The notes under the pieces are model-generated. The model saw nothing but the letters and a program-made list of their open reading frames with translations. It did no database searches and was not told the origin of the DNA. Below are positions 1 through 33,690 of a stretch of DNA of 33,690 nucleotides, one piece after another. Both the position numbers and the translations under genes were made by a program. Positions within the stretch are counted from its first letter, which is position 1; each line of letters begins with the position of its first letter. The stretch is from Akkermansia sp. (GTDB taxonomy: Bacteria; Verrucomicrobiota; Verrucomicrobiia; Limisphaerales; SIBH01): contig JAYVWQ010000078.1 of assembly GCA_043785945.1 (NCBI GenBank), forward strand, positions 1 through 33,690, in the 5' to 3' direction.

Positions 1-1989
1 TACTTCACCACCGACCAGAGTGACCCGCGCGTGTATGGCAGCGGCGCGGTCGCGCCGGGCGCGCAGGCCTACGCCGCTCCGGTGCCGGTCAACGCACCGA
101 CCGTGGTGTGCGCGCGCGTCTTCGACGGCGCGACCTGGAGCGCGCTGGTTGAGGCGGTGTTTTATCCGCCGCAGGATTTCTCGAAGCTCGCGCTCACCGA
201 ACTGATGTATAACCCGCCGAGGCTCGGCGCGGTGGATGGCGACGAGTTTGAGTTCCTCGAGTTGAAGAACACGGGCACGAACACGCTGAACTTGTCCGGC
301 CTGAACTTCAGCGGGATTGGTTTCACGTTCACGAACGGCACCACGCTCGCGCCCGGAGAATTTGTCGTGCTCGTCCGCAATGCGCCGAGCTTCGCGTTCA
401 AATATCCCGCCGTGACGATCCACGGCACCTACACCGGTTCGCTGAACAACGGCGGCGAGAACATCGCGCTGCTGCACGCGCTGGGCGGGACGATCTTCTC
501 CGTGACCTACGACGACATCGCGCCGTGGCCGGTGGCGGCCGACGGCTTCGGCTTCTCGCTCGTCCCGGTAAATCCCGGCGCGACGCAGGCGCCCGATGAC
601 GGCGCAAAGTGGCGCGCGAGCACCGCATCCGGCGGCTCGCCCGGCGCGGATGATCCCCCGCCGGTCATCGCGCCGGTCTTGATCAATGAAGTGCTCACGC
701 ACACGGACTTGCCGGCGGTGGACCGCATCGAGCTGTTCAACCCGACGCTCGGCACCGTGAACATCGGCGGCTGGTTCCTCACGGACGATTCGGTGGTGCC
801 GAACAAATTCCGCATCCCGGACGGCACGATGATTTCCGCGCTGGGCTTCTTGAGCTTCGATGAAACGCAGTTCAATCCCACGCCGGGGACCAACGGCAGC
901 TTCTCGCTCGGTTCCGCCGGCGAGCAGGTCTATCTCATCTCCGGCGACGCGACCACGAATCTCACGGGCTGGTCGCACGGGTTCGCGTTCGGCGCGGCGG
1001 CGAATGGCGTGACCTTTGGCCGCCATGTGAACAGCGTGGGCGAAGAACAGTTCCCGGCGCAAATTTCCCAGACCTTCGACGCGACCAACTCCGGCCCGCG
1101 CACCGGGCCGCTGGTCATCAACGAGATTCACTACCATCCCGTGCTGGCCGCCGACGCGTTCGTGGAGTTGAAAAACATTTCCGCGACGAACGTGCCGCTC
1201 TATCACGCGCTGCTCCCCTTGAACACCTGGAAGGTCGAGGGCCTTGGCTTCACGTTTCCGCCCACGAACTTCTCGGTGCCGCCCGGCGGGTTGGTGCTGC
1301 TCGTGGCGAGCAACATCGCGAACTTCATCGCGGCCCACGCGGTGCCGCCGGGCGTCCCGGTCTTCAGCTACGCGGGACTCGGCTCGTTGCAGTTGAACGG
1401 TGAGCGCCTCTCGCTCACGCGCCCCGACAATCCCGACACCAACGGCACGCCCTACATCGTCGTGGACTCGGTGCGCTACAACGACAAGGCCCCGTGGCCG
1501 GCGGCGGCGGACGGCAGCGGCCCGTCGCTCCAGCGCAAGTATTCCAATCAATACGGCGACGACCCGATCAACTGGCAGGCCGCGACCGCGACGCCGGGCC
1601 GCGAGAACGCCGACGTGGACACCGACGGCGACGGATTGCCCGACTCATGGGAGATCGCCAACGGTACTAACCCGCTCGCACCTAACGCCAACGACGATCC
1701 CGACGGCGACGGTTTCACGAACGCGCAGGAGTATCTCGCCGGCACGCATCCGAACGATCCGGCGAGCCGCCTGCATGTGGAGAGTGTGAACCTGTCGGGC
1801 GGTGGCGGAGTGGAGTTCCAGTTCACCGCCGTGTCGAACCGCACCTTCACCGTGCAGTTTAAGGATTCACTCGACGTGTTGGGGTGGTCACCGCTGACCA
1901 ACCTCGCCGCCGCGCCGCAGACGCGCGTCATCCAAATCAGCGTCGCGCCCACGAACAGCGCACGCTTTTTCCGGCTGACCGCGCCGTAA
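1..1989 (+). CDS. Secreted lamin-tail-domain (LTD) repeat protein with C-terminal thrombospondin-type-3-like Asp-rich repeats; 5' end cut by the window edge
   Basis: Frame 1 is open from base 1, with no stop upstream of the first ATG at 31. Three LTD-like modules are present (LTELMYNPP..EFEFLELKNTG; VLINEVLTHT..RIELFNPT; LVINEIHYHP..FVELKNIS). Ca-binding type repeats DTDGDGLPDSWE and DDPDGDGFTNAQEY follow, then a terminal beta-rich domain. Confidence 0.8.
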   Translation, partial: YFTTDQSDPRVYGSGAVAPGAQAYAAPVPVNAPTVVCARVFDGATWSALVEAVFYPPQDFSKLALTELMYNPPRLGAVDGDEFEFLELKNTGTNTLNLSGLNFSGIGFTFTNGTTLAPGEFVVLVRNAPSFAFKYPAVTIHGTYTGSLNNGGENIALLHALGGTIFSVTYDDIAPWPVAADGFGFSLVPVNPGATQAPDDGAKWRASTASGGSPGADDPPPVIAPVLINEVLTHTDLPAVDRIELFNPTLGTVNIGGWFLTDDSVVPNKFRIPDGTMISALGFLSFDETQFNPTPGTNGSFSLGSAGEQVYLISGDATTNLTGWSHGFAFGAAANGVTFGRHVNSVGEEQFPAQISQTFDATNSGPRTGPLVINEIHYHPVLAADAFVELKNISATNVPLYHALLPLNTWKVEGLGFTFPPTNFSVPPGGLVLLVASNIANFIAAHAVPPGVPVFSYAGLGSLQLNGERLSLTRPDNPDTNGTPYIVVDSVRYNDKAPWPAAADGSGPSLQRKYSNQYGDDPINWQAATATPGRENADVDTDGDGLPDSWEIANGTNPLAPNANDDPDGDGFTNAQEYLAGTHPNDPASRLHVESVNLSGGGGVEFQFTAVSNRTFTVQFKDSLDVLGWSPLTNLAAAPQTRVIQISVAPTNSARFFRLTAP

Positions 1990-2016
1990 CCTTGTCGGCC
2001 TTGACACCTACAAGGT
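1989..2016. terminator. Hairpin between convergent genes (7-bp perfect stem ACCTTGT/ACAAGGT, 14-nt loop); possible bidirectional terminator
   Basis: The inverted repeat is read directly, overlapping the TAA stop of the LTD gene (1987-1989), in the gap before the convergent DUF1501 gene. There is no clear U-tract. Confidence 0.25.
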
Positions 2017-2093
2017 GATCCGCACTCCGTGGATCAATCCGGCGAAGTCGCCATTCCCACCGTCCTGGGGCATCCGAAAAAGTGGGATGGCTG

Positions 2094-3401
2094 CTAAACC
2101 TCTTCCAACGCCTTCGCCGCATCACCGAACTTCGGGAGGCGCACGTTCATCTTGTCCATCATCGAGAGGTAGAGCCGGCACATCTGGCGCTCGGACTTCT
2201 CCTTGTAGTCGAGGATGCGCCCGCCCTTGAGGCGTCCGCCAGCGCCGCCGAGCAGCACGACGGGGAGCTGATCGTTGTTGTGATTGCCCGTCATCATGCT
2301 GGAGCAATACATCAGCATCGTGTTGTCGAGCAGTGTGCGTTCGCCTTCCTGAATGCCGTCCAGCTTGCGCGCGATGTAGGCGACCTGTTCGAGGAAGAAC
2401 TGGTTCACCTTCAGCCAGTCCGCCGTGTCGCTGTGCGAGAGCAGATGGTGAATCATGTAATCCACGCCGAGGTTCGGGAAACGCAGCGAGCTGTGATCGT
2501 TGTTCAGCTTGAGCGTCGTGATGCGCGTGGTGTCGGTCTGGAAACCCAGCACGAGGATGTCGCACATCAGCTTCATGTGCTCCGCGATGTCCTGCGGGAT
2601 GCCGTCGGCGGGACGCGGAATGTTCGGCGCGCTGAGCGTCGGACGCCAGCCCTGCAACTCGCCCTTCTTGCCGGCGTTCTCGATGCGCTGCTCCACATCG
2701 CGCACGGAATCGAGATACTCGTCGAGCTTGCGCTGGTCATTTGCGCTGATGTGACGGCGCAGGTCCGTCGCATCCGTCATCACGGCGTCGAGCACGCTCT
2801 TGTCGCCCTTGCTCACCGAGTCTTTGAACAGCCGGTCAAACGCGAGCGCGGGATAAACTTCCAGCGGCGTCGGCGTGGTCGGCGAGGTCCACGAAATGTG
2901 GGAGCTGTAGAGCATCGAGTAATTCTTGTGGACGGACGGATTCGACTTCTCGCAACCCAGCACCAGGCTCGGCACCTTGGTCGAGCGACCGTAAGTTTGC
3001 GCCATCAACTGGTCGATGCTCGTGCCGGACCGAATCTCGCCGCCGGATGCCAGCGGCGCGCCGGAAAGCAGGTTGCCCGTCTGCGAGCTATGGATGTTGC
3101 CCTTCGTGGACTCGTCGTTGTAGAGGCCGCGCACGAACAGCATCTTCTCGCGGAAATCGTTCAGCGGCGCGAGCACCTTGCCGAGCTCCATCTGCTTGCC
3201 CTCGCCCTTGGCCCACCATTCCTTCGAGTGAAAGCCGTTGCCGGAAAACAGCACGGCCAGACGCACGGGCGCTTCACTGGCGGGCTTGACCCCGGCGGGC
3301 GGCGTGTCACCCCAGACGTTGAGCGATTCCATCCACGGCAGCGCCATGGTGACGCCGACGCCGCGGAGAAACGTGCGACGGGAGAATTGGTGTGTGGTCA
3401 T
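2094..3401 (-). CDS. DUF1501 family (sulfatase-like) protein with twin-arginine signal
   Basis: The ORF is 2094..3467. I prefer the internal ATG at 3401, giving MTTHQFSRRTFLRGVGVTMALPW (Tat-type SRRxFL motif). The full-length pattern is typical of the PVC-group DUF1501 family (..FSGNGFH..LGCE..TTLKLNNDHS..GGAGG..). Confidence 0.9.
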   Translation of the reverse strand: MTTHQFSRRTFLRGVGVTMALPWMESLNVWGDTPPAGVKPASEAPVRLAVLFSGNGFHSKEWWAKGEGKQMELGKVLAPLNDFREKMLFVRGLYNDESTKGNIHSSQTGNLLSGAPLASGGEIRSGTSIDQLMAQTYGRSTKVPSLVLGCEKSNPSVHKNYSMLYSSHISWTSPTTPTPLEVYPALAFDRLFKDSVSKGDKSVLDAVMTDATDLRRHISANDQRKLDEYLDSVRDVEQRIENAGKKGELQGWRPTLSAPNIPRPADGIPQDIAEHMKLMCDILVLGFQTDTTRITTLKLNNDHSSLRFPNLGVDYMIHHLLSHSDTADWLKVNQFFLEQVAYIARKLDGIQEGERTLLDNTMLMYCSSMMTGNHNNDQLPVVLLGGAGGRLKGGRILDYKEKSERQMCRLYLSMMDKMNVRLPKFGDAAKALEEV

Positions 3402-3436
3402 AGGCTTTAATGAGTTGTGAGATTCATAACACAATT

Positions 3437-3454
3437 GACGGTGAACCCACCGTC
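3437..3454 (-). terminator. Stem-loop (GACGGTG-aacc-CACCGTC) downstream of the yhcG-like gene
   Basis: Perfect 7-bp stem with a 4-nt loop, located between the stop at 3507 and the DUF1501 start at 3401. The trailing T-tract on the minus strand is weak (aattgtgtt). Confidence 0.3.
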
Positions 3455-3506
3455 GGTCGTTCAACAAACTTCCGGGTGCGCTGTTCCAGACTGAACGTCG
3501 CCAAAA

Positions 3507-4820
3507 TCATTTCCCGCCTCCGCTGGCCTTGGACTCTCCCAACTCCCGCTCCAGTTCTTCCACCGTCGGCAACGAACCGCGCAGCTTCTTGGGCAACGAC
3601 TCCACCAGCCGCGTCTGCCATTCCGCCACCCCGATGGGCTTCTTCACGTCGCGCAGGGCATACTCGATCTTGAGCTTGTTCCGGCTGTCCTTGCACAGCA
3701 ACAGGCCGATGGTCGGCGCGTCATCGGGATGCCGCATCTGGTCATCCACGGCGGAAAGATAGAAATTCATCTTGCCCGCGAACTCCGGCTCGAACGGCTT
3801 CATCTTCAAGTCCACCACCACGAAGCAGCGCAGCCGCAGATGGTAGAACAACAGGTCGAGCGAGTATTCGTCACCGCCAACTTCGATCCGAACCTGCCGC
3901 CCGACGAACGAGAACCCCGCGCCCAGCTCCAGCAGGAACTGCTGAATGTGCTGCACCAGCCCGCGCTCCAAATCCCGCTCCTGCGCCTCCTCAGACAGCG
4001 AGAGAAAGTCGAACGTGTAAGGATCCTTCAACGCCTCCCGCGCCAGGTCCGACTGCGCCGGCGGCAGTGTGCGGTCGAAGTTCGTGATGGCCTTCCCGCT
4101 GCGCTCGTGCAGCCGCGATTCGATTTGCACCGTCAGCACCGTGCGGCTCCAGCCGTGCTCCAGCGTCTTGCGCGCATACCAGAGGCGAGTAGCTGGGTCT
4201 TTGAGCTTGTGCAGCAAGATGAGATTCGTGCTCCACGGCAGCAACGCGAGCGGTTCCGGGGGACTATCGAATTGTGTCACGGGCTGTGACACAAGTTCTG
4301 AAACAGGCTGTTTCACAATTTGAGCGGCGGCCTGCTGCCCTTTTGCCTTCGGCAATTTTATCACGGGCTGTGATAAAATTGGCTCAACGACCGGCTCGCT
4401 CTCCACTCCTTGAGATTTTGTCACAGGCTGTGACAAAATTGGGCCGGCCAATTGTCTGACGGGCTGTTGGACTATTTCGAGAGGTTCCCATGCCGCGTAG
4501 AAGCCGAGCATCCGGTGAAGGTTTGGGGCGGAGAACCCCTTCATCTCCGGAAACTCCGCCGCCAAATCCTTCGCCAGCCGCTGCACGACCTTCGTACCCC
4601 AGCCCTCCGCCTTCTGCGCCCGCAGAATCTCCCGCCCGATCTGCCAGTAGAGCAGAATCAACTCGCGATTCACCGACAGCGCCGCCTTCACCTGCGCCGC
4701 GCGCACGCGGGCTTTCAGATCGGCCAGCAGCGGGGCGTAGCTGGAGGGCATAGCTATCGGTGTCGGCAGCAGCAAAGCGTTGGCTGCGGTTTTAGCGTTT
4801 GCTCTTCGGTTAGATGCCAT
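3507..4820 (-). CDS. YhcG/DUF1016 family PD-(D/E)xK nuclease-domain protein
   Basis: I prefer the start MASNRR at 4820. The N-terminal YhcG-type helical domain is present (ELILLYWQIGREIL..GWGTKVVQRLAKDL..FPEMKGFSAPNL..M..FY). The C-terminal nuclease core reads YSLDLLFYHLRLRCFVVVDLK. The central linker is made of repeated xxQPVxx units. Confidence 0.85.
   Translation of the reverse strand: MASNRRANAKTAANALLLPTPIAMPSSYAPLLADLKARVRAAQVKAALSVNRELILLYWQIGREILRAQKAEGWGTKVVQRLAKDLAAEFPEMKGFSAPNLHRMLGFYAAWEPLEIVQQPVRQLAGPILSQPVTKSQGVESEPVVEPILSQPVIKLPKAKGQQAAAQIVKQPVSELVSQPVTQFDSPPEPLALLPWSTNLILLHKLKDPATRLWYARKTLEHGWSRTVLTVQIESRLHERSGKAITNFDRTLPPAQSDLAREALKDPYTFDFLSLSEEAQERDLERGLVQHIQQFLLELGAGFSFVGRQVRIEVGGDEYSLDLLFYHLRLRCFVVVDLKMKPFEPEFAGKMNFYLSAVDDQMRHPDDAPTIGLLLCKDSRNKLKIEYALRDVKKPIGVAEWQTRLVESLPKKLRGSLPTVEELERELGESKASGGGK
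4272..4439. repeat. Array of dyad-symmetric repeats centred on (G/A)GGCT inside the yhcG-like CDS
   Basis: Perfect palindromes are read directly. 4272..4294 has 9-bp arms, 4299..4315 has 6-bp arms, 4354..4380 has 11-bp arms (AATTTTATCAC-GGGCT-GTGATAAAATT) and 4415..4439 has 10-bp arms. A degenerate copy lies near 4455..4470. Confidence 0.8.
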
Positions 4821-4849
4821 GGTTTCAGAGTTTCGTTCGGCGGATGAAA

Positions 4850-6571
4850 TCACTCCTGACTCGCGTCCGCCTCACTCTCGCGCAAGTGGTATTTCTGCTG
4901 TTCCTCGGGCGTCATCTTCTCATACGCCAGCGTCTCGCGGTATTCGCGCGCCTCGGCAGTCATCGTGAAGGTCGCCTCCAGTTTTCTCTCCACGACGAAT
5001 TCCCGCAGGCGTTGAATCGGCACGCGGAAAAACTCTTTGCGGTAGTTCACCTTGTTCACGCGCAAATCATCGAACCGCTCGTGCAACAGCCGCTCCAAGG
5101 CCGGCGCGTCGTCGCAGCGGATCATCGCGTGAACATCGAAACTGAACGGGACGGAAGCATCGCTCAGTTCTTTGATGCGATCGTCTGGCTCCAGACGGCG
5201 GGTCATGCCGATCTTGAGCATGTCCTCCCCGAATGAGCCGACGTTCGAGATGATGTAAACGTGGCCGCTGCGGGTCTGCTGCGCCATTGAGAGGGCGCGC
5301 TGGTTCTTCGCCTCCGCCTCGATGAGCTTCTGGTTCAGTTCGGCCAGTTGCGCTTCGAACTTGGCGCGGTCTTGGGCGTTGGCATGAGCGGCTTCCGCGC
5401 GTGCTCTGTCCATCGCCTTGCGGATGGTCTCCTCTTCCTTGGCGGCCTCCTGCATCGCCCGTTCGTAATCCCGCCGCGCCTTTTCCTCCTCGCGAATCTG
5501 CTCCTGAATCCGGCGCTGCTCCTCGCGTTCCTTGAGCCTGAGTTCCTGCACGACGACGGCCCAGCGAAGTTCGGCGAGGCGAGCGTCGCAATAGGCCGGG
5601 AGCACGCGCGCGTTGCGGAACGCTTCGCCGTTGAGGTTCACGAGGCTAAACGTGTCTCGAATCTCCTGCTCCAGCGTGCCGATGTTGTCGTGCTTCACGC
5701 GTGAGAGAATCGCATCCACGCGACCATTGAACGCATCGGTCACGAAGCGGATGGCGGTTTCACGCCGGTTGGCTTCGGCGTAATCGCACTCTGCCGCCAA
5801 CCTCTCCGCAACCATGCGCCGGGATTGCTCCCGCGCCGCGCGCAATGCCTCGCCCGCTGCCGTGTGCCCGAAGTCGGACGCCAGTTCGTCGAGCAGGCTG
5901 TGAGTCGGAATGATGTAGCGGTCGCCATAGCCCTCGATGACGTTGTGAATCGCCTTCACGGCTTGCTCAAGCATCTGCTTGTCGCGTAGCGCCGTGTAGG
6001 CGTCACCACCGATTTGCTGCGCCTGCGCTTCGGCGACGGCGACGATGCGCCCGGCATCACGGGTCGCCTGCGCCAGCAACGCGTCCGCCTGATCGTAAAG
6101 TTCCTTCGCGCGCTGATGCCCTTGCTTGCGCTCATCCAAGGCCACCCGCCGTGACTGCTCCATCAAGGCTTGCGCCTCTGTGCGCAATGCGGCGGCTTCC
6201 GTGAGCGCGCTGGAAAGCGTGGCGCGAACTTCCGCCTCGGATTGCTGGCGCGCGGCCAGCGCGCGCAGCGGGTCCAATTCCGCCCGTGCTTTCACCAAGT
6301 CAGCGTGAATGTCTTCGATGATTTTGCGCGATTCAGTCTCGTAGTGTTCGCGAATGCGCTGCGCTTCGGCATCCAGTTCAGCAGTCTTTCGATCAATCGT
6401 GCTTTGTGCATTCGCTGTGGCCGTTGCCGCTTCTGCACCGAGTCGGGCAATTTCATCAGCGGCGCGCTCACGTTCGCTGGCAAGTGCCTTCTCAGCCTTC
6501 TGCTTCAGGAAAAAGAGAACGGCGGCAATCGCGCTTGCGATGCAGAAGAGAATGAAAAAGAGCGTGCTCAT
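4850..6571 (-). CDS. DUF4041 domain protein with C-terminal T5orf172 (GIY-YIG-superfamily, MUG113-like) domain and N-terminal TM helix
   Basis: N-terminal TM helix MSTLFFILFCIASAIAAVLFFL, followed by a long coiled coil. A DUF4041-like core is present (DAFNGRVDAILSRVKHDNIGTLEQEI...LKEREEQRRIQEQIREEEKA). The T5orf172 signature reads GHVYIISNVGSFGEDMLKIGMTRRLEPDDRIKELSDASVPFSFDVHAMI. Confidence 0.85.
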   Translation of the reverse strand: MSTLFFILFCIASAIAAVLFFLKQKAEKALASERERAADEIARLGAEAATATANAQSTIDRKTAELDAEAQRIREHYETESRKIIEDIHADLVKARAELDPLRALAARQQSEAEVRATLSSALTEAAALRTEAQALMEQSRRVALDERKQGHQRAKELYDQADALLAQATRDAGRIVAVAEAQAQQIGGDAYTALRDKQMLEQAVKAIHNVIEGYGDRYIIPTHSLLDELASDFGHTAAGEALRAAREQSRRMVAERLAAECDYAEANRRETAIRFVTDAFNGRVDAILSRVKHDNIGTLEQEIRDTFSLVNLNGEAFRNARVLPAYCDARLAELRWAVVVQELRLKEREEQRRIQEQIREEEKARRDYERAMQEAAKEEETIRKAMDRARAEAAHANAQDRAKFEAQLAELNQKLIEAEAKNQRALSMAQQTRSGHVYIISNVGSFGEDMLKIGMTRRLEPDDRIKELSDASVPFSFDVHAMIRCDDAPALERLLHERFDDLRVNKVNYRKEFFRVPIQRLREFVVERKLEATFTMTAEAREYRETLAYEKMTPEEQQKYHLRESEADASQE

Positions 6572-7584
6572 GATTCTGACGGATTCGTTTCCAGTGGCGT
6601 TTGTGTCTCTGATTTCTGTGTCTTCAGTTTCGCGGAGATTTCAGCTCGCAGTTCGCGCACACGAACCAACGCATCGGACAGACCGCATTGGGTTGGATCC
6701 TCTCCGGCAATGTCTGCCGGTTGCAGTGGGGCAACAGCCACAAACTCCGCCGACTTCCGTGAAGCCATCACGTCGCCACGATGGGTGAAGTTTTCTATCG
6801 AGTCCGAGGGATCGAGCCGCGAGAAATCCAGCCGCTCCAGCGCCGGGCGCGGAATCGCGACGGACAAGATTGGCATTTCCACGTTTGCCCCCGTGCTGGT
6901 TTGCACGGTTGAGACCTTGGCCGTGACGATGACGGCATCCACCGGCAGCAACGCGAGCACTTCCCGCGCGGCTCGCAGCACACAGCCGCAGACGTAATCC
7001 TGATACACTTCGTGAAAGCGCGCCTTGGGCATGGACTTCACCGAGAGCTTGCCCGCCGCCGTGAGCGACTTCACCTCCGCCGGAATCGCGTCGCGGCCAT
7101 TCACCATCAACTCACATTCGATGAGCTTGGGATGTTGAACGCGGAAGGCAATCGAGGAACCGAGCGTGGACAATTCGCCGAAGGCCGAAAGCTCCCGGAG
7201 CGCCTCACCGTAAGCCTGCTCGTCGCCCGCCAGGACGCGTTTGGCCAGTGCCCGCATCTTCGACCACTCCGCGCGCTCCTGTTCGTAAGCCGTCGAATCC
7301 GCACTCATCGGCGCGTGCGGCGGAAGCGCACACAGCGGTTCCATCCAATCGAACTTGGGGCTGGCCTCCTTGTGAATCGAAAGAAGCACTTCGAGGGAAT
7401 TTTCAAACGTCTCAACCTCCAGACGCGCCTGCTCTTGCGCGGAGAGCTTCGCCTGATCCTTGAACATCCGCGCGAGTTCCTTCTGCCGTTTCAGCGACGC
7501 CCGCTCGTCGCGTTTGCGAGCGGCTTCCATGCGCTTCTGTGCGGCGGCCCAACTCATATTTATGGGAGGCCAGTTGGATTCCAT
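6568..7584 (-). CDS. Hypothetical protein translationally coupled to the DUF4041/T5orf172 gene
   Basis: The stop overlaps the downstream start by 4 nt (6568..6571). The ORF-track start at 7659 is a TTG. In-frame ATGs at 7584 (MESNW) and 7557 (MSWAAAQ) are more plausible. It has an N-terminal charged coiled-coil segment and a C-terminal globular part (..YQDYVCGCVLRAAREVLALLPVDAVIVTA..). I recognise no family. Confidence 0.55.
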   Translation of the reverse strand: MESNWPPINMSWAAAQKRMEAARKRDERASLKRQKELARMFKDQAKLSAQEQARLEVETFENSLEVLLSIHKEASPKFDWMEPLCALPPHAPMSADSTAYEQERAEWSKMRALAKRVLAGDEQAYGEALRELSAFGELSTLGSSIAFRVQHPKLIECELMVNGRDAIPAEVKSLTAAGKLSVKSMPKARFHEVYQDYVCGCVLRAAREVLALLPVDAVIVTAKVSTVQTSTGANVEMPILSVAIPRPALERLDFSRLDPSDSIENFTHRGDVMASRKSAEFVAVAPLQPADIAGEDPTQCGLSDALVRVRELRAEISAKLKTQKSETQTPLETNPSES

Positions 7585-7699
7585 GCCACCGCGAAACTGG
7601 TGGCATCCTTCCAAACGAGTTCGACTGTGAGCGGCTTCGGCATAGTCTCTATTTGTCAAGAATGCTCATTCTTCGCACTGCAAGCCAGAAGCAATCTGG

Positions 7700-10600
7700 T
7701 CACTCCTCGCTCGCCATTTCCTTCCCGCGAATCTCGCGGAACTGCTGGCTGCGGACAATCGTCTCCATCGCGGCGCTGATCCTGTAGTCGTGCTTCTTGA
7801 GCTGGGCGCGCATCTCGGTGATCAGCGGGCCGTCGGAGAGCAGGACGCCGCGACCGAGGGAGTAGCCGAGCAGTTTGCGACAGAACTGTTTCAGGAACGC
7901 ATCGCGGCGCGTGGTCAGCAGATATTTGCGCAGTCCATCGAGGCCGTCGAACTCTGCGCCGTCCATGATCTTCGCGTGGGTGTCGATGGGGCGACCGCCC
8001 AGATCGCGCTCGCGCAAGCGGCCGATGGCGTCGAAGGCTTCGAGCGAATAGCCGTAGGCGTCGATGCGGCGATGGCAGCCGTAGCACTTGGGATCGGTGG
8101 TGTGCTTCTCGGTGAGCTGACGGACGGTCAAGGTCTCAGTCGCTTCGTCTTCGGGCAGACGCGGCACATCCTTGGGCGGGCGCGGCAGTTTCTCGCCGAG
8201 CAGGACTTCGCAGAGCCAGTTGCCGCGCAGGATCGGGCTGGTGCGCGACGCGCCGGATTGTTTCGCCAGCGTCGTGGCCTGGCCGAGGATGCCGCCGCGC
8301 GAATACCTCTTCACGCCGTCCACGCGCTGCCAGCCGTCGTCGTTGGTGGTAGCAGCCGAGGTGACGAGGCTCTGAATGTTTCGGGTTTCGGGTTTCGGGT
8401 TTCGAGTGAGAGCCTCCTTACGTCGGCTGCTACTAAACAGCTCTTCCATCCCGTAATGCTTCGCGAGGTCGGCATTCAGGAACGTGTAATCGGCGTCGAG
8501 GATGTTCAGCACCGAGCCGTCGTTCTGGAAGAGGTCGGTGAAGAAGCGAATCGTTTCCTCGTACATCGCGCCGCGCAGGGCGGTGAAGGTCGGGAAGTGG
8601 CGCTCGCTCTTCTCACCCAATTCGTCGAAGTCGTAGATGTGCAGCCAGGCGCAGGCGAACTCGGTCGCAAGCCGGCGCGTGCGTGCGTCCTGAGACATGC
8701 GGCGCGTCTGCGCGGCGAGCACGTCGGGTTGACGGAGCTGGCCACTCGCGGCGACGGCGCGGAGTTCGGCGTCCGGCGCGGACGACCAGAGGAAGTAACT
8801 CAGGCGCGTGGCGAGTTCCCAATCGTTCACCGGTCCCGGCTTGCCGCCCGGTCCCGGCTTCTCGGCGCGATAGAGAAACGCCGGTGCCACCAGCGTCCGC
8901 GCGAGCGTGAGACGGATGGCTTGGTCGTGCGGAATCTCCTCCGCACGCAACTTGCGATAGAGGCCGCGCAATTCGCCCTTCTCGGAGTCCGCGAGCGGAC
9001 GACGATACGCGCCATCGGCAAACTTCAGCACGGCGTCGAGATGGGCAGGTTGAGTATCCACGAGACGCTGGCGGAACGCAGCAGCGCGCTGCTTGATTGG
9101 CTCGCGCATTGGCTCAAAGACACTCGGGTCGGCATCCTGCGTGGCGTATTGCCAGAGCTGCTCGAAGACATCCACGAGCGTGAGCGCGTCCTGCGCGACG
9201 TAGTGCATCTCGTCCCAGAGACGATCGAGTCGCGCAGCTTGTGCGTCGTCGAGCATGAGCCGTTTGAAGTGATCATCTTCGCGATAGAAAAGAGTGAGCG
9301 TGACGACCTCATCGACGGGGACAATTTTCGTGTAGCACAAAGCGGCGGGAAAAATGTTTCGGAACTCATCGAACGCGGCCTCGATGCGCCGCCGCGCCGC
9401 GCTGCCGTCGTTCACGACGATGGGCGCGTCGTGCGAAGTGGTGCGGTTGTTGGAATACCACGGGCCTTCGCCATCCGCCGTCTTCGCTTCGATGGCGAGC
9501 AGGCCGGAACTCGCCACGGGTTTGTTGGTCAGCAATTGAAGTTGCACACTGCCTTCCACGCCGGTGGGTTTGTCGAGACTGCCGATGGTAATGAATTCGT
9601 ATCCGGCCACGAGGTCGGCGGGCAGGCGAATCTCGAGGACGGATGGTGCTTGAACGTGGAGGTTTGCGCCGGTGAATTGCGCGGGGTCAAGGCTTGCCTC
9701 GTTCGTGGCGGCCGAGGTCACGAGACTCTGATCTTTTCGAGTTGGAGCCTCCTTACGTCGGCTGCTACCAGTTTGAAAGAGCGGCCCGCCGAGCGAGGTA
9801 AGCTGGCGATGCAACACCGCGTCGGGTGAATCCCTTTTCGCAGGCGCGGCGCTGGTCAGCAGGGTTTGCGCTTCATCAGCCAGCTTCGTCTTCTCTTCGG
9901 CACTGGCACTCGTCTGCCACTTTGCCAGCAATGAACCCGGTGGAATCACCGGCCCCAGCGCCGCGCCCTTGTCCGGCTCGGTGTAGAAATGCCACACGCC
10001 TTCGTTGCCGAACCGGTCGGCGTGCGGATTCCCGGCGAGGATGTTTGGCGAAACATCCTTCGCCAAATCCCACTCGCGCCCGCCGTCGCCGAGGCTGGTC
10101 AGCGTGAGATCAACTGCCGTCAAATCGCAGGAGTGATTCGCGTCGCGCGGGCCGATGAGCAGCGACACGACGTCGCCGGGTTGCACCGCGAGATTTTCAA
10201 TGGGCGCGGGCTTCACTTCTTTCGCGCCTTGGGCCACACCGCTGGCGAGGCGCTGACGCTTCGAGCCGTGGCGCAATTCCAGCGACCACGTCACGCCGTT
10301 GCCGCACTCGGGATGCGCGTGCTGAATCGTCGCCGTCACGCGCACGCGACCCGCAACCGGGCTGCGCCAGCCGACCGCCGCCGCGAGTTTCGGCGAGGGA
10401 TGCACCGCGACGCTGTGCGGTTTCATGTTGCCGGGGATGCGCACCGGCTGGTCGGAAGAATTCGCCGCGAGATTCGGCGTGCCGCTCTTGCCCCAGCCGT
10501 TGATGAACGCGAAGCCAGAGCCGTTCGTATAAATATCCGTGAAGTGTCCTTCGATTTTCGCCGGGCCGGTCGCGCTGATGCCGAGGTAATCCAGCCACGC

Positions 10601-12004
10601 CGCCAGCGTGTCGGTCTCGACGCCGTGTTCACGCGCGAGTTCGCTGACGTTCGTCTGGCCGGCTTCCGCCCGGACGGCGGCAGCGAGATACTTCGCGGTG
10701 GCGGACAAGGTGCGTTCCCGACGGGCCGAAAGCTCGCGGCTCACCTCGCGCACGTCGCGGAGCAACAGCGTCGGCTGGCCCGGCGCGACGAGGCGCGGCT
10801 GTTCCCACACCACGAAGTCGCTCCTGTTTCCGTCGCCTGCATCCGACGCGCTGAGATAGAGCGTGAACTCCTTCGCCTCGGAGGACGCGGGGAGTTTCAG
10901 CCGCACTTCCTGCTTCGGCTGAACCGGCGTCAGCGGCTCCATCCACGCACCCGGCCCGTTCTTTTTTCCGATGTGGCCGACGGAGTTGAACTTCCACAGC
11001 GCGTGCTGCCATTGGGCGATGTCCTTCGCCAGCGCTGCCGCATCACCGGGCTTGGCCGAGCGCCAGCGGGCACGAATGGGGTCGAGAAGAAAGTTCGGCT
11101 GCGTGGAGTTCAGCGTCGCGCGCAAGGTCTGAAGATACTTCGCGCTCAATCCGTTCGTCGCCGGCGAGGACTTGCGCCCGGCCGCGCGTTCCTCCAGCAG
11201 CGCGGCGAGATACTTGTCGAGCGGCAGCACGCCGCCGTCCTTCGTGTCGAAGCGGATGCCCTGCAAGTTCACCGACGTGCCACCGCCCTTGTCGGTGAAC
11301 TCGCGATACGTCCCGCGAATCTCGGCCAGCAATTCCTCGGTCCAATCGCGCCGGGTGTTCTTCGGCGAGAAACGAATTCCATCCGGCAACAGCATCGCGT
11401 GGCTCGTGATGTCCTTCGCGGCGTCGAGGTACTTCGTGACCAGCGACGGCGACATCACGAGCGAGTTGCCGACGTTCATGAAGCCTTCGCCCGAGGCGGA
11501 ATCCACCGGGAACTCCTTGGCCGGATCGAGCGACGCCACGCCCGTCAAATCCCGCACGGTGTATTTGAACTCCGCGTTTGAGAGCCGCCGCAGCACGACC
11601 GGGCCGGGGTCGCCCGCGCGGGCCAGCGCGATTTCGTCGAGCACGGCATTCACCCAGGCCAGCAACTGCTCCCGTTGCGCGGCGGCAGGCTGCGGCTTTT
11701 CCGACGGCGGCATTTCGCCCAGCGAGACTTGCTCGATCACACCCTGCCAAATCTTCGGATGCTTCTTCACTTCATCGAGTGAGGAGAAGCGTTCGAGGTC
11801 GAGGTCGCCCTTGTGTTTCTCCGTCGAATGGCAAGTCAGGCAATACTCCTTCAAGACTGGGCGGATGGATTGATCAAAGAATTGTGGTGTGGTGGCGGCT
11901 TGGGCGGACGCGTCATGTTGGCCGGCAAACAGCACGAGGCTGGTCATCCATGCACACAATAACTGGGGGAGCGACAATCTCATTCTCCACAACTCGACGA
12001 TCAT
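7700..12004 (-). CDS. Giant PSCyt / DUF1592-DUF1595-DUF1587-DUF1588-DUF1585 family protein (planctomycete-type cytochrome-c-motif exoprotein)
   Basis: Signal peptide MRLSLPQLLCAWMTSLVLFAGQHDASAQA, so the start could alternatively be 11983. N-terminal CLTCHS heme-binding-type motif and C-terminal CYGCHRRIDAYGYSLEAFDAIGRLRE motif are present. Size and order are typical of this PVC family, which is normally paired with DUF1501. Confidence 0.85.
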   Translation of the reverse strand: MIVELWRMRLSLPQLLCAWMTSLVLFAGQHDASAQAATTPQFFDQSIRPVLKEYCLTCHSTEKHKGDLDLERFSSLDEVKKHPKIWQGVIEQVSLGEMPPSEKPQPAAAQREQLLAWVNAVLDEIALARAGDPGPVVLRRLSNAEFKYTVRDLTGVASLDPAKEFPVDSASGEGFMNVGNSLVMSPSLVTKYLDAAKDITSHAMLLPDGIRFSPKNTRRDWTEELLAEIRGTYREFTDKGGGTSVNLQGIRFDTKDGGVLPLDKYLAALLEERAAGRKSSPATNGLSAKYLQTLRATLNSTQPNFLLDPIRARWRSAKPGDAAALAKDIAQWQHALWKFNSVGHIGKKNGPGAWMEPLTPVQPKQEVRLKLPASSEAKEFTLYLSASDAGDGNRSDFVVWEQPRLVAPGQPTLLLRDVREVSRELSARRERTLSATAKYLAAAVRAEAGQTNVSELAREHGVETDTLAAWLDYLGISATGPAKIEGHFTDIYTNGSGFAFINGWGKSGTPNLAANSSDQPVRIPGNMKPHSVAVHPSPKLAAAVGWRSPVAGRVRVTATIQHAHPECGNGVTWSLELRHGSKRQRLASGVAQGAKEVKPAPIENLAVQPGDVVSLLIGPRDANHSCDLTAVDLTLTSLGDGGREWDLAKDVSPNILAGNPHADRFGNEGVWHFYTEPDKGAALGPVIPPGSLLAKWQTSASAEEKTKLADEAQTLLTSAAPAKRDSPDAVLHRQLTSLGGPLFQTGSSRRKEAPTRKDQSLVTSAATNEASLDPAQFTGANLHVQAPSVLEIRLPADLVAGYEFITIGSLDKPTGVEGSVQLQLLTNKPVASSGLLAIEAKTADGEGPWYSNNRTTSHDAPIVVNDGSAARRRIEAAFDEFRNIFPAALCYTKIVPVDEVVTLTLFYREDDHFKRLMLDDAQAARLDRLWDEMHYVAQDALTLVDVFEQLWQYATQDADPSVFEPMREPIKQRAAAFRQRLVDTQPAHLDAVLKFADGAYRRPLADSEKGELRGLYRKLRAEEIPHDQAIRLTLARTLVAPAFLYRAEKPGPGGKPGPVNDWELATRLSYFLWSSAPDAELRAVAASGQLRQPDVLAAQTRRMSQDARTRRLATEFACAWLHIYDFDELGEKSERHFPTFTALRGAMYEETIRFFTDLFQNDGSVLNILDADYTFLNADLAKHYGMEELFSSSRRKEALTRNPKPETRNIQSLVTSAATTNDDGWQRVDGVKRYSRGGILGQATTLAKQSGASRTSPILRGNWLCEVLLGEKLPRPPKDVPRLPEDEATETLTVRQLTEKHTTDPKCYGCHRRIDAYGYSLEAFDAIGRLRERDLGGRPIDTHAKIMDGAEFDGLDGLRKYLLTTRRDAFLKQFCRKLLGYSLGRGVLLSDGPLITEMRAQLKKHDYRISAAMETIVRSQQFREIRGKEMASEE
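8349..8433. repeat. Palindromic repeat element copy 1, embedded in frame in the giant CDS
   Basis: Arms GTAGCAGCCGAGGTGACGAGGCTCT (8349..8373) and AGAGCCTCCTTACGTCGGCTGCTAC (8409..8433) are 22/25 complementary. The loop holds a heptamer tandem repeat. It encodes SSSRRKEALTRNPKPETRNIQSLVTSAATT on the minus strand. Confidence 0.75.
8378..8405. repeat. Heptanucleotide tandem repeat (GTTTCGG)x3 + GTTTCGA inside a CDS
   Basis: Read directly at 8378-8384, 8385-8391, 8392-8398 and 8399-8405. The unit length is not a multiple of 3. Confidence 0.9.
9705..9768. repeat. Palindromic repeat element copy 2, embedded in frame in the giant CDS
   Basis: The 24-nt core GAGCCTCCTTACGTCGGCTGCTAC at 9745..9768 is identical to 8410..8433. 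The left arm GTGGCGGCCGAGGTCACGAGACTCT (9705..9729) is a diverged copy of 8349..8373. It encodes SSRRKEAPTRKDQSLVTSAAT in the same frame and orientation as copy 1. Confidence 0.75.
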
Positions 12005-12972
12005 GCCAGCGTCCCATTCATCTTCGTGTTCATGGGAACAATTGCAGCAGCGCGGCGCCCAAGAGTTTCAGGCCGCACGCACCGGGATGATTGATCGCGG
12101 TCAGCATGGGCGGGTGCCACGGAATGCCCGTTCGCCCGAACCTTCTCGCTGTGCGGCTCATCATCAAGCCTTAGCCCGTCTCACCCGCGGCGTGAAACTC
12201 GACTGACCACGTTCGATGTGTTCTCCACCCTGCGCATCTGGGACACCACGACCGAACCACGCTCTCCACCCACGGAACTCCGCCGGCCACCGGGGATTTT
12301 CCCGCACGCTGTTTTCTCGCGCCCCGGAACTCCGCGAAGGAGGCAGTGAAGAATTCCTGCCCGAAGATTTCCGGGCGCTGGACGGAGCCGTAGAAATGAA
12401 TAATCAAATTCCCCTTATCGACGAAGGTTCCCGTCCATGTGGGTCAGGCTGCCGGCAGGGGCGGAGAGATGAGCGGTTGAAAAACAGCAGCAGAGGCTCG
12501 GAATCAGCTTGGTTGGGCAGTGGTTAGCGGCAGAGACATAGGACTCAATGGAAACCAAACTCCATGAGAATGGAGGGAGTGGAGTGGTGCCGGCGGAGGG
12601 GGTCGAAGCCATGCGGGGTGTTTTTTCAACTTGCATCAATGTGCATCCGAGGCGCATTAACATTGCCTCCAATACACTTCGATTGTTTTTCATTAATTCA
12701 CGCTTTGGTGCATAGAAATGCACGAAACTACGCGTTTGGTGACACTACACTGACACAAATTATCAAGGACAGGACGAATCCCGGTCGCGATTAAAAATGC
12801 CGAGCGATGCGCGCGACTCGTCGAGCCGGTGTCATGGCTGACTCGGGGAGCAAAGTTGGCGACGCTGAAACTCGGACGACTGAAGGCCGAGGTCCAAACA
12901 TCTGGACCAACGGGCAGAATGGCGACGGACAAAAATCGAGGTTGAGCAGGCCGTCCAAGTCGCGAGGGAGGC

Positions 12973-12984
12973 GGGGGGGGGGGG
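12973..12984. repeat. Homopolymeric G12 tract in non-coding DNA
   Basis: Read directly (gcGGGGGGGGGGGGct). A shorter G8 tract lies in a similar sequence context at 30554..30561. Confidence 0.9.
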
Positions 12985-13029
12985 CTGCGTTTTCCGGGCT
13001 GGTGCGATGGACCCGATGGATCGGGCCGT

Positions 13030-13202
13030 CCGAAATTTTTAACAAAAGTGCGATCTGGCCACTACTTGTCGTCGGATTTTTAAGCCCAAAAAATTTCTCG
13101 CCGCAAAAAATGCTTCCCGGAAAATTTTTACGCAAAAGGGAATCGTTCTCCGGCACGTCGTTGATGTTCCGATGCGGAATTGAGGCCCGCGAAAATTTTT
13201 TA
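13030..13202 (+). promoter_or_regulatory. Cluster of A/T-rich GAAA(A)TTTTTA-type motifs upstream of the DUF72 gene; function unknown, possibly promoter or UP-like
   Basis: Motif copies lie at 13030..13048 (CCGAAATTTTTAACAAAAG), about 13074..13110, 13118..13156 (CGGAAAATTTTTACGCAAAAGGG-N9-CCGGCAC) and 13188..13202. The 13118..13156 unit recurs at 30607..30643. Confidence 0.3.
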
Positions 13203-13294
13203 TGAGCAATGTGAGCTTACTGCTCCACTTGCGGACGATCCTCGTTCGCGAACGGTGGCTTGCTGATCCTCGTCCCGTCTTTGTAATTTTGCGC

Positions 13295-14245
13295 ATGGGC
13301 TTCGAGCGTGAAAAATTACGCGCGCGCATGGCTGAACTGGCTGCGGCAGGCGTCCTCGTCGGGACGTCCTCCTGGAAATATGAAGGCTGGCTCGGGCAGC
13401 TCTACACTTCCGACCGCTACCAATACCGGGGCAAGCTCGCGGTGAGCCGGTTTGAAAAGCTGTGCCTCGCGGAATATGCCGAGGTCTTCAAGACCGTGTG
13501 TGTGGATGCGGCCTACTACAGTTTCCCGCGCCGCGAATATCTGCACGGCCTCAGCGACCAGGTGCCGGATGATTTTCAATTCGGATTCAAGGTCACTGAC
13601 ACCATCACGACCAAGAAATTTCCGAACCTTGCCCGCTTCGGCGCGAAGGCCGGACAGAAGAACGCGGACTTCCTCAATGCCGATTTGTTCGCCACCGCCT
13701 TCCTCAAGCCGTGCGAGGACATTCGCGGCAAGGTCGGGGTGCTCATGCTGGAGTTCTCTCGCTTCTGGCCCACGGATTACGAGCACGGGCGCGATTTCCT
13801 CACGGACCTCGATGCGTTCCTCGGCAAGCTGCCGCCGGGTTGGCCCTACGCCATTGAGATGCGGAACAAGAACTGGCTGGTGCCGGATTACTTCGCGTGC
13901 CTGGCCCGGCATGGCGTGACGCACGTTTTCAACTCCTGGGAGGCGATGCCAGCGGTGAGCGAACAGATGGCGCTGGCCGGCAGCGTGACCAATCCCGCTC
14001 TCGTGGCCGCGCGTTTCCTGCTCAAGCCCGGCCGCAAATACGAGGACGCGGTGAAAACCTTCCAGCCGTACGACCGCACCCAAGAAGTGAACGACGAAGC
14101 CCGCAAGGCCGGGAGAACATTGATTCGTGAGGGGCAGAGTGCCGCTAAGAAACGCAAGACGCTCATCTTCGTGAACAACCGGCTGGAGGGCAACGCGCTG
14201 AACACCATTGCTGCGATGGTGGCGGAAGGTCAGTTGGAGCGTTGA
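13295..14245 (+). CDS. DUF72 (YecE/UPF0759) family protein
   Basis: The GTSSWKYEGWLGQLY motif lies near the N-terminus and the family pattern runs throughout (..AEYAEVFKTVCVDAAYYSFP..FKV....T...). The start is uncertain, at ATG 13295 or 13328. The ORF-track start at 13202 adds an implausible leader. Confidence 0.85.
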   Translation: MGFEREKLRARMAELAAAGVLVGTSSWKYEGWLGQLYTSDRYQYRGKLAVSRFEKLCLAEYAEVFKTVCVDAAYYSFPRREYLHGLSDQVPDDFQFGFKVTDTITTKKFPNLARFGAKAGQKNADFLNADLFATAFLKPCEDIRGKVGVLMLEFSRFWPTDYEHGRDFLTDLDAFLGKLPPGWPYAIEMRNKNWLVPDYFACLARHGVTHVFNSWEAMPAVSEQMALAGSVTNPALVAARFLLKPGRKYEDAVKTFQPYDRTQEVNDEARKAGRTLIREGQSAAKKRKTLIFVNNRLEGNALNTIAAMVAEGQLER

Positions 14246-14263
14246 CAAGGCGTTTCCGGGAAA

Positions 14264-14283
14264 TACTGTTCAAGTGAACAGTA
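14264..14283. promoter_or_regulatory. LexA operator (SOS box) overlapping the lexA start codon
   Basis: TACTGTTCA-AG-TGAACAGTA has perfect 9-bp arms. It contains TGTTC(14267-14271)-N4-GAACA(14276-14280) and also fits CTGT-N8-ACAG. TTGACA at 14242..14247 is a -35 candidate and TACTGT at 14264..14269 is a -10-like hexamer inside the operator. The lexA ATG is at 14283. Confidence 0.8.
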
Positions 14284-14906
14284 TGAAGGAATTGACCAAA
14301 ATTCAGCAGCGCGTCTTTGATTTCGTGCGCTCCAGACTGGCCGCCGGACGTTCCGCCCCGACGCAGCGTGAGCTGGCGGCAAAATTCCACTGGTCCAGCC
14401 AGAACACGGCGCAATGCCATCTCCAAGCCATCATTCGCAAGGGCTGGCTCCTCGCGGACGAGGGCAAGGCGCGTTCGTTGCGACTGGCCGCCAACCTCGT
14501 GGCGGCACCGCATACGGTGGTGGAAATCCCGTTCCTCGGCACCATTCCCGCCGGTTTTCCCGCTGAACGCTCTCAGGTCGTGGGCAAGTGCGTGCCGGTC
14601 GCCATCGAATCCATCGGCTTCAAACCCAGCCGCCATGCTTTCGCGCTCCAGGTGACGGGCGACTCCATGATTGGGCGGCACATTTGCGACGGGGACATTG
14701 CCCTGCTCGAACACGGGCCGGAGCCGCGCTCCGGTCAGATTGTGGCCGCGCTCATCGACGGCGAAGTGACGTTGAAAACCTTCGTCCTCAAGAATGGCAA
14801 AACCTTCCTGCGGGCCGAGAATCCCAAATATCCCGACTTGCTCCCCTCCGAGGAGCTGGTCATTCAGGGGTTGCTCAAGGCCATCATTCGGCGGGCCAAA
14901 GAATGA
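14283..14906 (+). CDS. lexA: LexA repressor (S24 peptidase)
   Basis: Start at MKELTKIQQRVFDFV. Winged-HTH region PTQRELAAKF..SSQNTAQCHLQAIIRKGWL. Ala-Gly cleavage site in LGTIPAGFP. Catalytic Ser in VTGDSM and Lys in VTLKTF. Confidence 0.93.
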   Translation: MKELTKIQQRVFDFVRSRLAAGRSAPTQRELAAKFHWSSQNTAQCHLQAIIRKGWLLADEGKARSLRLAANLVAAPHTVVEIPFLGTIPAGFPAERSQVVGKCVPVAIESIGFKPSRHAFALQVTGDSMIGRHICDGDIALLEHGPEPRSGQIVAALIDGEVTLKTFVLKNGKTFLRAENPKYPDLLPSEELVIQGLLKAIIRRAKE

Positions 14907-14953
14907 GTGTCAGACCGTTCTTGTCCCACCCGGCATGACAGCTTCGCCCGCGC

Positions 14954-17900
14954 ATGGATTCCAAACCGCCCCGCAGCATCGTCCACCTCGATGCGGATGC
15001 TTTCTTCGCCGCCTGCGAGCAGGCGGCGGATGCGAAGCTGCGCGGCCAGCCCGTGGCGGTGGGCGGCACGGCGCGCGGCATTATCGCCTCGGCCTCCTAC
15101 GAGGCGCGCAAGTTTGGCGTGTTCACGCCCATGCCGACGGTGCGGGCGCGCAAGCTCTGCCCCAAGCTCATCGTGTTGTCCGGCGACTACGAACGTTACG
15201 AGTGGTTTTCCGACACGATGTTCGGCTACTGCCTGGACTTCACGCCCGACGTGGAACAGACCTCGATTGATGAAGGCTACTGCGACCTGACGGCCAACCG
15301 GACGAAGAGCGCGGTGGTGATTGCGCAAATCATCCGCAAGGCGATCACGCAACGGCTGAAAATCACGGTCAGTGAAGGGGTGGGTTCCAACAAGCTCATC
15401 AGCTCGGTCGCGTCGAAGTTCAACAAGCCGGCCGCGTTTTACGAAGTGCGGCCGGGCAGCGAGCGGGCCTTTCTCAGTCCCCTGCCGGTCAAGTGGCTGC
15501 CCGGCGTGGGGCCGAAAACCAGTCTGCGCCTGAACGCGGCGGGACTGGGGCGCATTGAGCAAATCGCTGCGACTCCCTTGGACATGCTGGAGCTGGTGCT
15601 GGGCAGTCAGGCCGCGACCATCCGACAGTTCGCCCACGGCCTTGATGATCGGTTGCTCGTGCCCAAACAGGCGCGGCAGAAGACGTTCAGCAAGCAGGAG
15701 ACGTTTGGCGCAGACATCACCGATGAGGAATACGCGGAAGCCGTCTTGCGCCGCATGGCCGATGAACTCTTTGCCGACGTGCGCGCCGAGGGGCGCACCG
15801 TCCGCACGCTCAACGTGCGGGTGCGCTACAACGACATGGGCGAGGATCAGTTGAGCGAGAGCCTGGCGGAACCGACCGATCTGGAAACCGACATTTACGC
15901 GCGGCTGCACACCATGCTGCGCAAGGCTTGGAAGCGGCGCGTGAGCCTGCGCCTCGTCTCGCTCAAACTCTCCAACCTTTACGACGGCCGCTTTCGCAGT
16001 GAACTGCCGTTGGAAGTGTCGGCGCAACGACAGGAGGCGCGGGGCAAACTCGCCGGGGTGATAGATGAACTGCGCCGGGTGCATGGTCACTCCGCCCTTT
16101 TGCGCGGCCATGACTTCCGGCTGCGGACCCCGCCCCGCGCGGCATTGGAAGAAGTGCCGAAGACTGCGCCGCGCCGCCTCTCCATCATCATTCGTCCTGC
16201 CAAGGTCACGACCTTCGCCCCGCTGCGGATGCACAGTCATTATTCGTTTCTCGACTCGGTGCTTTCCCCCACGGCGCTGGTGGAACTGGCGCGGCAACAT
16301 CACTTGCCCGCCGTGGCCCTGACCGACACCGGCAACCTGCATGGCGCGGTGGAGTTCGTGCAGGCCGCGCAGAAGGCCGGGATCAAACCAATCGTCGGTG
16401 TGGAACTGCCCGTGGAGGGCGGCAGCCTGCTGCTCTACGTCGAGTCGGCGCGCGGCTATCACCAACTCTGCCGTCTGCTCTCGCGCCATGCGGAGCGCAG
16501 CGCCCACGATGGCGATGAAAGCTCGGTCGCGAACCAACAGCGCCGCCCCTTTCGCCGCTCGGAACTGGAAGGCGGCACCGATGGACTGCTCGCAGCGGGC
16601 GATGACGCGGGCTGGGCGGAACTGTTTCCGCAACGCTTCTACCGCCTCGTCACCTCGCGCCAGACGCCCAATGACTTTCCCGCCGTGGCGGCTCCGGCGG
16701 TGCGTTACGCCCTGCCCGGCGACCGGCAGAAATACGACATCGTGCAAAGCATCCGCACGCTGACCCTGCTCCGTGAGACGCATCCCGAGAAGCACGCGGA
16801 CGGGCGCTTTCATTTTCGTCCCCCGGCGGAACTGCTGGGCGCGTGCGGTTCGCATCCCGAATGGCTGCACCACACTTTGGAAATCGCAGAGCGTTGCCAC
16901 TTCGATTTCCCCTTCGGCAAGCCGCAGTTCCCCGACTTCCATCCGCCCGATGGTTCCACGGCGCGCGCGTTCCTGCGCCGCCTCGTCATGGACGGGCTGC
17001 GTTCGCGCTACCGCGAGCGGGCCGCGCAGTTTGCCCCGCAGGTGGAGGAGGAGCTGAACATCATCGCTGCCGTGGGCTACGAATCCTACTTCCTCATGGT
17101 CTGGAGCATCTTGCAGGACTGCCGCGCGCGAGGCATTGAGTGGATCACGCGCGGCTCGGCGGCGGATTCGCTCGTGTGCTACTGCCTGCGCATCTCCGGC
17201 GTGTGCCCCGTCCGCTTCGATCTCTACTTCAAGCGATTCCTCAACCCGGAACGGATGGCCCTGCACAAGCTCCCGGACATCGACATTGATTTCCCGCACG
17301 ACCGGAAGGATGACGTGGTGGATCTCATCTTCGCCCGCTACGGCGCGGAGACATGCGCCGTGGTCGGGGGCTTCTCGACGTTCCAGGCGCGCAGTGCCTT
17401 CGCCGAGTGTGCGAAAGTTTTAGGTGTGGGCGAGCGCGACGTGCGCAAGTTCACCGAGCGTTTTCCCTGGGGCTTCGGCGGCGGCTGGGTGCCGGATGAA
17501 ACCGCGCCCAAGGCCGGTGCGGCGCTGGTGGAACTGTTGCAGGCCAGTCCCGAAACGCGCGACCTGCCAGTGGGTGAAGAGCCTTATCGCACCGCGCTGG
17601 AAATGGCCACGGTGCTGGATGGCCGTCCGCGTTATCCGAAAATGCACCCCTGCGGCGTGGTCCTGTCCTGCCAGCCCATGCACGAACTCACCCCGACCTT
17701 CATCTCAAACAAGCGCCGGGCCACCACCCACTACGACATGGATGGCGTCGAGGAAATCGGCCTGGTGAAGATGGACATTCTCGCGCAAGGCGGACTGGCC
17801 GCGATGCGCGACGCGAAGGATGCGCTGGCCCGGCGCGGCCTCATCGTCGATTTGGAAACCTTGGAGCCTTGGGACGATCCCGAAGTGTGGGAGATGATCG

Positions 17901-19267
17901 CCAGCGGCGGCGCGCGCGCCGTGCATCACATCGAGTCGCCCGCCATGATCAACCTCTGCCGCATGACCAACGTGCGGGAGATCGATGGCATCATTGCCAT
18001 CGTCTCCGTCATTCGTCCCGGCGCAGCGAATGAGTCCAAGAAACTTTCCTTCACCCGGCGTTATCAGGGCATGGAACCGGTTCACTATCCGCACCCCTCG
18101 CTGGAGCCGTGCTTGCGCAGCACCTTCGGACTGGTGGTCTATGAGGAACACATCCTGCAAATCTGCGAAGCCTTCGCCGGTCTGCCCGCCGGCCGCGCGG
18201 ATGTCCTGCGCCGGGCGCTGGTGAAACAGAAGCGCGCCGTCGTCGCCGAGATTGCCTTGGAGTTTGATGCGAGCGCCCGAGCGCGCGGACACGACGAGGC
18301 GAAGATTGCCGAAGTGTGGGAACTGGTCACGGGCTTCAACGGCTACGCTTTCAACAAGGCGCACTCCACGGCCTACGGGGTCGAGGCTTATCAGGCCGCG
18401 TGGCTGAAACGCTATCACCCGGCCGAGTTCATGGCCGGTGTGCTGACCAACGGCAAAGGCTTTTATCATCCGCTCGTCTATGTGCTCGAATGTCATCGGC
18501 TCGGCCTGAAGTTCCTGCCGGCGTCGGTCAACGAGCCGGGGCCGTCCTTCGTGCCGCATGGCCCGGCCATCCGCGTGCCGTTGACCCGCGTGAAGGGATT
18601 GACCACGCGCACCACGGATCGCCTCGTCGCCGCGCGGTTGGAAGGCGCGTTCACTTCGCTACGCGATTTTTTTCACCGCGTTGCGCCCACAGGCGAAGAA
18701 CTGGAGGCCATGATCCGTGCCGGAGCTTTCGATGAGTTCGGAGACGCACGCACGCGGCAGTTCTGGCAGGCGCAGCATCTGTTGAAGACTTTCGCGGGCA
18801 CCGCCGAGCCGGGCCAGGCATGGCTGCTGCCCCCACCGGGCTTGGAACAACTGCCCGGCCTTCCGCTCAATGAGCCGACGCGGCTGGAACGCCTGCAATC
18901 AGAAACGGAATTGTTCGGCTTCGCCGTCAGCGGCCATCCGCTCGAACTGTTCCCCGATGTGGCGTGGGACACATATTGCCCGGTCAATCGTCTCGGTCAG
19001 TTCATTGGTGAGACGGTCACAACTTGCGGCCTGGTGGTGGAACAACGCACGCATCATCAAGCCACGGGCGAGCCAATGAAATTCATGTCCATCGCCGACC
19101 GCACGGGCATCGTGGAAACAGAAATGTTCGCCGACAGCTACCGCAGCCACGCGCTCGCCACTGTCCGCTATCCGGTGCTGGAAGTGACGGCGACCGTCGA
19201 GCCATTCGAGAATGGACGCGGCTTTTCGTTGCGGATCATCAGGGCCGGAGAACCTAGGAAGAAGTAA
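14954..19267 (+). CDS. dnaE2: Single-ORF fusion: DinB-like Y-family DNA polymerase (aa 1 to about 350) + linker + DnaE2 error-prone Pol III alpha-like polymerase (aa about 421-1437)
   Basis: Y-family part: IVHLDADAFFAACEQ, SIDEGYCDLT (acidic catalytic residues present), NKLISSVASKFNKP and LPGVGPKT, plus a little-finger region. DnaE2 part: PHP domain FAPLRMHSHYSFLDS..VALTDTGNLHGAVEF, palm LPDIDIDFPHDRKDDV, KMDILAQGGL, and C-terminal OB fold (TVTTCGLVVEQR..MKFMSIADRTG). No stop or frame change lies between the parts. Confidence 0.85.
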   Translation: MDSKPPRSIVHLDADAFFAACEQAADAKLRGQPVAVGGTARGIIASASYEARKFGVFTPMPTVRARKLCPKLIVLSGDYERYEWFSDTMFGYCLDFTPDVEQTSIDEGYCDLTANRTKSAVVIAQIIRKAITQRLKITVSEGVGSNKLISSVASKFNKPAAFYEVRPGSERAFLSPLPVKWLPGVGPKTSLRLNAAGLGRIEQIAATPLDMLELVLGSQAATIRQFAHGLDDRLLVPKQARQKTFSKQETFGADITDEEYAEAVLRRMADELFADVRAEGRTVRTLNVRVRYNDMGEDQLSESLAEPTDLETDIYARLHTMLRKAWKRRVSLRLVSLKLSNLYDGRFRSELPLEVSAQRQEARGKLAGVIDELRRVHGHSALLRGHDFRLRTPPRAALEEVPKTAPRRLSIIIRPAKVTTFAPLRMHSHYSFLDSVLSPTALVELARQHHLPAVALTDTGNLHGAVEFVQAAQKAGIKPIVGVELPVEGGSLLLYVESARGYHQLCRLLSRHAERSAHDGDESSVANQQRRPFRRSELEGGTDGLLAAGDDAGWAELFPQRFYRLVTSRQTPNDFPAVAAPAVRYALPGDRQKYDIVQSIRTLTLLRETHPEKHADGRFHFRPPAELLGACGSHPEWLHHTLEIAERCHFDFPFGKPQFPDFHPPDGSTARAFLRRLVMDGLRSRYRERAAQFAPQVEEELNIIAAVGYESYFLMVWSILQDCRARGIEWITRGSAADSLVCYCLRISGVCPVRFDLYFKRFLNPERMALHKLPDIDIDFPHDRKDDVVDLIFARYGAETCAVVGGFSTFQARSAFAECAKVLGVGERDVRKFTERFPWGFGGGWVPDETAPKAGAALVELLQASPETRDLPVGEEPYRTALEMATVLDGRPRYPKMHPCGVVLSCQPMHELTPTFISNKRRATTHYDMDGVEEIGLVKMDILAQGGLAAMRDAKDALARRGLIVDLETLEPWDDPEVWEMIASGGARAVHHIESPAMINLCRMTNVREIDGIIAIVSVIRPGAANESKKLSFTRRYQGMEPVHYPHPSLEPCLRSTFGLVVYEEHILQICEAFAGLPAGRADVLRRALVKQKRAVVAEIALEFDASARARGHDEAKIAEVWELVTGFNGYAFNKAHSTAYGVEAYQAAWLKRYHPAEFMAGVLTNGKGFYHPLVYVLECHRLGLKFLPASVNEPGPSFVPHGPAIRVPLTRVKGLTTRTTDRLVAARLEGAFTSLRDFFHRVAPTGEELEAMIRAGAFDEFGDARTRQFWQAQHLLKTFAGTAEPGQAWLLPPPGLEQLPGLPLNEPTRLERLQSETELFGFAVSGHPLELFPDVAWDTYCPVNRLGQFIGETVTTCGLVVEQRTHHQATGEPMKFMSIADRTGIVETEMFADSYRSHALATVRYPVLEVTATVEPFENGRGFSLRIIRAGEPRKK

Positions 19268-19268
19268 C

Positions 19269-19616
19269 ATGGCTGTCGGTCAACTCTGGCTCTTTCCGCC
19301 GCCCCGACCTCTCGTCGAACGACTGGGTGAGGAGTTCTTTCGCACCCTGCCCACTGCGCCCGGCGTCTATCTCATGTGCGGCGAGCGCGAAGGCGTTCTT
19401 TACGTGGGCAAGGCGCGCAATCTGCGCAAGCGCCTCTCCAGCTACCGGGTCGCGAATCCCGAACGCCTCCCGCGTCGCATCATCCGCCTGCTGTATCAAG
19501 TTCGCCGCATCGAATTGGATGTGTGTGCCACGGAAGCCGCCGCACGGCACCGGGAGGAGGAATTGATCGGTGTCCTGCAACCGCGCTTCAATCGGGCTGG
19601 CGTGGTGTGGCCGTGA
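19269..19616 (+). CDS. Stand-alone GIY-YIG nuclease-domain protein (UvrC N-terminal / Cho-like), 115 aa
   Basis: The ATG lies 1 nt after the dnaE2 TAA (19265-19267). PGVYLMCGEREGVLYVGKARNLRKRLSSY closely matches the UvrC GIY-YIG signature. The downstream EEELIGVLQPRFNRAG supplies the conserved Glu and Asn. Confidence 0.8.
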   Translation: MAVGQLWLFPPPRPLVERLGEEFFRTLPTAPGVYLMCGEREGVLYVGKARNLRKRLSSYRVANPERLPRRIIRLLYQVRRIELDVCATEAAARHREEELIGVLQPRFNRAGVVWP

Positions 19617-19801
19617 TGCGACTTCACAGTGCCACCGCGCTGGCCTTCTTGCGTTCTAGAATCCCGCGATCAGATTCTGGAACGAGTGTCGTGTTGTCAC
19701 GGATGCAGCACAATACTTCTACGGAAATTCCCGAAAGGCTTTGCTTGCTAGCCGCCGTTCCGATAGTGGTTACCACCACAAATCCTTTTCTACTAAGCAA
19801 C

Positions 19802-21208
19802 ATGGAAATTCGCTTCTCATGCCCTGGCTGTTCACAACATCTTTCGGTTTCGCCGCGAGCAGCAGGACAAGCGGTTGAGTGTCCATCGTGCGGCCAGACT
19901 ATGACGGTTCCTTCTGCTTCGCCCGAACCGCCCTCGCTGGTGCCGACTCCCGAATCAGCTTCTGATCACACCGAAACTTTCGTGGTGCCAGCTCATGCTC
20001 CACCTCCCCCGCGCACGGATCAAGGCGATCTGACTTGTCCGGTCTGCTGGTTGAAATTTGACGCTGGAGACGTGATGCACGTCGCGGTGCATGACTCCCT
20101 GCGCGGCGATCCGGTGCTGGGGGAGGACGCACCACAACGCTTCCACGCCACGCGCTTCAACGACGCCAGCCAGGCGCTTGATGCGATGGGGCTGCCGTGC
20201 CTCGACGTGGCTTGTCCGCATTGTCGGCGCAAGTTTCCTCCCGGCTTTCTGGATGTGCCGTATCACATCATCTCATTGGTCGGTGATCAGAGCGCGGGCA
20301 AGTCGTATTACCTCAGCGTGATGGCGAAGGTATTCCCGGCGAGTCTGTACCGGCATTTCGGCGTCACCTGCCAGGACGCGGACCCGACCGGCAACGCACC
20401 GCTCAACGACATGAAAAGCGTGCTCTTTAGCGCGCAATCGCCGGAACAGGCACGTCTTGCCAAGACGCAACTCGAAGGCGCGATGTACGAACGCCTGCCG
20501 CGTCACGGTCGCATGGTCGCGCTGCCCAAACCTTTTGTTTATTCCTTGCGCGGCAATCACGGCGGCGACTCGGCGTGTTCTCTGATTTTTTACGACAACG
20601 CTGGCGAGCATTTTCAACCGGGCCGCGACGTAACGGAACAACCCGGTGCGCTGCATGTGGCGAGCGCGGCAGGTATTCTGTTTCTGTTTGATCCGTTCAA
20701 CAGCCCGGAGTTTCGCAAGTGCATCGGACGGACGGATGATCCGCAGATGGAAAAGCCCGCCATCGATCAACAAGACGTGATTCTTTCGGAAATGCGGTCG
20801 CGCATTCAAAAGATTCGGAACTTGCGCAGTGGGGAAAAAATCCCAACACCGCTCGCCGTGCTCGTGGGCAAGTGCGATGCGTGGCTGCACTTGCTCGAAG
20901 GCGGACCGCTGGCGCATCCGCTCGTGAACGGTGCGCTCTCACTCGACATCATTCGCACCAATTCGCGGCGCATCCGGGAATTTCTCGTTTCCGCCTGCCC
21001 AACGGTCGTGGCGAACGCCGAGGCGTTGAGCGAACATGTTGTCTTTTTCGCCGTCAGTGCGTTCGGTCACACGCCTGTAAAAATTGCGGGCAACGCCTAC
21101 GTGCCCGATCCCGCGCAGTTGGCTCCGGTGCAAGTGGAAGTCCCGCCGCTCTGGTTGTTGTCGCAAATTTCGCCGGGCCTCGTGCGGGCCACGGAAACCG
21201 TCGCCTGA
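19802..21208 (+). CDS. Double zinc-ribbon + Ras-like (TRAFAC) GTPase, 468 aa
   Basis: I prefer the start MEIRFSCPGC at 19802. The ORF-track extension back to 19376 overlaps the GIY-YIG gene and is Arg/Pro-rich junk. ZnR1 is CPGC-x16-CPSC. ZnR2 is CPVC...CPHC. G1 is GDQSAGKS (20282..20305), G3 is DNAGE (20594..20608), G4-like is VGKCD (20866..20877) and G5-like is VSAFG. Confidence 0.85.
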   Translation: MEIRFSCPGCSQHLSVSPRAAGQAVECPSCGQTMTVPSASPEPPSLVPTPESASDHTETFVVPAHAPPPPRTDQGDLTCPVCWLKFDAGDVMHVAVHDSLRGDPVLGEDAPQRFHATRFNDASQALDAMGLPCLDVACPHCRRKFPPGFLDVPYHIISLVGDQSAGKSYYLSVMAKVFPASLYRHFGVTCQDADPTGNAPLNDMKSVLFSAQSPEQARLAKTQLEGAMYERLPRHGRMVALPKPFVYSLRGNHGGDSACSLIFYDNAGEHFQPGRDVTEQPGALHVASAAGILFLFDPFNSPEFRKCIGRTDDPQMEKPAIDQQDVILSEMRSRIQKIRNLRSGEKIPTPLAVLVGKCDAWLHLLEGGPLAHPLVNGALSLDIIRTNSRRIREFLVSACPTVVANAEALSEHVVFFAVSAFGHTPVKIAGNAYVPDPAQLAPVQVEVPPLWLLSQISPGLVRATETVA

Positions 21209-21209
21209 C

Positions 21210-23699
21210 ATGCCGCAGCAACTCATCTACACCAGCGCACCGCGCGGACTGGCGGCAGGCCGGGCCGGCTTTTGCACGGTGGCGATGAGTGTGGGATTGC
21301 GTGAGGCGCTGGCGCTGAAACTGGAGCAGATCAGTTACTTCGATCATGGCGCGATGGGCGCGGGTGAGCAGGTGATTCGCGCCTTTCGTCTCATAGACCT
21401 TCGGGGCACCCGTTATTTTGTCCTCTCACGCGTGCAGGATTGCGGACTCGATTTCACGCAACGAACTAATTTCATCGCGCACCATCTGATCTTCACGCCG
21501 GAAGAAGTTTCTGACGTTGCCAGGCCACCGGAAATCTTCCGGCAATGGAACGGCTGGCTGACTCGCTGGGATGGTGAGCCAAGCGTTTTATCGGATAATG
21601 ACTGGGGCAACCTCTATGCAATTCCCAGCCGCCAGCCGCCGGCCCGCGCCTGGGCGCGACTCGCTGGCGATGCGATGAACGCCTTTGCTCTCCTTGAAAC
21701 GTCCGGTCTCCTGTTGAACGTCGAGGGCGTGGCGGATGACGCCGTGCTCGATTTGTTTGCCGAGTCCTTGGCGCTGCTGGAAGCGCGCGAGGCCCGCGAC
21801 TTCCGTGCCGCCGCCTGGCAGTTCACTTTCACCACGGCTTTACAGAATCAGGATGCCCCGGCGGAGTTTCGCTGGCGCTGCGTGCGCGGCGATGGCGGAG
21901 GGTTGACCAACCTAGGCTCGGCGCGCGTTCAGCCGCTGCTGCAACTTCGTCCGGCCCGCGTCAGCGTGGGCGAAGCGTCGTTCGCACGCTCCGGCTATCA
22001 GCCGCCGAAGATTCTCGCGGAGCCGAAAGACGCTTACGCAAGTGAAGGCGAAAGCGTGACATTGCGCGTGGACGTGAGCGGCCTGCCAACGCCGAATCGT
22101 TTCCAGTGGTTCAGTCTCTCCCGCACTGGCGCGGAAGAACCCCTCGCCGACGCGAGCAGCGCCGAGTTGAGCATCCGTCCGGCGCGCGGGATGAATCGTT
22201 ACTGCGTCAAGATTTCCAATCTGCGTGGTGACACCGTGATGAGCCGCGTGGCGCAAGTCTCCGTGGACGCGGCCGTGAGAGTGCCCGGTCTTCAAGCTCC
22301 TCGCACCACGTCCGCACCGGCGGGCGTTCACCAAACTGCAAGGGCCGCAAAAGAGTGGACGGCTGATCCGTTGGAAGCGGAGACATTTAGGCTCCAAGTG
22401 GAAGAACGCGAACGGAAGCGAAGCCGAAATCGGATGCTTTTAGTAACTGTCGCGGTTTTTGCTCTGGTTGGCATCGTGGTTGGATTCTTGGTGGTGAAAC
22501 GTCCTGACCTTTTTTTGAATCGGCACCGTGCCGATGCTTCGCAATTGGAGGGGAGCGACGAAACTAACAAGACCAATGAGAGAACACCACCTGTCACATC
22601 TCCTGCAAAACCCATACGCGACATTGGGGCCAACGAGCGCGTGGCCGAGTCGCAAGATGCCTTGAAGGAGAAGGTGTTTCTTGCGCTGTTGACAGCGAAG
22701 AGCGACATCCCGATTCGTGGAGCACTTGCCGCGAAGCTGCGGCGCTTTTTCGTCGGAACGACGAACGGATCGCCAATGTCCGTGGCAAGCAGCGATAAGC
22801 CAGATCGGGCGCTACTGCCGAAGGAGAAGGAACAAGAAATCAAAGCAGATCGGAAGATTGACATCAAAATCAGCACCAATTCGCTGCATCTGACGACGAA
22901 CAATACTGACGTGGTTTTGTCAGCTACCGTCTTAAAGAGTCCAGTCCTCCTTCGATTTGTCGATAAGTCTTCACCAATCGGGGAGTCCTTTCAGTTACTT
23001 GTGTGGCCGAATAATCCCGCCGTCCCGGCGGAATTGACGTTCGTTAATGCCCACCTCCAACTCATGGATGGGTGGCCGCAAATCCTTGCCGCGACTGAAG
23101 GTGAACATTTTTTCTTCAACGGGAATCACCCCGACATGGACACGGTTAAAAGCAACAAAATCGAACGCAGCTACGCAATCGAATACAAGCCCGCTTTTGA
23201 GACGAGACGGCGAGATGCAGCCAAAATGTTGACGACATACGAGTCTTGGCGCGACGCAACTGAGAAAATGGTTCGGCTTCGCGACAAGGTCGGCCTTGGG
23301 AAAACCAGCGCAGATTCATTGAATGGCATCTGGGACGAAGTTCAGGCTGTCTGCATCGAAGCTGTCGGAGCGACGCGGCGCGATTTCAATTTCAGCAATC
23401 CTCAAAACGACAATCGAAAAAGCGACGCGCAACGAATTGTGCAGGAATGGCGCTCTTTACGAAAACCAGACTTGGAATTGGCTGAGGCAGCTTTGAGTGG
23501 CCTCACCATTGATGCACTCGAACAAATCGTCGGCAACGGACAGCAATCCATGCGAACGCTTGATGGAGCGCGGCAGACTCTGAAAGAAAGAATCGACAGT
23601 GCGAAAGCGCAACAATCATTCTCCGCAGCCAAGATAACTTGCCAAATCCATTACGGGAAACCCGACGGGCAAGTGCTTGTGCAATTCAAAGTCAAATGA
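21210..23699 (+). CDS. Membrane-anchored protein: GTPase-associated-protein (GAP1-N2)-like N-terminal domain + Ig (I-set-like) domain + TM helix + about 390-aa C-terminal domain of unknown fold
   Basis: The ATG lies 1 nt after the preceding TGA. The N-terminus MPQQLIYTSAPRGLAAGRAGFCTVAMS resembles the QLHYTS..G..GFQ..A.S signature I recall for GAP1-type proteins. The Ig-like segment is PPKILAEPKDAYASEGESVTLRVDVSGLPTPNRFQWF...YCVKISNLRGDTVMSRVAQVSV (about 22002..22270). The TM helix is MLLVTVAVFALVGIVVGFLVV (about 22433..22495). The C-terminal half is visibly more A/T-rich than its surroundings. Confidence 0.8.
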   Translation: MPQQLIYTSAPRGLAAGRAGFCTVAMSVGLREALALKLEQISYFDHGAMGAGEQVIRAFRLIDLRGTRYFVLSRVQDCGLDFTQRTNFIAHHLIFTPEEVSDVARPPEIFRQWNGWLTRWDGEPSVLSDNDWGNLYAIPSRQPPARAWARLAGDAMNAFALLETSGLLLNVEGVADDAVLDLFAESLALLEAREARDFRAAAWQFTFTTALQNQDAPAEFRWRCVRGDGGGLTNLGSARVQPLLQLRPARVSVGEASFARSGYQPPKILAEPKDAYASEGESVTLRVDVSGLPTPNRFQWFSLSRTGAEEPLADASSAELSIRPARGMNRYCVKISNLRGDTVMSRVAQVSVDAAVRVPGLQAPRTTSAPAGVHQTARAAKEWTADPLEAETFRLQVEERERKRSRNRMLLVTVAVFALVGIVVGFLVVKRPDLFLNRHRADASQLEGSDETNKTNERTPPVTSPAKPIRDIGANERVAESQDALKEKVFLALLTAKSDIPIRGALAAKLRRFFVGTTNGSPMSVASSDKPDRALLPKEKEQEIKADRKIDIKISTNSLHLTTNNTDVVLSATVLKSPVLLRFVDKSSPIGESFQLLVWPNNPAVPAELTFVNAHLQLMDGWPQILAATEGEHFFFNGNHPDMDTVKSNKIERSYAIEYKPAFETRRRDAAKMLTTYESWRDATEKMVRLRDKVGLGKTSADSLNGIWDEVQAVCIEAVGATRRDFNFSNPQNDNRKSDAQRIVQEWRSLRKPDLELAEAALSGLTIDALEQIVGNGQQSMRTLDGARQTLKERIDSAKAQQSFSAAKITCQIHYGKPDGQVLVQFKVK

Positions 23700-26677
23700 A
23701 CCTTCTCGAAACCAAACGGCTGGTGCGGAAGATCGGGGAACTGCTCCACGAGCAGGGTGACGCGGCGATGGCCCCGAAGCTGGCGCAAGATTTTGTTGCC
23801 GCGTGTCGCGCCGTGATCGTGCGCTTGAACCAGTGCGAGGCGATGATTTCCTCCAACGAGGGGATGCAGGCGCTGCAACTCGCTGAGACGTCGCCGAATT
23901 TGATGGACCTCCTGGCTTCGCTGGAATTTCGCGAAGCAGCGGCTTGGCGAAAGTATTGCCGTGAGCACGAACTTCCGGTTGCGGAGACATTCGACGAACG
24001 CGCCGTCCACAAGCTGAACGAGTGCTACGCGCGCGGCATCAACACGGACCATCCCCTGTATCGTGATTACCGTCGCGCGATGGTGCTCAAGGATGACGAG
24101 GCTGCATTGACCGTTTTGCGCACCATCGGACGGATCAATACCGCCGATGACAATGCGCGTTCGGAACTGGCGCGGCTCGACCGCAAGGTTTTGAACGAGC
24201 GACTTGCCGCGCTGGGGCAATTGCTCGACAGCGGTTCTCCTGTAGAGATTGCGCGTGAGGTTAGCGACATCGAATCAAGCGCGTTTCAAAACAGTCCGGC
24301 GGGCGAGATTTGGCGCAGCGCGCAAGCGATTCGCTGCGACGTGTTGCTCGACGCCATTGCGGTGGACCGGCAGAGCAACGATTGGCGCAGCGCGCTTGAC
24401 CGTTTGGATTTCATAGCGGGATTGCAACGCGATTGGGATTTTTCTCTCGATGCGGCGGCGCAATCACGCTTCTCGGAACTGTGGGCCTGGGCGGAGAACG
24501 AACGATACAAGGATGAGCAGGATCGGCTTTTCAAGTCGCTGCTGGTGCAACTGCGCCACCTCGTCGATCTGAGCGAGGAAAAAGAAATCGCCGCGCGGGA
24601 AATCGAATTGCCGGAGTTGAAGGCCGATTTGGAAGAATTGCAGAAGAAGTGGCGAGCCATCGAACAGTTCGCGCGTCCGGTGCCGGACGATCTGACGGCG
24701 CGCTATCGCAAACGCGTGGCACTGGTGCAGGCGGAGGTTTCGCGGCGGGTACGGCTGCGGGTCCGCAACATCGCCATCGGTGTGGCAGCCGCATTGCTGT
24801 TGATCGCGGGCACAACTTGGACGTTTCAACAGCATCTCAAGGGCAAGGACTTCGTTCACCAACTTCAAGCGGCACGCGAGCAACGGCTGGCACGAACGGC
24901 GGAAAAACTCGTGGCGCACACGCGCGACACGGATCGTGGACTCTCGGGCAAGAGCGGCGTGCCGGCTGCGCTCGCGGAAACAGAAACTTTTCTCAAACGC
25001 GAACTCGGCCTGCTGGAAAGTTTCCAAGGAGCAACGCGCGAACTGCCATCCGACCTCGCGGGCTTGACCGGGGCGGAGCAATTGAAGGCCACTCATCAGC
25101 GGCTGGCGAATGTCACGAATCTGCTGGCGCAACTCGCGCCCGACTTGCGGGCGGAAAGCGAGCCGAAGCTGAACGCCTGGCGCGCCGCCTGGACGCGGCA
25201 TTTGTTCGAGCGCAGCACGGAATTGAACAAAAGCTTTGAGAGCGCATTGCGGCAAGCCGAGCAAAACGCGGCGCGGATGAATTTCTCCCTGTCCACCGCT
25301 GCCGCACGCGCGGACGTGGCGTCGGTGGGAGCGGAGTTGTCAAAACTCGCGGACGAGGAACAGGCGTTCACCGGAGCGTTGCGCTGGCGCAGTGAGTTGC
25401 TGCAACGGTCCAAGGAACTGCGCGACAAGCACAGCGCGTTTGCGGGTGAGTTGGGAAAGTTTGACGCCGCGTGGTCCGGGGTCGCGCGGGCGCGCAACAC
25501 CACCGACTTCAACGCATCCGTGGCCGCGCTGTCGCGCTCTGAATTTACCACCGCGCCAGAAGTGCGAGCCGCCGGTTCGGTGCGTGACCTGGAGTTTTCG
25601 GACGAGTCGCTGTTGCGCTCGTTGCTCTGCGGCAATGATGTCGGCCTCTGGAACCACATCAGCGGCTCCGCCCCGATGGATTTTATGCCGAAGGCCGTGA
25701 TGCCCGCCGAGAAAATGAAACTGCTCGAACTGAAAAACGAAGACGCGATCAACCCGGAGCATTACTGCTACTCACTGCGCCTCACCGTGGAGCCGCCGTC
25801 CTCGGTGACGTGGATCACGGAAGGCAAACTCAACAACACCGAACAGATTTGGAGAAAAATACGGGCTTTTGTACCCACCGCTGCCACAACTTCATGCGAA
25901 TTTCGTATGGCTGAATACGGGTGGTTCGATGGTCGCTACGTTTTACCTTCAAAGCAGCAACTTCAAGACGTTCGGCTGATCGGGCCATGCACGGAGGCAA
26001 AATCCTTCTACGCACTCCGGCTGCCGGAACTGATGGCGCTGCACAACGACACCTACCAATTTCCACTGCTCAAGAAGCTGGATGAACTCAAGACGGGGCG
26101 CGAGGACTCGCCTCTTTTCCGGGCCTACCTTTTCCTACGGCTGTGCGAATTGATGGACTTGCAGCCGGAAGGTTGGGGCGTGCCATTCGCTCCTTCATTG
26201 GCGGCGGATCGCGAGCGGCTGGTGAGCGCGGGCGGGTCAGAAGTGCGCAGCGGCGACTGGTACGTGCCAACACGCGGGCAGAGGCTGGCTACGCCGTTGC
26301 AGAAAGTTTTCGAGCAAGCCGCCAGCATCTCGTACTGGGAACAGGCGCAAACGTCGGCCAAAGTTTTTCGGGCCACACTCGCCGCCGGTGTCCGCTACGT
26401 GGGGTACGTGGACGCGGACGGCAAATTGCGGGCGGGCGAAACGACCACGGGCGAAATTTGGGGCTGGGAATCTGGCACGCGCAAACCAGCCGTCCTCGCG
26501 GTTAGCACACCTTCCGGTTGGAAATCCATTTCGGCACCGCTTCCCTGCTCGCCGCTGTTCGCATTCGCGGAAGACCGCGCCGCGCTGCTGGTCAAGGCTG
26601 GCGTGAAGCCTGGCGACACGATGATGAATTCCGCGCTGCCCGTCGTGTTCCGCACGGTCGCTCCTAAAACTAAATGA
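23696..26677 (+). CDS. Large (993 aa) predominantly alpha-helical / coiled-coil protein with one TM helix
   Basis: ATGA overlap with the upstream gene (23696..23699). Start at MNLLETKRLVRKIGELL. TM helix IAIGVAAALLLIAGTTWTF (about 24769..24825). Composition is helical and heptad-like throughout. I recognise no catalytic motif. Confidence 0.8.
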   Translation: MNLLETKRLVRKIGELLHEQGDAAMAPKLAQDFVAACRAVIVRLNQCEAMISSNEGMQALQLAETSPNLMDLLASLEFREAAAWRKYCREHELPVAETFDERAVHKLNECYARGINTDHPLYRDYRRAMVLKDDEAALTVLRTIGRINTADDNARSELARLDRKVLNERLAALGQLLDSGSPVEIAREVSDIESSAFQNSPAGEIWRSAQAIRCDVLLDAIAVDRQSNDWRSALDRLDFIAGLQRDWDFSLDAAAQSRFSELWAWAENERYKDEQDRLFKSLLVQLRHLVDLSEEKEIAAREIELPELKADLEELQKKWRAIEQFARPVPDDLTARYRKRVALVQAEVSRRVRLRVRNIAIGVAAALLLIAGTTWTFQQHLKGKDFVHQLQAAREQRLARTAEKLVAHTRDTDRGLSGKSGVPAALAETETFLKRELGLLESFQGATRELPSDLAGLTGAEQLKATHQRLANVTNLLAQLAPDLRAESEPKLNAWRAAWTRHLFERSTELNKSFESALRQAEQNAARMNFSLSTAAARADVASVGAELSKLADEEQAFTGALRWRSELLQRSKELRDKHSAFAGELGKFDAAWSGVARARNTTDFNASVAALSRSEFTTAPEVRAAGSVRDLEFSDESLLRSLLCGNDVGLWNHISGSAPMDFMPKAVMPAEKMKLLELKNEDAINPEHYCYSLRLTVEPPSSVTWITEGKLNNTEQIWRKIRAFVPTAATTSCEFRMAEYGWFDGRYVLPSKQQLQDVRLIGPCTEAKSFYALRLPELMALHNDTYQFPLLKKLDELKTGREDSPLFRAYLFLRLCELMDLQPEGWGVPFAPSLAADRERLVSAGGSEVRSGDWYVPTRGQRLATPLQKVFEQAASISYWEQAQTSAKVFRATLAAGVRYVGYVDADGKLRAGETTTGEIWGWESGTRKPAVLAVSTPSGWKSISAPLPCSPLFAFAEDRAALLVKAGVKPGDTMMNSALPVVFRTVAPKTK

Positions 26678-27474
26678 ATCCAAACCCGCCACCGCCCTTT
26701 TCATCGGAGCCGAGTTACGACGGCCCGCTGCGATTGAGTTGGCGTGGTCGCGAGGAGGGGCCGTTCCTGTGGGCGGAGATTGAGCGTCGGCTGACTGCGA
26801 ATGAGATCGGCCTGTTCCATGAAGTGCAAGTGGACGGCGCATGGATGACGCTGCGCGCCTTCCTTGAATTGCGTGAAGCCGCACAACTAGAGGCAAAGGC
26901 GCGACGGGAAGAAGCCGAGCGTGTTGCCAATGTCCACGCGGCGCGTGCCGCCGAGGACCGCGCCGCGCGGCATCAGTCCGAAGTGCTCGCGGAGGAAAAG
27001 CGCAAGAACGATTTGATGGCGGCGGCGCTTGGCCTGCCACAAGGGAAGAAAAGTCCGATGTCACTCCCACGCTTGCTGCGGAACATCGCGCTTGTCCTGG
27101 TGCTGGTGTGTGGCGTATTTGCCGCGTATCAGGCGTATCGCATTCCCGAACTCACCGCGCTCTCGGCCCGCGCCCGCGAAGTCGCCGCGAAATTCAACTA
27201 CGTCGATTCGCCGACGGCGAGCCGCCTGGGCATCAATCTTTTCGCGTCGCTCTTTGGTGATGCGCGTGATGTGCGCGACGCCATTGCGGAAGTTTCGCAG
27301 ACCATCGGCGACAAAGAGAAGCTTCAGCAACGCTATCAATGGATGGCGACGCAATTGAGCGCGGAGTTGGAGACGGCGGGCATCGCGCGCAACTGGGCGC
27401 TGCTCCTGGGTTGCTGCTTCGCCATCGCTGCGATTTGTTTTCACTTCGGAGCACGCAACGACCAAACCGTATGA
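26674..27474 (+). CDS. GYF_2 (DUF4339)-like domain protein with coiled coil and two TM helices
   Basis: ATGA overlap at 26674..26677. The GYF-like region is LRLSWRGREEGPFLWAEIERRLTANEIGLFHEVQVDGAWMTLRAFLE. A charged coil follows. TM helices are LLRNIALVLVLVCGVFAAYQAY and NWALLLGCCFAIAAICFHFG. Confidence 0.8.
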   Translation: MNPNPPPPFSSEPSYDGPLRLSWRGREEGPFLWAEIERRLTANEIGLFHEVQVDGAWMTLRAFLELREAAQLEAKARREEAERVANVHAARAAEDRAARHQSEVLAEEKRKNDLMAAALGLPQGKKSPMSLPRLLRNIALVLVLVCGVFAAYQAYRIPELTALSARAREVAAKFNYVDSPTASRLGINLFASLFGDARDVRDAIAEVSQTIGDKEKLQQRYQWMATQLSAELETAGIARNWALLLGCCFAIAAICFHFGARNDQTV

Positions 27475-28358
27475 ACACTGCCGCCACCTCAGCACCTTTG
27501 CCCGCCGCCGCCCCTGAACTTGCGTTGGCGTGGACACAACAAGATTACGAGAACCGCATCGGTTTTCGCGGCGGGCGCTACATGAGCGTGAATCATCTGC
27601 TCGCGTTTCTTGCGGCGCTGCTCGGCACGGTGGCGGCGTTCGCGCTCGCGGTCTTTGTCCTCAAACCGATTTCTTTCACCGCGCCCGTCGGCGAAATGTT
27701 CCTTCGGCCTGGCAACCAGTTCACCGTTATTCCGGCGACTGTATTTTTCTTCTGGGGTGCGGCCGTGCTTTTCATCAAACACCACAAATTGAAGCTTCAG
27801 GAACGGTCGCTCGCGCTGTCGCCGGTGCCGGCGGAACCGGAGTTTGTGCTGACTGAGGCCACGGCGAATTCGGTGCTCTCACGGCTGCACGCAATTGTGG
27901 ATCACCCGCGCCATTTTGTTTTGCTCAACCGCATCGACCGCGCGTTGTCGAACTTGCGGAACATAGGACAGGTGAACGACGTGTCCTCCATCTTGCGCGC
28001 CCAGGCGGAGAACGATGAGGATCACGTCGCGTCGAGTTACACGCTGGTCAACGGGCTGGTCTGGGCCATCCCCGTGCTGGGCTTCATCGGCACCGTGCAG
28101 GGCTTGAGCATGGCCATCGGGAAGTTCGGCCAGACGCTCCAAACGTCGGGCGACATCTCGGCCATCCGCCAGTCGTTGCAAGGCGTGACCGGCGGACTGG
28201 CGACGGCCTTCGAGACAACGCTCGTGGCGCTGGTCTTCGCGCTGATCCTGCAACTCTGGATCACCTTTCAACAACGGCGTGAGATGGCGTTCCTCGATGA
28301 GTGCAATGACTACTGCCATTCGCATGTCGTGGCGAAACTTCGTCTGACCAATCGCTGA
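27471..28358 (+). CDS. MotA/TolQ/ExbB-family proton (ion) channel protein
   Basis: ATGA overlap at 27471..27474. Multiple TM helices are present. The family signature near the C-terminus is LVWAIPVLGFIGTVQGLSMAI ... VTGGLATAFETTLVALVFALILQLW. Confidence 0.88.
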   Translation: MNTAATSAPLPAAAPELALAWTQQDYENRIGFRGGRYMSVNHLLAFLAALLGTVAAFALAVFVLKPISFTAPVGEMFLRPGNQFTVIPATVFFFWGAAVLFIKHHKLKLQERSLALSPVPAEPEFVLTEATANSVLSRLHAIVDHPRHFVLLNRIDRALSNLRNIGQVNDVSSILRAQAENDEDHVASSYTLVNGLVWAIPVLGFIGTVQGLSMAIGKFGQTLQTSGDISAIRQSLQGVTGGLATAFETTLVALVFALILQLWITFQQRREMAFLDECNDYCHSHVVAKLRLTNR

Positions 28359-28361
28359 CTC

Positions 28362-29444
28362 ATGGCGAGCCGTCTGCGCAGAAATAACTGGGCGCGAATC
28401 AGTTTCTTCGCGTTCCAGGACATTATCACTGCGGTCAGCGGCATCCTGATTCTGATCACGCTCATCCTCGCGACTGATTTGGATCGCACCACGAGCGCAC
28501 GTTCCACCGAGCTTCAACCCGAATTGGAAATGCGGCTGGCCCAATTGCTGGAAGAACAAACGGCACTGGAACTGTTGAACCAGCAATTGCGGCAGTCGCT
28601 CACCGGAGCGCGCAACGCACCGGGACTCGAACAACTCACGAATGAAATTCGTGACCTGAAACAGCGTCTCGACGCGATGCAGGGCAAATTTACGAATTTG
28701 CTGGCCGTTGCCACCGCGCAACGGGCCGCTCAAGCGGAACGCGACGCCCGTCTGGGATTGGCGGCTTTCAGCGCCGACATCGACGCGCTGAACAAGGAAA
28801 ACACAAAACTGGCCGCACTGGTCGCCGATGCACGGCGCAAAATGGACCGCGCAGAATCCGAAGTGAAGCGCGCCGAGAACATCGTGCTCAAAAGCCGTGC
28901 GCGATCTGGAATGTGGGTGCTTCCTGATGACCGCAGCACAACAAAAGAACCGTTGCTCGTGACGATCAGTGGCAGCGAAGTAATTGCGGAGCGTTTCGAC
29001 CAACCGGACAAACAACTGAGATGGGCGAGCGGCGGGGCGTCTGCGGACTTTCGCCGTTTCCTCGCGGTCGTGAACAAGGACAATCAGTACATCGTGTTCT
29101 TCGTGCGCCCGTCCGGCATCCGGCTTTTTGAGCAGTTGTCTGACCTCGCCCGCGCGCAGCAAATCGACATCGGGTTCGACGCCGTTGAAGAAAAGCAAGA
29201 AGTGCATTTCTCCAAGCCGCCGCCGATTGAGGCAGACCCCGATACCACAACACCCGTTCGTCCGCCGGTTGGTCCCGGAACGATGTCGGTCGGAGATTCT
29301 TCACCTGCAACACCCATCAAATCTGCGACGGCTGAACCGGCGACTGTGCCGGCGAGCAAGCCGCCGGCTGTTGCTGCGCCCGCCGTCCCCTCTGCCCCTG
29401 CTTCATGGTGGCGGCGTCTTCTAAAATCCTTGGGACTCGCATGA
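28362..29444 (+). CDS. ExbD/TolR/MotB-like single-pass stator partner 1 (TM Asp, coiled coil, globular C-terminal domain, Pro-rich tail)
   Basis: Starts 3 nt after the MotA-like stop. The N-terminus RISFFAFQDIITAVSGILILITLILA has an Asp codon at 28419..28421. A long coiled coil follows. The C-terminal domain is ..YIVFFVRPSGIRLFEQLSDLARAQQIDIGFD.. followed by a P/A-rich tail. Confidence 0.75.
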   Translation: MASRLRRNNWARISFFAFQDIITAVSGILILITLILATDLDRTTSARSTELQPELEMRLAQLLEEQTALELLNQQLRQSLTGARNAPGLEQLTNEIRDLKQRLDAMQGKFTNLLAVATAQRAAQAERDARLGLAAFSADIDALNKENTKLAALVADARRKMDRAESEVKRAENIVLKSRARSGMWVLPDDRSTTKEPLLVTISGSEVIAERFDQPDKQLRWASGGASADFRRFLAVVNKDNQYIVFFVRPSGIRLFEQLSDLARAQQIDIGFDAVEEKQEVHFSKPPPIEADPDTTTPVRPPVGPGTMSVGDSSPATPIKSATAEPATVPASKPPAVAAPAVPSAPASWWRRLLKSLGLA

Positions 29445-30358
29445 GCTTTCGCCGCCAATCACGGGGCGACAGCCTCGACCTGCTGCTCGACACGATGTGC
29501 AACACGTTCGGTGGCATCATCATGCTCGCGGTGCTGGTGACGTTGCTTTCCAAGCAGGAGCGCAGTGGACGCGCTACCGTCGATTCCGAGGAAATGATGC
29601 GTCGGAGAATCAGCGAGGGTGAACTGACTTTGAAGGAAAGCCGCGCGGCGAACGCCAACCTCGTCACCGATGCGGGCGACTCTGACACCAAGAAGCGTTT
29701 GGAAGCCGTAGCGGAAAAAAAGGCGCTGCGATCCATGCTCGAAGCCTCGGCGCGCGACGCCGAGGCTGCAAATGCAAGCCAGCCGCTCGCCGCTCGGGAT
29801 GCCGCCGCGCGTATGGCGCAGTTGCGCGAGGAAATGACGAAAGCCATTGCCACGCGCACTGATTTGAGCAACCAGTTGTCCACGGCGGAGATCAACACGC
29901 GCCGACTCACCGCGCGGGCCAGTGATTTGGCAAAGCAGGCCGCCGCATTGCAGAGCGCGTCCGTGCAAAAGCTGCGTTTGCCGAAAGAACATTTCACCGG
30001 CAAGTCGGTCGTGAACGTGATTATCCAATACGGCAAGGTCTATCCGGTGCATACCACGTCCAGAGCAAGAAACACGGCACACGTTGAATTCACCAAGAAT
30101 GGAAATGGCGTGACTGTTCGGCCCCTGCCGGAAGCTGGCCTCGATGTACGGAGCAATGATTGGAAGAACTGGCTGAACCGGCTCGCGGCCAACCGGGAAT
30201 ACATTGGGTTTTATGTGTTCGAGGACTCATTCGGCGCTTTCAACGCAGCCAAGAAGGCCACAGTGGACGCAGGATTTGATTATGGATGGGAACCGGAACA
30301 ATTGGCCTCCGGTCCCCTGTCATTCGGCGCAGTGGGTTCCCAGCCAAAAGCTCAGTAA
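29441..30358 (+). CDS. ExbD/TolR/MotB-like single-pass stator partner 2 (paralog of the preceding gene)
   Basis: ATGA overlap at 29441..29444. The N-terminus SLDLLLDTMCNTFGGIIMLAVLVTLL has an Asp codon at 29489..29491. A coiled coil follows. The C-terminal domain ..EYIGFYVFEDSFGAFNAAKKATVDAGFDYGWE.. has the same pattern as the upstream paralog. Confidence 0.75.
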   Translation: MSFRRQSRGDSLDLLLDTMCNTFGGIIMLAVLVTLLSKQERSGRATVDSEEMMRRRISEGELTLKESRAANANLVTDAGDSDTKKRLEAVAEKKALRSMLEASARDAEAANASQPLAARDAAARMAQLREEMTKAIATRTDLSNQLSTAEINTRRLTARASDLAKQAAALQSASVQKLRLPKEHFTGKSVVNVIIQYGKVYPVHTTSRARNTAHVEFTKNGNGVTVRPLPEAGLDVRSNDWKNWLNRLAANREYIGFYVFEDSFGAFNAAKKATVDAGFDYGWEPEQLASGPLSFGAVGSQPKAQ

Positions 30359-30606
30359 ATCTTTATAGGCTTCCGCGAGCGTTCAAGCTGAACTGTGACA
30401 CTTCCCGGAGGATTTACCGGCGAAAGGGACGACATCAATTCCGCAGTCAAACCGACTGAAACACCGTGCCGCAGCCTCTAAACGTCTGGACGAAACGGGC
30501 GGGACGGCGGCGGACGGAAATCGAAATGGAAAACGGAGCGCGATGCGGCAGGAGGGGGGGGAGGCGGTTTCGGTGGCGGGGTGAGTTCACTCGATGGATT
30601 CGCGTG

Positions 30607-30643
30607 CGGAAAATTTTTAGCAAAAGGACTTTTTTTCCGGCAC
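30607..30643 (+). promoter_or_regulatory. Second copy of the CGGAAAATTTTTA-(G)CAAAAGG-N-CCGGCAC motif, immediately upstream of a hypothetical gene
   Basis: CGGAAAATTTTTAGCAAAAGGACTTTTTTTCCGGCAC compares with 13118..13156 CGGAAAATTTTTACGCAAAAGGGAATCGTTCTCCGGCAC. It is preceded by a G8 tract and CGATGGATTCG, as at 12973..13023. Confidence 0.3.
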
Positions 30644-30653
30644 CCTGTCGGCA

Positions 30654-31238
30654 GTGGAAATGCCCCGGCAACTGCAAACGCTCGATGACCTGCTCGCGCA
30701 GGCCGAACATTACGCGAATCATTCCATGCGCAACTTGGGCCGCGTGCCGCCGACACTGTTCCTGATTGGCGCGGATGGCCCGGTCCTGTTCGTCCCGGAG
30801 AATCTGGCCGATGACAGCGCAAAGGATGACTTCGCCACGACCGCGCGCCTCATGTGCATCGCCCACGCGGCGACGGCGAGCGTGATGACGCTGGAAGCCT
30901 GGGCCAAGTTCGCCAAGCCGGGAGAGAAATTCGACATGAACGAAGCGCCGTCCGAGGCGTTCGACCGGCGCGAGCTGGTGGTGCTCATGGGCGAATCGCG
31001 CGACGGACAGAAACAAAAATTCCTGCCCATCATCCGCAGCGACAACGGAACATTCTTCGGCTTTGGTGAATCCGATGTTCCCGGCATGGATCAGATGTCC
31101 GGTCGTTTTGCCCAAATTCTCCCGCCGAAAGTGCCGGACGATGGGGCGCGCTTGCTCGCCCAGTCCATGTTGAAGGTCAAAGGCGTGACCATTGACCAAG
31201 CCGCCAACGCTCCCCGCCTGCCCCGTGGCCGGCGCTGA
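30654..31238 (+). CDS. Hypothetical protein (about 192 aa), no family recognised
   Basis: Protein-like composition, with the opposite-strand ORF being an obvious shadow. The track start at 30654 is GTG. An ATG lies at 30660, and M25 at 30726 is another possible start. Confidence 0.6.
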   Translation: MEMPRQLQTLDDLLAQAEHYANHSMRNLGRVPPTLFLIGADGPVLFVPENLADDSAKDDFATTARLMCIAHAATASVMTLEAWAKFAKPGEKFDMNEAPSEAFDRRELVVLMGESRDGQKQKFLPIIRSDNGTFFGFGESDVPGMDQMSGRFAQILPPKVPDDGARLLAQSMLKVKGVTIDQAANAPRLPRGRR

Positions 31239-31374
31239 CCGCACGCGAACTTGAAACATCCGGGCGCGCGGTTCACAGCATCGTGGGGCAGCGGCGACCG
31301 ACGAACAAATTGCTTACGGTGCGGAACGAATTCAGTAGGCTCGGGGCGTCAGATAAAACACAGTTCAAAGATTC

Positions 31375-33690
31375 ATGCCCACGGAAGCCGATGCCAGAAT
31401 GGTAGTTGACCGCCTCTTGCGCGAGGCGGATTGGGACATTGAAAACAAGTCTGTCGTCTCCACAGAAGAAGCCGCAGCGGACGGACGCGCGGATTACCTC
31501 CTGAAAAGTTCCCGCACCCGGCCCCTGTGTGTCGTCGAGACGAAGCGATTCTCCACTGATCCCTATTCCGCGAAGACGCAGACCAAAGATTACGCCATTG
31601 GCCTCGGCGCTCCGTTCATCATCCTGAGCAACGGGCGCGAGCATTACTTCTGGGATTACGAAAACGGGGACGCCCGGCCCATCCTCGGCTTTCCCACGCA
31701 AGCCGACCTGGAGCGCCGTGCCAATCTCCGGCAGCACCGGCAGGGCGACATTGCCCAATCTCTTCGCGTCATTCCCCTGCCGACGCACTTCCGCTTCAAG
31801 GGCGAAGACGTGGAAGCACGTCCTTACCAACTGGGTTGCCTCAATGCCGCCGACAATGCGCTCATCACAGGCCGTCGGCGGATGCTGTTCGAGAAAGCCA
31901 CCGGCACCGGAAAGACGCTCACCATCGCCATGCTGATGAAGCGATGGTTTCAAGCCGCCGCCGTCTCGCGCGTCCTGTTTCTCGCCGACCGCATTGAACT
32001 GGCGAAGCAGGCCAAGGAAACCTTCGACGATTATCTGCGCGACTACCCGACCACGATTCTCTACGGCGGCAAACGCAGCCTAGAGGGACAAATCGTTGTC
32101 GGCACGCTCGACACGATTGCGGGGCAGCTTGGGCCGGACGGCTTCGGGCACGCCTACTTTGATCTCGTCGTCACCGATGAGTGCCATCGTTCCATCTACA
32201 ACACTCACCGCGCCACGCTTGCGCATTTCGACGCCATCCATATCGGCCTGACCGCCACGCCGAATCCCGGCGAGTTGCATTGGGTGAGCGAACACGAACG
32301 CCAGCTCATCCGCAGCACCTACATGTTCTTTGATTGCTGGGACAGCGCCGCGCAGGAAGGCCGCCCCACCTTCGCCTACACGATTCGTGAGGGCATCCGG
32401 GAAAAGTTCCTCGCCGACTACAAAATCTACTCCGCTGAATCAGTGCTGACTTTCGAGGGCACGGAATGGGAGGAGGAAGAAATCGGCTTCTCCGATTGGG
32501 GACGCACCGCCGAGAGCGAGGACCGGCTCAAGCTCATCATTGACGAATACTTCCGAGTCGAGGAGGAACGCCCGCAGCCGCACCCGCGCAAGACCATCGT
32601 GTTCGCCGTGGGCGAGAGACAGGCCGTGATATTGGAACGCCTGTTCAACCAACTTCTCCCGGATGCCGCCTGCCTGCGCATCGCGCAGCAGACGAACCGT
32701 TCGCCCGCCGAAGTCCGCCAGAGCTTTGCGCAGAAAATCACCTGCTACTCGAACAACGGGAATCCCAAGCCCATCATTGACCGTTTCAAGTTCGACCCGC
32801 TGCCCATCATCGCCATTTCCGTGGACATGCTCGACACCGGCTATGACCACAAAGAGATTGAGAATCTGGTCATGCTCCGGCCCACGACTTCGGCCATCAA
32901 ATACGCGCAGATGCGCGGGCGCGGCAGCCGCCTCTGTCCGCGCATCGGCAAGACCTCGTTCCTGATTTACGATTTCGTCGGCAATCATTCCCGGTTCAAC
33001 GACCCCGGCGCGCAATACCACCAGCCCAAGCAAATCGGACGACGCCCACCGCCCGGCGGGCCGGGGCCAGGGCCAGAACCCGGCCCCGGACCAACGCCAC
33101 CACCGCCGCCCGGCCCGACGCCCCCGCCCCGCGAGTTCACCGTCATCCCGCTCGGCGAGAAGGCGGATGAGATGCGCCGCCGCGAACTCATTCACGTCGG
33201 CCCGGAGGGCATGGCGATTGACCGCAAGACGTATCAAGATAACTGGTTCAAGCAGATTCAGGAATTGCGCGACACCGATCCCGCCGTCCGCAAAATCATG
33301 GCGGGCGAACCCCTGACGGAAAGCGAATGGGAAGAACTCGCGCACAAGCTCAACGCGCCGCAATTCTGGTTCGAGGAATCCGCGCTGCGGAAAGCCTTCG
33401 AGCAACCGTCCGGTTCACTGTCCGATTTCATCCGGGCCGCGCTTGGTTTGTATGAACTGCCCACGCGCCAGCAGCGGGTCGAACGCGCCTTCAATGTTTG
33501 GGTGGCGGAAAATTCCAGCAGCATCAATCCCGATCAGGCCCGGCTCTTGAGCCTGTTGCGCAATGTAGTTTCCGCCACCGTGTCCGAAGCGAAATACGTG
33601 GTGCTCGACCCCAGCATTTTCACCCACCCGCCGTTCACGTTCCAAGGCGGACGCGCCCGCGCCGAAGCCATTTTTGGCCGCGACCGTCTC
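31375..33690 (+). CDS. Type I restriction R-subunit-like protein, EcoEI-like architecture (N-terminal PD-(D/E)xK nuclease, SF2 DEAD/DEAH helicase, EcoEI_R_C-like tail); 3' end cut by the window edge
   Basis: This ORF is absent from the ORF track because it has no stop in the window. My translation from ATG 31375 is open to 33690. It starts MPTEADARMVVDRLLREADWDIE..ADYLL..VVETKR (HsdR_N-type nuclease). Helicase motif I is EKATGTGKT, motif II is VVTDECHRS and motif III is GLTATP. Later motifs are ISVDMLDTGYD and QMRGRGSR. The C-terminal region (..FIRAALGL..) is EcoEI_R_C-like. Confidence 0.85.
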   Translation, partial: MPTEADARMVVDRLLREADWDIENKSVVSTEEAAADGRADYLLKSSRTRPLCVVETKRFSTDPYSAKTQTKDYAIGLGAPFIILSNGREHYFWDYENGDARPILGFPTQADLERRANLRQHRQGDIAQSLRVIPLPTHFRFKGEDVEARPYQLGCLNAADNALITGRRRMLFEKATGTGKTLTIAMLMKRWFQAAAVSRVLFLADRIELAKQAKETFDDYLRDYPTTILYGGKRSLEGQIVVGTLDTIAGQLGPDGFGHAYFDLVVTDECHRSIYNTHRATLAHFDAIHIGLTATPNPGELHWVSEHERQLIRSTYMFFDCWDSAAQEGRPTFAYTIREGIREKFLADYKIYSAESVLTFEGTEWEEEEIGFSDWGRTAESEDRLKLIIDEYFRVEEERPQPHPRKTIVFAVGERQAVILERLFNQLLPDAACLRIAQQTNRSPAEVRQSFAQKITCYSNNGNPKPIIDRFKFDPLPIIAISVDMLDTGYDHKEIENLVMLRPTTSAIKYAQMRGRGSRLCPRIGKTSFLIYDFVGNHSRFNDPGAQYHQPKQIGRRPPPGGPGPGPEPGPGPTPPPPPGPTPPPREFTVIPLGEKADEMRRRELIHVGPEGMAIDRKTYQDNWFKQIQELRDTDPAVRKIMAGEPLTESEWEELAHKLNAPQFWFEESALRKAFEQPSGSLSDFIRAALGLYELPTRQQRVERAFNVWVAENSSSINPDQARLLSLLRNVVSATVSEAKYVVLDPSIFTHPPFTFQGGRARAEAIFGRDRL

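Follow-up and report, generated by a model that had tools for sequence, protein, structure and literature searches.

Does one reading frame in this Verrucomicrobiota genome really encode two DNA polymerases, and if so, which known system does the combined protein belong to? The sequence-only reading of the locus had proposed a DinB-like Y-family polymerase fused to DnaE2 under LexA control, set against the ImuA-ImuB-DnaE2 cassette as the reference. Analysis of the whole stretch of 33,690 nucleotides (the window) and of related loci makes it likely that this is a genuine, vertically conserved fusion of the Y-family and DnaE2-type genes of a LexA-controlled operon, giving one translesion enzyme.

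A Single Reading Frame Spans Two Polymerases

The fused gene (14954..19267, on the + strand, as are all genes and domains given below) is an ATG-to-stop ORF of 1437 aa. Pfam places IMS at aa 12-155, IMS_C at aa 243-342 and PHP at aa 424-517, followed by DNA_pol3_alpha (aa 673-944), the fingers (aa 948-1110) and HHH_6 (aa 1184-1267). The motifs HLDADAFFA, SIDEGY and DIDIDF, quoted earlier from the translation, were located at aa 11-19, 104-109 and 775-780, respectively.

A search of GTDB species genomes gave 513 related stretches, of which the best 80 were examined. A single ORF crosses both modules in 80/80 of these species-level relatives, which belong to Verrucomicrobiota subdivision 3 (Limisphaerales), and the fused architecture is shared by every one of the 120 top protein clusters, drawn from NCBI, JGI, ENA and Logan. 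The uninterrupted ORF is thus confirmed, with no stop or frameshift between the halves; split polY and dnaE pairs occur in more distant relatives. Such pairs are what the opposite view would build on, namely that adjacent dinB-like and dnaE2-like genes were wrongly merged by assembly, frameshift or gene calling, and one cluster member does show as two ORFs (P0284 and P0283). That break, however, is a frameshift within PHP and not between the modules. Moreover, the identical continuous frame comes from independent genomes, many studies and many assemblers, fused protein clusters number in the hundreds, and the junction is covered by conserved coding sequence. We give the artefact virtually no weight; the continuous ORFs refute it for practical purposes, and the fusion is confirmed as genuine.

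The Y-family module and the polymerase core have mean pairwise identities of 0.74 and 0.77, compared with 0.17 for the tether between them, which indicates that both modules are under similar constraint. The literature searched describes the two polymerases as separate proteins and gave no example of a covalent PolY-DnaE fusion; the gene can be seen as a two-gene error-prone polymerase system in conserved, single-chain form.

The Y-Family Module Is DinB-like

The Y-family module (14975..15988, aa 8-345; Pfam IMS and IMS_C) scores 264.7 bits on the Pol IV equivalog NF002677 (cut-off 256) and can be aligned over its full length to Pol IV proteins of known structure. HLDADAFFA and SIDEGY align with D8/D10, F13 and D103/E104 of E. 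coli Pol IV. The predicted catalytic residues D13, D15, D106 and E107 are found in every family sequence covering those positions, and the steric gate is F18. BLAST against ImuB gave only E = 0.73, and in a neighbour-joining tree the module groups with DinB and with split Y-family genes, not with ImuB. By these sequence criteria the N-terminal half is DinB-like and not ImuB-like, as had been proposed; neither the tree nor the column counts gave a place in the ImuB clade or a loss of the acidic residues.

The DnaE Module Is Not a Canonical DnaE2

The PHP domain (16214..17023; Pfam PHP) has a degenerate metal-binding site, as judged from alignment to Taq Pol III alpha and from column counts: T459 replaces a His, and H427 and H429 are variable across the family. 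The C-family polymerase core (17024..18493; palm, thumb and fingers, by Pfam DNA_pol3_alpha and fingers) carries the predicted catalytic D775, D777 and D941, kept in 81/81 family sequences. By their place in conserved motifs, the aspartates of DIDIDF and KMDIL correspond to the catalytic ones of DnaE polymerases. A (HhH)2 / beta-binding domain (18503..18754; HHH_6) and an OB-fold region (18881..19264), seen as Pfam tRNA_anti-codon OB matches in relatives, follow. The fusion ends just past the OB fold, without a DnaE1-type C-terminal domain, and alignments to the alpha subunits from Taq, M. tuberculosis and E. coli run out about 100 residues before those proteins end.

The PHP domain, the DIDIDF palm and the OB fold named in the earlier description of this half as a full DnaE2 are all present, but its score on the error-prone DnaE2 model NF004225 (521.7 bits) is below the canonical cut-off of 939. 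It shares only about 27% identity with imuAB-linked DnaE2 proteins, clusters with DnaEs of about 1000 aa, most of the characterised ones adjoining Y-family genes, and lies apart in the tree from DnaE1 and from imuAB-linked DnaE2. The DnaE1 model NF004226 gives a higher score (647 bits) than the error-prone model, and position 1 of the clamp motif is Q, as in DnaE1, so that the module could be taken for the cell's replicative DnaE1 with an acquired DinB domain. However, 647 bits is far under the DnaE1 cut-off of 1002, the tau-binding C-terminal domain is missing, the PHP site is degenerate and variable, and the gene sits in a lexA operon; the kinship with the shorter, Y-family-linked DnaEs and the separation from the DnaE1 cluster also speak against a replicative enzyme, which we regard as very improbable. 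Overall, the C-terminal half resembles a DnaE of the error-prone kind that does not serve replication.

The Junction Holds Conserved Motifs and a Short Tether

The junction had been described as a linker of about 70 residues. Some 75 residues do separate the little finger from PHP, but conserved motifs lie inside and only about 28 residues form a variable tether. The Y-family beta-clamp motif position (16001..16015) is present but degenerate: column counts show E-L-P-L-E instead of QLxLF, the family pattern being [ED]-L-[PA]-L-[ED], with both Q and F missing. Split relatives have QLDLF (L003), QAQLF (L005) and QMDLF (L094) at this place. The internal DnaE clamp-binding motif position, Q-A-W-L-L (18815..18829), aligns with QFDLF of M. 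tuberculosis DnaE1 and QADMF of E. coli, with Q in 65/81, W in 61/81 and L in 65/81 sequences. Clamp use is uncertain, because the first motif has neither Q nor F, and the second has L in place of a final F and is absent through deletion from 12/81 sequences.

A RecA-N-terminus-like motif (16037..16126, aa 362-391; A..RLA.V.D.LR...G..VILRGHD[FL]RLR) precedes the tether and is predicted to form a helix and then a short element. Its invariant or nearly invariant columns are D371, L373, R374, G378, R384, H386 and L390. With hhalign, it fell in register with residues 6-29 of RecA (P = 0.0046, 24 columns); Pfam DUF4113 did not match it. The resemblance is modest, but the predicted binding would point to RecA as the partner that is missing.

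The Ala/Pro/Arg-rich tether (16127..16213, aa 392-420) varies in sequence and length. From RGHD (aa 387) to the PHP start (H427), tether included, the family has 35-78 residues, and P0009 and P0018 have tether insertions of more than 100 residues. AlphaFold renders the tether as coil (pLDDT <50), in a model of low overall confidence (pLDDT 68, pTM 0.55) that is uninformative on inter-module contacts. A variable, predicted disordered segment could be the place where a polyprotein is cut, for instance during SOS, into separate Pol IV-like and DnaE2-like proteins, and regulated self-cleavage is used in SOS systems (LexA, UmuD). The tether, however, has no conserved cleavage motif, the fusion has no protease domain by Pfam, and no other sign of processing was seen; we consider such cleavage highly unlikely and retain the single tethered chain.

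The Fusion Lies in a lexA Operon

The gene upstream is lexA (14283..14906, 207 aa; Pfam LexA_DNA_bind and Peptidase_S24), which scores 142.4 bits on TIGR00498 (cut-off 110.95) and has a PAG (Ala-Gly) cleavage site together with the serine of GDSM and the lysine of TLKTF. The gap to the fused gene is 47 nt; in relatives the two genes often overlap, and in 66/69 related loci with enough sequence lexA immediately precedes the fused gene in the same orientation. A predicted palindromic LexA operator, TACTGTTCAAGTGAACAGTA (14264..14283), overlaps the lexA ATG by 1 nt and holds both CTGT-N8-ACAG and TGTTC-N4-GAACA. It is the sole CTGT-N8-ACAG site in the window and one of two exact TGTTC-N4-GAACA sites (0.03 expected). 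Related loci have a palindrome at the same position, with arms that vary symmetrically between loci. The proposal of LexA control is supported by the operon, the operator and the synteny, and the fusion, which belongs to a soil/freshwater Verrucomicrobiota lineage, is probably under LexA (DNA-damage) control. No ImuA, ImuB or RecA homologue was detected in the whole window by Pfam or by tblastn (E > 0.1), which agrees with the reported lack of imuA and imuB.

Split Relatives and the Role of the Two Active Sites

In the nearest unfused relatives (L003, L005 and L094), a separate Y-family gene adjoins the DnaE gene, P0138 in L004 being an exception. The split pairs compared (L003, L005, L094 and L086, in other Verrucomicrobiota, Acidobacteriota and Desulfobacterota) are the closest relatives of both modules, with 42-49% identity; the two genes of L003, separated by 130 nt, share 49% (Y-family) and 47% (DnaE) identity with the corresponding modules of the fusion. 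These pairs share with the fusion the gene order, the RecA-like motif and sometimes lexA and DUF72 neighbours, but they are two genes and their Y-family proteins retain a canonical Q..LF clamp motif. Unlike the fusion, the Y-family proteins of L005, L094 and L086 lack some catalytic residues. The D-E dyad is lost in L005 and L094, so that these sister systems can do without catalysis by their Y-family protein.

This loss, together with the purely structural role of the Y-family member in canonical mutasomes (PMC6511836; PMC12926913), would fit a Y-family module that is mainly an ImuB-like covalent adaptor for RecA, the clamp and DnaE2 positioning, with synthesis by DnaE2 only, or the reverse, with DnaE2 as the scaffold. 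In the fused clade, however, all four acidic residues of the Y-family site, its steric gate and the SxSYEAR and SK..KP motifs are invariant across 80 species, as are the three DnaE aspartates, which is unexpected for an unused active site. An adaptor role for either half is thus unlikely, and residue conservation suggests that both polymerase sites of the fusion are catalytically active.

Comparison with Known Systems

The ImuA-ImuB-DnaE2 cassette turned out to be the wrong class for comparison. DnaE2B-PolY-RecA modules, which also lack ImuA and ImuB, were described by Timinskas & Venclovas in 2019 (PMC6511836) and by Timinskas et al. in 2026 (PMC12926913); an example is the PolY2 and DnaE2 pair of Bacteroidetes such as Cellulophaga algicola. 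RecA has been proposed to replace ImuA in this recently described class, and dinB-dnaE operons under SOS regulation are also on record (PMC8565304). The missing ImuA and ImuB match the DnaE2B-PolY-RecA class, so their absence is expected and not anomalous. Like the fusion locus, DnaE2B-PolY-RecA modules have no ImuA, ImuB or ImuB-C, carry a RecA-N-terminus-like motif on the Y-family C-tail, are often LexA/SOS-linked and have the order polY then dnaE; the likeness is one of gene content, motif and gene order. The differences are that their polymerases are separate and predicted to form a complex, while the fusion is one tethered chain whose Y-family clamp motif lacks Q and F. The fused clade, Verrucomicrobiota subdivision 3, was apparently unsampled by the DnaE2B complete-genome survey.

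The ImuA-ImuB-DnaE2 (ImuC) system (M. tuberculosis, P. aeruginosa, Caulobacter) resembles the fusion in being SOS-induced, in coupling a Y-family fold to a proofreading-deficient DnaE paralogue and in having a Y-family member that links partners and bears a RecA-like-binding motif. ImuB is, however, catalytically dead, and its ImuB-C beta-barrel binds the DnaE2 PHP domain, whereas the fusion has intact catalytic residues, no ImuB-C, a covalent link and no ImuA in the window; on the NCBI error-prone model, its DnaE module reaches 522 bits against 1388 for Rhizobium DnaE2. E. coli Pol V Mut (UmuD'2C-RecA-ATP) is likewise a LexA-regulated Y-family polymerase with a RecA-N-terminus-like motif, located in the C-terminal tail, through which a RecA monomer is thought to be taken (PMC6511836). 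The fusion has no UmuD-like subunit and carries a C-family polymerase where UmuC has its UmuD'-binding tail. The eukaryotic Y-family inserter and Pol zeta extender, with Rev1 as scaffold, are similar by analogy only, in that both act at one primer terminus; that extender is an unrelated B-family enzyme, the link is non-covalent, and homology is limited to the Y-family fold.

Proposed Working and the DUF72 Neighbour

In the single-enzyme reading, DNA damage would activate RecA, and LexA would cleave itself at the Ala-Gly site by its Ser/Lys dyad and leave the palindrome at the lexA start, derepressing lexA and the fusion gene. The Pol IV-like N-module would insert nucleotides opposite lesions, and the DnaE2-like C-module, without a functional PHP proofreader, would extend the primer, kept at the same primer end by a flexible tether at least some 28 residues long. 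The RecA-like motif before the tether may bind a RecA protomer, RecA thereby taking the place that ImuA has in the canonical mutasome, and contact with the beta clamp would be more likely through the DnaE Q-x-W-L-L than through the degenerate Y-family E-L-P-L-E.

A DUF72 gene (13202..14245; Pfam DUF72, E = 3.7e-30) lies upstream of lexA. The order DUF72-lexA-fusion was also found in L001 and L002, and in at least 21/80 related loci, which makes this gene a recurrent companion and possibly an accessory of the lexA-fusion pair. On a Desulfosarcina plasmid, the gene order is lexA-DUF72-PolY-DnaE.

Two polymerases in one reading frame

The protein encoded at 14954-19267 (+) is nearly certainly a genuine, conserved fusion of two polymerases that lies in a lexA operon, and purifying selection acts on both of its active sites. 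Its reading frame runs uninterrupted from ATG to stop over 1437 aa, in which Pfam places a complete Y-family polymerase (IMS, aa 12-155; IMS_C, aa 243-342) followed by a complete DnaE-type C-family polymerase (PHP, aa 424-517; DNA_pol3_alpha, aa 673-944; fingers, aa 948-1110; HHH_6, aa 1184-1267). The motifs named in the sequence-only reading were correctly placed, with HLDADAFFA at aa 11-19, SIDEGY at aa 104-109 and DIDIDF at aa 775-780.

Among 5.8 billion protein clusters searched, 1654 matched at E <= 1e-20, and the best 120 of these, drawn from NCBI, JGI, ENA and Logan assemblies, are 71-87% identical and all share the same fused domain architecture. Scanning the GTDB species-representative genomes gave 513 related stretches, of which the best 80 (L006-L085) were read at about 16 kb each, and the window genome at 33.7 kb. 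Nearly all of these 80 bear the label Verrucomicrobiota, Verrucomicrobia subdivision 3, Limisphaerales or Pedosphaera; the few that were submitted under unexpected names, for example as Klebsiella or Bifidobacterium MAGs, are taken to be mislabelled bins. The single continuous ORF reported for the window recurs throughout, the frame being free of stops across both modules in 80/80 related loci. On clustering at 50%, the full-length fused proteins fall into a few clusters (P0121, P0122, P0124 and that of the window protein), and the family is therefore compact and lineage-restricted, yet species-rich. The fused clade is known almost solely from MAGs. One candidate for a split member, the protein pair P0284 and P0283, was rejected, as the frameshift that separates them lies within the PHP domain and not between the modules. 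The database records name the fused proteins "DNA polymerase IV", "DNA polymerase III subunit alpha" or "PolC", and all three names are misleading.

The Y-family module resembles Pol IV

The N-terminal module matches IMS (E = 3.1e-41) and IMS_C (E = 2.7e-19) and was aligned end to end with the solved Pol IV structures 7yll and 4ir1. Phmmer aligned D13/D15 with D8/D10 of the solved E. coli Pol IV, F18 with its steric gate F13, and D106/E107 with its D103/E104. Column counts over the 81 fused proteins (the window protein and those of the 80 related loci) found D13, D15, D106 and E107 in every covering sequence and the SxSYEAR and SK..KP motifs invariant, with the steric gate column occupied by F in 71 and Y in 6. 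The module passed NF002677, the NCBIfam equivalog model for Pol IV (264.7 bits against a cut-off of 256); its scores on the remaining NCBIfam Pol IV models are under their own cut-offs, and its match to the UmuC model is much weaker than that to NF002677.

The module was also aligned with E. coli DinB, E. coli UmuC, the Y-family proteins of unfused relatives, and the ImuB proteins of Ralstonia (L092) and Acetobacter (L093), both drawn from canonical imuA-imuB-dnaE2 cassettes. It falls together with DinB and the unfused relatives' Y-family genes, and both ImuB proteins lack the catalytic acidic residues in the same alignment. By BLAST, its best match to ImuB was at E = 0.73. No ImuB-C beta-barrel was found by Pfam after the RecA-NT-like motif described below, where about 28 variable residues lead into the PHP domain. 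The sequence-only description of this module as DinB-like rather than an ImuB thus stands, on the NF002677 score, the retained acidic residues, the grouping with DinB and the BLAST comparison; neither a place in the ImuB clade nor a loss of the acidic residues was observed. The N-terminal module is best described as a Pol IV-like, apparently active translesion polymerase.

The DnaE module has a DnaE2-like architecture

In the C-terminal module, the catalytic residues D775, D777 and D941 are kept in 81/81 fused proteins. The PHP metal-binding positions are degenerate and variable within the family: the column of H427 holds His in 47 and Arg in 30 of the 81 proteins, that of H429 varies, and T459 stands in the alignment where the TDHGN motif has its His. 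The protein ends just past the OB fold, where the alpha subunits of Taq, M. tuberculosis and E. coli continue for about another 100 residues, so the module is without the C-terminal tau-binding domain. This architecture of PHP-Pol-HhH-OB, with no C-terminal domain and a disrupted PHP site, is that of canonical DnaE2/ImuC. The module nevertheless failed NF004225, the "error-prone DNA polymerase" model (521.7 bits against a cut-off of 939, where a Rhizobium DnaE2 scores 1388), and plasmid-borne, imuAB-linked DnaE2 proteins are only about 27% identical to it. Of the earlier description as a full DnaE2, the architecture therefore holds, but not membership of the canonical DnaE2 family. Identity as a replicative DnaE1 is very unlikely in view of the absence of the tau-binding domain, the degenerate PHP site and a failed match to the DnaE1 equivalog NF004226 (647 bits against a cut-off of 1002).

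A crude neighbour-joining tree of DnaE proteins, which carries no support values, gave three clusters: DnaE1, including that of E. coli; the imuAB-linked DnaE2; and a third cluster of DnaEs of about 1000-1100 aa, which includes the unfused relatives, a Desulfosarcina plasmid gene and the fused clade, the last being monophyletic within it. Every tested member of this third cluster is under the cut-offs of both NF004225 and NF004226. The name DnaE2B has been given to the DnaE2s of genomes without imuA/imuB whose linked Y-family polymerases, active or inactive, bear a RecA-NT motif (PMC12926913), and the third cluster apparently fits this DnaE2B group of Timinskas et al. 2026 (PMC12926913). Three proteins considered as longer DnaEs with Y-family remnants (P0143, P0287 and P0290) contain none and are unfused DnaEs.

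Three parts between the modules

The region between the modules had been described as a linker of about 70 residues, but column statistics over the 81 fused proteins divide it into three distinct parts. The first, aa 350-354, is the position of the Y-family clamp motif and reads [ED]-L-[PA]-L-[ED] in the fused family, with L351 invariant and L353 present in 76/81. A canonical QxxLF-like clamp motif was sought in the linker after the little finger and was not found; acidic residues take the place of Q and F, which rank among the three positions that matter most in the beta-clamp motif (PMC3919608). The corresponding motif in the split relatives is QLDLF (L003), QAQLF (L005) or QMDLF (L094).

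The second part, aa 362-391, resembles RecA's N-terminus and follows the pattern A..RLA.V.D.LR...G..VILRGHD[FL]RLR, in which D371, L373, R374, R384, H386 and L390 are invariant in the 81 proteins. With hhalign, EARGKLAGVIDELRRVHGHSALLR aligned in register with residues 6-29 of RecA (P = 0.0046). Hmmscan of the linker at E <= 10 matched no Pfam family, not even DUF4113, to which the RecA-NT-like motif corresponds. A RecA-NT-like motif occurs in most Y-family C-terminal tails and has been proposed as a RecA- or ImuA-binding element (PMC6511836). That the segment at aa 362-391 is this motif of Timinskas and Venclovas is likely but not established, since DUF4113 is unmatched and the support is that of hhalign.

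The third part, aa 392-420, is a variable, Ala/Pro/Arg-rich tether. Its mean pairwise identity is 0.17, while the Y-family core reaches 0.74 and the polymerase core 0.77. Across the fused family, the distance between RGHD and the beginning of PHP is 35-78 residues. An AlphaFold model of aa 1-1200, built on a shallow alignment of 60 sequences that are all >= 71% identical and of low confidence (pLDDT 68.4, pTM 0.55), has one helix over 357-377 and a second, short one over 385-391, with low-confidence coil at 392-416. No conserved internal start codon was found at the PHP boundary, position 426 being Met in 3/81. Two fused proteins (P0009 and P0018) carry apparent low-complexity, Arg/Pro/Ser-rich tether insertions of 100 to >250 residues, and a third (P0045) has similar ones elsewhere, in several places within the DnaE module; they may be real coding sequence or artefacts of assembly and repeats.

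Within the DnaE module, Q1288-A-W-L-L lines up with two known internal clamp-binding motifs, M. tuberculosis DnaE1 QFDLF and E. coli QADMF. Across the family the pattern reads Q-G-W-L-[LI]-P-P-P, and the motif is deleted in 12/81. At the aligned position the imuAB-linked DnaE2s have PLPLF or xxxLL, in agreement with published motifs (PMC3919608), and the split relatives have xxSLF or xxxLF. A contact with the clamp through this motif of the DnaE module is plausible.

lexA and its predicted operator

The gene directly upstream of the fusion is lexA (14283-14906, ending 47 nt before the fusion gene), which scores 142 bits on TIGR00498 against a cut-off of 111 and whose product has the PAG cleavage site, the GDSM serine and the TLKTF lysine. 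Of the related loci that extend far enough upstream, 66/69 have a same-strand lexA directly upstream, at gaps of mostly -8 to +57 nt that include overlapping stop and start codons, which indicates an operon.

A perfect 20-bp palindrome, TACTGTTCAAGTGAACAGTA, lies at 14264-14283 and overlaps the lexA ATG by 1 nt. It fits both the E. coli-type CTGT-N8-ACAG and TGTTC-N4-GAACA, the latter reportedly the Verrucomicrobia LexA consensus of Erill et al. 2016. The strict CTGT-N8-ACAG pattern recovered the operator in 18 related loci only, and a mismatch-tolerant scan located a palindrome 0-2 nt from the lexA start in the related loci, with arms that differ between loci. Across L006-L085 the arms vary symmetrically (CTGT/ACAG, CTAT/ATAG, CCAT/ATGG, CTGC/GCAG, GTGT/ACAC, CCGT/ACGG and CTAC/GTAG). 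The retained position together with symmetric changes of the arms is the signature of a conserved operator, and the pattern suggests that LexA specificity and operator are co-evolving within one order. The LexA control put forward from sequence alone is in line with this predicted operator at the lexA start, its conserved position and its covarying arms. From these features we infer that LexA binds the site and that the operon would be induced by DNA damage.

Split relatives and the origin of the fusion

The nearest unfused DnaE relatives mostly adjoin separate Y-family genes. In locus L003, a DnaE of 998 aa (cluster P0141; 47% identical to the C-terminal module by phmmer, 42% by BLASTP) follows at 130 nt an active-looking Y-family gene of 402 aa, whose product is 49% identical to the N-terminal module and has the same RecA-like motif. 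As both halves of the fused protein are about equally distant from their L003 counterparts, the simplest history, on these identities, would be that polY and dnaE, neighbours in one operon, became fused in an ancestor of subdivision 3 of the Verrucomicrobiota. In evolution, operon partners commonly fuse. The named relatives of P0141 belong to Bryobacteraceae and other Acidobacteriota, Verrucomicrobiota and Phycisphaerae. Other arrangements are polY, an opposite-strand MarR gene and then dnaE (P0136, locus L005), and polY, a 360-aa gene and then dnaE (P0351, locus L094, a Verrucomicrobiota MAG); P0138 (locus L004) has no Y-family gene adjacent. The Desulfosarcina plasmid DnaE gene stands in a lexA-DUF72-PolY-DnaE operon (L086). 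The split set of L094 and a fused gene (P0399, locus L096) may coexist in one Verrucomicrobiota genome, as the longest contig given for each is 323,843 bp. Just upstream of the split Y-family gene of L003, a 128-aa ORF (6260-6646) has no Pfam match and by eye resembles an S24/UmuD-type C-terminal beta domain standing alone, GDLLVVEP...GDFVLAL..GE..IFR...VIQGVVVALIRRF.

The catalytic D-E dyad is intact in the Y-family protein of L003 and lost in those of L005 (1072-2274), L094 (4671-5843) and the Desulfosarcina plasmid (3851-4981), and active and inactive Y-family partners thus alternate among close relatives. The plasmid protein has lost the N-terminal Asp too; those of L005 and L094 retain the Q..LF clamp motif and the RecA-like motif. 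The main rival to a protein with two working polymerases draws on these inactive partners in sister systems: possibly one of the two active sites of the fusion is idle in vivo and its module serves as a scaffold, as ImuB does. Against this, all catalytic residues are strictly invariant in the fused clade.

Relation to known systems and possible mode of action

As the sequence-only reading had it, the window holds neither imuA nor imuB: Pfam found no RecA/ImuA or ImuB domain in its other large ORFs, and tblastn of the window with two ImuA, two ImuB and E. coli RecA gave nothing better than E = 0.13. The canonical imuA-imuB-dnaE2 cassette, which served there as the reference, is however the wrong class. 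A canonical ImuB is catalytically dead, has ImuB-C and partners with ImuA, whereas the N-terminal module keeps its catalytic residues and lacks ImuB-C, with no ImuA in the window. Among the modules of PMC6511836 and PMC12926913, the closest known system is the DnaE2B-PolY-RecA type of Bacteroidetes, called unusual by its authors in that two apparently active polymerases are paired (PMC6511836). Like that type (PMC12926913), the fusion combines a DnaE2-type with an active-looking Y-family polymerase with no imuA/imuB in the window; unlike it, with its separate subunits (PMC12926913), the fusion is a single polypeptide in 80/80 genomes. SOS-regulated dinB-dnaE operons have also been noted (PMC8565304). 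A single-chain Y-family-DnaE2 protein is mentioned neither in PMC6511836, PMC12926913 and PMC8565304 nor in the results of full-text literature searches, and the accessible part of the supplementary files of the 2026 survey (PMC12926913) contains no Limisphaera or Pedosphaera genomes. The two-gene version is already described, and itself uncharacterised; the covalent fusion appears to be a new form of it.

Taken as a whole, the fused protein is quite probably a RecA-assisted, proofreading-free translesion enzyme in which a covalent link replaces contacts between subunits. A division of labour between the modules as inserter and extender is plausible. A more specific proposal, which we make tentatively and hold to be rather doubtful, is that of a natural single-chain inserter-extender mutasome. 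In such an enzyme both active sites would act on the same primer end, handing over within one molecule, and a RecA protomer docked on the motif between the modules would serve as the switch. The tether would stand in for the contacts through ImuB-C/PHP and the clamp motif by which split systems are held together, and this would account for the decay of the Y-family clamp motif in the fused clade only.

A gene fusion of this kind is strong natural evidence that two proteins form one physical unit, a unity that for the DnaE2B-PolY-RecA class has so far been predicted solely from gene neighbourhood and AlphaFold models. Multi-subunit mutasomes have been hard to reconstitute, and the fusion offers biochemistry and cryo-EM a bacterial mutasome in a single polypeptide of fixed 1:1 stoichiometry. 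Moreover, the contrast between the fused clade, where the Y-family clamp motif is lost, and the split relatives, where it is kept, can show which contacts the link replaces. That nature has joined a Y-family polymerase covalently to one of the C family, both with intact active sites, is notable and experimentally useful.

Neighbourhood of the fused gene

Where 0.03 exact TGTTC-N4-GAACA sites would be expected in the window, two are present, and the second, TGTTCATGGGAACA (12027-12040), may therefore be an additional LexA site. It lies 23 nt upstream of a PSD/PSCyt gene (-) of 1434 aa with DUF1592/1588/1587/1585/1595 and planctomycete cytochrome c domains, and it borders a stretch of about 1.15 kb (12040-13200) that contains no convincing ORF, is lower in GC and includes a G13 run at about 12968-12980. 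No Rfam family matched within 11900-15000.

A DUF72 gene (13202-14245) is directly upstream of lexA and the fusion, as it is in two further loci (L001 and L002) and in at least 21/80 related loci, and the plasmid of Desulfosarcina ovata has the order lexA-DUF72-(inactive) PolY-DnaE. DUF72, which is not mentioned in PMC12926913, seems to be a companion that recurs with such cassettes and has gone unremarked so far.

Two adjacent anti-phage defence genes are found at 3507-4853 (-) and 4850-6571 (-), one matching PDC-S02, a DUF1016/YhcG PD-(D/E)xK nuclease (E = 9e-147), and the other PD-Lambda-1, with DUF4041 and a T5orf172/GIY-YIG-like domain (E = 4e-106). The gene downstream of the fusion is not constant among related loci. 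In the window the fusion is followed by a gene cluster at 19376-30358 (+) that encodes a GAP1-N2 GTPase-associated protein (21084-23699), a 610-aa protein with faint Double-GTPase-2 and zinc-ribbon matches, a 1012-aa protein with no matches and a MotA/ExbB-like protein with weak ZorA matches (27339-28358); this cluster is probably a GTPase-centred conflict system.

Follow-up and report, generated by a model that had tools for sequence, protein, structure and literature searches.

The question raised by this locus is whether seven tightly packed genes on the + strand, at positions 19802-30358 of the window (the whole 33,690-nt stretch of DNA analysed, to which all coordinates refer), encode a single machine in which a GTPase is joined to an ion-driven motor and, if so, which known system it resembles and what it may do.

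Gene arrangement, GTPase core and membrane adaptors

Each of the seven open reading frames is in frame, starts with ATG and ends with a stop codon at the position given here. Neighbouring genes are separated by 1 nt (g1/g2) or 3 nt (g5/g6) or overlap by 4 nt (ATGA at g2/g3, g3/g4 and g4/g5, and again 4 nt at g6/g7), which agrees with the preliminary description of the locus; its view of the genes as one co-translated unit is backed by these junctions as well as by synteny. A scan for transmembrane (TM) helices gave 0, 1, 1, 2, 4, 1 and 1 helices for g1 to g7, respectively, those of g6 and g7 being N-terminal in both proteins. All seven components had been named correctly, with the qualifications that the GYF assignment of g4 is sub-threshold and that g6 and g7 are 'ExbD-like' in architecture alone.

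The first gene, g1 (19802-21208, 468 aa), encodes a GTPase in which two zinc ribbons at the N-terminus, at aa 1-35 and at aa 79-141 (CPxC...CPxC; 20036-20224), connected by a Pro-rich linker (about aa 36-75), precede a DO-GTPase2 domain. The P-loop GDQSAGKS (aa 161-168, 20282-20305), the DxxG-E motif within Walker B DNAGE (aa 265-269, 20594-20608) and the KxD (aa 357-359, 20870-20878) are all intact, and in the family alignment (A7) the Cys, P-loop and DxxG columns are invariant and KxD is near-invariant. The match of g1 itself to the Pfam DO-GTPase2 model (E 6.7e-5) lies under Pfam's cut-off; the model is matched by 25 of the 26 family members, at best with 1.6e-9. As a TRAFAC-class DO-GTPase2, g1 is not a member of the MglA/Ras family, and the earlier term 'Ras-like' is too loose. 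No TM segment was found in g1 by the TM scan, and the protein is therefore cytoplasmic. In some homologues the first zinc ribbon is replaced by a GYF_2 or FHA domain.

The product of g2 (21210-23699, 829 aa) is the GAP1-N2 partner of g1. It is composed of a GAP1-N2 domain (aa 2-124, 21213-21581; Pfam 1.1e-22, over the cut-off), an Ig_3 domain (aa 265-326, 22002-22187; 3.2e-7), one TM helix (aa 411-429, 22440-22496) and a variable periplasmic region of ~400 aa with little conservation from locus to locus; the N-in orientation is deduced from the Arg/Lys cluster flanking the helix. When the window's g2 was used as a tblastn query, other loci were matched over the N-terminal 230-480 aa only. GAP1-M and GAP1-C were not detected, and a separate FNIII protein is absent from the operon. 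The kinship of this pair to the GTPase systems of Aravind and colleagues, proposed beforehand, was confirmed by Pfam. One sub-clade (L027, L029, L032, L034 and L056) lacks a GAP1-N2 gene, and its g1, which still adjoins g3-g7, no longer possesses the Walker-B Glu; GAP1 is therefore not indispensable.

The two following genes encode a scaffold and an adaptor. In the single-pass g3 protein (23696-26677, 993 aa), ~350 aa of helical repeats lie ahead of the TM helix (about aa 352-370, 24749-24805) in the cytoplasm, and a further ~620 aa, again of helical repeats but including two beta-rich subdomains, lie behind it in the periplasm. No family was matched in Pfam, NCBIfam or PADLOC, and every one of its 119 homologues is annotated as 'hypothetical'. 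The AlphaFold2 model has a mean pLDDT of 88, and Foldseek searches of the PDB with it returned only generic TPR/solenoid matches, with a TM-score of about 0.07. In g4 (26674-27474, 266 aa), a conserved GYF_2-like N-terminal domain of ~50 aa (about aa 18-65, 26725-26868), with W23, G25 and H49 invariant (alignment A10), is joined by a charged coiled segment to a pair of TM helices (aa 134-152 and 237-255); GYF_2 was matched, below threshold, in 5 of 41 homologues. The small TM module is swapped between clades, being TM2 in 15, DUF6264 in 6, and RDD and DUF4190 in 3 each.

The channel and its candidate B subunits

The protein encoded by g5 (27471-28358, 295 aa) matches Pfam MotA_ExbB (PF01618) over aa 163-269 (27957-28277) with an E-value of 3.9e-9 and 36.8 bits versus a cut-off of 22.9. 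The stretches PVxGFxGTV in TM3 and AFxTT in TM4 are invariant in the family (alignment A6), which keeps the canonical G-T-V and A-x-x-T-T motifs, as is a cytoplasmic C-terminal motif, FLDECNDYCH (aa 274-283, 28290-28319). With the family profile, TolQ was the sole match in the PDB (E 0.11), and the ZorA and TolQ models of PADLOC and NCBIfam scored far under their cut-offs against g5. The protein is a very divergent channel, or A subunit, of the MotA/ExbB/TolQ family.

Candidate B subunits 1 and 2 are encoded by g6 (28362-29444, 360 aa) and g7 (29441-30358, 305 aa). Their single TM helices, N-in and strongly conserved, contain Asp20 in g6 (codon 28419-28421) and Asp17 in g7 (codon 29489-29491), at exactly the codons named beforehand. 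In g6, residues F16, F18, D20 and P250 are invariant (alignment A1). The g7 helix bears the motif LLLDTMCNxFGG, in which Asp17 is conserved in at least 90% of the 27 sequences taken from the loci and in every one of 54 database sequences (alignments A2 and A4). Past the membrane, g6 forms a coiled coil in the periplasm, then a conserved C-domain of alpha/beta type (YxVFxVRPSG...GxDxxEE), and closes with a tail rich in Pro and Ala whose last residues are SWWxRLL..LGL. In g7 the periplasmic part consists of a helical region (aa about 50-174) and an alpha/beta C-domain (aa 189-295) that AlphaFold2 models with confidence (pLDDT about 90), and all 171 homologues of g7 are unnamed. Comparison by hhalign identifies g6 and g7 as paralogues (probability 99.2%, E 7.6e-20), and the L044-L051 clade and L053 have lost the coiled-coil columns of both proteins together.

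No ExbD, TolR or OmpA match was found for g6, and neither protein could be linked to ExbD/TolR by Pfam, PDB profile search, hhalign, jackhmmer or Foldseek. Homology to MotB was likewise undetected by sequence profile, profile-profile comparison and fold search, and Foldseek of g7 against the PDB gave nothing significant, TolR (5by4) standing at rank 26 with E 0.77. Since no tool detected ExbD/TolR homology, the two proteins are B-subunit-like by architecture only, and the label 'ExbD-like' finds no counterpart at the level of sequence, profile-profile or fold comparison.

Synteny, distribution and genomic neighbourhood

Conservation of the gene order in other genomes had been set beforehand as the test on which the idea of one system depended. 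In a census of 54 loci with flanks long enough to be judged, 51 proved colinear with the seven-gene set of the window, g6 and g7 being detected in 51 each, g1 and g3 in 50 each, g2 in 47 and g4 in 38. Independent gene calls on metagenome contigs gave the same seven-gene order and the same Pfam pattern, and 91 of 117 distinct g5 sequences were accompanied by a motor partner plus g1 or g3. The order, with its overlapping stop and start codons, is retained across dozens of species, even where g5 identity falls to 45-50%. Because the same seven genes recur in the same order in many Verrucomicrobia, they look like one machine.

At least 545 candidate stretches were found in species-representative genomes, a count that may include other MotA subfamilies. 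The carriers are mostly Verrucomicrobiota, among them the cultured genera Prosthecobacter, Brevifollis and Chthoniobacter; a Desulfamplus/Desulfobacterales clade and one Planctomycetota MAG also possess the genes. The system is present patchily, not universally, and in more than one phylum, the Desulfamplus/Desulfobacterales clade contradicting the suggestion of a PVC-specific apparatus.

The window's operon is flanked by HsdR-like, YhcG, T5orf172 and GIY-YIG genes, and the accessory or defence-island setting ascribed to it is real for the window but does not extend to the family. Among 142 flank ORFs from 64 loci, strong PADLOC matches come from a mere handful, and the flanks are mostly housekeeping (DnaA, GlmM, CarB, RpoC, sulfatases) and common to close relatives. 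The operon proteins themselves gave weak PADLOC matches to the ZorA TM core and to no other model. The operon has no recognisable toxic effector or other effector-like enzyme, and all seven genes are conserved rather than variable. Judged by its flanks, an ordinary cellular machine is no worse a fit than an immune system.

Relation to known systems and proposed mode of action

Kaur et al. (eLife 2020, PMC7159879) predicted 'GTPase-centric conflict systems' of GAP1-N2 type, to which the g1-g2 core belongs; the conflict role of these systems is a computational prediction only. Common to both are a two-zinc-ribbon GTPase with Walker-B Glu followed by a GAP1-N2 gene with a C-terminal TM helix, the membrane-proximal layout, the occurrence in Verrucomicrobia and Planctomycetes, and a linked protein in which GYF is fused to a region rich in TM helices, already described for planctomycete systems of this type (PMC7159879). 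The themes of that study are tubulin, HSP70/GrpE, kinase/PP2C, SLATT, FGS and an FNIII-repeat component, and most GAP1-N2 systems occur without any motor; the words MotA, ExbB, ExbD, TolQ, TolR and 'proton' do not occur in its text (PMC7159879). In contrast, the present operon links a MotA/ExbB channel, two Asp-TM paralogues and a 1,000-aa scaffold, and its linked genes are constant where those of the described systems vary. A MotA/ExbB motor joined to a GAP1-N2 GTPase core was not found in the searchable literature. The claim that the operon matches no known system is too strong, the g1-g2 core being described already, together with the GYF protein of the planctomycete versions (PMC7159879); what is new is the motor trio and g3.

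The comparison with the Agl-Glt/MglA gliding or focal-adhesion machinery of Myxococcus xanthus proved apt, and stronger than first proposed (PMC11135422, PMC11761067). Both have one TolQ/MotA-like subunit with two different TolR-like ones, the AglQ/AglS heterodimer lying inside the AglR pentamer (PMC11761067); a GTPase switch read at the membrane via zinc-ribbon and GYF domains, the zinc-ribbon/linker/GYF region of GltJ binding MglA-GTP and a Pro-rich sequence of AglZ (PMC11135422); FHA domains, carried there by GltG; and a large helical-repeat scaffold, there the TPR protein GltI (PMC11761067). Unlike in Agl-Glt/MglA, the GTPase is a DO-GTPase2 that carries the zinc ribbons itself and shares one operon with the motor, MglB (Roadblock) GAP, AglZ and the GltA-K envelope proteins are absent, and there is no known link to motility.

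With the anti-phage system Zorya the operon shares a MotA/ExbB-family motor, here predicted to be 5:2, outside motility and transport, and the best named matches of the g5 TM3-TM4 core are the ZorA models of PADLOC and NCBIfam, although weak (17 bits versus 100). It differs in that g5 is tailless at 295 aa, g6 and g7 have no OmpA-type peptidoglycan-binding domain, and a GTPase/GAP1 pair takes the place of ZorC, ZorD and ZorE. As in ExbB-ExbD-TonB and TolQ-TolR-TolA, a PF01618 channel gene precedes genes for single-pass Asp-bearing partners, and the long periplasmic parts of g2 and g3 could act in a TonB/TolA-like manner; yet g5 has four TM helices (MotA-like) instead of three, the two B-type subunits are different coiled-coil proteins with no ExbD/TolR sequence or fold match, the GTPase is hard-wired to the motor, and TonB/TolA, TolB and Pal are not linked. 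The absence of TonB/TolA/Pal, flagellar genes, ZorC/D and a peptidoglycan-binding ZorB, asserted from the outset, held in profile searches.

We put at about an even chance the reading that the products of the seven genes assemble into a single machine of the inner membrane, which would be gated by the GTPase, powered by the PMF and able to transmit force or signals across the envelope. It would be built like the Agl-Glt/MglA inner-membrane platform with a GTPase of an unrelated family, and a GTPase-gated motor is plausible. In this machine, a ring of g5 would surround a g6/g7 heterodimer as the outer part of an ion-driven motor of 5:2 type, and the periplasmic coiled coils and C-domains of g6 and g7 would extend towards the cell wall or outer membrane. 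Three proteins, the single-pass g2 and g3 and the adaptor g4 with its GYF-like domain, would dock on the motor within the membrane and hold the zinc-ribbon GTPase on the cytoplasmic side of the motor; a candidate ligand of the GYF-like domain is the Pro-rich linker of g1. Whether ion flow is coupled to the periplasmic domains of g2 and g3 would depend on the GTP- or GDP-bound state of g1, which the GAP1-N2 domain of g2 would help to set. The weakest step concerns the role, which may most probably be the sensing or signalling of envelope events, in conflict or surveillance rather than locomotion; counted in its favour were the differences between clades in the g2 periplasmic part and the g1 and g4 modules, and the role predicted for the g1-g2 core (PMC7159879).

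A housekeeping or behavioural force transducer of Agl-Glt, Tol or Ton type, in which the GTPase would provide spatial or temporal control as MglA does and which would have no part in conflict, is possible but on the whole unlikely. Surface movement, adhesion, outer-membrane tethering or remodelling and division are its candidate uses. It would account for the conservation of all seven components, for their frequency in one phylum, cultured genera included, and for the shared, mostly housekeeping flanks, but less well for the patchy spread to Desulfamplus and one Planctomycetota MAG, for the lack of linked outer-membrane or periplasmic Glt-like, TonB/TolA, Pal or adhesin genes, and for the strong variation of the g2 periplasmic region and adaptor modules, unusual in a housekeeping system. 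Prosthecobacter and Chthoniobacter are described as non-motile, which also counts against it. In its favour, the parts list matches the Agl-Glt/MglA platform (PMC11135422, PMC11761067).

Abortive infection or dormancy, in which g5, g6 and g7 would do no mechanical work but form a plugged channel whose plug a DO-GTPase/GAP1 sensor would free on detecting an invader, so that the PMF collapses and growth arrest or death follows, appears rather improbable. ExbD and TolR dimers have been described as plugs of their channels (PMC11761067), the g1-g2 core is of a kind predicted to act in conflict, with effectors directed at the membrane, for example SLATT pores (PMC7159879), the operon has no other effector-like enzyme, and HsdR-like, YhcG, T5orf172 and GIY-YIG genes flank it in the window. 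Nevertheless, a depolarising effector needs neither two stalked, headed B paralogues nor a 1,000-aa scaffold, defence islands are not the general home of the system, its flanks are stable among close relatives, and PADLOC recognises in it nothing beyond weak matches to the ZorA TM core. That a GTPase/GAP1 system merely lies beside an unrelated MotA/ExbB-like transporter, as the mostly motorless GAP1-N2 systems (PMC7159879) and motor trios without a GTPase might suggest, is highly improbable and already contradicted by synteny, the seven-gene order recurring in dozens of species of two phyla with g5 identities as low as 45-50% and g1 adjoining g3-g7 even in the GAP1-less sub-clade.

The sister loci from which g1, g3 and g4 are missing contain long-tailed g5-like channels followed by g6/g7 homologues, and the nearest sister family of g5 has long ZorA-like tails. 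By gene content, the g5-g7 trio is a portable module, also found apart from the GTPase. In two of the five informative sister loci the tailed channel is paired with a kinase-CHAT-FGE-sulfatase protein and an ECF sigma factor, an association that was counted towards signalling or conflict.

Components of the seven-gene operon

The seven genes lie on the + strand, each with an ATG start and in frame to its stop: g1 (19802-21208, 468 aa), g2 (21210-23699, 829 aa), g3 (23696-26677, 993 aa), g4 (26674-27474, 266 aa), g5 (27471-28358, 295 aa), g6 (28362-29444, 360 aa) and g7 (29441-30358, 305 aa). The ORF coordinates reproduce the junctions given in the preliminary description, namely a 1-nt gap, four 4-nt ATGA overlaps and a 3-nt gap. 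Promoter and terminator scans of the operon boundaries revealed nothing exceeding shuffled expectation.

The first gene encodes a GTPase of the DO-GTPase2 family (TRAFAC class). The corresponding Pfam model matches 25 of 26 members of the g1 family (best E-value 1.6e-9), the protein of the window itself being slightly below the curated cut-off (E 6.7e-5). The motifs GDQSAGKS, DNAGE and GKCD are present; in the family alignment the four cysteines of the second zinc ribbon, the P-loop Gly and Lys and the DxxG followed by Glu are kept, and KxD is near-invariant. The ribbon CPxC...CPxC is invariant, the window's clade also having a first zinc ribbon, which in the window sequence is separated from the second by a Pro-rich linker. 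Some g1 homologues bear GYF_2 or FHA. The start of g2 is located 2 nt past the g1 stop, and the g1-g2 pairing is repeated on independent contigs. The g2 protein opens with GAP1-N2 (PF20013; 1.1e-22, 81 bits vs a cut-off of 24), followed by Ig_3, a single TM helix and a final stretch of some 400 residues with weak conservation across loci. GAP1-M and GAP1-C are absent from its Pfam matches, which comprise GAP1-N2 and one Ig_3, and could be hidden by divergence.

The scaffold protein g3 has a single TM helix and belongs to no family in Pfam, NCBIfam or PADLOC, and all of its 119 database relatives are unnamed. Its AlphaFold2 model (pLDDT 88), the structure-prediction alignments having been built from database hits, has helical repeats flanking the membrane on either side, as well as two beta-rich subdomains; a Foldseek search with this high-confidence model returned generic solenoid proteins only. 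The membrane adaptor g4 has a conserved N-terminal domain of 50 residues with weak resemblance to GYF_2 (sub-threshold matches in 5 of 41 homologues) and a small TM module that is swapped between clades, being TM2, DUF6264, RDD or DUF4190.

The channel subunit g5 matches MotA_ExbB (PF01618) at 3.9e-9, which exceeds the cut-off, and a TM scan identified four TM helices. Within the g5 family PVxGFxGTV and AFxTT are invariant; these G-T-V and A-x-x-T-T motifs we take to be the counterparts of the ExbB/TolQ pore motifs. At the cytoplasmic C-terminus, the segment FLDECNDYCH (residues 274-283, window 28290-28319) contains Cys278, Cys282 and His283, all invariant in 30 sequences, and may be a candidate metal- or partner-binding site, judging from this pattern. 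The protein is nevertheless very divergent: its family profile meets TolQ in the PDB only at an E-value of 0.11, the TIGR02796 tolQ model scores 14 bits vs a cut-off of 221, and ZorA models match its TM core only, with 17-23 bits vs NCBIfam cut-offs of 100 and 700.

Directly downstream of g5, the genes g6 and g7 encode paralogous proteins (hhalign probability 99.2%, E 7.6e-20). In each, the N-terminal TM helix carries a conserved aspartate within a strongly conserved motif and is followed by a helical region and an alpha/beta C-domain that is likewise conserved. The codons previously assigned to the aspartates are correctly placed; D20 of g6 is invariant in the alignment of loci, and D17 of g7 reaches at least 90% conservation among 27 locus sequences, being invariant in 54 database sequences. 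The two proteins had been described as ExbD-like, and this holds for their position, topology and conserved aspartate but not for homology to ExbD, TolR or MotB, for which no search was significant. Neither the full-length g6 and g7, nor their coiled-coil-deleted forms, nor 155-aa sister proteins matched Pfam (PF02472 and OmpA-like models included), and profile searches of the PDB gave coiled-coil or designed-protein noise only. With hhalign, the probability was 0.2% against ExbD and 3.2% against TolR of E. coli (reference sequences from NC_000913.3); jackhmmer seeded by ExbD and TolR across all locus ORFs found nothing for g6 or g7, and Foldseek of the g7 model gave nothing significant, TolR being at rank 26 (E 0.77). 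Membership of g6 and g7 in the ExbD family is therefore rejected, and the B-subunit reading rests on position, topology and the conserved aspartate. The identity of the B subunits AglQ and AglS of Myxococcus to TolR is only 8.5% and 21% (PMC11761067), and divergence is a possible explanation for the lack of detectable ExbD/TolR homology in g6 and g7. Since TolR-like subunits can diverge strongly, the negative searches weaken the view that g6 or g7 is an ExbD, not the view that it works like one.

The lengths of g6 and g7 correlate by Pearson (r 0.52) but not significantly by Spearman, total lengths being blurred by the Pro-rich tail of g6, and joint shortening was seen in only two independent cases; as a sign of a heterodimeric stalk this covariation is suggestive only. 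In the window's clade g6 ends (window 29230-29444) with a Pro/Ala-rich stretch whose length varies and, after it, the conserved motif SWWxR(L/F)L..LGL, both of which are missing from shorter homologues.

Conservation and genomic neighbourhood

A scan with g5 over one genome per species yielded 60 loci, the closest to the window being from Verrucomicrobiota MAGs. A profile scan yielded at least 545 candidate stretches, the weaker part of which may include other MotA subfamilies; the best 80 of these are nearly all from Verrucomicrobiota, including Prosthecobacter, Brevifollis, Chthoniobacter and Methylacidiphilales. Starting from the Desulfamplus copy, a further scan revealed a clade in about 12 Desulfamplus/Desulfobacterales genomes and one Planctomycetota MAG. 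Eight operon contigs (L001, L005, L046, L048, L064, L067, L069 and L096) carry the non-verrucomicrobial MAG labels Heliomicrobium, Dongiaceae, Saccharimonadales, Binatia, Nanopelagicales, Sulfotelmatobacter, Bifidobacterium and Baltobacteraceae. Their genes are 51-77% identical to verrucomicrobial ones, and the labels probably reflect binning contamination rather than true hosts.

As had been proposed from the window, the seven genes are one unit rather than a chance arrangement: in 51 of the 54 loci with enough flank the order is colinear, g6 and g7 each being detected in 51, g1 and g3 each in 50, g2 in 47 and g4 in 38. A motor partner plus g1 or g3 accompanies 91 of 117 distinct g5 sequences, and metagenome contigs with independent gene calls exhibit the same order and the same Pfam pattern. 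A sub-clade lacking GAP1-N2 (L027, L029, L032, L034 and L056) has only six of the genes, g3 coming right after g1; in all five loci g1 remains adjacent to g3-g7, while its Walker-B Glu is lost (DNQGGDF, DPAGDDY). The upstream genes there are housekeeping (CarB, HEAT/cytochrome c, MCP). A fortuitous juxtaposition of GTPase and motor is rejected on the synteny across loci, the independent gene calls and this sub-clade. The system is real and robustly conserved, g3 and g5-g7 being constant across loci and variation being confined to the periplasmic region of g2, the TM module of g4 and the N-terminus of g1.

The accessory, defence-like neighbourhood reported from the window is indeed found there, but it is not a general feature of the family. 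The window flanks contain accessory-looking LexA, Y-family/DnaE2, GIY-YIG, YhcG, T5orf172 and HsdR-like genes. When 142 random flank ORFs from 64 loci were scanned with PADLOC, the strong matches traced to a handful of ORFs (SNF2 helicase, kinases, mad3/mad6), and they do not support an enrichment in defence islands; many operon flanks are plainly housekeeping. Flanks are common to 57-70% of locus pairs with g5 identity of at least 90% and to 11-27% of those with g5 identity of 70-90%. Among close relatives the operon is stably carried on the chromosome, and at larger distances it is patchy.

The G+C content of the window is about 60%, and among its remaining genes are ones for PSD/PSCyt and DUF1552 proteins, typical of the PVC group. 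Downstream of LexA (14208-14906), a single + strand ORF of 1437 aa (14954-19267) is an apparent fusion of a Y-family and a DnaE2-type polymerase, with IMS and IMS_C at residues 12-342 and PHP, DNA_pol3_alpha, finger and HHH_6 at residues 424-1267; the two polymerases are usually distinct genes of the SOS mutagenesis cassette. A small GIY-YIG gene (19212-19616) is located upstream of the operon, and a type I restriction HsdR-like gene (HSDR_N, ResIII, EcoEI_R_C; 31375-33690) downstream of it overruns the window end.

Relation to known motors and GTPase systems

The DO-GTPase/GAP1 "GTPase-centric" systems were defined by Kaur et al. 2020 (PMC7159879). According to that paper, the GAP1-N2 types of Verrucomicrobia and Planctomycetes have two GTPase zinc ribbons and a TM-anchored GAP1, and planctomycete examples can be linked to a protein that joins GYF to a TM-rich region. 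The operon resembles them in its g1 DO-GTPase2, with Walker-B Glu and zinc ribbons, and in having GAP1-N2 of g2 directly downstream; it differs in that no GAP1-M, GAP1-C or separate protein with rapidly evolving FNIII repeats was detected by Pfam in the seven proteins. The terms MotA, ExbB, ExbD, TolQ, TolR and "proton" do not occur in the text of PMC7159879, although its figures or source data may include such neighbourhoods with the motor left unnamed. Full-text literature searches returned no paper linking a MotA/ExbB motor to DO-GTPase/GAP1, and a 2025 survey of MotAB relatives makes no mention of a GTPase.

With the MotA/ExbB/TolQ 5:2 motors the operon shares a PF01618 channel and adjoining proteins with a single N-in TM helix carrying a conserved aspartate; unlike in those motors, g6 and g7 are without detectable ExbD/TolR (PF02472) or MotB homology. 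In contrast to Zorya, g5 (295 aa) has no long tail, g6 and g7 have no OmpA-type match, and neither ZorC, ZorD nor ZorE is found among the seven proteins. In contrast to the Ton and Tol-Pal systems, no TonB, TolA, TolB/Pal or TonB-dependent receptor match was found among them. The preliminary description, which had noted the absence of ZorC/ZorD, of a peptidoglycan-binding ZorB and of TonB/TolA/TolB/Pal, is borne out by Pfam and PADLOC for the former and by Pfam and NCBIfam for the latter. Identity with a known defence system is rejected, PADLOC on the seven proteins having given weak matches to the ZorA TM core only.

The closest working analogue, on grounds of architecture only, is the Agl-Glt gliding machinery, since both combine one A subunit with two B paralogues and use zinc-ribbon, GYF-type and FHA domains (FHA here in some g1 homologues) together with a helical scaffold. 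In Myxococcus, an AglQ/AglS heterodimer is positioned inside an AglR pentamer, an FHA domain precedes the GltG TM helix and a giant TPR scaffold is provided by GltI (PMC11761067). GltJ binds both MglA-GTP and a Pro-rich sequence of AglZ through its cytosolic zinc-ribbon/linker/GYF region, and its zinc ribbon, once freed, recruits the GAP MglB (PMC11135422). However, g1 is a DO-GTPase2 without Ras or Roadblock matches, and no Glt-like genes occur in the operon or its recurrent flanks; because of this different GTPase family and the lack of linked Glt envelope genes, membership in Agl-Glt fails.

A phmmer search with g5 against 1.84 billion representatives gave 181 matches at E <=1e-30 and 1347 at E <=1e-10. 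Outside the subfamily of about 300 aa, the matches are proteins of 450-980 aa with the same channel core and a long tail, which ZorA models match only moderately. In 5 of 6 such loci examined, the next one or two genes are g6/g7 homologues (E 1e-12 to 1e-23). Loci with a ZorA-like tail and g6/g7 homologues are L157:103-9760, L158:258-13593, L159:4233-9090 and L161:9001-11296. In the tailed-channel loci Ser replaces the TM aspartate of the g6-type protein and the g7-type protein retains it, and no g1, g3 or g4 homologues occur in those with g6/g7 homologues. Two tailed-channel loci contain a giant kinase-CHAT-FGE-sulfatase protein and an ECF sigma factor. Since g6/g7 homologues are found beside tailed channels without g1, g3 and g4, the trio g5-g7 looks portable and usable with different cytoplasmic heads. 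A tentative reading, whose chances fall a little short of even, is that the trio represents an unrecognised branch of 5:2 motors with its own B-subunit family, serving as a portable PMF-powered trans-envelope module for sensing or actuation, headed by either DO-GTPase/GAP1 or a ZorA-like tail, the latter in some loci next to the kinase-CHAT-FGE-sulfatase protein and the ECF sigma factor. If so, the seven-gene version would be the first example of such a motor with a hard-wired genetic link to a GTPase.

Proposed machine and possible roles

The best-supported interpretation is that g1-g7 would form a single inner-membrane machine, in which g5 around g6 and g7 would constitute a MotA/ExbB-type ion-driven motor. 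This motor would be coupled via g2, g3 and g4 to the DO-GTPase2 switch g1. The component identities, the g6-g7 paralogy, the conserved residues and the synteny are demonstrated, and the stoichiometry, contacts, gating and output are inferred. As to its role, the analysis leans towards envelope sensing or signalling, on account of what is predicted for the g1-g2 core, of regions that vary and look sensor-like, and of the genes found beside the sister motors. A cellular, mechanical role of the Agl type fits about as well and is consistent with the conservation and the housekeeping flanks. The operon may instead encode a pure PMF-dissipating effector, a reading that accounts for fewer of the parts.

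Characterised 5:2 ion-driven motors are few (flagellar stator, Ton, Tol, Agl, GldLM and Zorya), and each opened a field. As a variant of a predicted kind, DO-GTPase/GAP1, the seven-gene system lends itself to direct tests of possible GTPase switching of a 5:2-type motor; the activation of such motors, and the structures against which they exert force, are general questions about this class. Mechanistic access to DO-GTPase/GAP1 systems would be gained as well, for the first time. These are systems predicted from genomes since 2020, for which no experimental study was found in the literature searched. Should the motor act as sensor or effector in a conflict system, this would be a second, independent immune use of such a motor after Zorya; should it serve as a cellular machine, an Agl-like apparatus steered by a GTPase would exist outside myxobacteria. 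Since switch (GTPase and GAP1), adaptors and motor are found in one conserved operon, every proposed contact is directly testable with few proteins, and genetics is feasible because the system is carried by cultured genera (Prosthecobacter, Desulfamplus magnetovallimortis).

In the D. magnetovallimortis locus (L052/L108, NZ_LT828556.1), g3 and g4 have diverged beyond detection by tblastn, and about 4 kb of extra sequence (10.8-15.1 kb) lies between the g5 and g6/g7 homologues. In some clades, about 12 loci contain one or two additional same-strand genes just 3' of g7 (e.g. L023:12778-14115 and L045:5881-7875). The product of one combines a zinc ribbon and a TM helix with a low-complexity region and a C-domain that weakly matches DUF2135; that of the other, negative for vWA in Pfam, likewise has a zinc ribbon and a TM helix, then a Gly-rich region and a C-terminal region in which a vWA-like DxSxS motif is recognised by eye.

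What the first reader, a model, noticed from the sequence alone, without database searches (positions are those of the whole stretch)
19802..21208. GTPase with two N-terminal zinc ribbons, the second one split by a roughly 60-residue insert
CPGC-x16-CPSC forms a compact ribbon at residues 7-30. A second CxxC pair (CPVC and CPHC) brackets about 60 residues just before the P-loop GDQSAGKS. The G-domain keeps DxxGE and a Ras/Rab-like (N)KCD box, here VGKCD with the Asn replaced by Gly. It therefore looks like an active, possibly specificity-shifted, nucleotide switch rather than a degenerate one. Zn ribbons fused to a small GTPase suggest nucleic-acid or partner sensing upstream of the switch.
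Basis: partly seen in the sequence, partly recalled or inferred. Interest (0 to 1): 0.6.

Follow-up and report, generated by a model that had tools for sequence, protein, structure and literature searches.

The report
Zinc-ribbon GTPase of GAP1 system

Summary
Window 19802-21208 (+) encodes a 468-aa protein with these features:
- a compact Cys4 ribbon (C7/C10/C27/C30);
- a Pro-rich linker;
- a second Cys4 set (C79/C82/C138/C141) bracketing 55 residues;
- a G domain with intact G1-G5 (GDQSAGKS, K221-T222, DNAGE, GKCD, SAFG).

It is a member of the DO-GTPase2 family (Kaur, Burroughs, Iyer, Aravind, eLife 2020). [quoted passage not shown] The gene 1 nt downstream carries GAP1-N2 (81 bits).

- The "split" second ribbon is the best-conserved part of the family. 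Its 55-residue spacer is fixed, it lies exactly 19 residues before the P-loop in 70/70 relatives, and it has no PDB analogue.
- The first ribbon is a swappable accessory, replaced by FHA or GYF_2 in relatives. This favours partner recruitment over nucleic-acid sensing.
- Gly in G4 is the family consensus, and the guanine-reading Asp is retained.

The gene heads a seven-gene block that is collinear across Verrucomicrobiota. Its distribution is patchy (0 of 11 congeners).

The scan has reported this same kind before on other DNA. I found no experimental study of the family in the papers searched.

The parts
19802..21208 (+). CDS of the DO-GTPase2-type GTPase (468 aa, P0001); stop TGA at 21206-21208
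   Evidence: More than 1500 homologues. The start is supported by 88 close homologues with the first Cys at residue 7.
19808..19906 (+). First zinc ribbon (residues 3-35; C7, C10, C27, C30): a variable N-terminal accessory module
   Evidence: The model shows four short strands at pLDDT 93-96. Pfam gives weak Zn_ribbon_4, LysW and DUF7560 hits below cut-off. It is present in 103/118 of the close clade but only about 20/70 diverse relatives.
19910..20029 (+). Pro-rich flexible linker (residues 37-76)
   Evidence: pLDDT is about 56. Mean consensus frequency is 0.16. ZnR-type relatives have linkers of about 42 aa with about 20% Pro.
20030..20239 (+). Family-specific Cys4 module (residues 77-146; C79, C82, C138, C141, plus C133): the 'second ribbon with insert'
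   Evidence: Cys are kept in 68-69/70, and the spacer is 55 aa. C141 lies exactly 19 residues before the P-loop Gly in 70/70, and mean consensus frequency is 0.60. Folded alone it reaches pLDDT 93.8. It has no PDB match. The same fold appears in DO-GTPase2-bearing Atlas clusters, plus three without a common Pfam family.
20261..21187 (+). TRAFAC-type G domain (residues 154-462) with inserts
   Evidence: Whole-protein model pLDDT is 93. VIA-align gives Z 13.8 to YcjX 6nz4_A (242 residues aligned) and Z 12-13.7 to Rag/Rab GTPases. Pfam DO-GTPase2 scores 23.1 bits.
20282..20305 (+). G1 / P-loop, G161-DQSAGK-S168
   Evidence: G161, G166 and K167 are invariant; S/T168 is kept in 70/70.
20462..20467 (+). 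Putative G2 / switch I, K221-T222
   Evidence: T222 is kept in 70/70 and K221 in 67/70. Assignment as G2 is an inference from position and conservation.
20594..20608 (+). G3 / Walker B with the family's hallmark Glu, D265-N-A-G-E269
   Evidence: D is kept in 69/70, G in 70/70 and E in 67/70. [quoted passage not shown]
20867..20878 (+). G4, G356-K-C-D359 (the [NT]KxD equivalent)
   Evidence: K357 is kept in 70/70 and D359 in 69/70. The first position reads G39, S10, A5, T5, P5, N3.
21056..21067 (+). Putative G5, S419-A-F-G422
   Evidence: S is kept in 68/70 and G in 69/70. Assignment as G5 is an inference.
21210..23699 (+). Partner gene: GAP1-N2 protein (829 aa) with an Ig-like domain, a TM helix and a variable C-terminal part. 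It starts 1 nt after the GTPase stop.
   Evidence: Pfam GAP1-N2 81.1 bits, E 1.1e-22; Ig_3 31.2 bits. Junction sequence. It is adjacent in 76/80 related loci. The N-terminal ~225 residues are conserved.
23696..30358 (+). Rest of the conserved block: a ~1000-aa helical protein, a 266-aa TM protein, a MotA/ExbB-like channel, and two coiled-coil proteins. Exact starts were not re-examined here.
   Evidence: tblastn collinearity in related loci: 60, 36, 37, 35 and 34 of 80, most misses being on short contigs. MotA_ExbB scores 36.4 bits.

Best explanation
The gene encodes a cytoplasmic DO-GTPase2-family GTPase. It is the switch component of a GAP1-N2-type 'GTPase-centric' system.

Shown:
- A TRAFAC-type G domain with all five G motifs under strong conservation, including the family's hallmark Glu after DxxG.
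- A family-specific Cys4 module rigidly joined to the P-loop strand.
- A separate N-terminal Cys4 ribbon on a flexible Pro-rich linker.
- A GAP1-N2 gene 1 nt downstream.
- A collinear seven-gene block ending in a MotA/ExbB-like channel.

Inferred:
- The protein binds and hydrolyses GTP. Guanine specificity is probably retained through K357 and D359.
- The Cys4 module binds one Zn as a structural part of the core and forms a conserved interaction surface, most likely for GAP1-N2 or for a second GTPase copy.
- The first ribbon is an exchangeable protein-recruitment adaptor. It is functionally equivalent to the FHA or GYF_2 domains found in its place in relatives.
- The GTP/GDP state is passed through the membrane-anchored GAP1 protein to the membrane components of the operon.
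- Whether the output is anti-invader conflict, as proposed in 2020, or another envelope process remains open.
For: Family identity:
- Pfam DO-GTPase2 scores 23.1 bits on this protein.
- 52/70 relatives hit it.
- Relatives 50-57% identical pass the cut-off: P0126 38.4, P0135 32.4, P0140 27.9 and P0123 27.8 bits against 27.
- GAP1-N2 lies next door at 81 bits, 1 nt away, and in 76/80 related loci.
- PMC7159879 describes exactly this: a TRAFAC GTPase with Glu in Walker B, GAP1 downstream, and 'two N-terminal ZnRs' in GAP1-N2 systems of verrucomicrobia and other phyla.

Active switch:
- G161, G166, K167, T222, G268 and K357 are invariant.
- D265 is kept in 69/70, E269 in 67/70, D359 in 69/70 and S419 in 68/70.

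Fold:
- Model pLDDT is 93 and pTM 0.84.
- VIA-align Z 13.8 to YcjX, and Z 12-13.7 to Rag/Rab GTPases.

Cys4 module as core:
- The 55-aa spacer is fixed, and it lies 19 residues before the P-loop in 70/70.
- It has the highest conservation of any region, 0.60 against 0.48 for the G domain.
- In the model each CPxC sits between short strands, like a zinc knuckle.
- The same fold turns up mainly in DO-GTPase2-bearing Atlas clusters.

First ribbon as adaptor:
- The same slot holds GYF_2 (10 relatives), FHA (6) or other domains.
- The linker is disordered and Pro-rich.

Accessory, mobile character:
- Found in 35/301 genomes of the phylum sample.
- Found in 0/11 congeners and 5 of 47 other families of the order.
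- The best relative in that sample, at 72% identity, is in another family.
Against: - The protein's own Pfam score is below the gathering cut-off (23.1 against 27).
- There is only one GTPase copy in the operon and in the 81%-complete genome, so the 'double' feature is absent. The paper reports it in only 38% of systems.
- No separate FNIII-repeat protein was detected. Only one Ig-like domain was found, inside GAP1.
- The operon content is constant across the phylum and shows no recognisable toxin-type effector. That fits the 'highly variable effector' picture of a conflict system poorly.
- No PADLOC model matches the GTPase or GAP1.
- Zinc binding, GTP hydrolysis and GAP1 contact are all untested. 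I could not read Cys-Cys distances from the model because coordinates are not exposed.
Confidence: 0.8

Rival explanations
1. Same protein family, different job. The GTPase is an MglA-like regulator of an ion-driven envelope machine (the MotA/ExbB-like channel with its coiled-coil partners). The machine would serve motility, surface transport or envelope maintenance, not defence against invaders.
For: - The seven-gene block is collinear and constant across many Verrucomicrobiota loci.
- The MotA-like gene is its best-conserved member, at 50-76% identity.
- No toxin-type or variable effector domain was found, and no PADLOC hit for the GTPase or GAP1.
- MglA is among the structural matches, Z 11.3.
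Against: - Distribution is patchy: 0 of 11 congeners, 35 of 301 phylum genomes, and 8 of 22 species in one genus. This shows an accessory, probably transferred element, though accessory machines can also be patchy.
- MglA scores no better than dozens of other small GTPases.
- Relatives carry TIR, kinase or FGE-sulfatase fusions typical of conflict systems.
Confidence: 0.3
2. One reading: the two zinc ribbons bind nucleic acid (for example invader DNA or RNA) and gate the GTPase.
For: Many zinc ribbons bind nucleic acids (general knowledge). JGI names some homologues 'RNA polymerase subunit RPC12/RpoP' from the ribbon alone.
Against: - The first ribbon is replaced by the peptide-binding domains FHA or GYF_2 in relatives.
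- Both elements are on average net acidic: the module averages -2.4 (-5 here) and the ribbon -1.5 (0 here).
- The module is welded to the G domain at fixed spacing rather than exposed on a linker.
- No nucleic-acid-binding fold was matched.
Confidence: 0.08
3. The G4 change (Gly for Asn) has shifted nucleotide specificity away from GTP, so the protein is an ATPase or XTPase.
For: Asn of NKxD is missing here and in most relatives (N in 3/70). Some TRAFAC members with altered G4 do use other nucleotides (general knowledge).
Against: - The Lys and the Asp that reads the guanine base are kept (K357 70/70, D359 69/70).
- An SA[FL]G G5-like motif is also kept.
- The change is family-wide, so it says nothing special about this protein.
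Confidence: 0.1
4. It is a degenerate pseudo-GTPase, or the true start lies downstream of the ribbons.
For: No clear Shine-Dalgarno sequence or sigma-70-type promoter was seen before 19802.
Against: - All G motifs are conserved.
- 88 close homologues start the same way, with the first Cys at residue 7.
- tblastn alignments begin at query residue 1 in many related loci.
Confidence: 0.02

Closest known systems
[quoted passage not shown]
   Same: - TRAFAC G domain with Glu after DxxG.
- Two N-terminal Cys4 zinc-ribbon elements.
- GAP1-N2 gene immediately downstream.
- Found in Verrucomicrobiota.
- Membrane-associated partners.
- Relatives carry FHA, GYF, TIR or kinase fusions.
   Different: - Single GTPase copy.
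- No separate FNIII-repeat protein detected.
- The downstream partners are a MotA/ExbB-like channel and coiled-coil proteins. The words MotA, ExbB and TolQ do not occur in the paper's main text, and MotA, ExbB, TolQ and ExbD do not occur in its one held supplement.
- The protein's own Pfam score is just below the cut-off.
YcjX (DUF463, PDB 6nz4), a bacterial stress-linked GTPase
   Same: It is the best structural match to the G domain: Z 13.8, rmsd 4.0, and 242 residues aligned, more than for any small GTPase.
   Different: - There is no sequence relationship beyond the P-loop (hhalign probability 10%).
- PF04317 does not appear among this protein's Pfam hits.
- No YcjX residues align to the Cys4 module, since the match starts at model residue 152.
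- The Z score is tied with Rag/Rab matches.
Ras/Rab/Rag-type small GTPases and MglA
   Same: They share the core G-domain fold (Z 11-13.7, about 160-190 residues aligned) and G1/G3 logic as a nucleotide switch.
   Different: - About 310-residue G domain with long inserts.
- G4 lacks Asn.
- Glu replaces the Ras Gln after DxxG.
- N-terminal Zn modules.
- Sequence identity of only 11-18%.
Classical zinc ribbons (for example Pfam Zn_ribbon_4, LysW ribbon)
   Same: The first ribbon has CPxC-x16-CPxC with four short strands. In the second module each CPxC also sits at a hairpin turn in the model.
   Different: - The second module carries a fixed, conserved 55-residue beta-rich spacer.
- It has no significant PDB match (best Z 2.1).
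- Pfam ribbon scores for the first ribbon are below cut-off (20 against 30.3 bits).

Membership tests
DO-GTPase2 / GAP1-N2-type GTPase-centric system | TRAFAC-type G domain with conserved nucleotide-binding motifs | tested here: met
   G1-G5 are conserved in 70 relatives. The model matches GTPases at Z 11-13.8.
DO-GTPase2 / GAP1-N2-type GTPase-centric system | Conserved glutamate in the Walker B motif (DxxGE) | tested here: met
   D265-N-A-G-E269; E is kept in 67/70. The feature is stated in PMC7159879.
DO-GTPase2 / GAP1-N2-type GTPase-centric system | GAP1 gene directly downstream, of the matching N2 type | tested here: met
   GAP1-N2 scores 81.1 bits against a cut-off of 24, and starts 1 nt after the stop. 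It is adjacent in 76/80 loci.
DO-GTPase2 / GAP1-N2-type GTPase-centric system | Two N-terminal zinc ribbons (usual in GAP1-N2 systems) | tested here: met
   Two Cys4 sets are present. Both are confidently modelled.
DO-GTPase2 / GAP1-N2-type GTPase-centric system | Score over Pfam PF19993 gathering cut-off (27 bits) | tested here: inconclusive
   This protein scores 23.1 bits. Relatives 50-57% identical score 27.8-38.4 bits, and 52/70 relatives hit at E<=1e-3.
DO-GTPase2 / GAP1-N2-type GTPase-centric system | Second paralogous GTPase ('double'; in 38% of systems, so not obligatory) | tested here: not met
   Only one full-length match was found in the 81%-complete genome. There is none in the operon.
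DO-GTPase2 / GAP1-N2-type GTPase-centric system | Associated protein with FNIII repeats | tested here: inconclusive
   There is no FNIII hit. One Ig_3 domain lies inside GAP1. Divergent beta-sandwich repeats could escape Pfam.
Ras/Rab-like small GTPases | [NT]KxD G4 motif and a compact G domain of about 170-200 aa | tested here: not met
   G4 reads GKCD. The G domain is about 310 aa with inserts.
YcjX / DUF463 | Sequence match to PF04317 or to YcjX itself | tested here: not met
   There is no PF04317 hit on P0001. hhalign against E. coli YcjX gives probability 10%, P-loop only.
MglA-type polarity GTPase | Partner MglB (roadblock/LC7) GAP and MglA-specific motifs | not tested
   Only the structural match was seen (Z 11.3). 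MglB was not searched for.

The most novel reading that the evidence does not exclude
The family-wide Cys4 module (residues 77-146) is a zinc-binding fold not yet represented among solved structures. It acts as the built-in docking or regulatory platform through which GAP1-N2 reads or sets the nucleotide state. In this Verrucomicrobiota version the switch would then gate an ion-driven MotA/ExbB-type motor. That would make the system a GTPase-controlled membrane motor of a kind not yet described.
Probability: 0.15. Interest if true: 0.6.

Novelty: new member of a known kind. Interest (0 to 1): 0.25.

Why it matters
In itself it matters little. The architecture (two zinc ribbons plus a GTPase next to GAP1-N2) was published in 2020, and the scan has met it repeatedly.

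Two points have modest value:
1. I found no biochemical or genetic study of the family in the papers searched. The alignment here gives concrete residues for a first experiment: the Cys quartet, R113, T222, E269, K357 and D359.
2. The 'second ribbon' turns out to be the most conserved and most rigidly placed part of the protein, and it has no solved analogue. That makes it the obvious target for structure determination and for mapping the GAP1 interface.

Tried and rejected
- Complex prediction of the GTPase core (72-468) with GAP1 residues 1-228 gave no verdict. It says nothing either way.
- A profile search of PDB sequences with alignment A1 gave nothing significant; the best hit was E 0.21 on the P-loop only.
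- Foldseek and VIA-align on the isolated Cys4 module gave no significant PDB match. This does not prove a new fold.
- hhalign of A1 against E. coli YcjX matched the P-loop only. I therefore dropped the idea of a specific YcjX kinship, although YcjX is the top structural row.
- PADLOC had no model for the GTPase or GAP1. The MotA-like gene gave only generic ZorA hits, so I do not call this Zorya.
- NCBIfam gave only weak LysW-ribbon hits.
- A feature search of the protein atlas with the GAP1 N-terminus gave only noise.
- Promoter and terminator scans around the gene and at the operon end were uninformative.
- The eLife supplement held as text has no MotA, ExbB, TolQ or ExbD.
- 'Housekeeping core gene of Verrucomicrobiota' was considered after seeing 392 species with a relative. 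It was rejected because of the patchy distribution.
- Cys-Cys distances in the models could not be measured because no coordinates are exposed.

Full report
**What is there**

The ORF at window 19802-21208 (+) translates to a 468-residue protein.
- C7-PG-C10, then 16 residues, then C27-PS-C30.
- P-loop G161-DQSAGK-S168, starting 19 residues after C141.
- D265-NAG-E269.
- V355-GKC-D359.

The frame is open upstream to 19376, but that stretch overlaps the GIY-YIG gene (19212-19616). The start at 19802 is the supported one. Among 118 close homologues that contain the core motif, 103 carry the first ribbon and 88 have its first Cys at residue 7. Most exceptions begin inside the ribbon and look like mis-called starts.

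**Conservation**

A word-indexed search found more than 1500 homologues. An exhaustive search of 50%-identity representatives found 2418 at E<=1e-3 and 374 at E<=1e-30. In these the conserved core begins at about query residue 72-78, which is exactly at the second CxxC.

I aligned 70 diverse relatives at 31-66% identity (A1). The results are:

| Feature | Conservation in 70 relatives |
|---|---|
| C79, C82, C138, C141 | 68-69 of 70 |
| Spacer between C82 and C138 | 55 aa in most (range 53-57) |
| Conserved residues inside the spacer | W83, F86, H97, G102, D103, R113 (invariant), F114, D127, G130, A137, P139 |
| C141 to P-loop glycine | exactly 19 residues in 70/70 |
| C133 (a fifth Cys) | 57/70 |
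| G161, G166, K167 (G1) | invariant |
| T222 | invariant; preceded by K221 in 67/70 |
| Y-D-N-A-G-E, 264-269 | 67-70/70 per position; E269 in 67/70 |
| K357 | invariant |
| D359 | 69/70 |
| S419-A-[FL]-G422 | S 68/70, G 69/70 |

Mean consensus frequency by region is 0.60 for the Cys module, 0.48 for the G domain, 0.19 for the first ribbon and 0.16 for the linker. So the 'split second ribbon' is the best-conserved and most rigidly positioned part of the protein, not a lineage-specific insertion.

The first G4 position reads G39, S10, A5, T5, P5 and N3 of 70. Gly is therefore the family norm.

**Variable N-terminus**

The first ribbon is found in only about 20 of the 70 diverse relatives. A Pfam scan of all 70 shows other domains elsewhere in these relatives:
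- GYF_2 in 10 and FHA in 6.
- TIR in 1, a protein kinase in 1 and FGE-sulfatase domains in 2.
- One relative is fused to GAP1-N2 and GAP1-M.

In relatives that lack the ribbon, the stretch before the module is about 150-290 residues long and has almost no predicted TM helices. Domain positions were not listed, so placing GYF_2 and FHA in that N-terminal slot is an inference.

In ribbon-type relatives the linker is about 42 residues with about 20% Pro. In the model it is the only low-confidence stretch (pLDDT about 56).

FHA and GYF are peptide-binding domains. Both Zn elements are on average net acidic: the module averages -2.4 (-5 here) and the ribbon -1.5 (0 here). This favours protein recruitment over nucleic-acid sensing.

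**Structure**

With A1 as input, AlphaFold2 gives mean pLDDT 93.0 and pTM 0.84.
- Foldseek against the PDB returns only generic TRAFAC GTPases at low TM: atlastin-3 (E 2.9e-6, TMq 0.31), Rab, Ran and EF-Tu.
- VIA-align against 48,161 representatives puts YcjX-GDP (6nz4_A) first, at Z 13.8, rmsd 4.0 and 242 aligned residues over model 152-459.
- That row is tied with an Asgard RagA-like GTPase (Z 13.7), Rab28 (13.0) and RagD (12.4). MglA scores 11.3.
- At sequence level YcjX shares only the P-loop (hhalign probability 10%).

Folded alone, the Cys module reaches pLDDT 93.8. It is all-beta, and each CPxC sits between short strands in the manner of zinc knuckles.
- It has no significant PDB match: best VIA Z is 2.1, and there is no Foldseek hit at E<=1e-3.
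- In the ESM Atlas the same fold (TM 0.86-0.94) appears in seven clusters. Five carry DO-GTPase2 and two have no common Pfam family. All are from Verrucomicrobiota or Planctomycetota.
- Weaker matches are one Planctomycetota cluster that also carries DO-GTPase2 and two Bacillota clusters.

I could not measure Cys-Cys distances, so the shared metal site is inferred from conservation and local geometry.

**Identity**

Pfam gives DO-GTPase2 (PF19993) at 23.1 bits, under the 27-bit cut-off. Relatives 50-57% identical pass it: P0126 38.4, P0135 32.4, P0140 27.9 and P0123 27.8 bits. In all, 52 of 70 relatives hit at E<=1e-3.

The gene that starts 1 nt after the stop (TGAcATG) carries GAP1-N2 at 81.1 bits (E 1.1e-22) plus an Ig-like domain.

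Kaur, Burroughs, Iyer and Aravind (eLife 2020, PMC7159879) defined exactly this pair:
- '60% of the DO-GTPases have 1-2 N-terminal zinc ribbons'.
[quoted passage not shown] The finding is therefore a member of a described kind. Full-text searches found only that paper and two later ones that mention the family in passing. I found no experimental study.

**Context**

Related loci from 80 species-representative genomes, almost all labelled Verrucomicrobiota, share a collinear block:

| Gene in the block | Found in related loci (of 80) |
|---|---|
| GTPase | 80 |
| GAP1-N2 | 76 |
| ~1000-aa protein | 60 |
| 266-aa TM protein | 36 |
| MotA/ExbB-like channel (50-76% identity, the best conserved) | 37 |
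| 360-aa coiled-coil protein | 35 |
| 317-aa protein | 34 |

Most misses are on short contigs. The upstream genes of this window are not conserved neighbours.

The words MotA, ExbB and TolQ are absent from the paper's main text. MotA, ExbB, TolQ and ExbD are absent from its one held supplement. That part of the operon belongs to other findings of this scan.

The genome holds a single full-length copy of the GTPase.

Distribution is patchy:
- 35 of 301 sampled genomes of the phylum.
- 8 of 22 species in one genus.
- None of 11 other species of this genome's genus, several of them at least 94% complete.
- 5 of 47 other families of the order; the best relative in that sample, at 72% identity, is in another family.

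This is an accessory, probably transferred element.

**Mechanism and rivals**

*Best reading (about 0.8 for identity and general mechanism).* This is a cytoplasmic GTP switch.
- Its invariant Cys4 module is a structural zinc site and a conserved interface.
- Its N-terminal ribbon is an exchangeable protein-recruitment adaptor.
- It acts on or through the membrane-anchored GAP1-N2 protein.

The steps beyond architecture and conservation are inference.

*Open question (rival, about 0.3).* The system may serve conflict, as proposed in 2020, or another envelope function driven by the MotA-like channel.
- For another function: the constant operon content and the lack of a recognisable toxin-type effector or any PADLOC hit for the GTPase or GAP1.
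- For conflict: the patchy distribution and the TIR or kinase fusions in relatives.

*Weaker rivals.*
- Nucleic-acid sensing, about 0.08.
- A shift in nucleotide specificity, about 0.1.
- A pseudo-GTPase or a downstream start, about 0.02.

**Verdict**

This is a typical member of the DO-GTPase2/GAP1-N2 family, which the scan has already met on other DNA (e1-2127766, e1-2127765, e1-4704334). Interest is low to moderate.

Noticed in passing
window 19802-30358; L002-L076: The seven-gene block is collinear in about 35 full-length related loci. The MotA/ExbB-like gene is more conserved (50-76% identity) than GAP1 (28-55%). The ~1000-aa protein is the most divergent, at 20-58% identity.
   Followed up: partly
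L006 (2061-4096) and L020 (11212-13788): In two related loci GAP1 is shorter: 191 aa in L020 and 583 aa in L006. It is followed directly by the two coiled-coil genes, with no hit for the ~1000-aa, 266-aa or MotA-like genes. These look like natural deletion variants of the block.
   Followed up: no
L077 (GTPase at 10001-11350) and L080 (GTPase 10001-11314, GAP1 at 13824): One Chthoniobacterales locus shows no GAP1 hit in the 2.7 kb downstream of the GTPase. One Opitutales locus has about 2.5 kb inserted between the GTPase and GAP1.
   Followed up: no
G000 contigs C284, C419, C115 (L082 251-715 +, L083 1444-3198 +, L084 1432-1977 -): Three other ORFs of the same genome contain modules 35-49% identical to the first ribbon. 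One lies at the N-terminus of a protein with Big_2 and PSCyt2 (DUF1549) domains. The ribbon is a promiscuous module in this genome.
   Followed up: partly
window 26674-27474 (P0272, residues ~18-65): By eye, the N-terminus of the 266-aa TM protein looks GYF_2-like. Pfam gives no GYF hit even at E<=5. The 2020 paper mentions GYF proteins fused to TM regions in planctomycete GAP1-N2 systems. The GTPase linker has an APPPPR stretch that could be a GYF ligand, but this is pure speculation.
   Followed up: partly
window 21210-23699: Only the first ~225 residues of GAP1 are conserved across the phylum. The Ig-like domain (residues 265-326) precedes the single TM helix. If the N-terminus is cytoplasmic, the Ig domain is cytoplasmic too and the ~400-residue variable tail is outside the membrane.
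   Followed up: no
window 14954-19616: The upstream 1437-aa polymerase fusion ORF and the GIY-YIG gene are not conserved neighbours of the GTPase in any related locus. They belong to a separate unit.
   Followed up: partly

Follow-up and report, generated by a model that had tools for sequence, protein, structure and literature searches.

DO-GTPase ('GTPase-centric') conflict systems have been predicted computationally (Kaur, Burroughs, Iyer & Aravind, eLife 2020, PMC7159879). In the portions of that paper drawn on here, GAP1 is predicted to couple sensing to the GTPase, GAP1-N2 proteins of planctomycetes and verrucomicrobia are noted as carrying extracellular domains and C-terminal TMs, a rapidly evolving FNIII-repeat protein is listed for the N2 systems, and three themes are laid out: tubulin, HSP70 and kinase. 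The literature that we searched reports no tested member of the DO-GTPase/GAP1 family.

We analysed a gene from a 33,690-nucleotide stretch of Akkermansia sp. DNA (contig JAYVWQ010000078.1; hereafter the window). The sequence of this gene identifies its product as a membrane-spanning form of GAP1 (N2 type), a subunit of DO-GTPase systems (Table 1). The gene lies in a seven-gene operon that is kept in Verrucomicrobiota with a fixed gene order, and its product joins a conserved head to a hypervariable segment that has sharp borders and a different base composition. The locus resembles the predicted GAP1-N2 systems in having a GAP1-N2 domain above the Pfam cut-off, an M-equivalent region, a Zn-ribbon TRAFAC-type GTPase directly upstream, a Verrucomicrobiota host and a C-terminal TM with a variable, probably extracytoplasmic part. 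It differs from them in that neither a GAP1-C domain nor an FNIII-repeat partner was found, an Ig domain, a TM helix and an orphan tail taking their place, and its operon partners match none of the tubulin, HSP70 or kinase themes.

Table 1. Features of the GAP1 gene and its operon (positions in the window)
Feature	Coordinates	Strand	Basis or remarks
Zn-ribbon GTPase, 468 aa, putative switch partner of GAP1	19802..21208	+	two CxxC...CxxC pairs, Walker A GDQSAGKS
GAP1-N2-type membrane protein, 829 aa (gene under study)	21210..23699	+	ATG 21210, TGA 23697-23699
GAP1-N2 domain, residues 2-124	21213..21581	+	Pfam PF20013, E 1.1e-22, 81.1 bits (cut-off 24)
GAP1-M-equivalent region, residues ~145-233	21642..21908	+	hhalign of family alignment
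Ig (I-set-like) domain, residues 262-357	21993..22280	+	probably on the cytoplasmic side
Hypervariable cassette, residue 360 to last codons: linker, juxtamembrane helix, TM, tail	22286..23692	+	X7 contig, P0005 identity collapse, GC3 drop
Single TM helix, residues 411-429	22440..22496	+	Kyte-Doolittle mean 3.01, sole segment >1.6
Polar tail linker, residues ~430-567, probably periplasmic	22497..22910	+	pLDDT 25-30, no secondary structure in model
Tail core, residues ~568-829, orphan domain (class T4)	22911..23696	+	beta-rich stretch then helical bundle in model
Coiled-coil membrane protein, 993 aa, one TM (residues 352-370)	23696..26677	+	orthologues 31-41% identical, in 29/34 loci
Second small hypervariable low-GC3 patch, coiled-coil residues 720-756	25854..25963	+	contigs of three runs diverge exactly here
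266-aa protein, two hydrophobic segments, weakly conserved	26674..27474	+	no family found (Pfam, NCBIfam, PADLOC)
MotA/ExbB-like channel protein, four hydrophobic segments	27471..28358	+	Pfam MotA_ExbB 36.4 bits (cut-off 22.9)
Coiled-coil protein, 360 aa, N-terminal TM with conserved Asp	28362..29444	+	FFAFxDIITAVSG in 17/17 sequences
~305-aa protein, N-terminal TM with conserved Asp	29441..30358	+	LLDT[ML]C in 15/15 sequences

The start of the GAP1 gene is sound, as MPQQLIYTSA opens all aligned homologues (24/24). An earlier note, made from the letters alone, had proposed a GAP1-like N-terminus on the strength of the conserved start motif of GTPase-associated proteins. The HMM check bears this out: the PF20013 match lies far above its cut-off, a whole-genome scan with the GAP1-N2 model scores the head at 84.8 bits, and the motif is real, with nine residues (Y7, T8, S9, G13, G17, G20, C22, T23 and V24) invariant among 25 sequences. 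Alignment with hhalign extends the likeness to residues 1-233, which match residues 2-233 of planctomycete GAP1 proteins bearing Pfam GAP1-N2 (3-134) and GAP1-M (151-247) domains, with probability 100 and an E value of 6e-47. Direct Pfam searches of the 829-aa protein gave no match to GAP1-M (PF20014) and, at E <= 0.1, none to GAP1-C; the scanned planctomycete N2+M proteins also gave no GAP1-C match. Its position is occupied here by the Ig domain, the TM helix and the tail.

The head is modelled with confidence (pLDDT 92, pTM 0.82). In the predicted structure the GAP1-N2 domain (pLDDT >89) is ordered beta-beta-alpha-beta-beta-beta-alpha, which is the element order of the longin domain; in this order residues 1-112 may resemble longin/DENN-type eukaryotic GTPase regulators. 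The Ig module of I-set type, also proposed earlier, holds up at residues 262-357. In structure searches with a 410-residue model, Ig matches filled both result lists, and the domain is conserved, being 87-97% identical to that of the homologue P0005. No FNIII match was found in the seven operon proteins, whose single Ig-fold domain is the one inside GAP1 itself.

The GAP1 gene is tightly packed between its neighbours: the TGA of the GTPase gene ends at 21208, leaving a 1-nt gap to the GAP1 ATG, and the GAP1 stop overlaps the start of the next gene (ATGA). The GTPase scores 23.1 bits against Pfam DO-GTPase2, below the cut-off of 27; its orthologues are 57-66% identical and immediately precede GAP1 wherever the locus was read. 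Related loci were retrieved with an alignment query, a single-protein query giving none. Among the 34 recovered, 33 have the GTPase, 29 the long coiled-coil protein and 21 the MotA-like gene, and 18 have the full set of six conserved partners; contig ends truncate most of the remaining 16. The earlier suggestion of a direct partnership between GAP1 and the adjacent GTPase fits the translational coupling of the two genes and the presence of the GTPase in 33 of the 34 loci; binding between the two is putative. A promoter and terminator scan of 19200-31400 gave fewer sites of both kinds than expected (promoter-like 1 vs 1.8, terminator-like 11 vs 17.9) and nothing that could be used.

Two of the downstream genes probably start inside their long ORFs. 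Orthologues of the MotA-like protein (57-75% identical) match the long ORF only from residue ~40-63 onwards, and coordinates and translation point to M45 as the start, in an ATGA overlap with the preceding stop, which would give a protein of ~296 aa. For the ~305-aa protein the start is probably M13, likewise at an ATGA overlap, because the alignment with orthologues begins at residue 12-13 of its long ORF. This protein has no Pfam match. In TolQR and ExbBD, a single-TM partner carries a significant membrane Asp. Comparison with the ExbB-ExbD, TolQ-TolR and MotA-MotB stator units gives a mixed picture: the channel protein matches MotA_ExbB and each of the two partners has a TM Asp present in every sequence compared (Table 1), and neither partner matches the ExbD, TolR or MotB families.

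Zorya, in which ZorA and ZorB form a MotAB-like stator that works with effectors, offers a second comparison. The two share a MotA/ExbB-type membrane channel unit and an accessory, defence-island-like context, and the MotA-like protein has a weak match to PADLOC ZorA2 (E 8.4e-6, 23 bits). Against this, the protein reaches only 16.9 bits with NCBIfam ZorA, whose cut-off is 100, and at its probable length is too short for the long ZorA tail. No PADLOC match to ZorB, ZorC or ZorD was found among the seven operon proteins. The operon here is built around a GTPase and GAP1, and we know of no Zorya system that has either. We therefore take the likeness to Zorya as an analogy of logic and not as membership. 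The words 'MotA', 'ExbB' and 'immunoglobulin' have 0 occurrences each in the main text of PMC7159879, and 'MotA', 'ExbB', 'TolQ' and 'GAP1-N2' are missing from two of its supplementary files, the source data lying outside that scope.

The distribution of the operon is patchy, which suggests that it is accessory in nature. A GAP1-N2 match was found in 0/11 same-genus genomes and in 3/60 relatives. Three of the same-genus genomes have LexA-DinB::DnaE2 without the operon behind it. A gene for a type I restriction R subunit lies 1 kb downstream of the operon.

The most distinctive feature of the gene is the variability of its second part. Comparison of GAP1 with P0005 in 40-aa windows gives identities of 87-100% over residues 1-360, 40-50% over 361-440 and 12-31% over 441-829, averaging ~95% over residues 1-360 and ~20% after the TM. 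The collapse covers the folded core of the tail as well as its linker. It begins at the same residue as the border seen in a metagenome contig from run X7 (record 18, 5883 nt), in which 1389 unlike letters replace the 1407 nt of 22286-23692. The flanks of this contig remain alike, at 91.1% over 21600-22285, 93.8% over 23693-25853 and 94.9% over 25964-27500, and identity of 93.8% resumes no more than 3 nt away from the start of the gene after the cassette. The cassette is the only large part of the conserved operon to be replaced between strains that are 91-95% identical elsewhere, as seen in one contig (depth 7.4) of one run, from whose data or related data P0005 may also come, so that the two may not be independent. 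Runs X6 and X9 give little or no cover over 22608-23375, a gap that proves nothing by itself, and run X5 has a depth of 3-5 there.

The same pattern recurs in pairs of related operons. Of the 30 closest pairs listed among 210, all show more divergence in the tail than in any other part compared (30/30). One pair, L022/L038, is 94% identical in the GTPase, 86% in the head, 35% in the tail, 86% in the coiled-coil protein and 94% in MotA. Its pS is 0.40-0.49 in the flanks and head vs 0.79-0.82 beyond residue 350, the latter inflated by misalignment, as the tails align at 35% identity. Because synonymous sites are saturated after residue 350 and not in the flanks, this pair indicates that the tail alleles are probably older than their flanks. 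In the sole alignable pair, L020/L025, dS is similar gene-wide, and dN/dS is 0.30 in the tail vs 0.05-0.12 in the other parts, a value below 1 that relaxed constraint would fit as well. The L018/L040 row for the coiled-coil gene, computed from a wrong start coordinate, was left out.

Base composition changes at the same place. GC is 0.62-0.66 in 21600-22350 vs 0.50-0.53 in 22650-23700, and GC3, which falls at 22290, is 0.714 for residues 1-360, 0.50 for 361-440 and 0.576 for 441-829, vs 0.65-0.80 in neighbouring genes. Post-Ig GC3 is also lower in 17/18 related operons, with a mean drop of 0.135. The lower GC that had been noticed after the TM is thus seen in windowed GC, in GC3 and in the relatives. 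It could stem from AT-biased mutation in a fast-changing segment, without import. A similar drop marks the small second patch in the coiled-coil gene (GC3 0.52 vs 0.65-0.82 in the rest of that gene).

The earlier note had taken the pattern after the TM as that expected of a fast-evolving or swapped module. Its variability stands, supported by P0005, the X7 contig, the 30 operon pairs, the pS of L022/L038 and the GC3 drop in 17/18 operons; its extent can be refined. The variable unit begins directly after the Ig domain, after P359, so the cassette includes the linker and the TM helix as well as the tail.

The protein has one TM helix in all, at nt 22440-22496, in agreement with the 22433-22495 claimed earlier, and a modelled helix that starts at residue 387 continues into it. 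Since the N-terminus has no hydrophobic segment, there is a single TM, and K/R residues are biased to its N-terminal side (6 in the 15 residues before it, 4 in the 15 after), the head with its Ig domain is probably cytoplasmic and the tail probably periplasmic.

The expectation that no motif would be recognisable after the TM was borne out by family and database-wide searches. The tail has no Pfam, NCBIfam or PADLOC match; a database-wide search with residues 441-829 returned only the query itself among 8000 scored candidates, and a comparison with 3649 shorter candidates gave no match. Its model places strands at tail residues 138-229 and helices at 231-372, with a mean pLDDT of 48 (70-92 only at tail residues 233-372), and has no fold match above noise. 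The tail core is weakly related to the tails of P0005, P0006, P0133 and P0153, and profile-to-profile comparison with the T3 tails gives a probability of 93.9 (E 1.6e-7). In the tail clustering, the links P0001-P0005 and P0005-P0006 were set by hand, and BLAST at E < 1e-3 gives identical links.

Across 182 proteins, the commonest tail class is a ConA-like beta-sandwich (65/182), the P0026 tail matches GH43_C2 (26.7 bits, cut-off 22.7), and 15/182 have only a short tail. Judged from this main class, the role of the tail may be binding rather than enzymatic. A FastTree tree of the first 250 residues of the 182 proteins requires 39 changes of tail class, a count without a shuffled-label control that serves here only for the statement that class follows clade. 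Tail class mostly tracks the head tree: swaps between classes appear uncommon, and replacement or divergence within a class, and loss, appear common.

On balance, we lean towards reading the protein as a GTPase-regulating head in the cytoplasm, connected across the membrane with a periplasmic specificity (sensor) cassette that evolves fast and is exchanged by recombination. The conserved head (residues 1-359: GAP1-N2, the GAP1-M-like region and Ig) would dock on the Zn-ribbon GTPase in the cytoplasm and regulate it, and the single TM helix would carry the remaining ~400 residues into the periplasm. This outer part, together with the linker and the TM, would form a polymorphic specificity cassette that lineages exchange through homologous recombination in the conserved sequence on either side. 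Its ligand may be something from outside the operon, with part of an invader or of the disturbed envelope as the likeliest candidate. On ligand binding, the head would receive the signal by way of the TM helix and the Ig domain and would set the nucleotide state of the GTPase. Output may be delivered by two co-transcribed products, the coiled-coil membrane protein and the MotA/ExbB-like channel; the latter, with its two Asp-bearing single-TM partners, could form a proton-driven, stator-like unit. The pattern of hypervariability is as expected of an arms-race receptor.

The same genes could instead make a Tol/TonB-type envelope machine with a housekeeping role, or a GTPase-gated motility or secretion motor, whose tail is a weakly constrained periplasmic spacer or anchor that diverged and lost GC under relaxed selection. 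We regard this as unlikely. A MotA/ExbB-like channel beside two single-TM proteins with a membrane Asp does parallel TolQR and ExbBD, and the gene order is fixed across Verrucomicrobiota. A machine of this kind fits poorly with a patchy operon that is found in 0/11 same-genus genomes and is missing behind the LexA-DnaE2 cassette in three of them. The ~130 polar tail residues without confident structure, and a dN/dS of 0.30, below 1, would suit a spacer; the folded tail core, also only 12-31% identical to P0005, would not, nor would a main tail class with a lectin-like binding fold. Relaxed selection would also have to account for borders that fall sharply at a domain end and a gene end with length nearly kept (1389 vs 1407 nt), and for the saturated pS of L022/L038.

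CdiA/Rhs tips, HsdS target-recognition domains and phage receptor-binding tips are polymorphic C-terminal or central cassettes. The locus resembles them in that a constant N-terminus is followed by a sharp-bordered segment unalignable between close relatives, and in its conserved flanks, atypical composition and what appear to be old alleles shuffled by recombination. Unlike them, it lacks a variable cognate immunity gene and any known fold for toxicity or DNA recognition, and its cassette takes in the TM helix. A hallmark of CdiA/Rhs-type polymorphic toxins in particular is a constant N-terminal part followed by swappable C-terminal cassettes with sharp borders, and the tail could accordingly be thought an effector: a C-terminal module, toxic or membrane-active, that would be deployed once the GTPase fires and that varies like a toxin C-terminus. 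The portions of Kaur et al. (PMC7159879) used here do mention GAP1 proteins whose C-terminus is fused to effectors such as SLATT. We nevertheless hold an effector role to be improbable: no variable immunity gene follows the tail, the next gene being 93.8% conserved in the strain with the replaced tail, the tail lacks any match to a toxin or enzyme family, a ConA-like sandwich without catalytic activity makes up the largest tail class, and 15/182 proteins are short-tailed.

Divergence in place by targeted hypermutation, for instance by a diversity-generating retroelement (DGR), instead of exchange of old alleles, would explain how local the change is between conserved flanks but is very hard to credit, given that no repeat >= 30 nt touches 22290-23699 in the 33.7-kb window, so that there is no template repeat, that the genome itself (81% complete) has no second copy of the tail, that no reverse transcriptase was found among the subset of window ORFs scanned, and that 1.4 kb of divergence with indels and a length change is unlike DGR variable regions, which are ~100-150 bp long and adenine-specific.

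Returning to the receptor reading, the locus gives the 2020 prediction a concrete form, a constant head that is probably cytoplasmic and an outer cassette with sharp borders. The cassette pinpoints where specificity should lie, and natural allele swaps are available. It also links a GTPase switch to what may be a stator-like ion channel, a pairing missing from the main text of PMC7159879. If the system is defensive, sensing would take place at the envelope rather than in the cytoplasm. A wider proposal, to which we give distinctly less credence, is that the operon is a PMF-coupled, GTPase-gated receptor machine spanning the inner membrane, in which the only hypervariable parts (the post-Ig cassette and the 37-residue patch of the coiled-coil partner) face the periplasm and jointly recognise invaders at the envelope, and whose alleles are old, balanced and recombined between species. 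If the proposal is true, the operon would be to bacteria what polymorphic immune receptors are elsewhere. It would also be a type of defence with its sensing outside the cytoplasm, which is described neither in PADLOC nor in the literature searched.

The gene at 21210-23699 encodes 829 residues, from ATG 21210 to TGA 23697-23699. All 24 of 24 aligned homologues begin with MPQQLIYTSA, which supports this start. An earlier note had read the product as a GAP1-like N-terminus followed by an Ig module and a TM helix; profile searches confirm the N-terminus as GAP1-N2, and the Ig and TM positions agree to within a few codons. Pfam I-set stayed under threshold, and the protein had no match in NCBIfam or PADLOC. 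It is the single PF20013 (Pfam GAP1-N2) gene in its own genome (81% complete). Its product is a true GAP1-N2 protein that spans the membrane.

Features of the GAP1 protein (residues) and of the flanking DNA (window nucleotides)
Feature	Position	Strand	Support or remark
GAP1-N2	residues 2-124		Pfam, E 1.1e-22, 81.1 bits, cut-off 24
Ig_3	residues 265-326		Pfam, 31.2 bits, cut-off 30
TM helix	residues 411-429		sole TM candidate, the one hydrophobic segment
1434-aa protein, planctomycete-type PSD/PSCyt set	7700-12004	-	DUF1592, DUF1588, DUF1587, DUF1585, DUF1595, cytochrome c motif
LexA and 1437-aa DinB::DnaE2 fusion ORF	14208-19267		upstream of operon
Type I restriction R subunit	31375-33690, runs off end		ResIII, EcoEI_R_C, HSDR_N; 1 kb downstream of operon

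Residues 1-233 of the family alignment align to planctomycete GAP1 proteins carrying Pfam N2 and M (hhalign probability 100, E 6e-47), which makes residues ~145-233 a divergent GAP1-M. Residues 1-410, modelled with AF2 on 67 sequences (pLDDT 92, pTM 0.82), show in the N2 part the element order beta-beta-alpha-beta-beta-beta-alpha, an order that longin domains also have. The model places an Ig sandwich at residues 262-357 (222 PDB matches by Foldseek, E <= 0.001), the family profile matches titin at E 1.5e-31, and a helix from residue 387 continues into the TM. The protein has one TM helix and no signal-like segment, K/R residues are in slight excess before the TM (6 vs 4 after), and the 410-residue head must meet a soluble GTPase; we therefore infer a cytoplasmic position for the head and Ig domain and a periplasmic one for the final 400 residues.

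The upstream GTPase gene stops at 21208, and read base by base the ATG of the coiled-coil gene (23696) and the GAP1 stop share an ATGA, indicating that the three genes are translationally coupled. Putative ATGA starts, each overlapping the stop codon before it, also occur at 27471 (p266/MotA-like) and 29441 (CC360/last gene). The recurrence of such starts suggests coupling along the whole operon.

The region after the Ig domain behaves differently from the head. Compared with P0005, a homologous family protein, identity per 40-residue window is 87-100% over residues 1-360, 40-50% over 361-440 and 12-31% over 441-829, with the break directly after AAVRVP (P359). GC3 falls from 0.714 (residues 1-360) to 0.50 (361-440) and 0.576 (441-829), against 0.65-0.80 in neighbouring genes, in line with the lower GC noted earlier; the drop starts at nt 22290, the site of the similarity break. 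Post-Ig GC3 lies below head GC3 in 17 of 18 related operons (mean difference 0.135), which are kin and not independent samples, regardless of tail class.

Metagenome run X7, from another study than the likely source samples, holds a 5883-nt contig that matches the window over 21600-22285 (61 differences, 91.1% identity), carries 1389 unlike letters in place of 22286-23692, and re-aligns over 23693-25853 (93.8%) and 25964-27500 (94.9%). Other X7 contigs cover 20192-21616 at 88.4% (differences only counted) and 27488-29500 at 93.9%. The replaced block, nearly kept in length, therefore starts where the Ig domain ends and stops 3 bases before the next ATG. The post-Ig segment is a polymorphic cassette with sharp borders and distinct composition; it evolves fast, and at least one close relative carries a replacement. 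P0005 and the X7 contig may stem from the same data and need not be two independent cases. An origin as a DGR or from silent cassettes was rejected, since no repeat touching the cassette was found, as far as can be seen, and no second tail copy was found in the same genome (81% complete).

Among 210 pairs from 21 operons, the tail is the least conserved compared part in 30/30 pairs with the most similar heads. For GTPase, head, tail, coiled-coil and MotA-like protein the values are 94, 86, 35, 86 and 94 in loci L022/L038, and 94, 89, 63, 81 and 89 in L020/L025; L018/L040 give 91, 89 and 25 for GTPase, head and tail, the tails being 260 and 98 residues long. In L022/L038, pS (Nei-Gojobori) is 0.40-0.49 in flanks and head and 0.79-0.82 past residue 350; this points to an older allele there, with the figure inflated by misalignment. 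In L020/L025, dS is similar along the gene and dN/dS is 0.30 in the tail vs 0.05-0.12 elsewhere, which indicates quicker protein change inside one allele lineage. The Nei-Gojobori counts of these pairs reveal two regimes of tail divergence. Together with the break at P359 and the X7 replacement, these comparisons bear out the proposal of a fast-evolving or swapped C-terminal module, and tail variability belongs to the system as a whole.

The coiled-coil gene (23696-26677) has a second small hypervariable patch at 25854-25963 (residues 720-756), on the periplasmic side. Contigs of three runs lose alignment or turn "same length, diverged" exactly there, its GC3 is 0.52 vs 0.65-0.82 elsewhere along the coding sequence, and ortholog identity reaches its minimum nearby. 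The patch may form one recognition surface together with the GAP1 tail, for which a sensor is, we infer, the best-fitting reading.

In the tail, whose model averages pLDDT 48, residues ~430-567 form a polar stretch without confident structure; behind it come a beta-rich part and a helical bundle, and confidence is limited to the bundle (pLDDT 70-92). Fold searches with the tail model gave nothing above noise, and an ESM Atlas search gave nothing. The empty NCBIfam and PADLOC results agree with the claim that the tail has no recognisable motif. Among at least 120 matches listed of 151 in a word-indexed search, only P0005 and P0006 covered the full length (others at most 64%); among the best 150 of 3414 matches in an exhaustive search, only P0005 aligned past residue 520. 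Residues 441-829 as sole query found only themselves among 8000 scored candidates and nothing among 3649 shorter ones. By these searches the tail appears almost isolated in sequence space. BLAST added the tails of P0133 and P0153 as relatives. A five-tail profile of this class (T4) matches class T3 (probability 93.9, E 1.6e-7, 176 columns) and every other tail class with probability <4.

Over 182 family proteins with full start and TM, T1 accounts for 65 (tail ~260 aa), T2 for 50, T3 for 11 and T4 for 5; 15 have short tails only and the remainder form small classes. The T1 tail of P0026 exceeds the ConA-like GH43_C2 cut-off (26.7 vs 22.7 bits). In a FastTree phylogeny of residues 1-250 tail class largely tracks clade (no shuffled-label control), and short tails are dispersed within the T1 clade.

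We recovered 34 related loci, chiefly from Verrucomicrobiota MAGs. The GTPase is present in 33, the coiled-coil protein in 29, the 360-aa protein in 22, the MotA-like gene in 21, the last gene in 20; 18 loci hold the six conserved partners together. Loci lacking the full set are mostly cut at a contig border; L021, L031, L036 and L042 differ truly. Cut-down operons occur in L042 (10001-10576), where the last two genes come immediately after a 191-aa GAP1 remnant, and in L031, where a fragment of the last gene follows GAP1; in L046 the entire operon lies in many short frames, owing either to decay or to faulty assembly. Most GTPases are 57-66% identical to their counterpart in the window, MotA-like proteins 57-75%, coiled-coil proteins 31-41%, and GAP1 proteins 36-49% across the head alone. 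The MotA-like protein matches Pfam MotA_ExbB above its cut-off (36.4 vs 22.9 bits); its matches to Zorya ZorA are weak. In each of the two proteins encoded after it, the N-terminal TM carries a conserved Asp (17/17 and 15/15 sequences), a trait reminiscent of ExbD, TolR and MotB, but family searches detected none of these in them.

GAP1-N2 matches were found in 0/11 same-genus genomes and 3/60 relatives, the remaining matches covering the Ig region only. In the 1437-aa ORF upstream, the IMS domains of a DinB/ImuB-type Y-family polymerase (residues 12-342) precede a DnaE2-type PHP/Pol III alpha (424-1267). Three same-genus genomes keep this fusion at 66-79% identity, with LexA likewise conserved, and none of the operon genes occurs in the following 6.7, 2.3 and 13.7 kb. 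The operon is accessory. The downstream restriction subunit makes the region resemble a defence island; a 270-aa ORF at 30447-31259 (-) has no family match, and the PSD/PSCyt-type protein is of a kind usual in the PVC lineage.

Kaur et al. 2020 (PMC7159879) defined the DO-GTPases and GAP1, the latter with N, M and C domains and in N1 and N2 types; they place N2 systems in planctomycetes and verrucomicrobia, describe GAP1 as often joined to C-terminal TMs and extracellular parts, and propose it as the link from sensing to switch. The three N2 themes described there are tubulin, HSP70 and kinase, with no MotA/ExbB unit. The words MotA and ExbB are absent from the main text; in the two text supplements all searched terms are missing, "GAP1-N2" included, so the source data could still list such a context. 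Two other papers among the matches listed mention DO-GTPases in passing, and a search joining MotA/ExbB with GTPase, zinc ribbon, Verrucomicrobia and conflict systems found nothing. GAP1-N2 proteins are a kind already known by computational prediction, with no experimental test in the literature searched. The present protein is a membrane-spanning variant of that kind with a sharply bordered, polymorphic post-Ig cassette, in an operon with a MotA/ExbB-like gene.

Follow-up and report, generated by a model that had tools for sequence, protein, structure and literature searches.

What kind of machine do the three adjacent genes at 27471-30358, here called A, B1, and B2, encode, and what does it serve? 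The genes lie in a 33,690-nt stretch of DNA from Akkermansia sp. (contig JAYVWQ010000078.1; the window), and many genomes hold homologues. The initial annotation read them as one MotA/ExbB-like gene followed by two different ExbD/TolR-like genes, forming a heteromeric 5:2 stator with long coiled-coil periplasmic arms, and all three were found, on the + strand. We favor, as a reasonably probable reading, that A, B1, and B2 make up a TolQ/ExbB-type proton-driven motor of the 5:2 type that provides the envelope module for a conflict system switched by a GTPase.

Gene context of A, B1, and B2

A, B1, and B2 form the 3' half of a seven-gene operon, a context that was absent from the initial annotation. 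The order from 5' to 3' is DO-GTPase, GAP1-N2, a 993-aa membrane protein, a small GYF-like membrane protein, A, B1, and B2. The genes are closely spaced, with four ATGA overlaps and two gaps (1-3 nt each), and the operon is translationally coupled. The DO-GTPase-like protein (19802..21208, + strand) has about 468 aa when read from MEIRFSCPGC (the ORF as listed begins at 19376) and contains two CxxC zinc-ribbon pairs, the P-loop GDQSAGKS, and a Walker-B-like FYDNAGE; its Pfam DO-GTPase2 match of 22.1 bits lies under the cut-off of 27, and zinc-ribbon matches were obtained as well. Starting 1 nt past the GTPase stop, the GAP1-N2 protein (21210..23699, + strand, 829 aa) matched Pfam GAP1-N2 at an E value of 1.2e-22 (80.9 bits against a cut-off of 24) and also Ig_3, at 3.4e-7. 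It carries the GAP1-N2 domain at its N terminus, followed by the Ig domain, a single membrane helix (by hydropathy, ORF residues 453-471), and about 400 further residues. The third gene, p1012/p993 (23696..26677, + strand), overlaps the GAP1 stop through ATGA and codes for a conserved membrane protein with about 355 helical N-side residues, RRVRLRVR, one membrane helix, and about 615 residues predicted by hydropathy to be periplasmic. It had no family match in Pfam, NCBIfam, or PADLOC, and its position in the cassette is conserved among related loci. p266 (26674..27474, + strand), with an ATGA overlap at either end, encodes a small membrane protein whose two helices lie, by hydropathy, at 134-152 and 242-260; its N-terminal segment is GYF_2-like by eye, no GYF match was found in Pfam, and its homologues carry a weak DUF6264 match. 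Given that no rotor or flagellar genes were found near A-B1-B2, the term "stator" is a misnomer.

Gene A encodes a MotA/TolQ/ExbB-family subunit

Gene A (27471..28358, + strand) encodes a protein of 295 aa in the MotA/TolQ/ExbB family, with four membrane helices by hydropathy (46-64, 84-102, 191-214, and 242-260). The MotA-family identity proposed earlier was borne out, given that Pfam MotA_ExbB matched above threshold (E value of 3.9e-9; 36.8 bits, cut-off 22.9) and both pore threonines are kept. Against the E. coli proteins, hhalign gave E values of 4.9e-6 for TolQ, 3.4e-4 for ExbB, and 0.059 for MotA. T208 and T250 of A align with the pore threonines T145 and T178 of TolQ and, like E271, C278, and C282 of the short C-terminal tail, are kept in 97% or more of 64 homologues. 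PADLOC does not recognize this system and gave A weak ZorA matches (about 23 bits, E value of 6e-6). Identity to A was 67-77% among the best 119 database homologues. In eight fully covered loci, identity to the window proteins was 70% for A, 62% for the GTPase, and 37-42% for GAP1, p1012, B1, and B2.

B1 and B2 are paralogs with an invariant Asp

B1 (28362..29444, + strand, 360 aa) consists of a transpore helix at residues 13-38 that includes D20 (codon 28419-28421), a helical spacer at about 45-182, an alpha/beta domain at about 183-290, a Pro-rich linker, and a C-terminal SWWRRLLKSLGLA helix. B2 (29441..30358, + strand, 305 aa) has its transpore helix at 12-36, with D17 (codon 29489-29491), followed by a helical spacer at about 40-175, an invariant LRLPKE, and an alpha/beta domain at about 176-305 with an extra beta-hairpin. 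We place the B2 start at 29441 on the basis of homologue alignments and the ATGA stop/start overlap; the longest ORF begins at 29405. B1 and B2 each start with a single membrane helix preceded by positive residues, and the Asp within this helix is invariant in the alignments (B1 D20 in FFAFxDIIT, B2 D17 in LLDTMCNxFGG) and kept in 72/72 B1/B2 pairs scorable at that position. The single Asp-bearing helix described in the initial annotation is thus present in both proteins, and loss of the Asp in orthologs, named there as evidence against the reading, was never seen in B1 or B2.

The paralogy of B1 and B2 spans their whole length (hhalign probability 98.4%, E value of 7e-15) and takes in the C-terminal motif that had been quoted for both, in agreement with the earlier view that their C-terminal globular domains are related. 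An OmpA-like domain had been said to be absent, and Pfam searches found neither OmpA nor any other domain in B1 or B2 at E values up to 1. AF2 models of the C-terminal domains had a pLDDT of 81 for B1 and 88 for B2. Some B1 homologues end in a C-terminal trypsin-like peptidase, and the C-terminal tip of B1 is variable and exchangeable, for example for a protease.

Relationship of B1 and B2 to ExbD and TolR

The assignment of B1 and B2 as ExbD/TolR-like stood only through intermediates, given that the direct tests failed. Pfam ExbD and MotB did not match B1 or B2, even with the spacer deleted in silico. Direct hhalign against ExbD gave a P of 0.02-0.03 for the B1 domain and nothing for B2 or for helix-only segments. 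Foldseek returned no match at E values up to 1e-3 for either domain model and nothing significant for B2; the B1 model found TolR (5by4) at an E value of 7e-3 (probability 1.00, TM 0.44/0.49, rmsd 3.7 Å), with ribosomal uS11 and RNase-H-like folds scoring level with TolR. The comparison of C-terminal domains suggested in the initial annotation relates B1 to B2 and yields a weak TolR match for B1 and none for B2.

Natural short or spacer-less B homologues come after an A-like gene on cyanobacterial plasmids and match B1/B2 with hhalign E values of 9e-15 to 1e-17. The short B1 of Anabaena reached Pfam ExbD at an E value of 0.0036, a sub-threshold match spanning helix and domain, and the ExbD profile at 4.7e-5 by hhalign. 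A merged B1 profile aligned colinearly with ExbD across 106 columns, pairing D20 with D25, at an E value of 4.7e-4, compared to 0.05-0.34 for reversed-profile controls. The putative ExbD link of B1 and B2 is a transitive one, running via the short cyanobacterial homologues and the weak TolR fold match.

The B1 and B2 spacers co-vary in length

The Asp lies 168 residues (B1) or 164 residues (B2) from a conserved Pro that opens the C-terminal domain, and the helical spacer takes up about 140 residues in each protein. Heptad-like periodicity (about 3.4-3.55 residues) was significant in segments only, was strongest in the last 50 or so residues (z up to 5), and did not follow one coherent register. 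Of the coiled coil of about 150 residues that had been proposed, the long helical spacer stood and the coherent full-length heptad register did not; the predicted spacer is a segmented helical rod, with a continuous 150-residue coiled coil not proven. Across 72 loci, the Asp-to-Pro lengths of B1 and B2 co-vary (Pearson r = 0.88, a correlation that is partly phylogenetic inertia among related sequences), with paired length classes from 101/104 to 172/172. Because the lengths co-vary, the two rods may well pair.

Distribution and neighbors of related loci

Related loci (n = 83) came from 80 GTDB species and three metagenome contigs, mostly Verrucomicrobiota. The cassette, with the DO-GTPase as its first gene, was present in almost every locus with enough upstream DNA. 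The exact seven-gene order occurred in 21/83 loci and p266 alone was missing in 11/83; most of the remaining loci are cut by contig ends, and L053, L054, L063, L066, L069, and L075 are split or rearranged. p266 is missing or duplicated in some relatives, and B1-B2 lie apart from A in a few genomes. The spread is patchy, with 167 matching stretches among the 185,579 species of the collection, and it crosses Verrucomicrobiota, Lentisphaerota, Planctomycetota, and Desulfobacterales; no relatives were found on viral contigs.

Neighbors of related loci include Abi_2 and AAA_21/DUF4276, and one cassette (L001) is interrupted by TerB, BrxC/BrxD-like, and DEAD-helicase genes. The cyanobacterial plasmid modules adjoin either type III-B CRISPR genes or CBASS together with an HKD-SNF2 protein (SNF2-nuclease). 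In Anabaena, a type III-B Cmr operon is followed directly by a short A-B-B module, and in Microcystis one adjoins a CBASS cyclase and a 2TM effector. Cyanobacterial relatives also include an A with a ZorA3-like tail beside an HKD-SNF2 protein.

Proposed mechanism and alternative explanations

The observed basis for our reading is the gene structure, the family of A, the paralogy of B1 and B2, the Asp and Thr conservation, the spacer co-variation, and the synteny. The two different single-pass proteins B1 and B2 probably form a heteromeric axle for the A-type subunit. The heteromeric complex proposed in the initial annotation gains from A being in the family, from an Asp that is never lost, and from co-varying spacers, and is weakened in that B1 and B2 are not directly ExbD/TolR. 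In the stoichiometry and topology we infer, a pentamer of A would enclose, at its center, the transpore helix of B1 and that of B2, both of which would bear a proton-binding Asp. In each B protein, a helical stretch of about 140 residues would have been gained as a spacer after the transpore helix and ahead of the ExbD/TolR-like alpha/beta domain, and the two spacers would pair into a heterodimeric periplasmic rod that holds both alpha/beta domains and the variable B1 tip far from the inner membrane. A-B1-B2 would be the membrane/periplasmic module of the operon, working with the other operon products and not alone; among these are two more membrane proteins, for which large periplasmic parts are predicted. 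The likeliest mode of action takes Zorya and the "conflict system" model of GAP1-N2 as its analogs. By this analogy, the B1/B2 rod, p1012, and the GAP1 C-terminus, as one periplasmic assembly, may sense or act on the envelope; proton flow via A/B may power or gate a conformational or rotary output; and the cytoplasmic GTPase/GAP1 pair may set the on/off threshold. Any role of the operon against invaders, like the direction of signaling, is putative. A literature search found no description of a motor trio paired with a GTPase/GAP1-N2 operon and no experiments on any GAP1-N2 system, and the defense role is therefore conjecture.

We considered that A/B1/B2 could be a gated proton leak and not a motor, acting in abortive infection, which we hold to be unlikely. 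Firing of the GTPase/GAP1 pair or disturbance of the rod would unplug the channel, leading to depolarization, and the infected cell would stop growing. Plug-deleted MotB, which leaks protons and arrests growth, is a precedent for this, and A has neither a long cytoplasmic tail nor an obvious cytoplasmic output surface in its 295 aa. The short A-B-B modules beside Cmr or beside the CBASS cyclase and 2TM effector also sit where membrane effectors typically do. The module would be the functional equivalent of the SLATT effectors of other GAP1-N2 systems, two-helix pores fused to GAP1 elsewhere (Kaur et al. 2020, PMC7159879). However, a simple leak would not call for two 140-residue rods of matched length, for a distal alpha/beta domain that is conserved, or for B1 tips that can be exchanged; the set of six or seven genes stays constant throughout and is not swapped in the manner of effectors; and the architecture is the same as that of force-generating relatives.

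A housekeeping or behavioral envelope machine of PVC-group bacteria, such as a tether akin to Tol-Pal, a motor for surface transport or gliding, or an energizer of secretion, is an explanation that we regard as quite improbable. In that case the GTPase would act as a switch of a spatial kind or for assembly, much like MglA, which controls the AglRQS gliding motor in Myxococcus. This would fit the one-A, two-B layout shared with AglRQS, the GTPase encoded in the same operon, the very strong conservation of A, the large periplasmic parts of several components, and a force-transducer survey that notes uncharacterized tolQ-like and paired tolR-like genes in the PVC group (PMC12204202). It accords poorly with the patchy distribution across distant phyla, with defense or mobile genes that are often adjacent, with the helicase, TerB, and BrxC-like insertions in one cassette, and with related plasmid modules beside CRISPR or CBASS, and no partners of the glt, gld, or pal kind turned up near the window. 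TolA has a membrane anchor, a long linker, and a globular tip. B1 and B2 resemble it in their anchor helix, long helical/extended region, and C-terminal alpha/beta domain (partly PMC12204202), and they could be TolA/TonB-like peripheral transducers outside the A pentamer, with the true axle elsewhere or absent. We give this very little credence, given that the helix has an invariant Asp at the ExbD D25-equivalent site and not an SHLS/His motif, the operon holds no other ExbD/TolR-like gene, and the short homologues are ExbD-like in size and layout, with the sub-threshold Pfam ExbD match.

Comparison with known systems

The proposed motor resembles TolQ-TolR and ExbB-ExbD in that A is in the MotA_ExbB family, aligns best over its last two helices, and has both pore threonines, while the Asp of the B N-terminal helix falls on ExbD D25 and the C-terminal domain is of the beta-beta-alpha-beta-alpha-beta type, with a weak TolR/ExbD match. 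It differs in that A shares the topology of MotA, with four helices against three in TolQ/ExbB, in that two different B genes are present, each with about 140 helical residues inserted between helix and domain and each under the Pfam ExbD threshold, in that a TolA/TonB, Pal, or TonB-dependent receptor partner is lacking, and in that the module is tied to a GTPase operon. The GldLM/PorLM motor of type IX secretion and gliding has 5:2 stoichiometry, and its two-copy subunit is a long periplasmic shaft, which carries output across the periplasm as we propose for the B1/B2 rod. The GldM shaft is, however, a homodimer of beta-rich domains and not a helical heterodimer, GldL lacks detectable sequence similarity to A, and the gene context is different. 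In the AglRQS machine of Myxococcus, which is regulated by a small GTPase, one TolQ-like gene is likewise followed by two different TolR-like genes; AglQ and AglS differ in being short, TolR-like, and rod-less, the GTPase is of another family, and no Glt-type partners were seen here.

The claim that two B genes per A gene are uncommon and known from AglRQS is outdated, given that a 2025 survey describes "heterologous pairs" of tolR-like and transpore-helix-vWA genes beside tolQ-like genes, so that such pairs are not that rare (PMC12204202). Paired noncanonical partners are frequent in Verrucomicrobia and were proposed to rotate within the pentamer and act at a distance (PMC12204202), and we infer a rotation of this kind for B1 and B2. 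The vWA pairs share with our locus two different Asp-bearing transpore-helix genes beside a TolQ-like gene and differ in having vWA where B1 and B2 have a helical rod and ExbD-like domain; coiled coils go unmentioned in the survey, and a GTPase/GAP1 operon is not among the things described in its section on force transducers (PMC12204202).

Kaur, Burroughs, Iyer, and Aravind (2020) described GAP1-N2 "conflict systems," also in Verrucomicrobia and Planctomycetes, with three themes of linked genes (tubulin, HSP70, and kinase) and, in planctomycete systems, a GYF-plus-membrane protein and trypsin fusions (PMC7159879). MotA, ExbB, TolQ, and ExbD go unmentioned in its main text and one supplementary file, and no FNIII-repeat protein was found in our operon. 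The likeness to these systems lies in the above-threshold GAP1-N2, the GTPase with two zinc ribbons and a Walker-B Glu, and the many membrane-bound components. Compared to Zorya (ZorAB), it is the B proteins that are extended, in the periplasm, and not a cytoplasmic ZorA tail; a peptidoglycan-binding ZorB domain and ZorC-G partners are lacking; and the partners are a GTPase and GAP1-N2. What the operon shares with Zorya is a MotA-family motor within a conflict-type gene set, together with the weak ZorA profile matches to A.

Gene structure of the A-B1-B2 module

The initial annotation described one MotA/ExbB-like gene followed by two different ExbD/TolR-like genes and read the trio as a heteromeric 5:2 stator. 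The three-gene arrangement was confirmed. Three close-packed genes lie on the + strand: A (27471-28358; 295 aa), whose ATG overlaps the stop codon of the upstream gene (ATGA); B1 (28362-29444; 360 aa); and B2 (305 aa), which overlaps the B1 stop codon in the same manner (ATGA). The ORF listing starts B2 at 29405; we place its start at 29441, given the overlap with B1 and given that its homologues begin at MSFRR or MNLRR in our alignments. Homologues of A, B1, and B2 are numerous in metagenomes and MAGs, and all three are therefore considered real genes. A reverse-strand ORF at 27879-29207 was rejected as a gene and is read as a shadow ORF of GC-rich coding sequence, given that homology and synteny all lie on the + strand. 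The stator reading stood in its core, with one A-type and two Asp-bearing B-type proteins, but was incomplete in that it overlooked the operon in which the trio sits.

The A subunit

A matched the Pfam family MotA_ExbB (PF01618) at 36.8 bits (E 3.9e-9), above the curated cut-off of 22.9, and keeps the pore threonines, which bears out its assignment to the MotA family; PF01618 was present in every homologue among the matches listed for A. Four hydrophobic helices were placed by hydropathy at residues 46-64, 84-102, 191-214, and 242-260, with a loop of ~85 residues between helices 2 and 3, a topology that is MotA-like. In hhalign comparisons with the E. coli proteins, A gave E values of 4.9e-6 for TolQ, 3.4e-4 for ExbB, and 0.059 for MotA, and its last two helices are nearest to TolQ/ExbB in sequence. 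T208 of A aligned with TolQ T145 and T250 with TolQ T178, the pore threonines whose counterparts in ExbB are T148 and T181. Across 64 family members, both residues and the GFIGTV motif are kept in 97% or more, as are E271, C278, and C282 in the short cytoplasmic tail (residues 269-295; 28275-28358), which ends about 30 residues past the last helix. This cluster sits within FLDECNDYCHSH and could bind a metal or serve as a contact site, of which a predicted A pentamer would have five copies. A is unusually conserved, with 67-77% identity among its 119 best database homologues.

B1 and B2 are paralogues with helical spacers of matched length

Both B proteins had been described as carrying a single N-terminal helix with an embedded Asp, and this is upheld by the alignments. 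The helix motif of B1 is FFAFxDIITxxxG, with D20 invariant in 30 B1-type proteins, and that of B2 is LLDTMCNxFGG, with D17 invariant in 35 B2-type proteins; D20 and D17 were found in all 72 scored B1/B2 pairs. Given that basic residues precede each helix, an N-in, C-out topology is predicted for both. B1 and B2 are paralogous over their whole length (hhalign probability 98.4%, E 7e-15), in agreement with the earlier suggestion of related C-terminal domains, and the same paralogy, together with the conserved A-B1-B2 order, substantiates the claim of two distinct B-type genes per A gene.

Between the helix and the C-terminal domain lies a spacer of ~140 residues, with 164-168 residues separating the Asp from the domain start. 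Heptad-like periodicity is confined to segments of the spacer and peaks in the final ~50 residues (z up to 5); no significant signal was obtained for a heptad register kept from end to end. The coiled coil of about 150 residues that was initially proposed is thus retained as helical, heptad-like segments but not as a single continuous register. No family was found for B1 or B2 in Pfam, NCBIfam, or PADLOC, which returned coiled-coil noise only, and a search of solved-structure profiles with full-length B alignments likewise returned coiled-coil proteins only. The claim that an OmpA-like domain is absent held, given that neither OmpA nor MotB_plug matched B1 or B2 in Pfam at E ≤ 1; no Pfam match to a vWA domain was found either.

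We counted spacer length on HMM alignments between two anchors, the Asp and the conserved Pro at which the C-terminal domain starts. Across 72 loci, the B1 and B2 lengths were correlated with a Pearson r of 0.88, a statistic that is inflated by relatedness among the loci. At least eight distinct length classes shift together, with paired B1/B2 values of 101/104, 103/108, 130/131, 138/138, 147/144, 151/155, 160/164, 169/167, and 172/172. Such joint change would be expected of a parallel B1/B2 rod but not of independent arms.

The B1 C-terminal tip (residues 291-360; 29232-29441) varies among family members. The window protein has a Pro/Ala-rich linker followed by a SWWRRLLKSLGLA helix with the conserved amphipathic motif SWWxRLLxxxGL. 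Alternative tips, seen among the B1 proteins P0316, P0360, P0399, P0031, and P0044, comprise a Trypsin_2 peptidase (residues ~325-475) or extensions of 80-110 residues without a Pfam family.

Relationship of B1 and B2 to ExbD and TolR

The proposed ExbD/TolR kinship of the B domains did not emerge from direct Pfam or single-sequence hhalign comparisons but became probable through short cyanobacterial intermediates. Pfam ExbD (PF02472) gave no match at E ≤ 10 to B1, B2, 35 B2 homologues, or ten spacer-deleted constructs, and B1 and B2 profiles aligned by hhalign against the single E. coli TolR and ExbD sequences returned nothing. The B1 helix aligned with MotB residues 28-45, placing D20 on D32, at a P of only 0.02. 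The 83 related loci yielded no canonical gene for ExbD, TolR, or MotB, and we therefore built the ExbD reference profile from 80 proteobacterial loci; against this profile, the B1 domain without short homologues aligned colinearly at a P of only 0.02-0.03. A search of representative proteins with the full-length B profile returned family members only (157-589 aa), none of which linked the family to canonical ExbD.

AF2 models of the C-terminal domains (pLDDT 88 for B2 and 81 for B1) have the topology beta-beta-(beta-beta)-alpha-beta-alpha-beta(-beta), with an extra hairpin in B2. Foldseek searches of these models against the PDB gave nothing at E ≤ 1e-3. For B1, TolR (5by4) ranked 7th (E 7e-3, probability 1.00; TM 0.44/0.49, rmsd 3.7 A over 92 columns), and uS11 and RNase-H-like folds score similarly; for B2, the best E value to TolR was 0.5, not a meaningful match.

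The nearest plasmid relatives of A (~30% identity) are in Microcystis and Anabaena, and each is followed by a 153-aa protein and a 231-236-aa protein. The 153-aa proteins aligned with spacer-deleted B1 over 139 columns (hhalign probability 98.4%, E ~9e-15) and are, judged by these alignments, spacer-less B1 homologues with the compact layout of ExbD. The 231-236-aa proteins are of the B2 type (hhalign E 4e-13 to 1e-17). The Anabaena 153-aa protein matched Pfam ExbD over both helix and domain at a sub-threshold 17.8 bits (E 0.0036; cut-off, 25.4) and the proteobacterial ExbD profile at E 4.7e-5. When the short homologues were added, the merged B1 profile matched ExbD at E 4.7e-4 over 106 colinear columns, with D20 on D25; the reversed-profile controls gave 0.05-0.34. 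We consider it probable, not proven, that B1 and B2 are very divergent members of the ExbD/TolR superfamily with a helical insertion.

The module belongs to a conserved GTPase/GAP1-N2 operon

Four further genes precede A on the + strand. The first encodes a zinc-ribbon GTPase (two CxxC pairs, GDQSAGKS, and FYDNAGE) that matched DO-GTPase2 (PF19993) at 22.1 bits, under the cut-off of 27, and whose match was faint in L002, a related locus. The second product, GAP1, has an Ig domain, one membrane helix, and ~400 further residues and matched GAP1-N2 (PF20013) at 80.9 bits (E 1.2e-22; cut-off, 24); PF20013 is also present in L002 and in another related locus, L001. The third, p1012 (993 aa, also called p993), has one helix and ~615 predicted periplasmic residues. 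The fourth, p266 (26674 on; 266 aa), has two helices and a GYF-like start: by eye, its N terminus (residues 15-65; 26674-26850; LSWRGREEGPFLWAEIERRLTANEIGLFHEVQVDGAWMTLRAFLEL) resembles GYF_2, with no Pfam match. Within this run of seven genes, four junctions are ATGA overlaps and the other two are gaps of 1-3 nt, and terminator-like motifs inside the operon were no commoner than in shuffled sequence.

When GTDB species genomes were scanned with a pattern, 167 stretches encoding B2 relatives matched, from which 80 loci were kept. These are mostly from Verrucomicrobiota, and the others are from Lentisphaerota/Victivallales, Planctomycetota, and Desulfamplus/Desulfobacterales. Iterated HMM searches of the ORFs in these loci and in three metagenome contigs recovered the order GTPase-GAP1-p1012-(p266)-A-B1-B2 in nearly all loci whose upstream sequence was long enough. 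The exact seven-gene order occurs in 21 loci, only p266 is absent in 11, and most others are cut by contig ends. Among eight fully covered loci, identity to the window proteins was 70% for A, 62% for the GTPase, and 37-42% for GAP1, p1012, B1, and B2, so that conservation of the first two is much the stronger. At E ≤ 1e-30, the B-type profile matched 392 representative protein clusters; relaxing the limit to E ≤ 1e-3 gave 3580, the weak end of which may include unrelated coiled-coil proteins.

A few loci depart from this order, either through rearrangement or through separation of B1-B2 from A. In five of them (L053, L066, L069, L054, and L063), from one Limisphaerales MAG, Desulfamplus, and other Desulfobacterales, B1-B2 is found away from A and the GTPase genes, with unrelated metabolic or signaling genes around it. 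Given that B1-B2 can be separated from A and the GTPase in these few genomes, it constitutes the tightest unit.

Genomic neighborhood

Genes next to related cassettes encode, among others, Abi_2, AAA_21/DUF4276, and a TrwC relaxase. In L001 (3215-9355), TerB/TerB_C, BrxC_BrxD-like, and DEAD/Helicase_C genes stand between the p1012 and p266 homologues, and this inserted trio is co-directional with overlapping boundaries. Microcystis aeruginosa NIES-2481 plasmid p1 (L167; 3906-11436) carries a Zorya-like module: a CBASS cyclase and 2TM effector are followed by an HKD-SNF2 protein, matched by PADLOC C3a139 at 3e-65, and then by A-B-B, in which an A-like protein of 470 aa, its tail resembling ZorA3, precedes a 153-aa spacer-less B1 and a 236-aa B2 homologue. 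The short B1 of this plasmid has Ser at the canonical Asp position and an Asp six residues earlier. On Anabaena cylindrica PCC 7122 plasmid pANACY.03 (L168; 1-9415), the short A-B-B module lies directly downstream, on the same strand, of a type III-B Cmr operon (cas10, cmr3, cmr4, and cmr6) and of a gene for a 510-aa protein without a Pfam family; a viperin gene follows ~3.6 kb further on. A phage-borne origin was unsupported, with no relatives in IMG/VR viral contigs.

The window itself contains other genes of interest. Immediately upstream of the GTPase operon, a 1437-aa ORF (14954-19267, + strand) combines Y-family IMS, IMS_C, and IMS_HHH domains with a full DnaE-type Pol III alpha (PHP, DNA_pol3_alpha, finger, HHH_6, and OB) and looks like an ImuB-DnaE2 fusion. 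Two adjoining genes of defense or mobile-element type lie on the - strand: a YhcG PDDEXK nuclease with DUF1016_N (3507-4853) and a DUF4041 plus T5orf172/MUG113 protein (4850-6571).

Proposed role of the module

By analogy, the A-B1-B2 module can be likened to a TolQR/ExbBD-type 5:2 motor. We regard it as reasonably likely that the module forms a putative ion-driven A5:B1:B2 unit whose periplasmic shaft is a B1/B2 heterodimer and which provides a GTPase-switched conflict system with its envelope component. The main rivals to this reading are a gated proton-leak effector, in which the unit would pass protons, and an envelope or motility machine outside immunity. As to motility, AglRQS has the same layout, in which a single TolQ-like gene is accompanied by two TolR-like genes that differ from each other; no Glt gliding-complex Pfam names were found among the window ORFs in a general Pfam scan.

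In a bolder and less likely version of this reading, the A5:B1:B2 unit would be proton-driven and rotary, its heterodimeric shaft would carry interchangeable tips (among them the amphipathic WW helix and the trypsin-like protease), the DO-GTPase/GAP1-N2 pair would switch the unit, and the unit would survey or attack at the envelope during invasion. The short B1/B2-type pair would likewise give Zorya-like and type III CRISPR-associated defenses of cyanobacteria their membrane module. Taken jointly, an undescribed motor-coupled conflict class, with an A5:B1:B2 rotary unit, a tipped shaft, a GTPase/GAP1 switch, and a short cyanobacterial counterpart, is a tentative proposal that we think rather unlikely to be correct in every part. 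If the ion-driven conflict-system reading is true, a large unannotated branch would join the family of ion-driven 5:2 machines, and GAP1-N2 GTPase systems, hitherto described by comparative genomics only, would gain a first concrete mechanical or ionic output. Together with Zorya, this would also mean that coupling of a proton motor to immune or conflict signaling arose more than once. Two different axle subunits with rods needing matched length would offer a built-in experimental handle, and the variable B1 tip and the short cyanobacterial versions beside CRISPR and CBASS would provide natural comparisons for the role of the motor.

Comparison with known systems

DO-GTPase/GAP1-N2 systems were predicted to be conflict systems, including in Verrucomicrobia and Planctomycetes, by Kaur et al. 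(2020), who described many membrane components, trypsin fusions, and, in planctomycete GAP1-N2 systems, GYF-plus-membrane proteins. MotA, ExbB, TolQ, and ExbD are unmentioned in the main text and one supplementary file of that study, and no treatment of these systems beyond it was found in the literature searched. Those systems share the GAP1-N2 domain with the cassette studied here, whose GTPase has zinc ribbons and a Walker-B Glu and a Pfam score below the cut-off. Their FNIII-repeat protein has no FN3 match here; only Ig_3 was found, inside GAP1.

PADLOC gave weak ZorA core matches to A (~23 bits) and no other Zor protein. Identity with Zorya was rejected because the module lacks a long ZorA tail, a ZorB that binds peptidoglycan, and any ZorC-G partners. 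MotB and ZorB carry an OmpA-like peptidoglycan-binding domain and a plug helix, neither of which has a match in B1 or B2, and ExbD and TolR are compact proteins of ~140 aa with a short linker, in contrast to the 164-168-residue Asp-to-domain spacer here. Neither coiled-coil B subunits nor GTPases come up in a survey of MotAB relatives. The nearest precedent is a survey (PMC12204202, 2025) that describes "heterologous pairs" of Asp-bearing transpore-helix-vWA proteins and also paired tolR-like genes beside tolQ-like genes, including in Verrucomicrobia. The heterologous pairs share with our module two different Asp-bearing helix proteins beside a TolQ-like gene, without canonical tolR or exbD; they carry a vWA domain, whereas B1 and B2 have a small beta-alpha-beta fold. 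The module differs from these known systems in having a rod and an ExbD-like domain on both B subunits, matched rod lengths, and a fixed coupling to the GTPase/GAP1-N2 genes.
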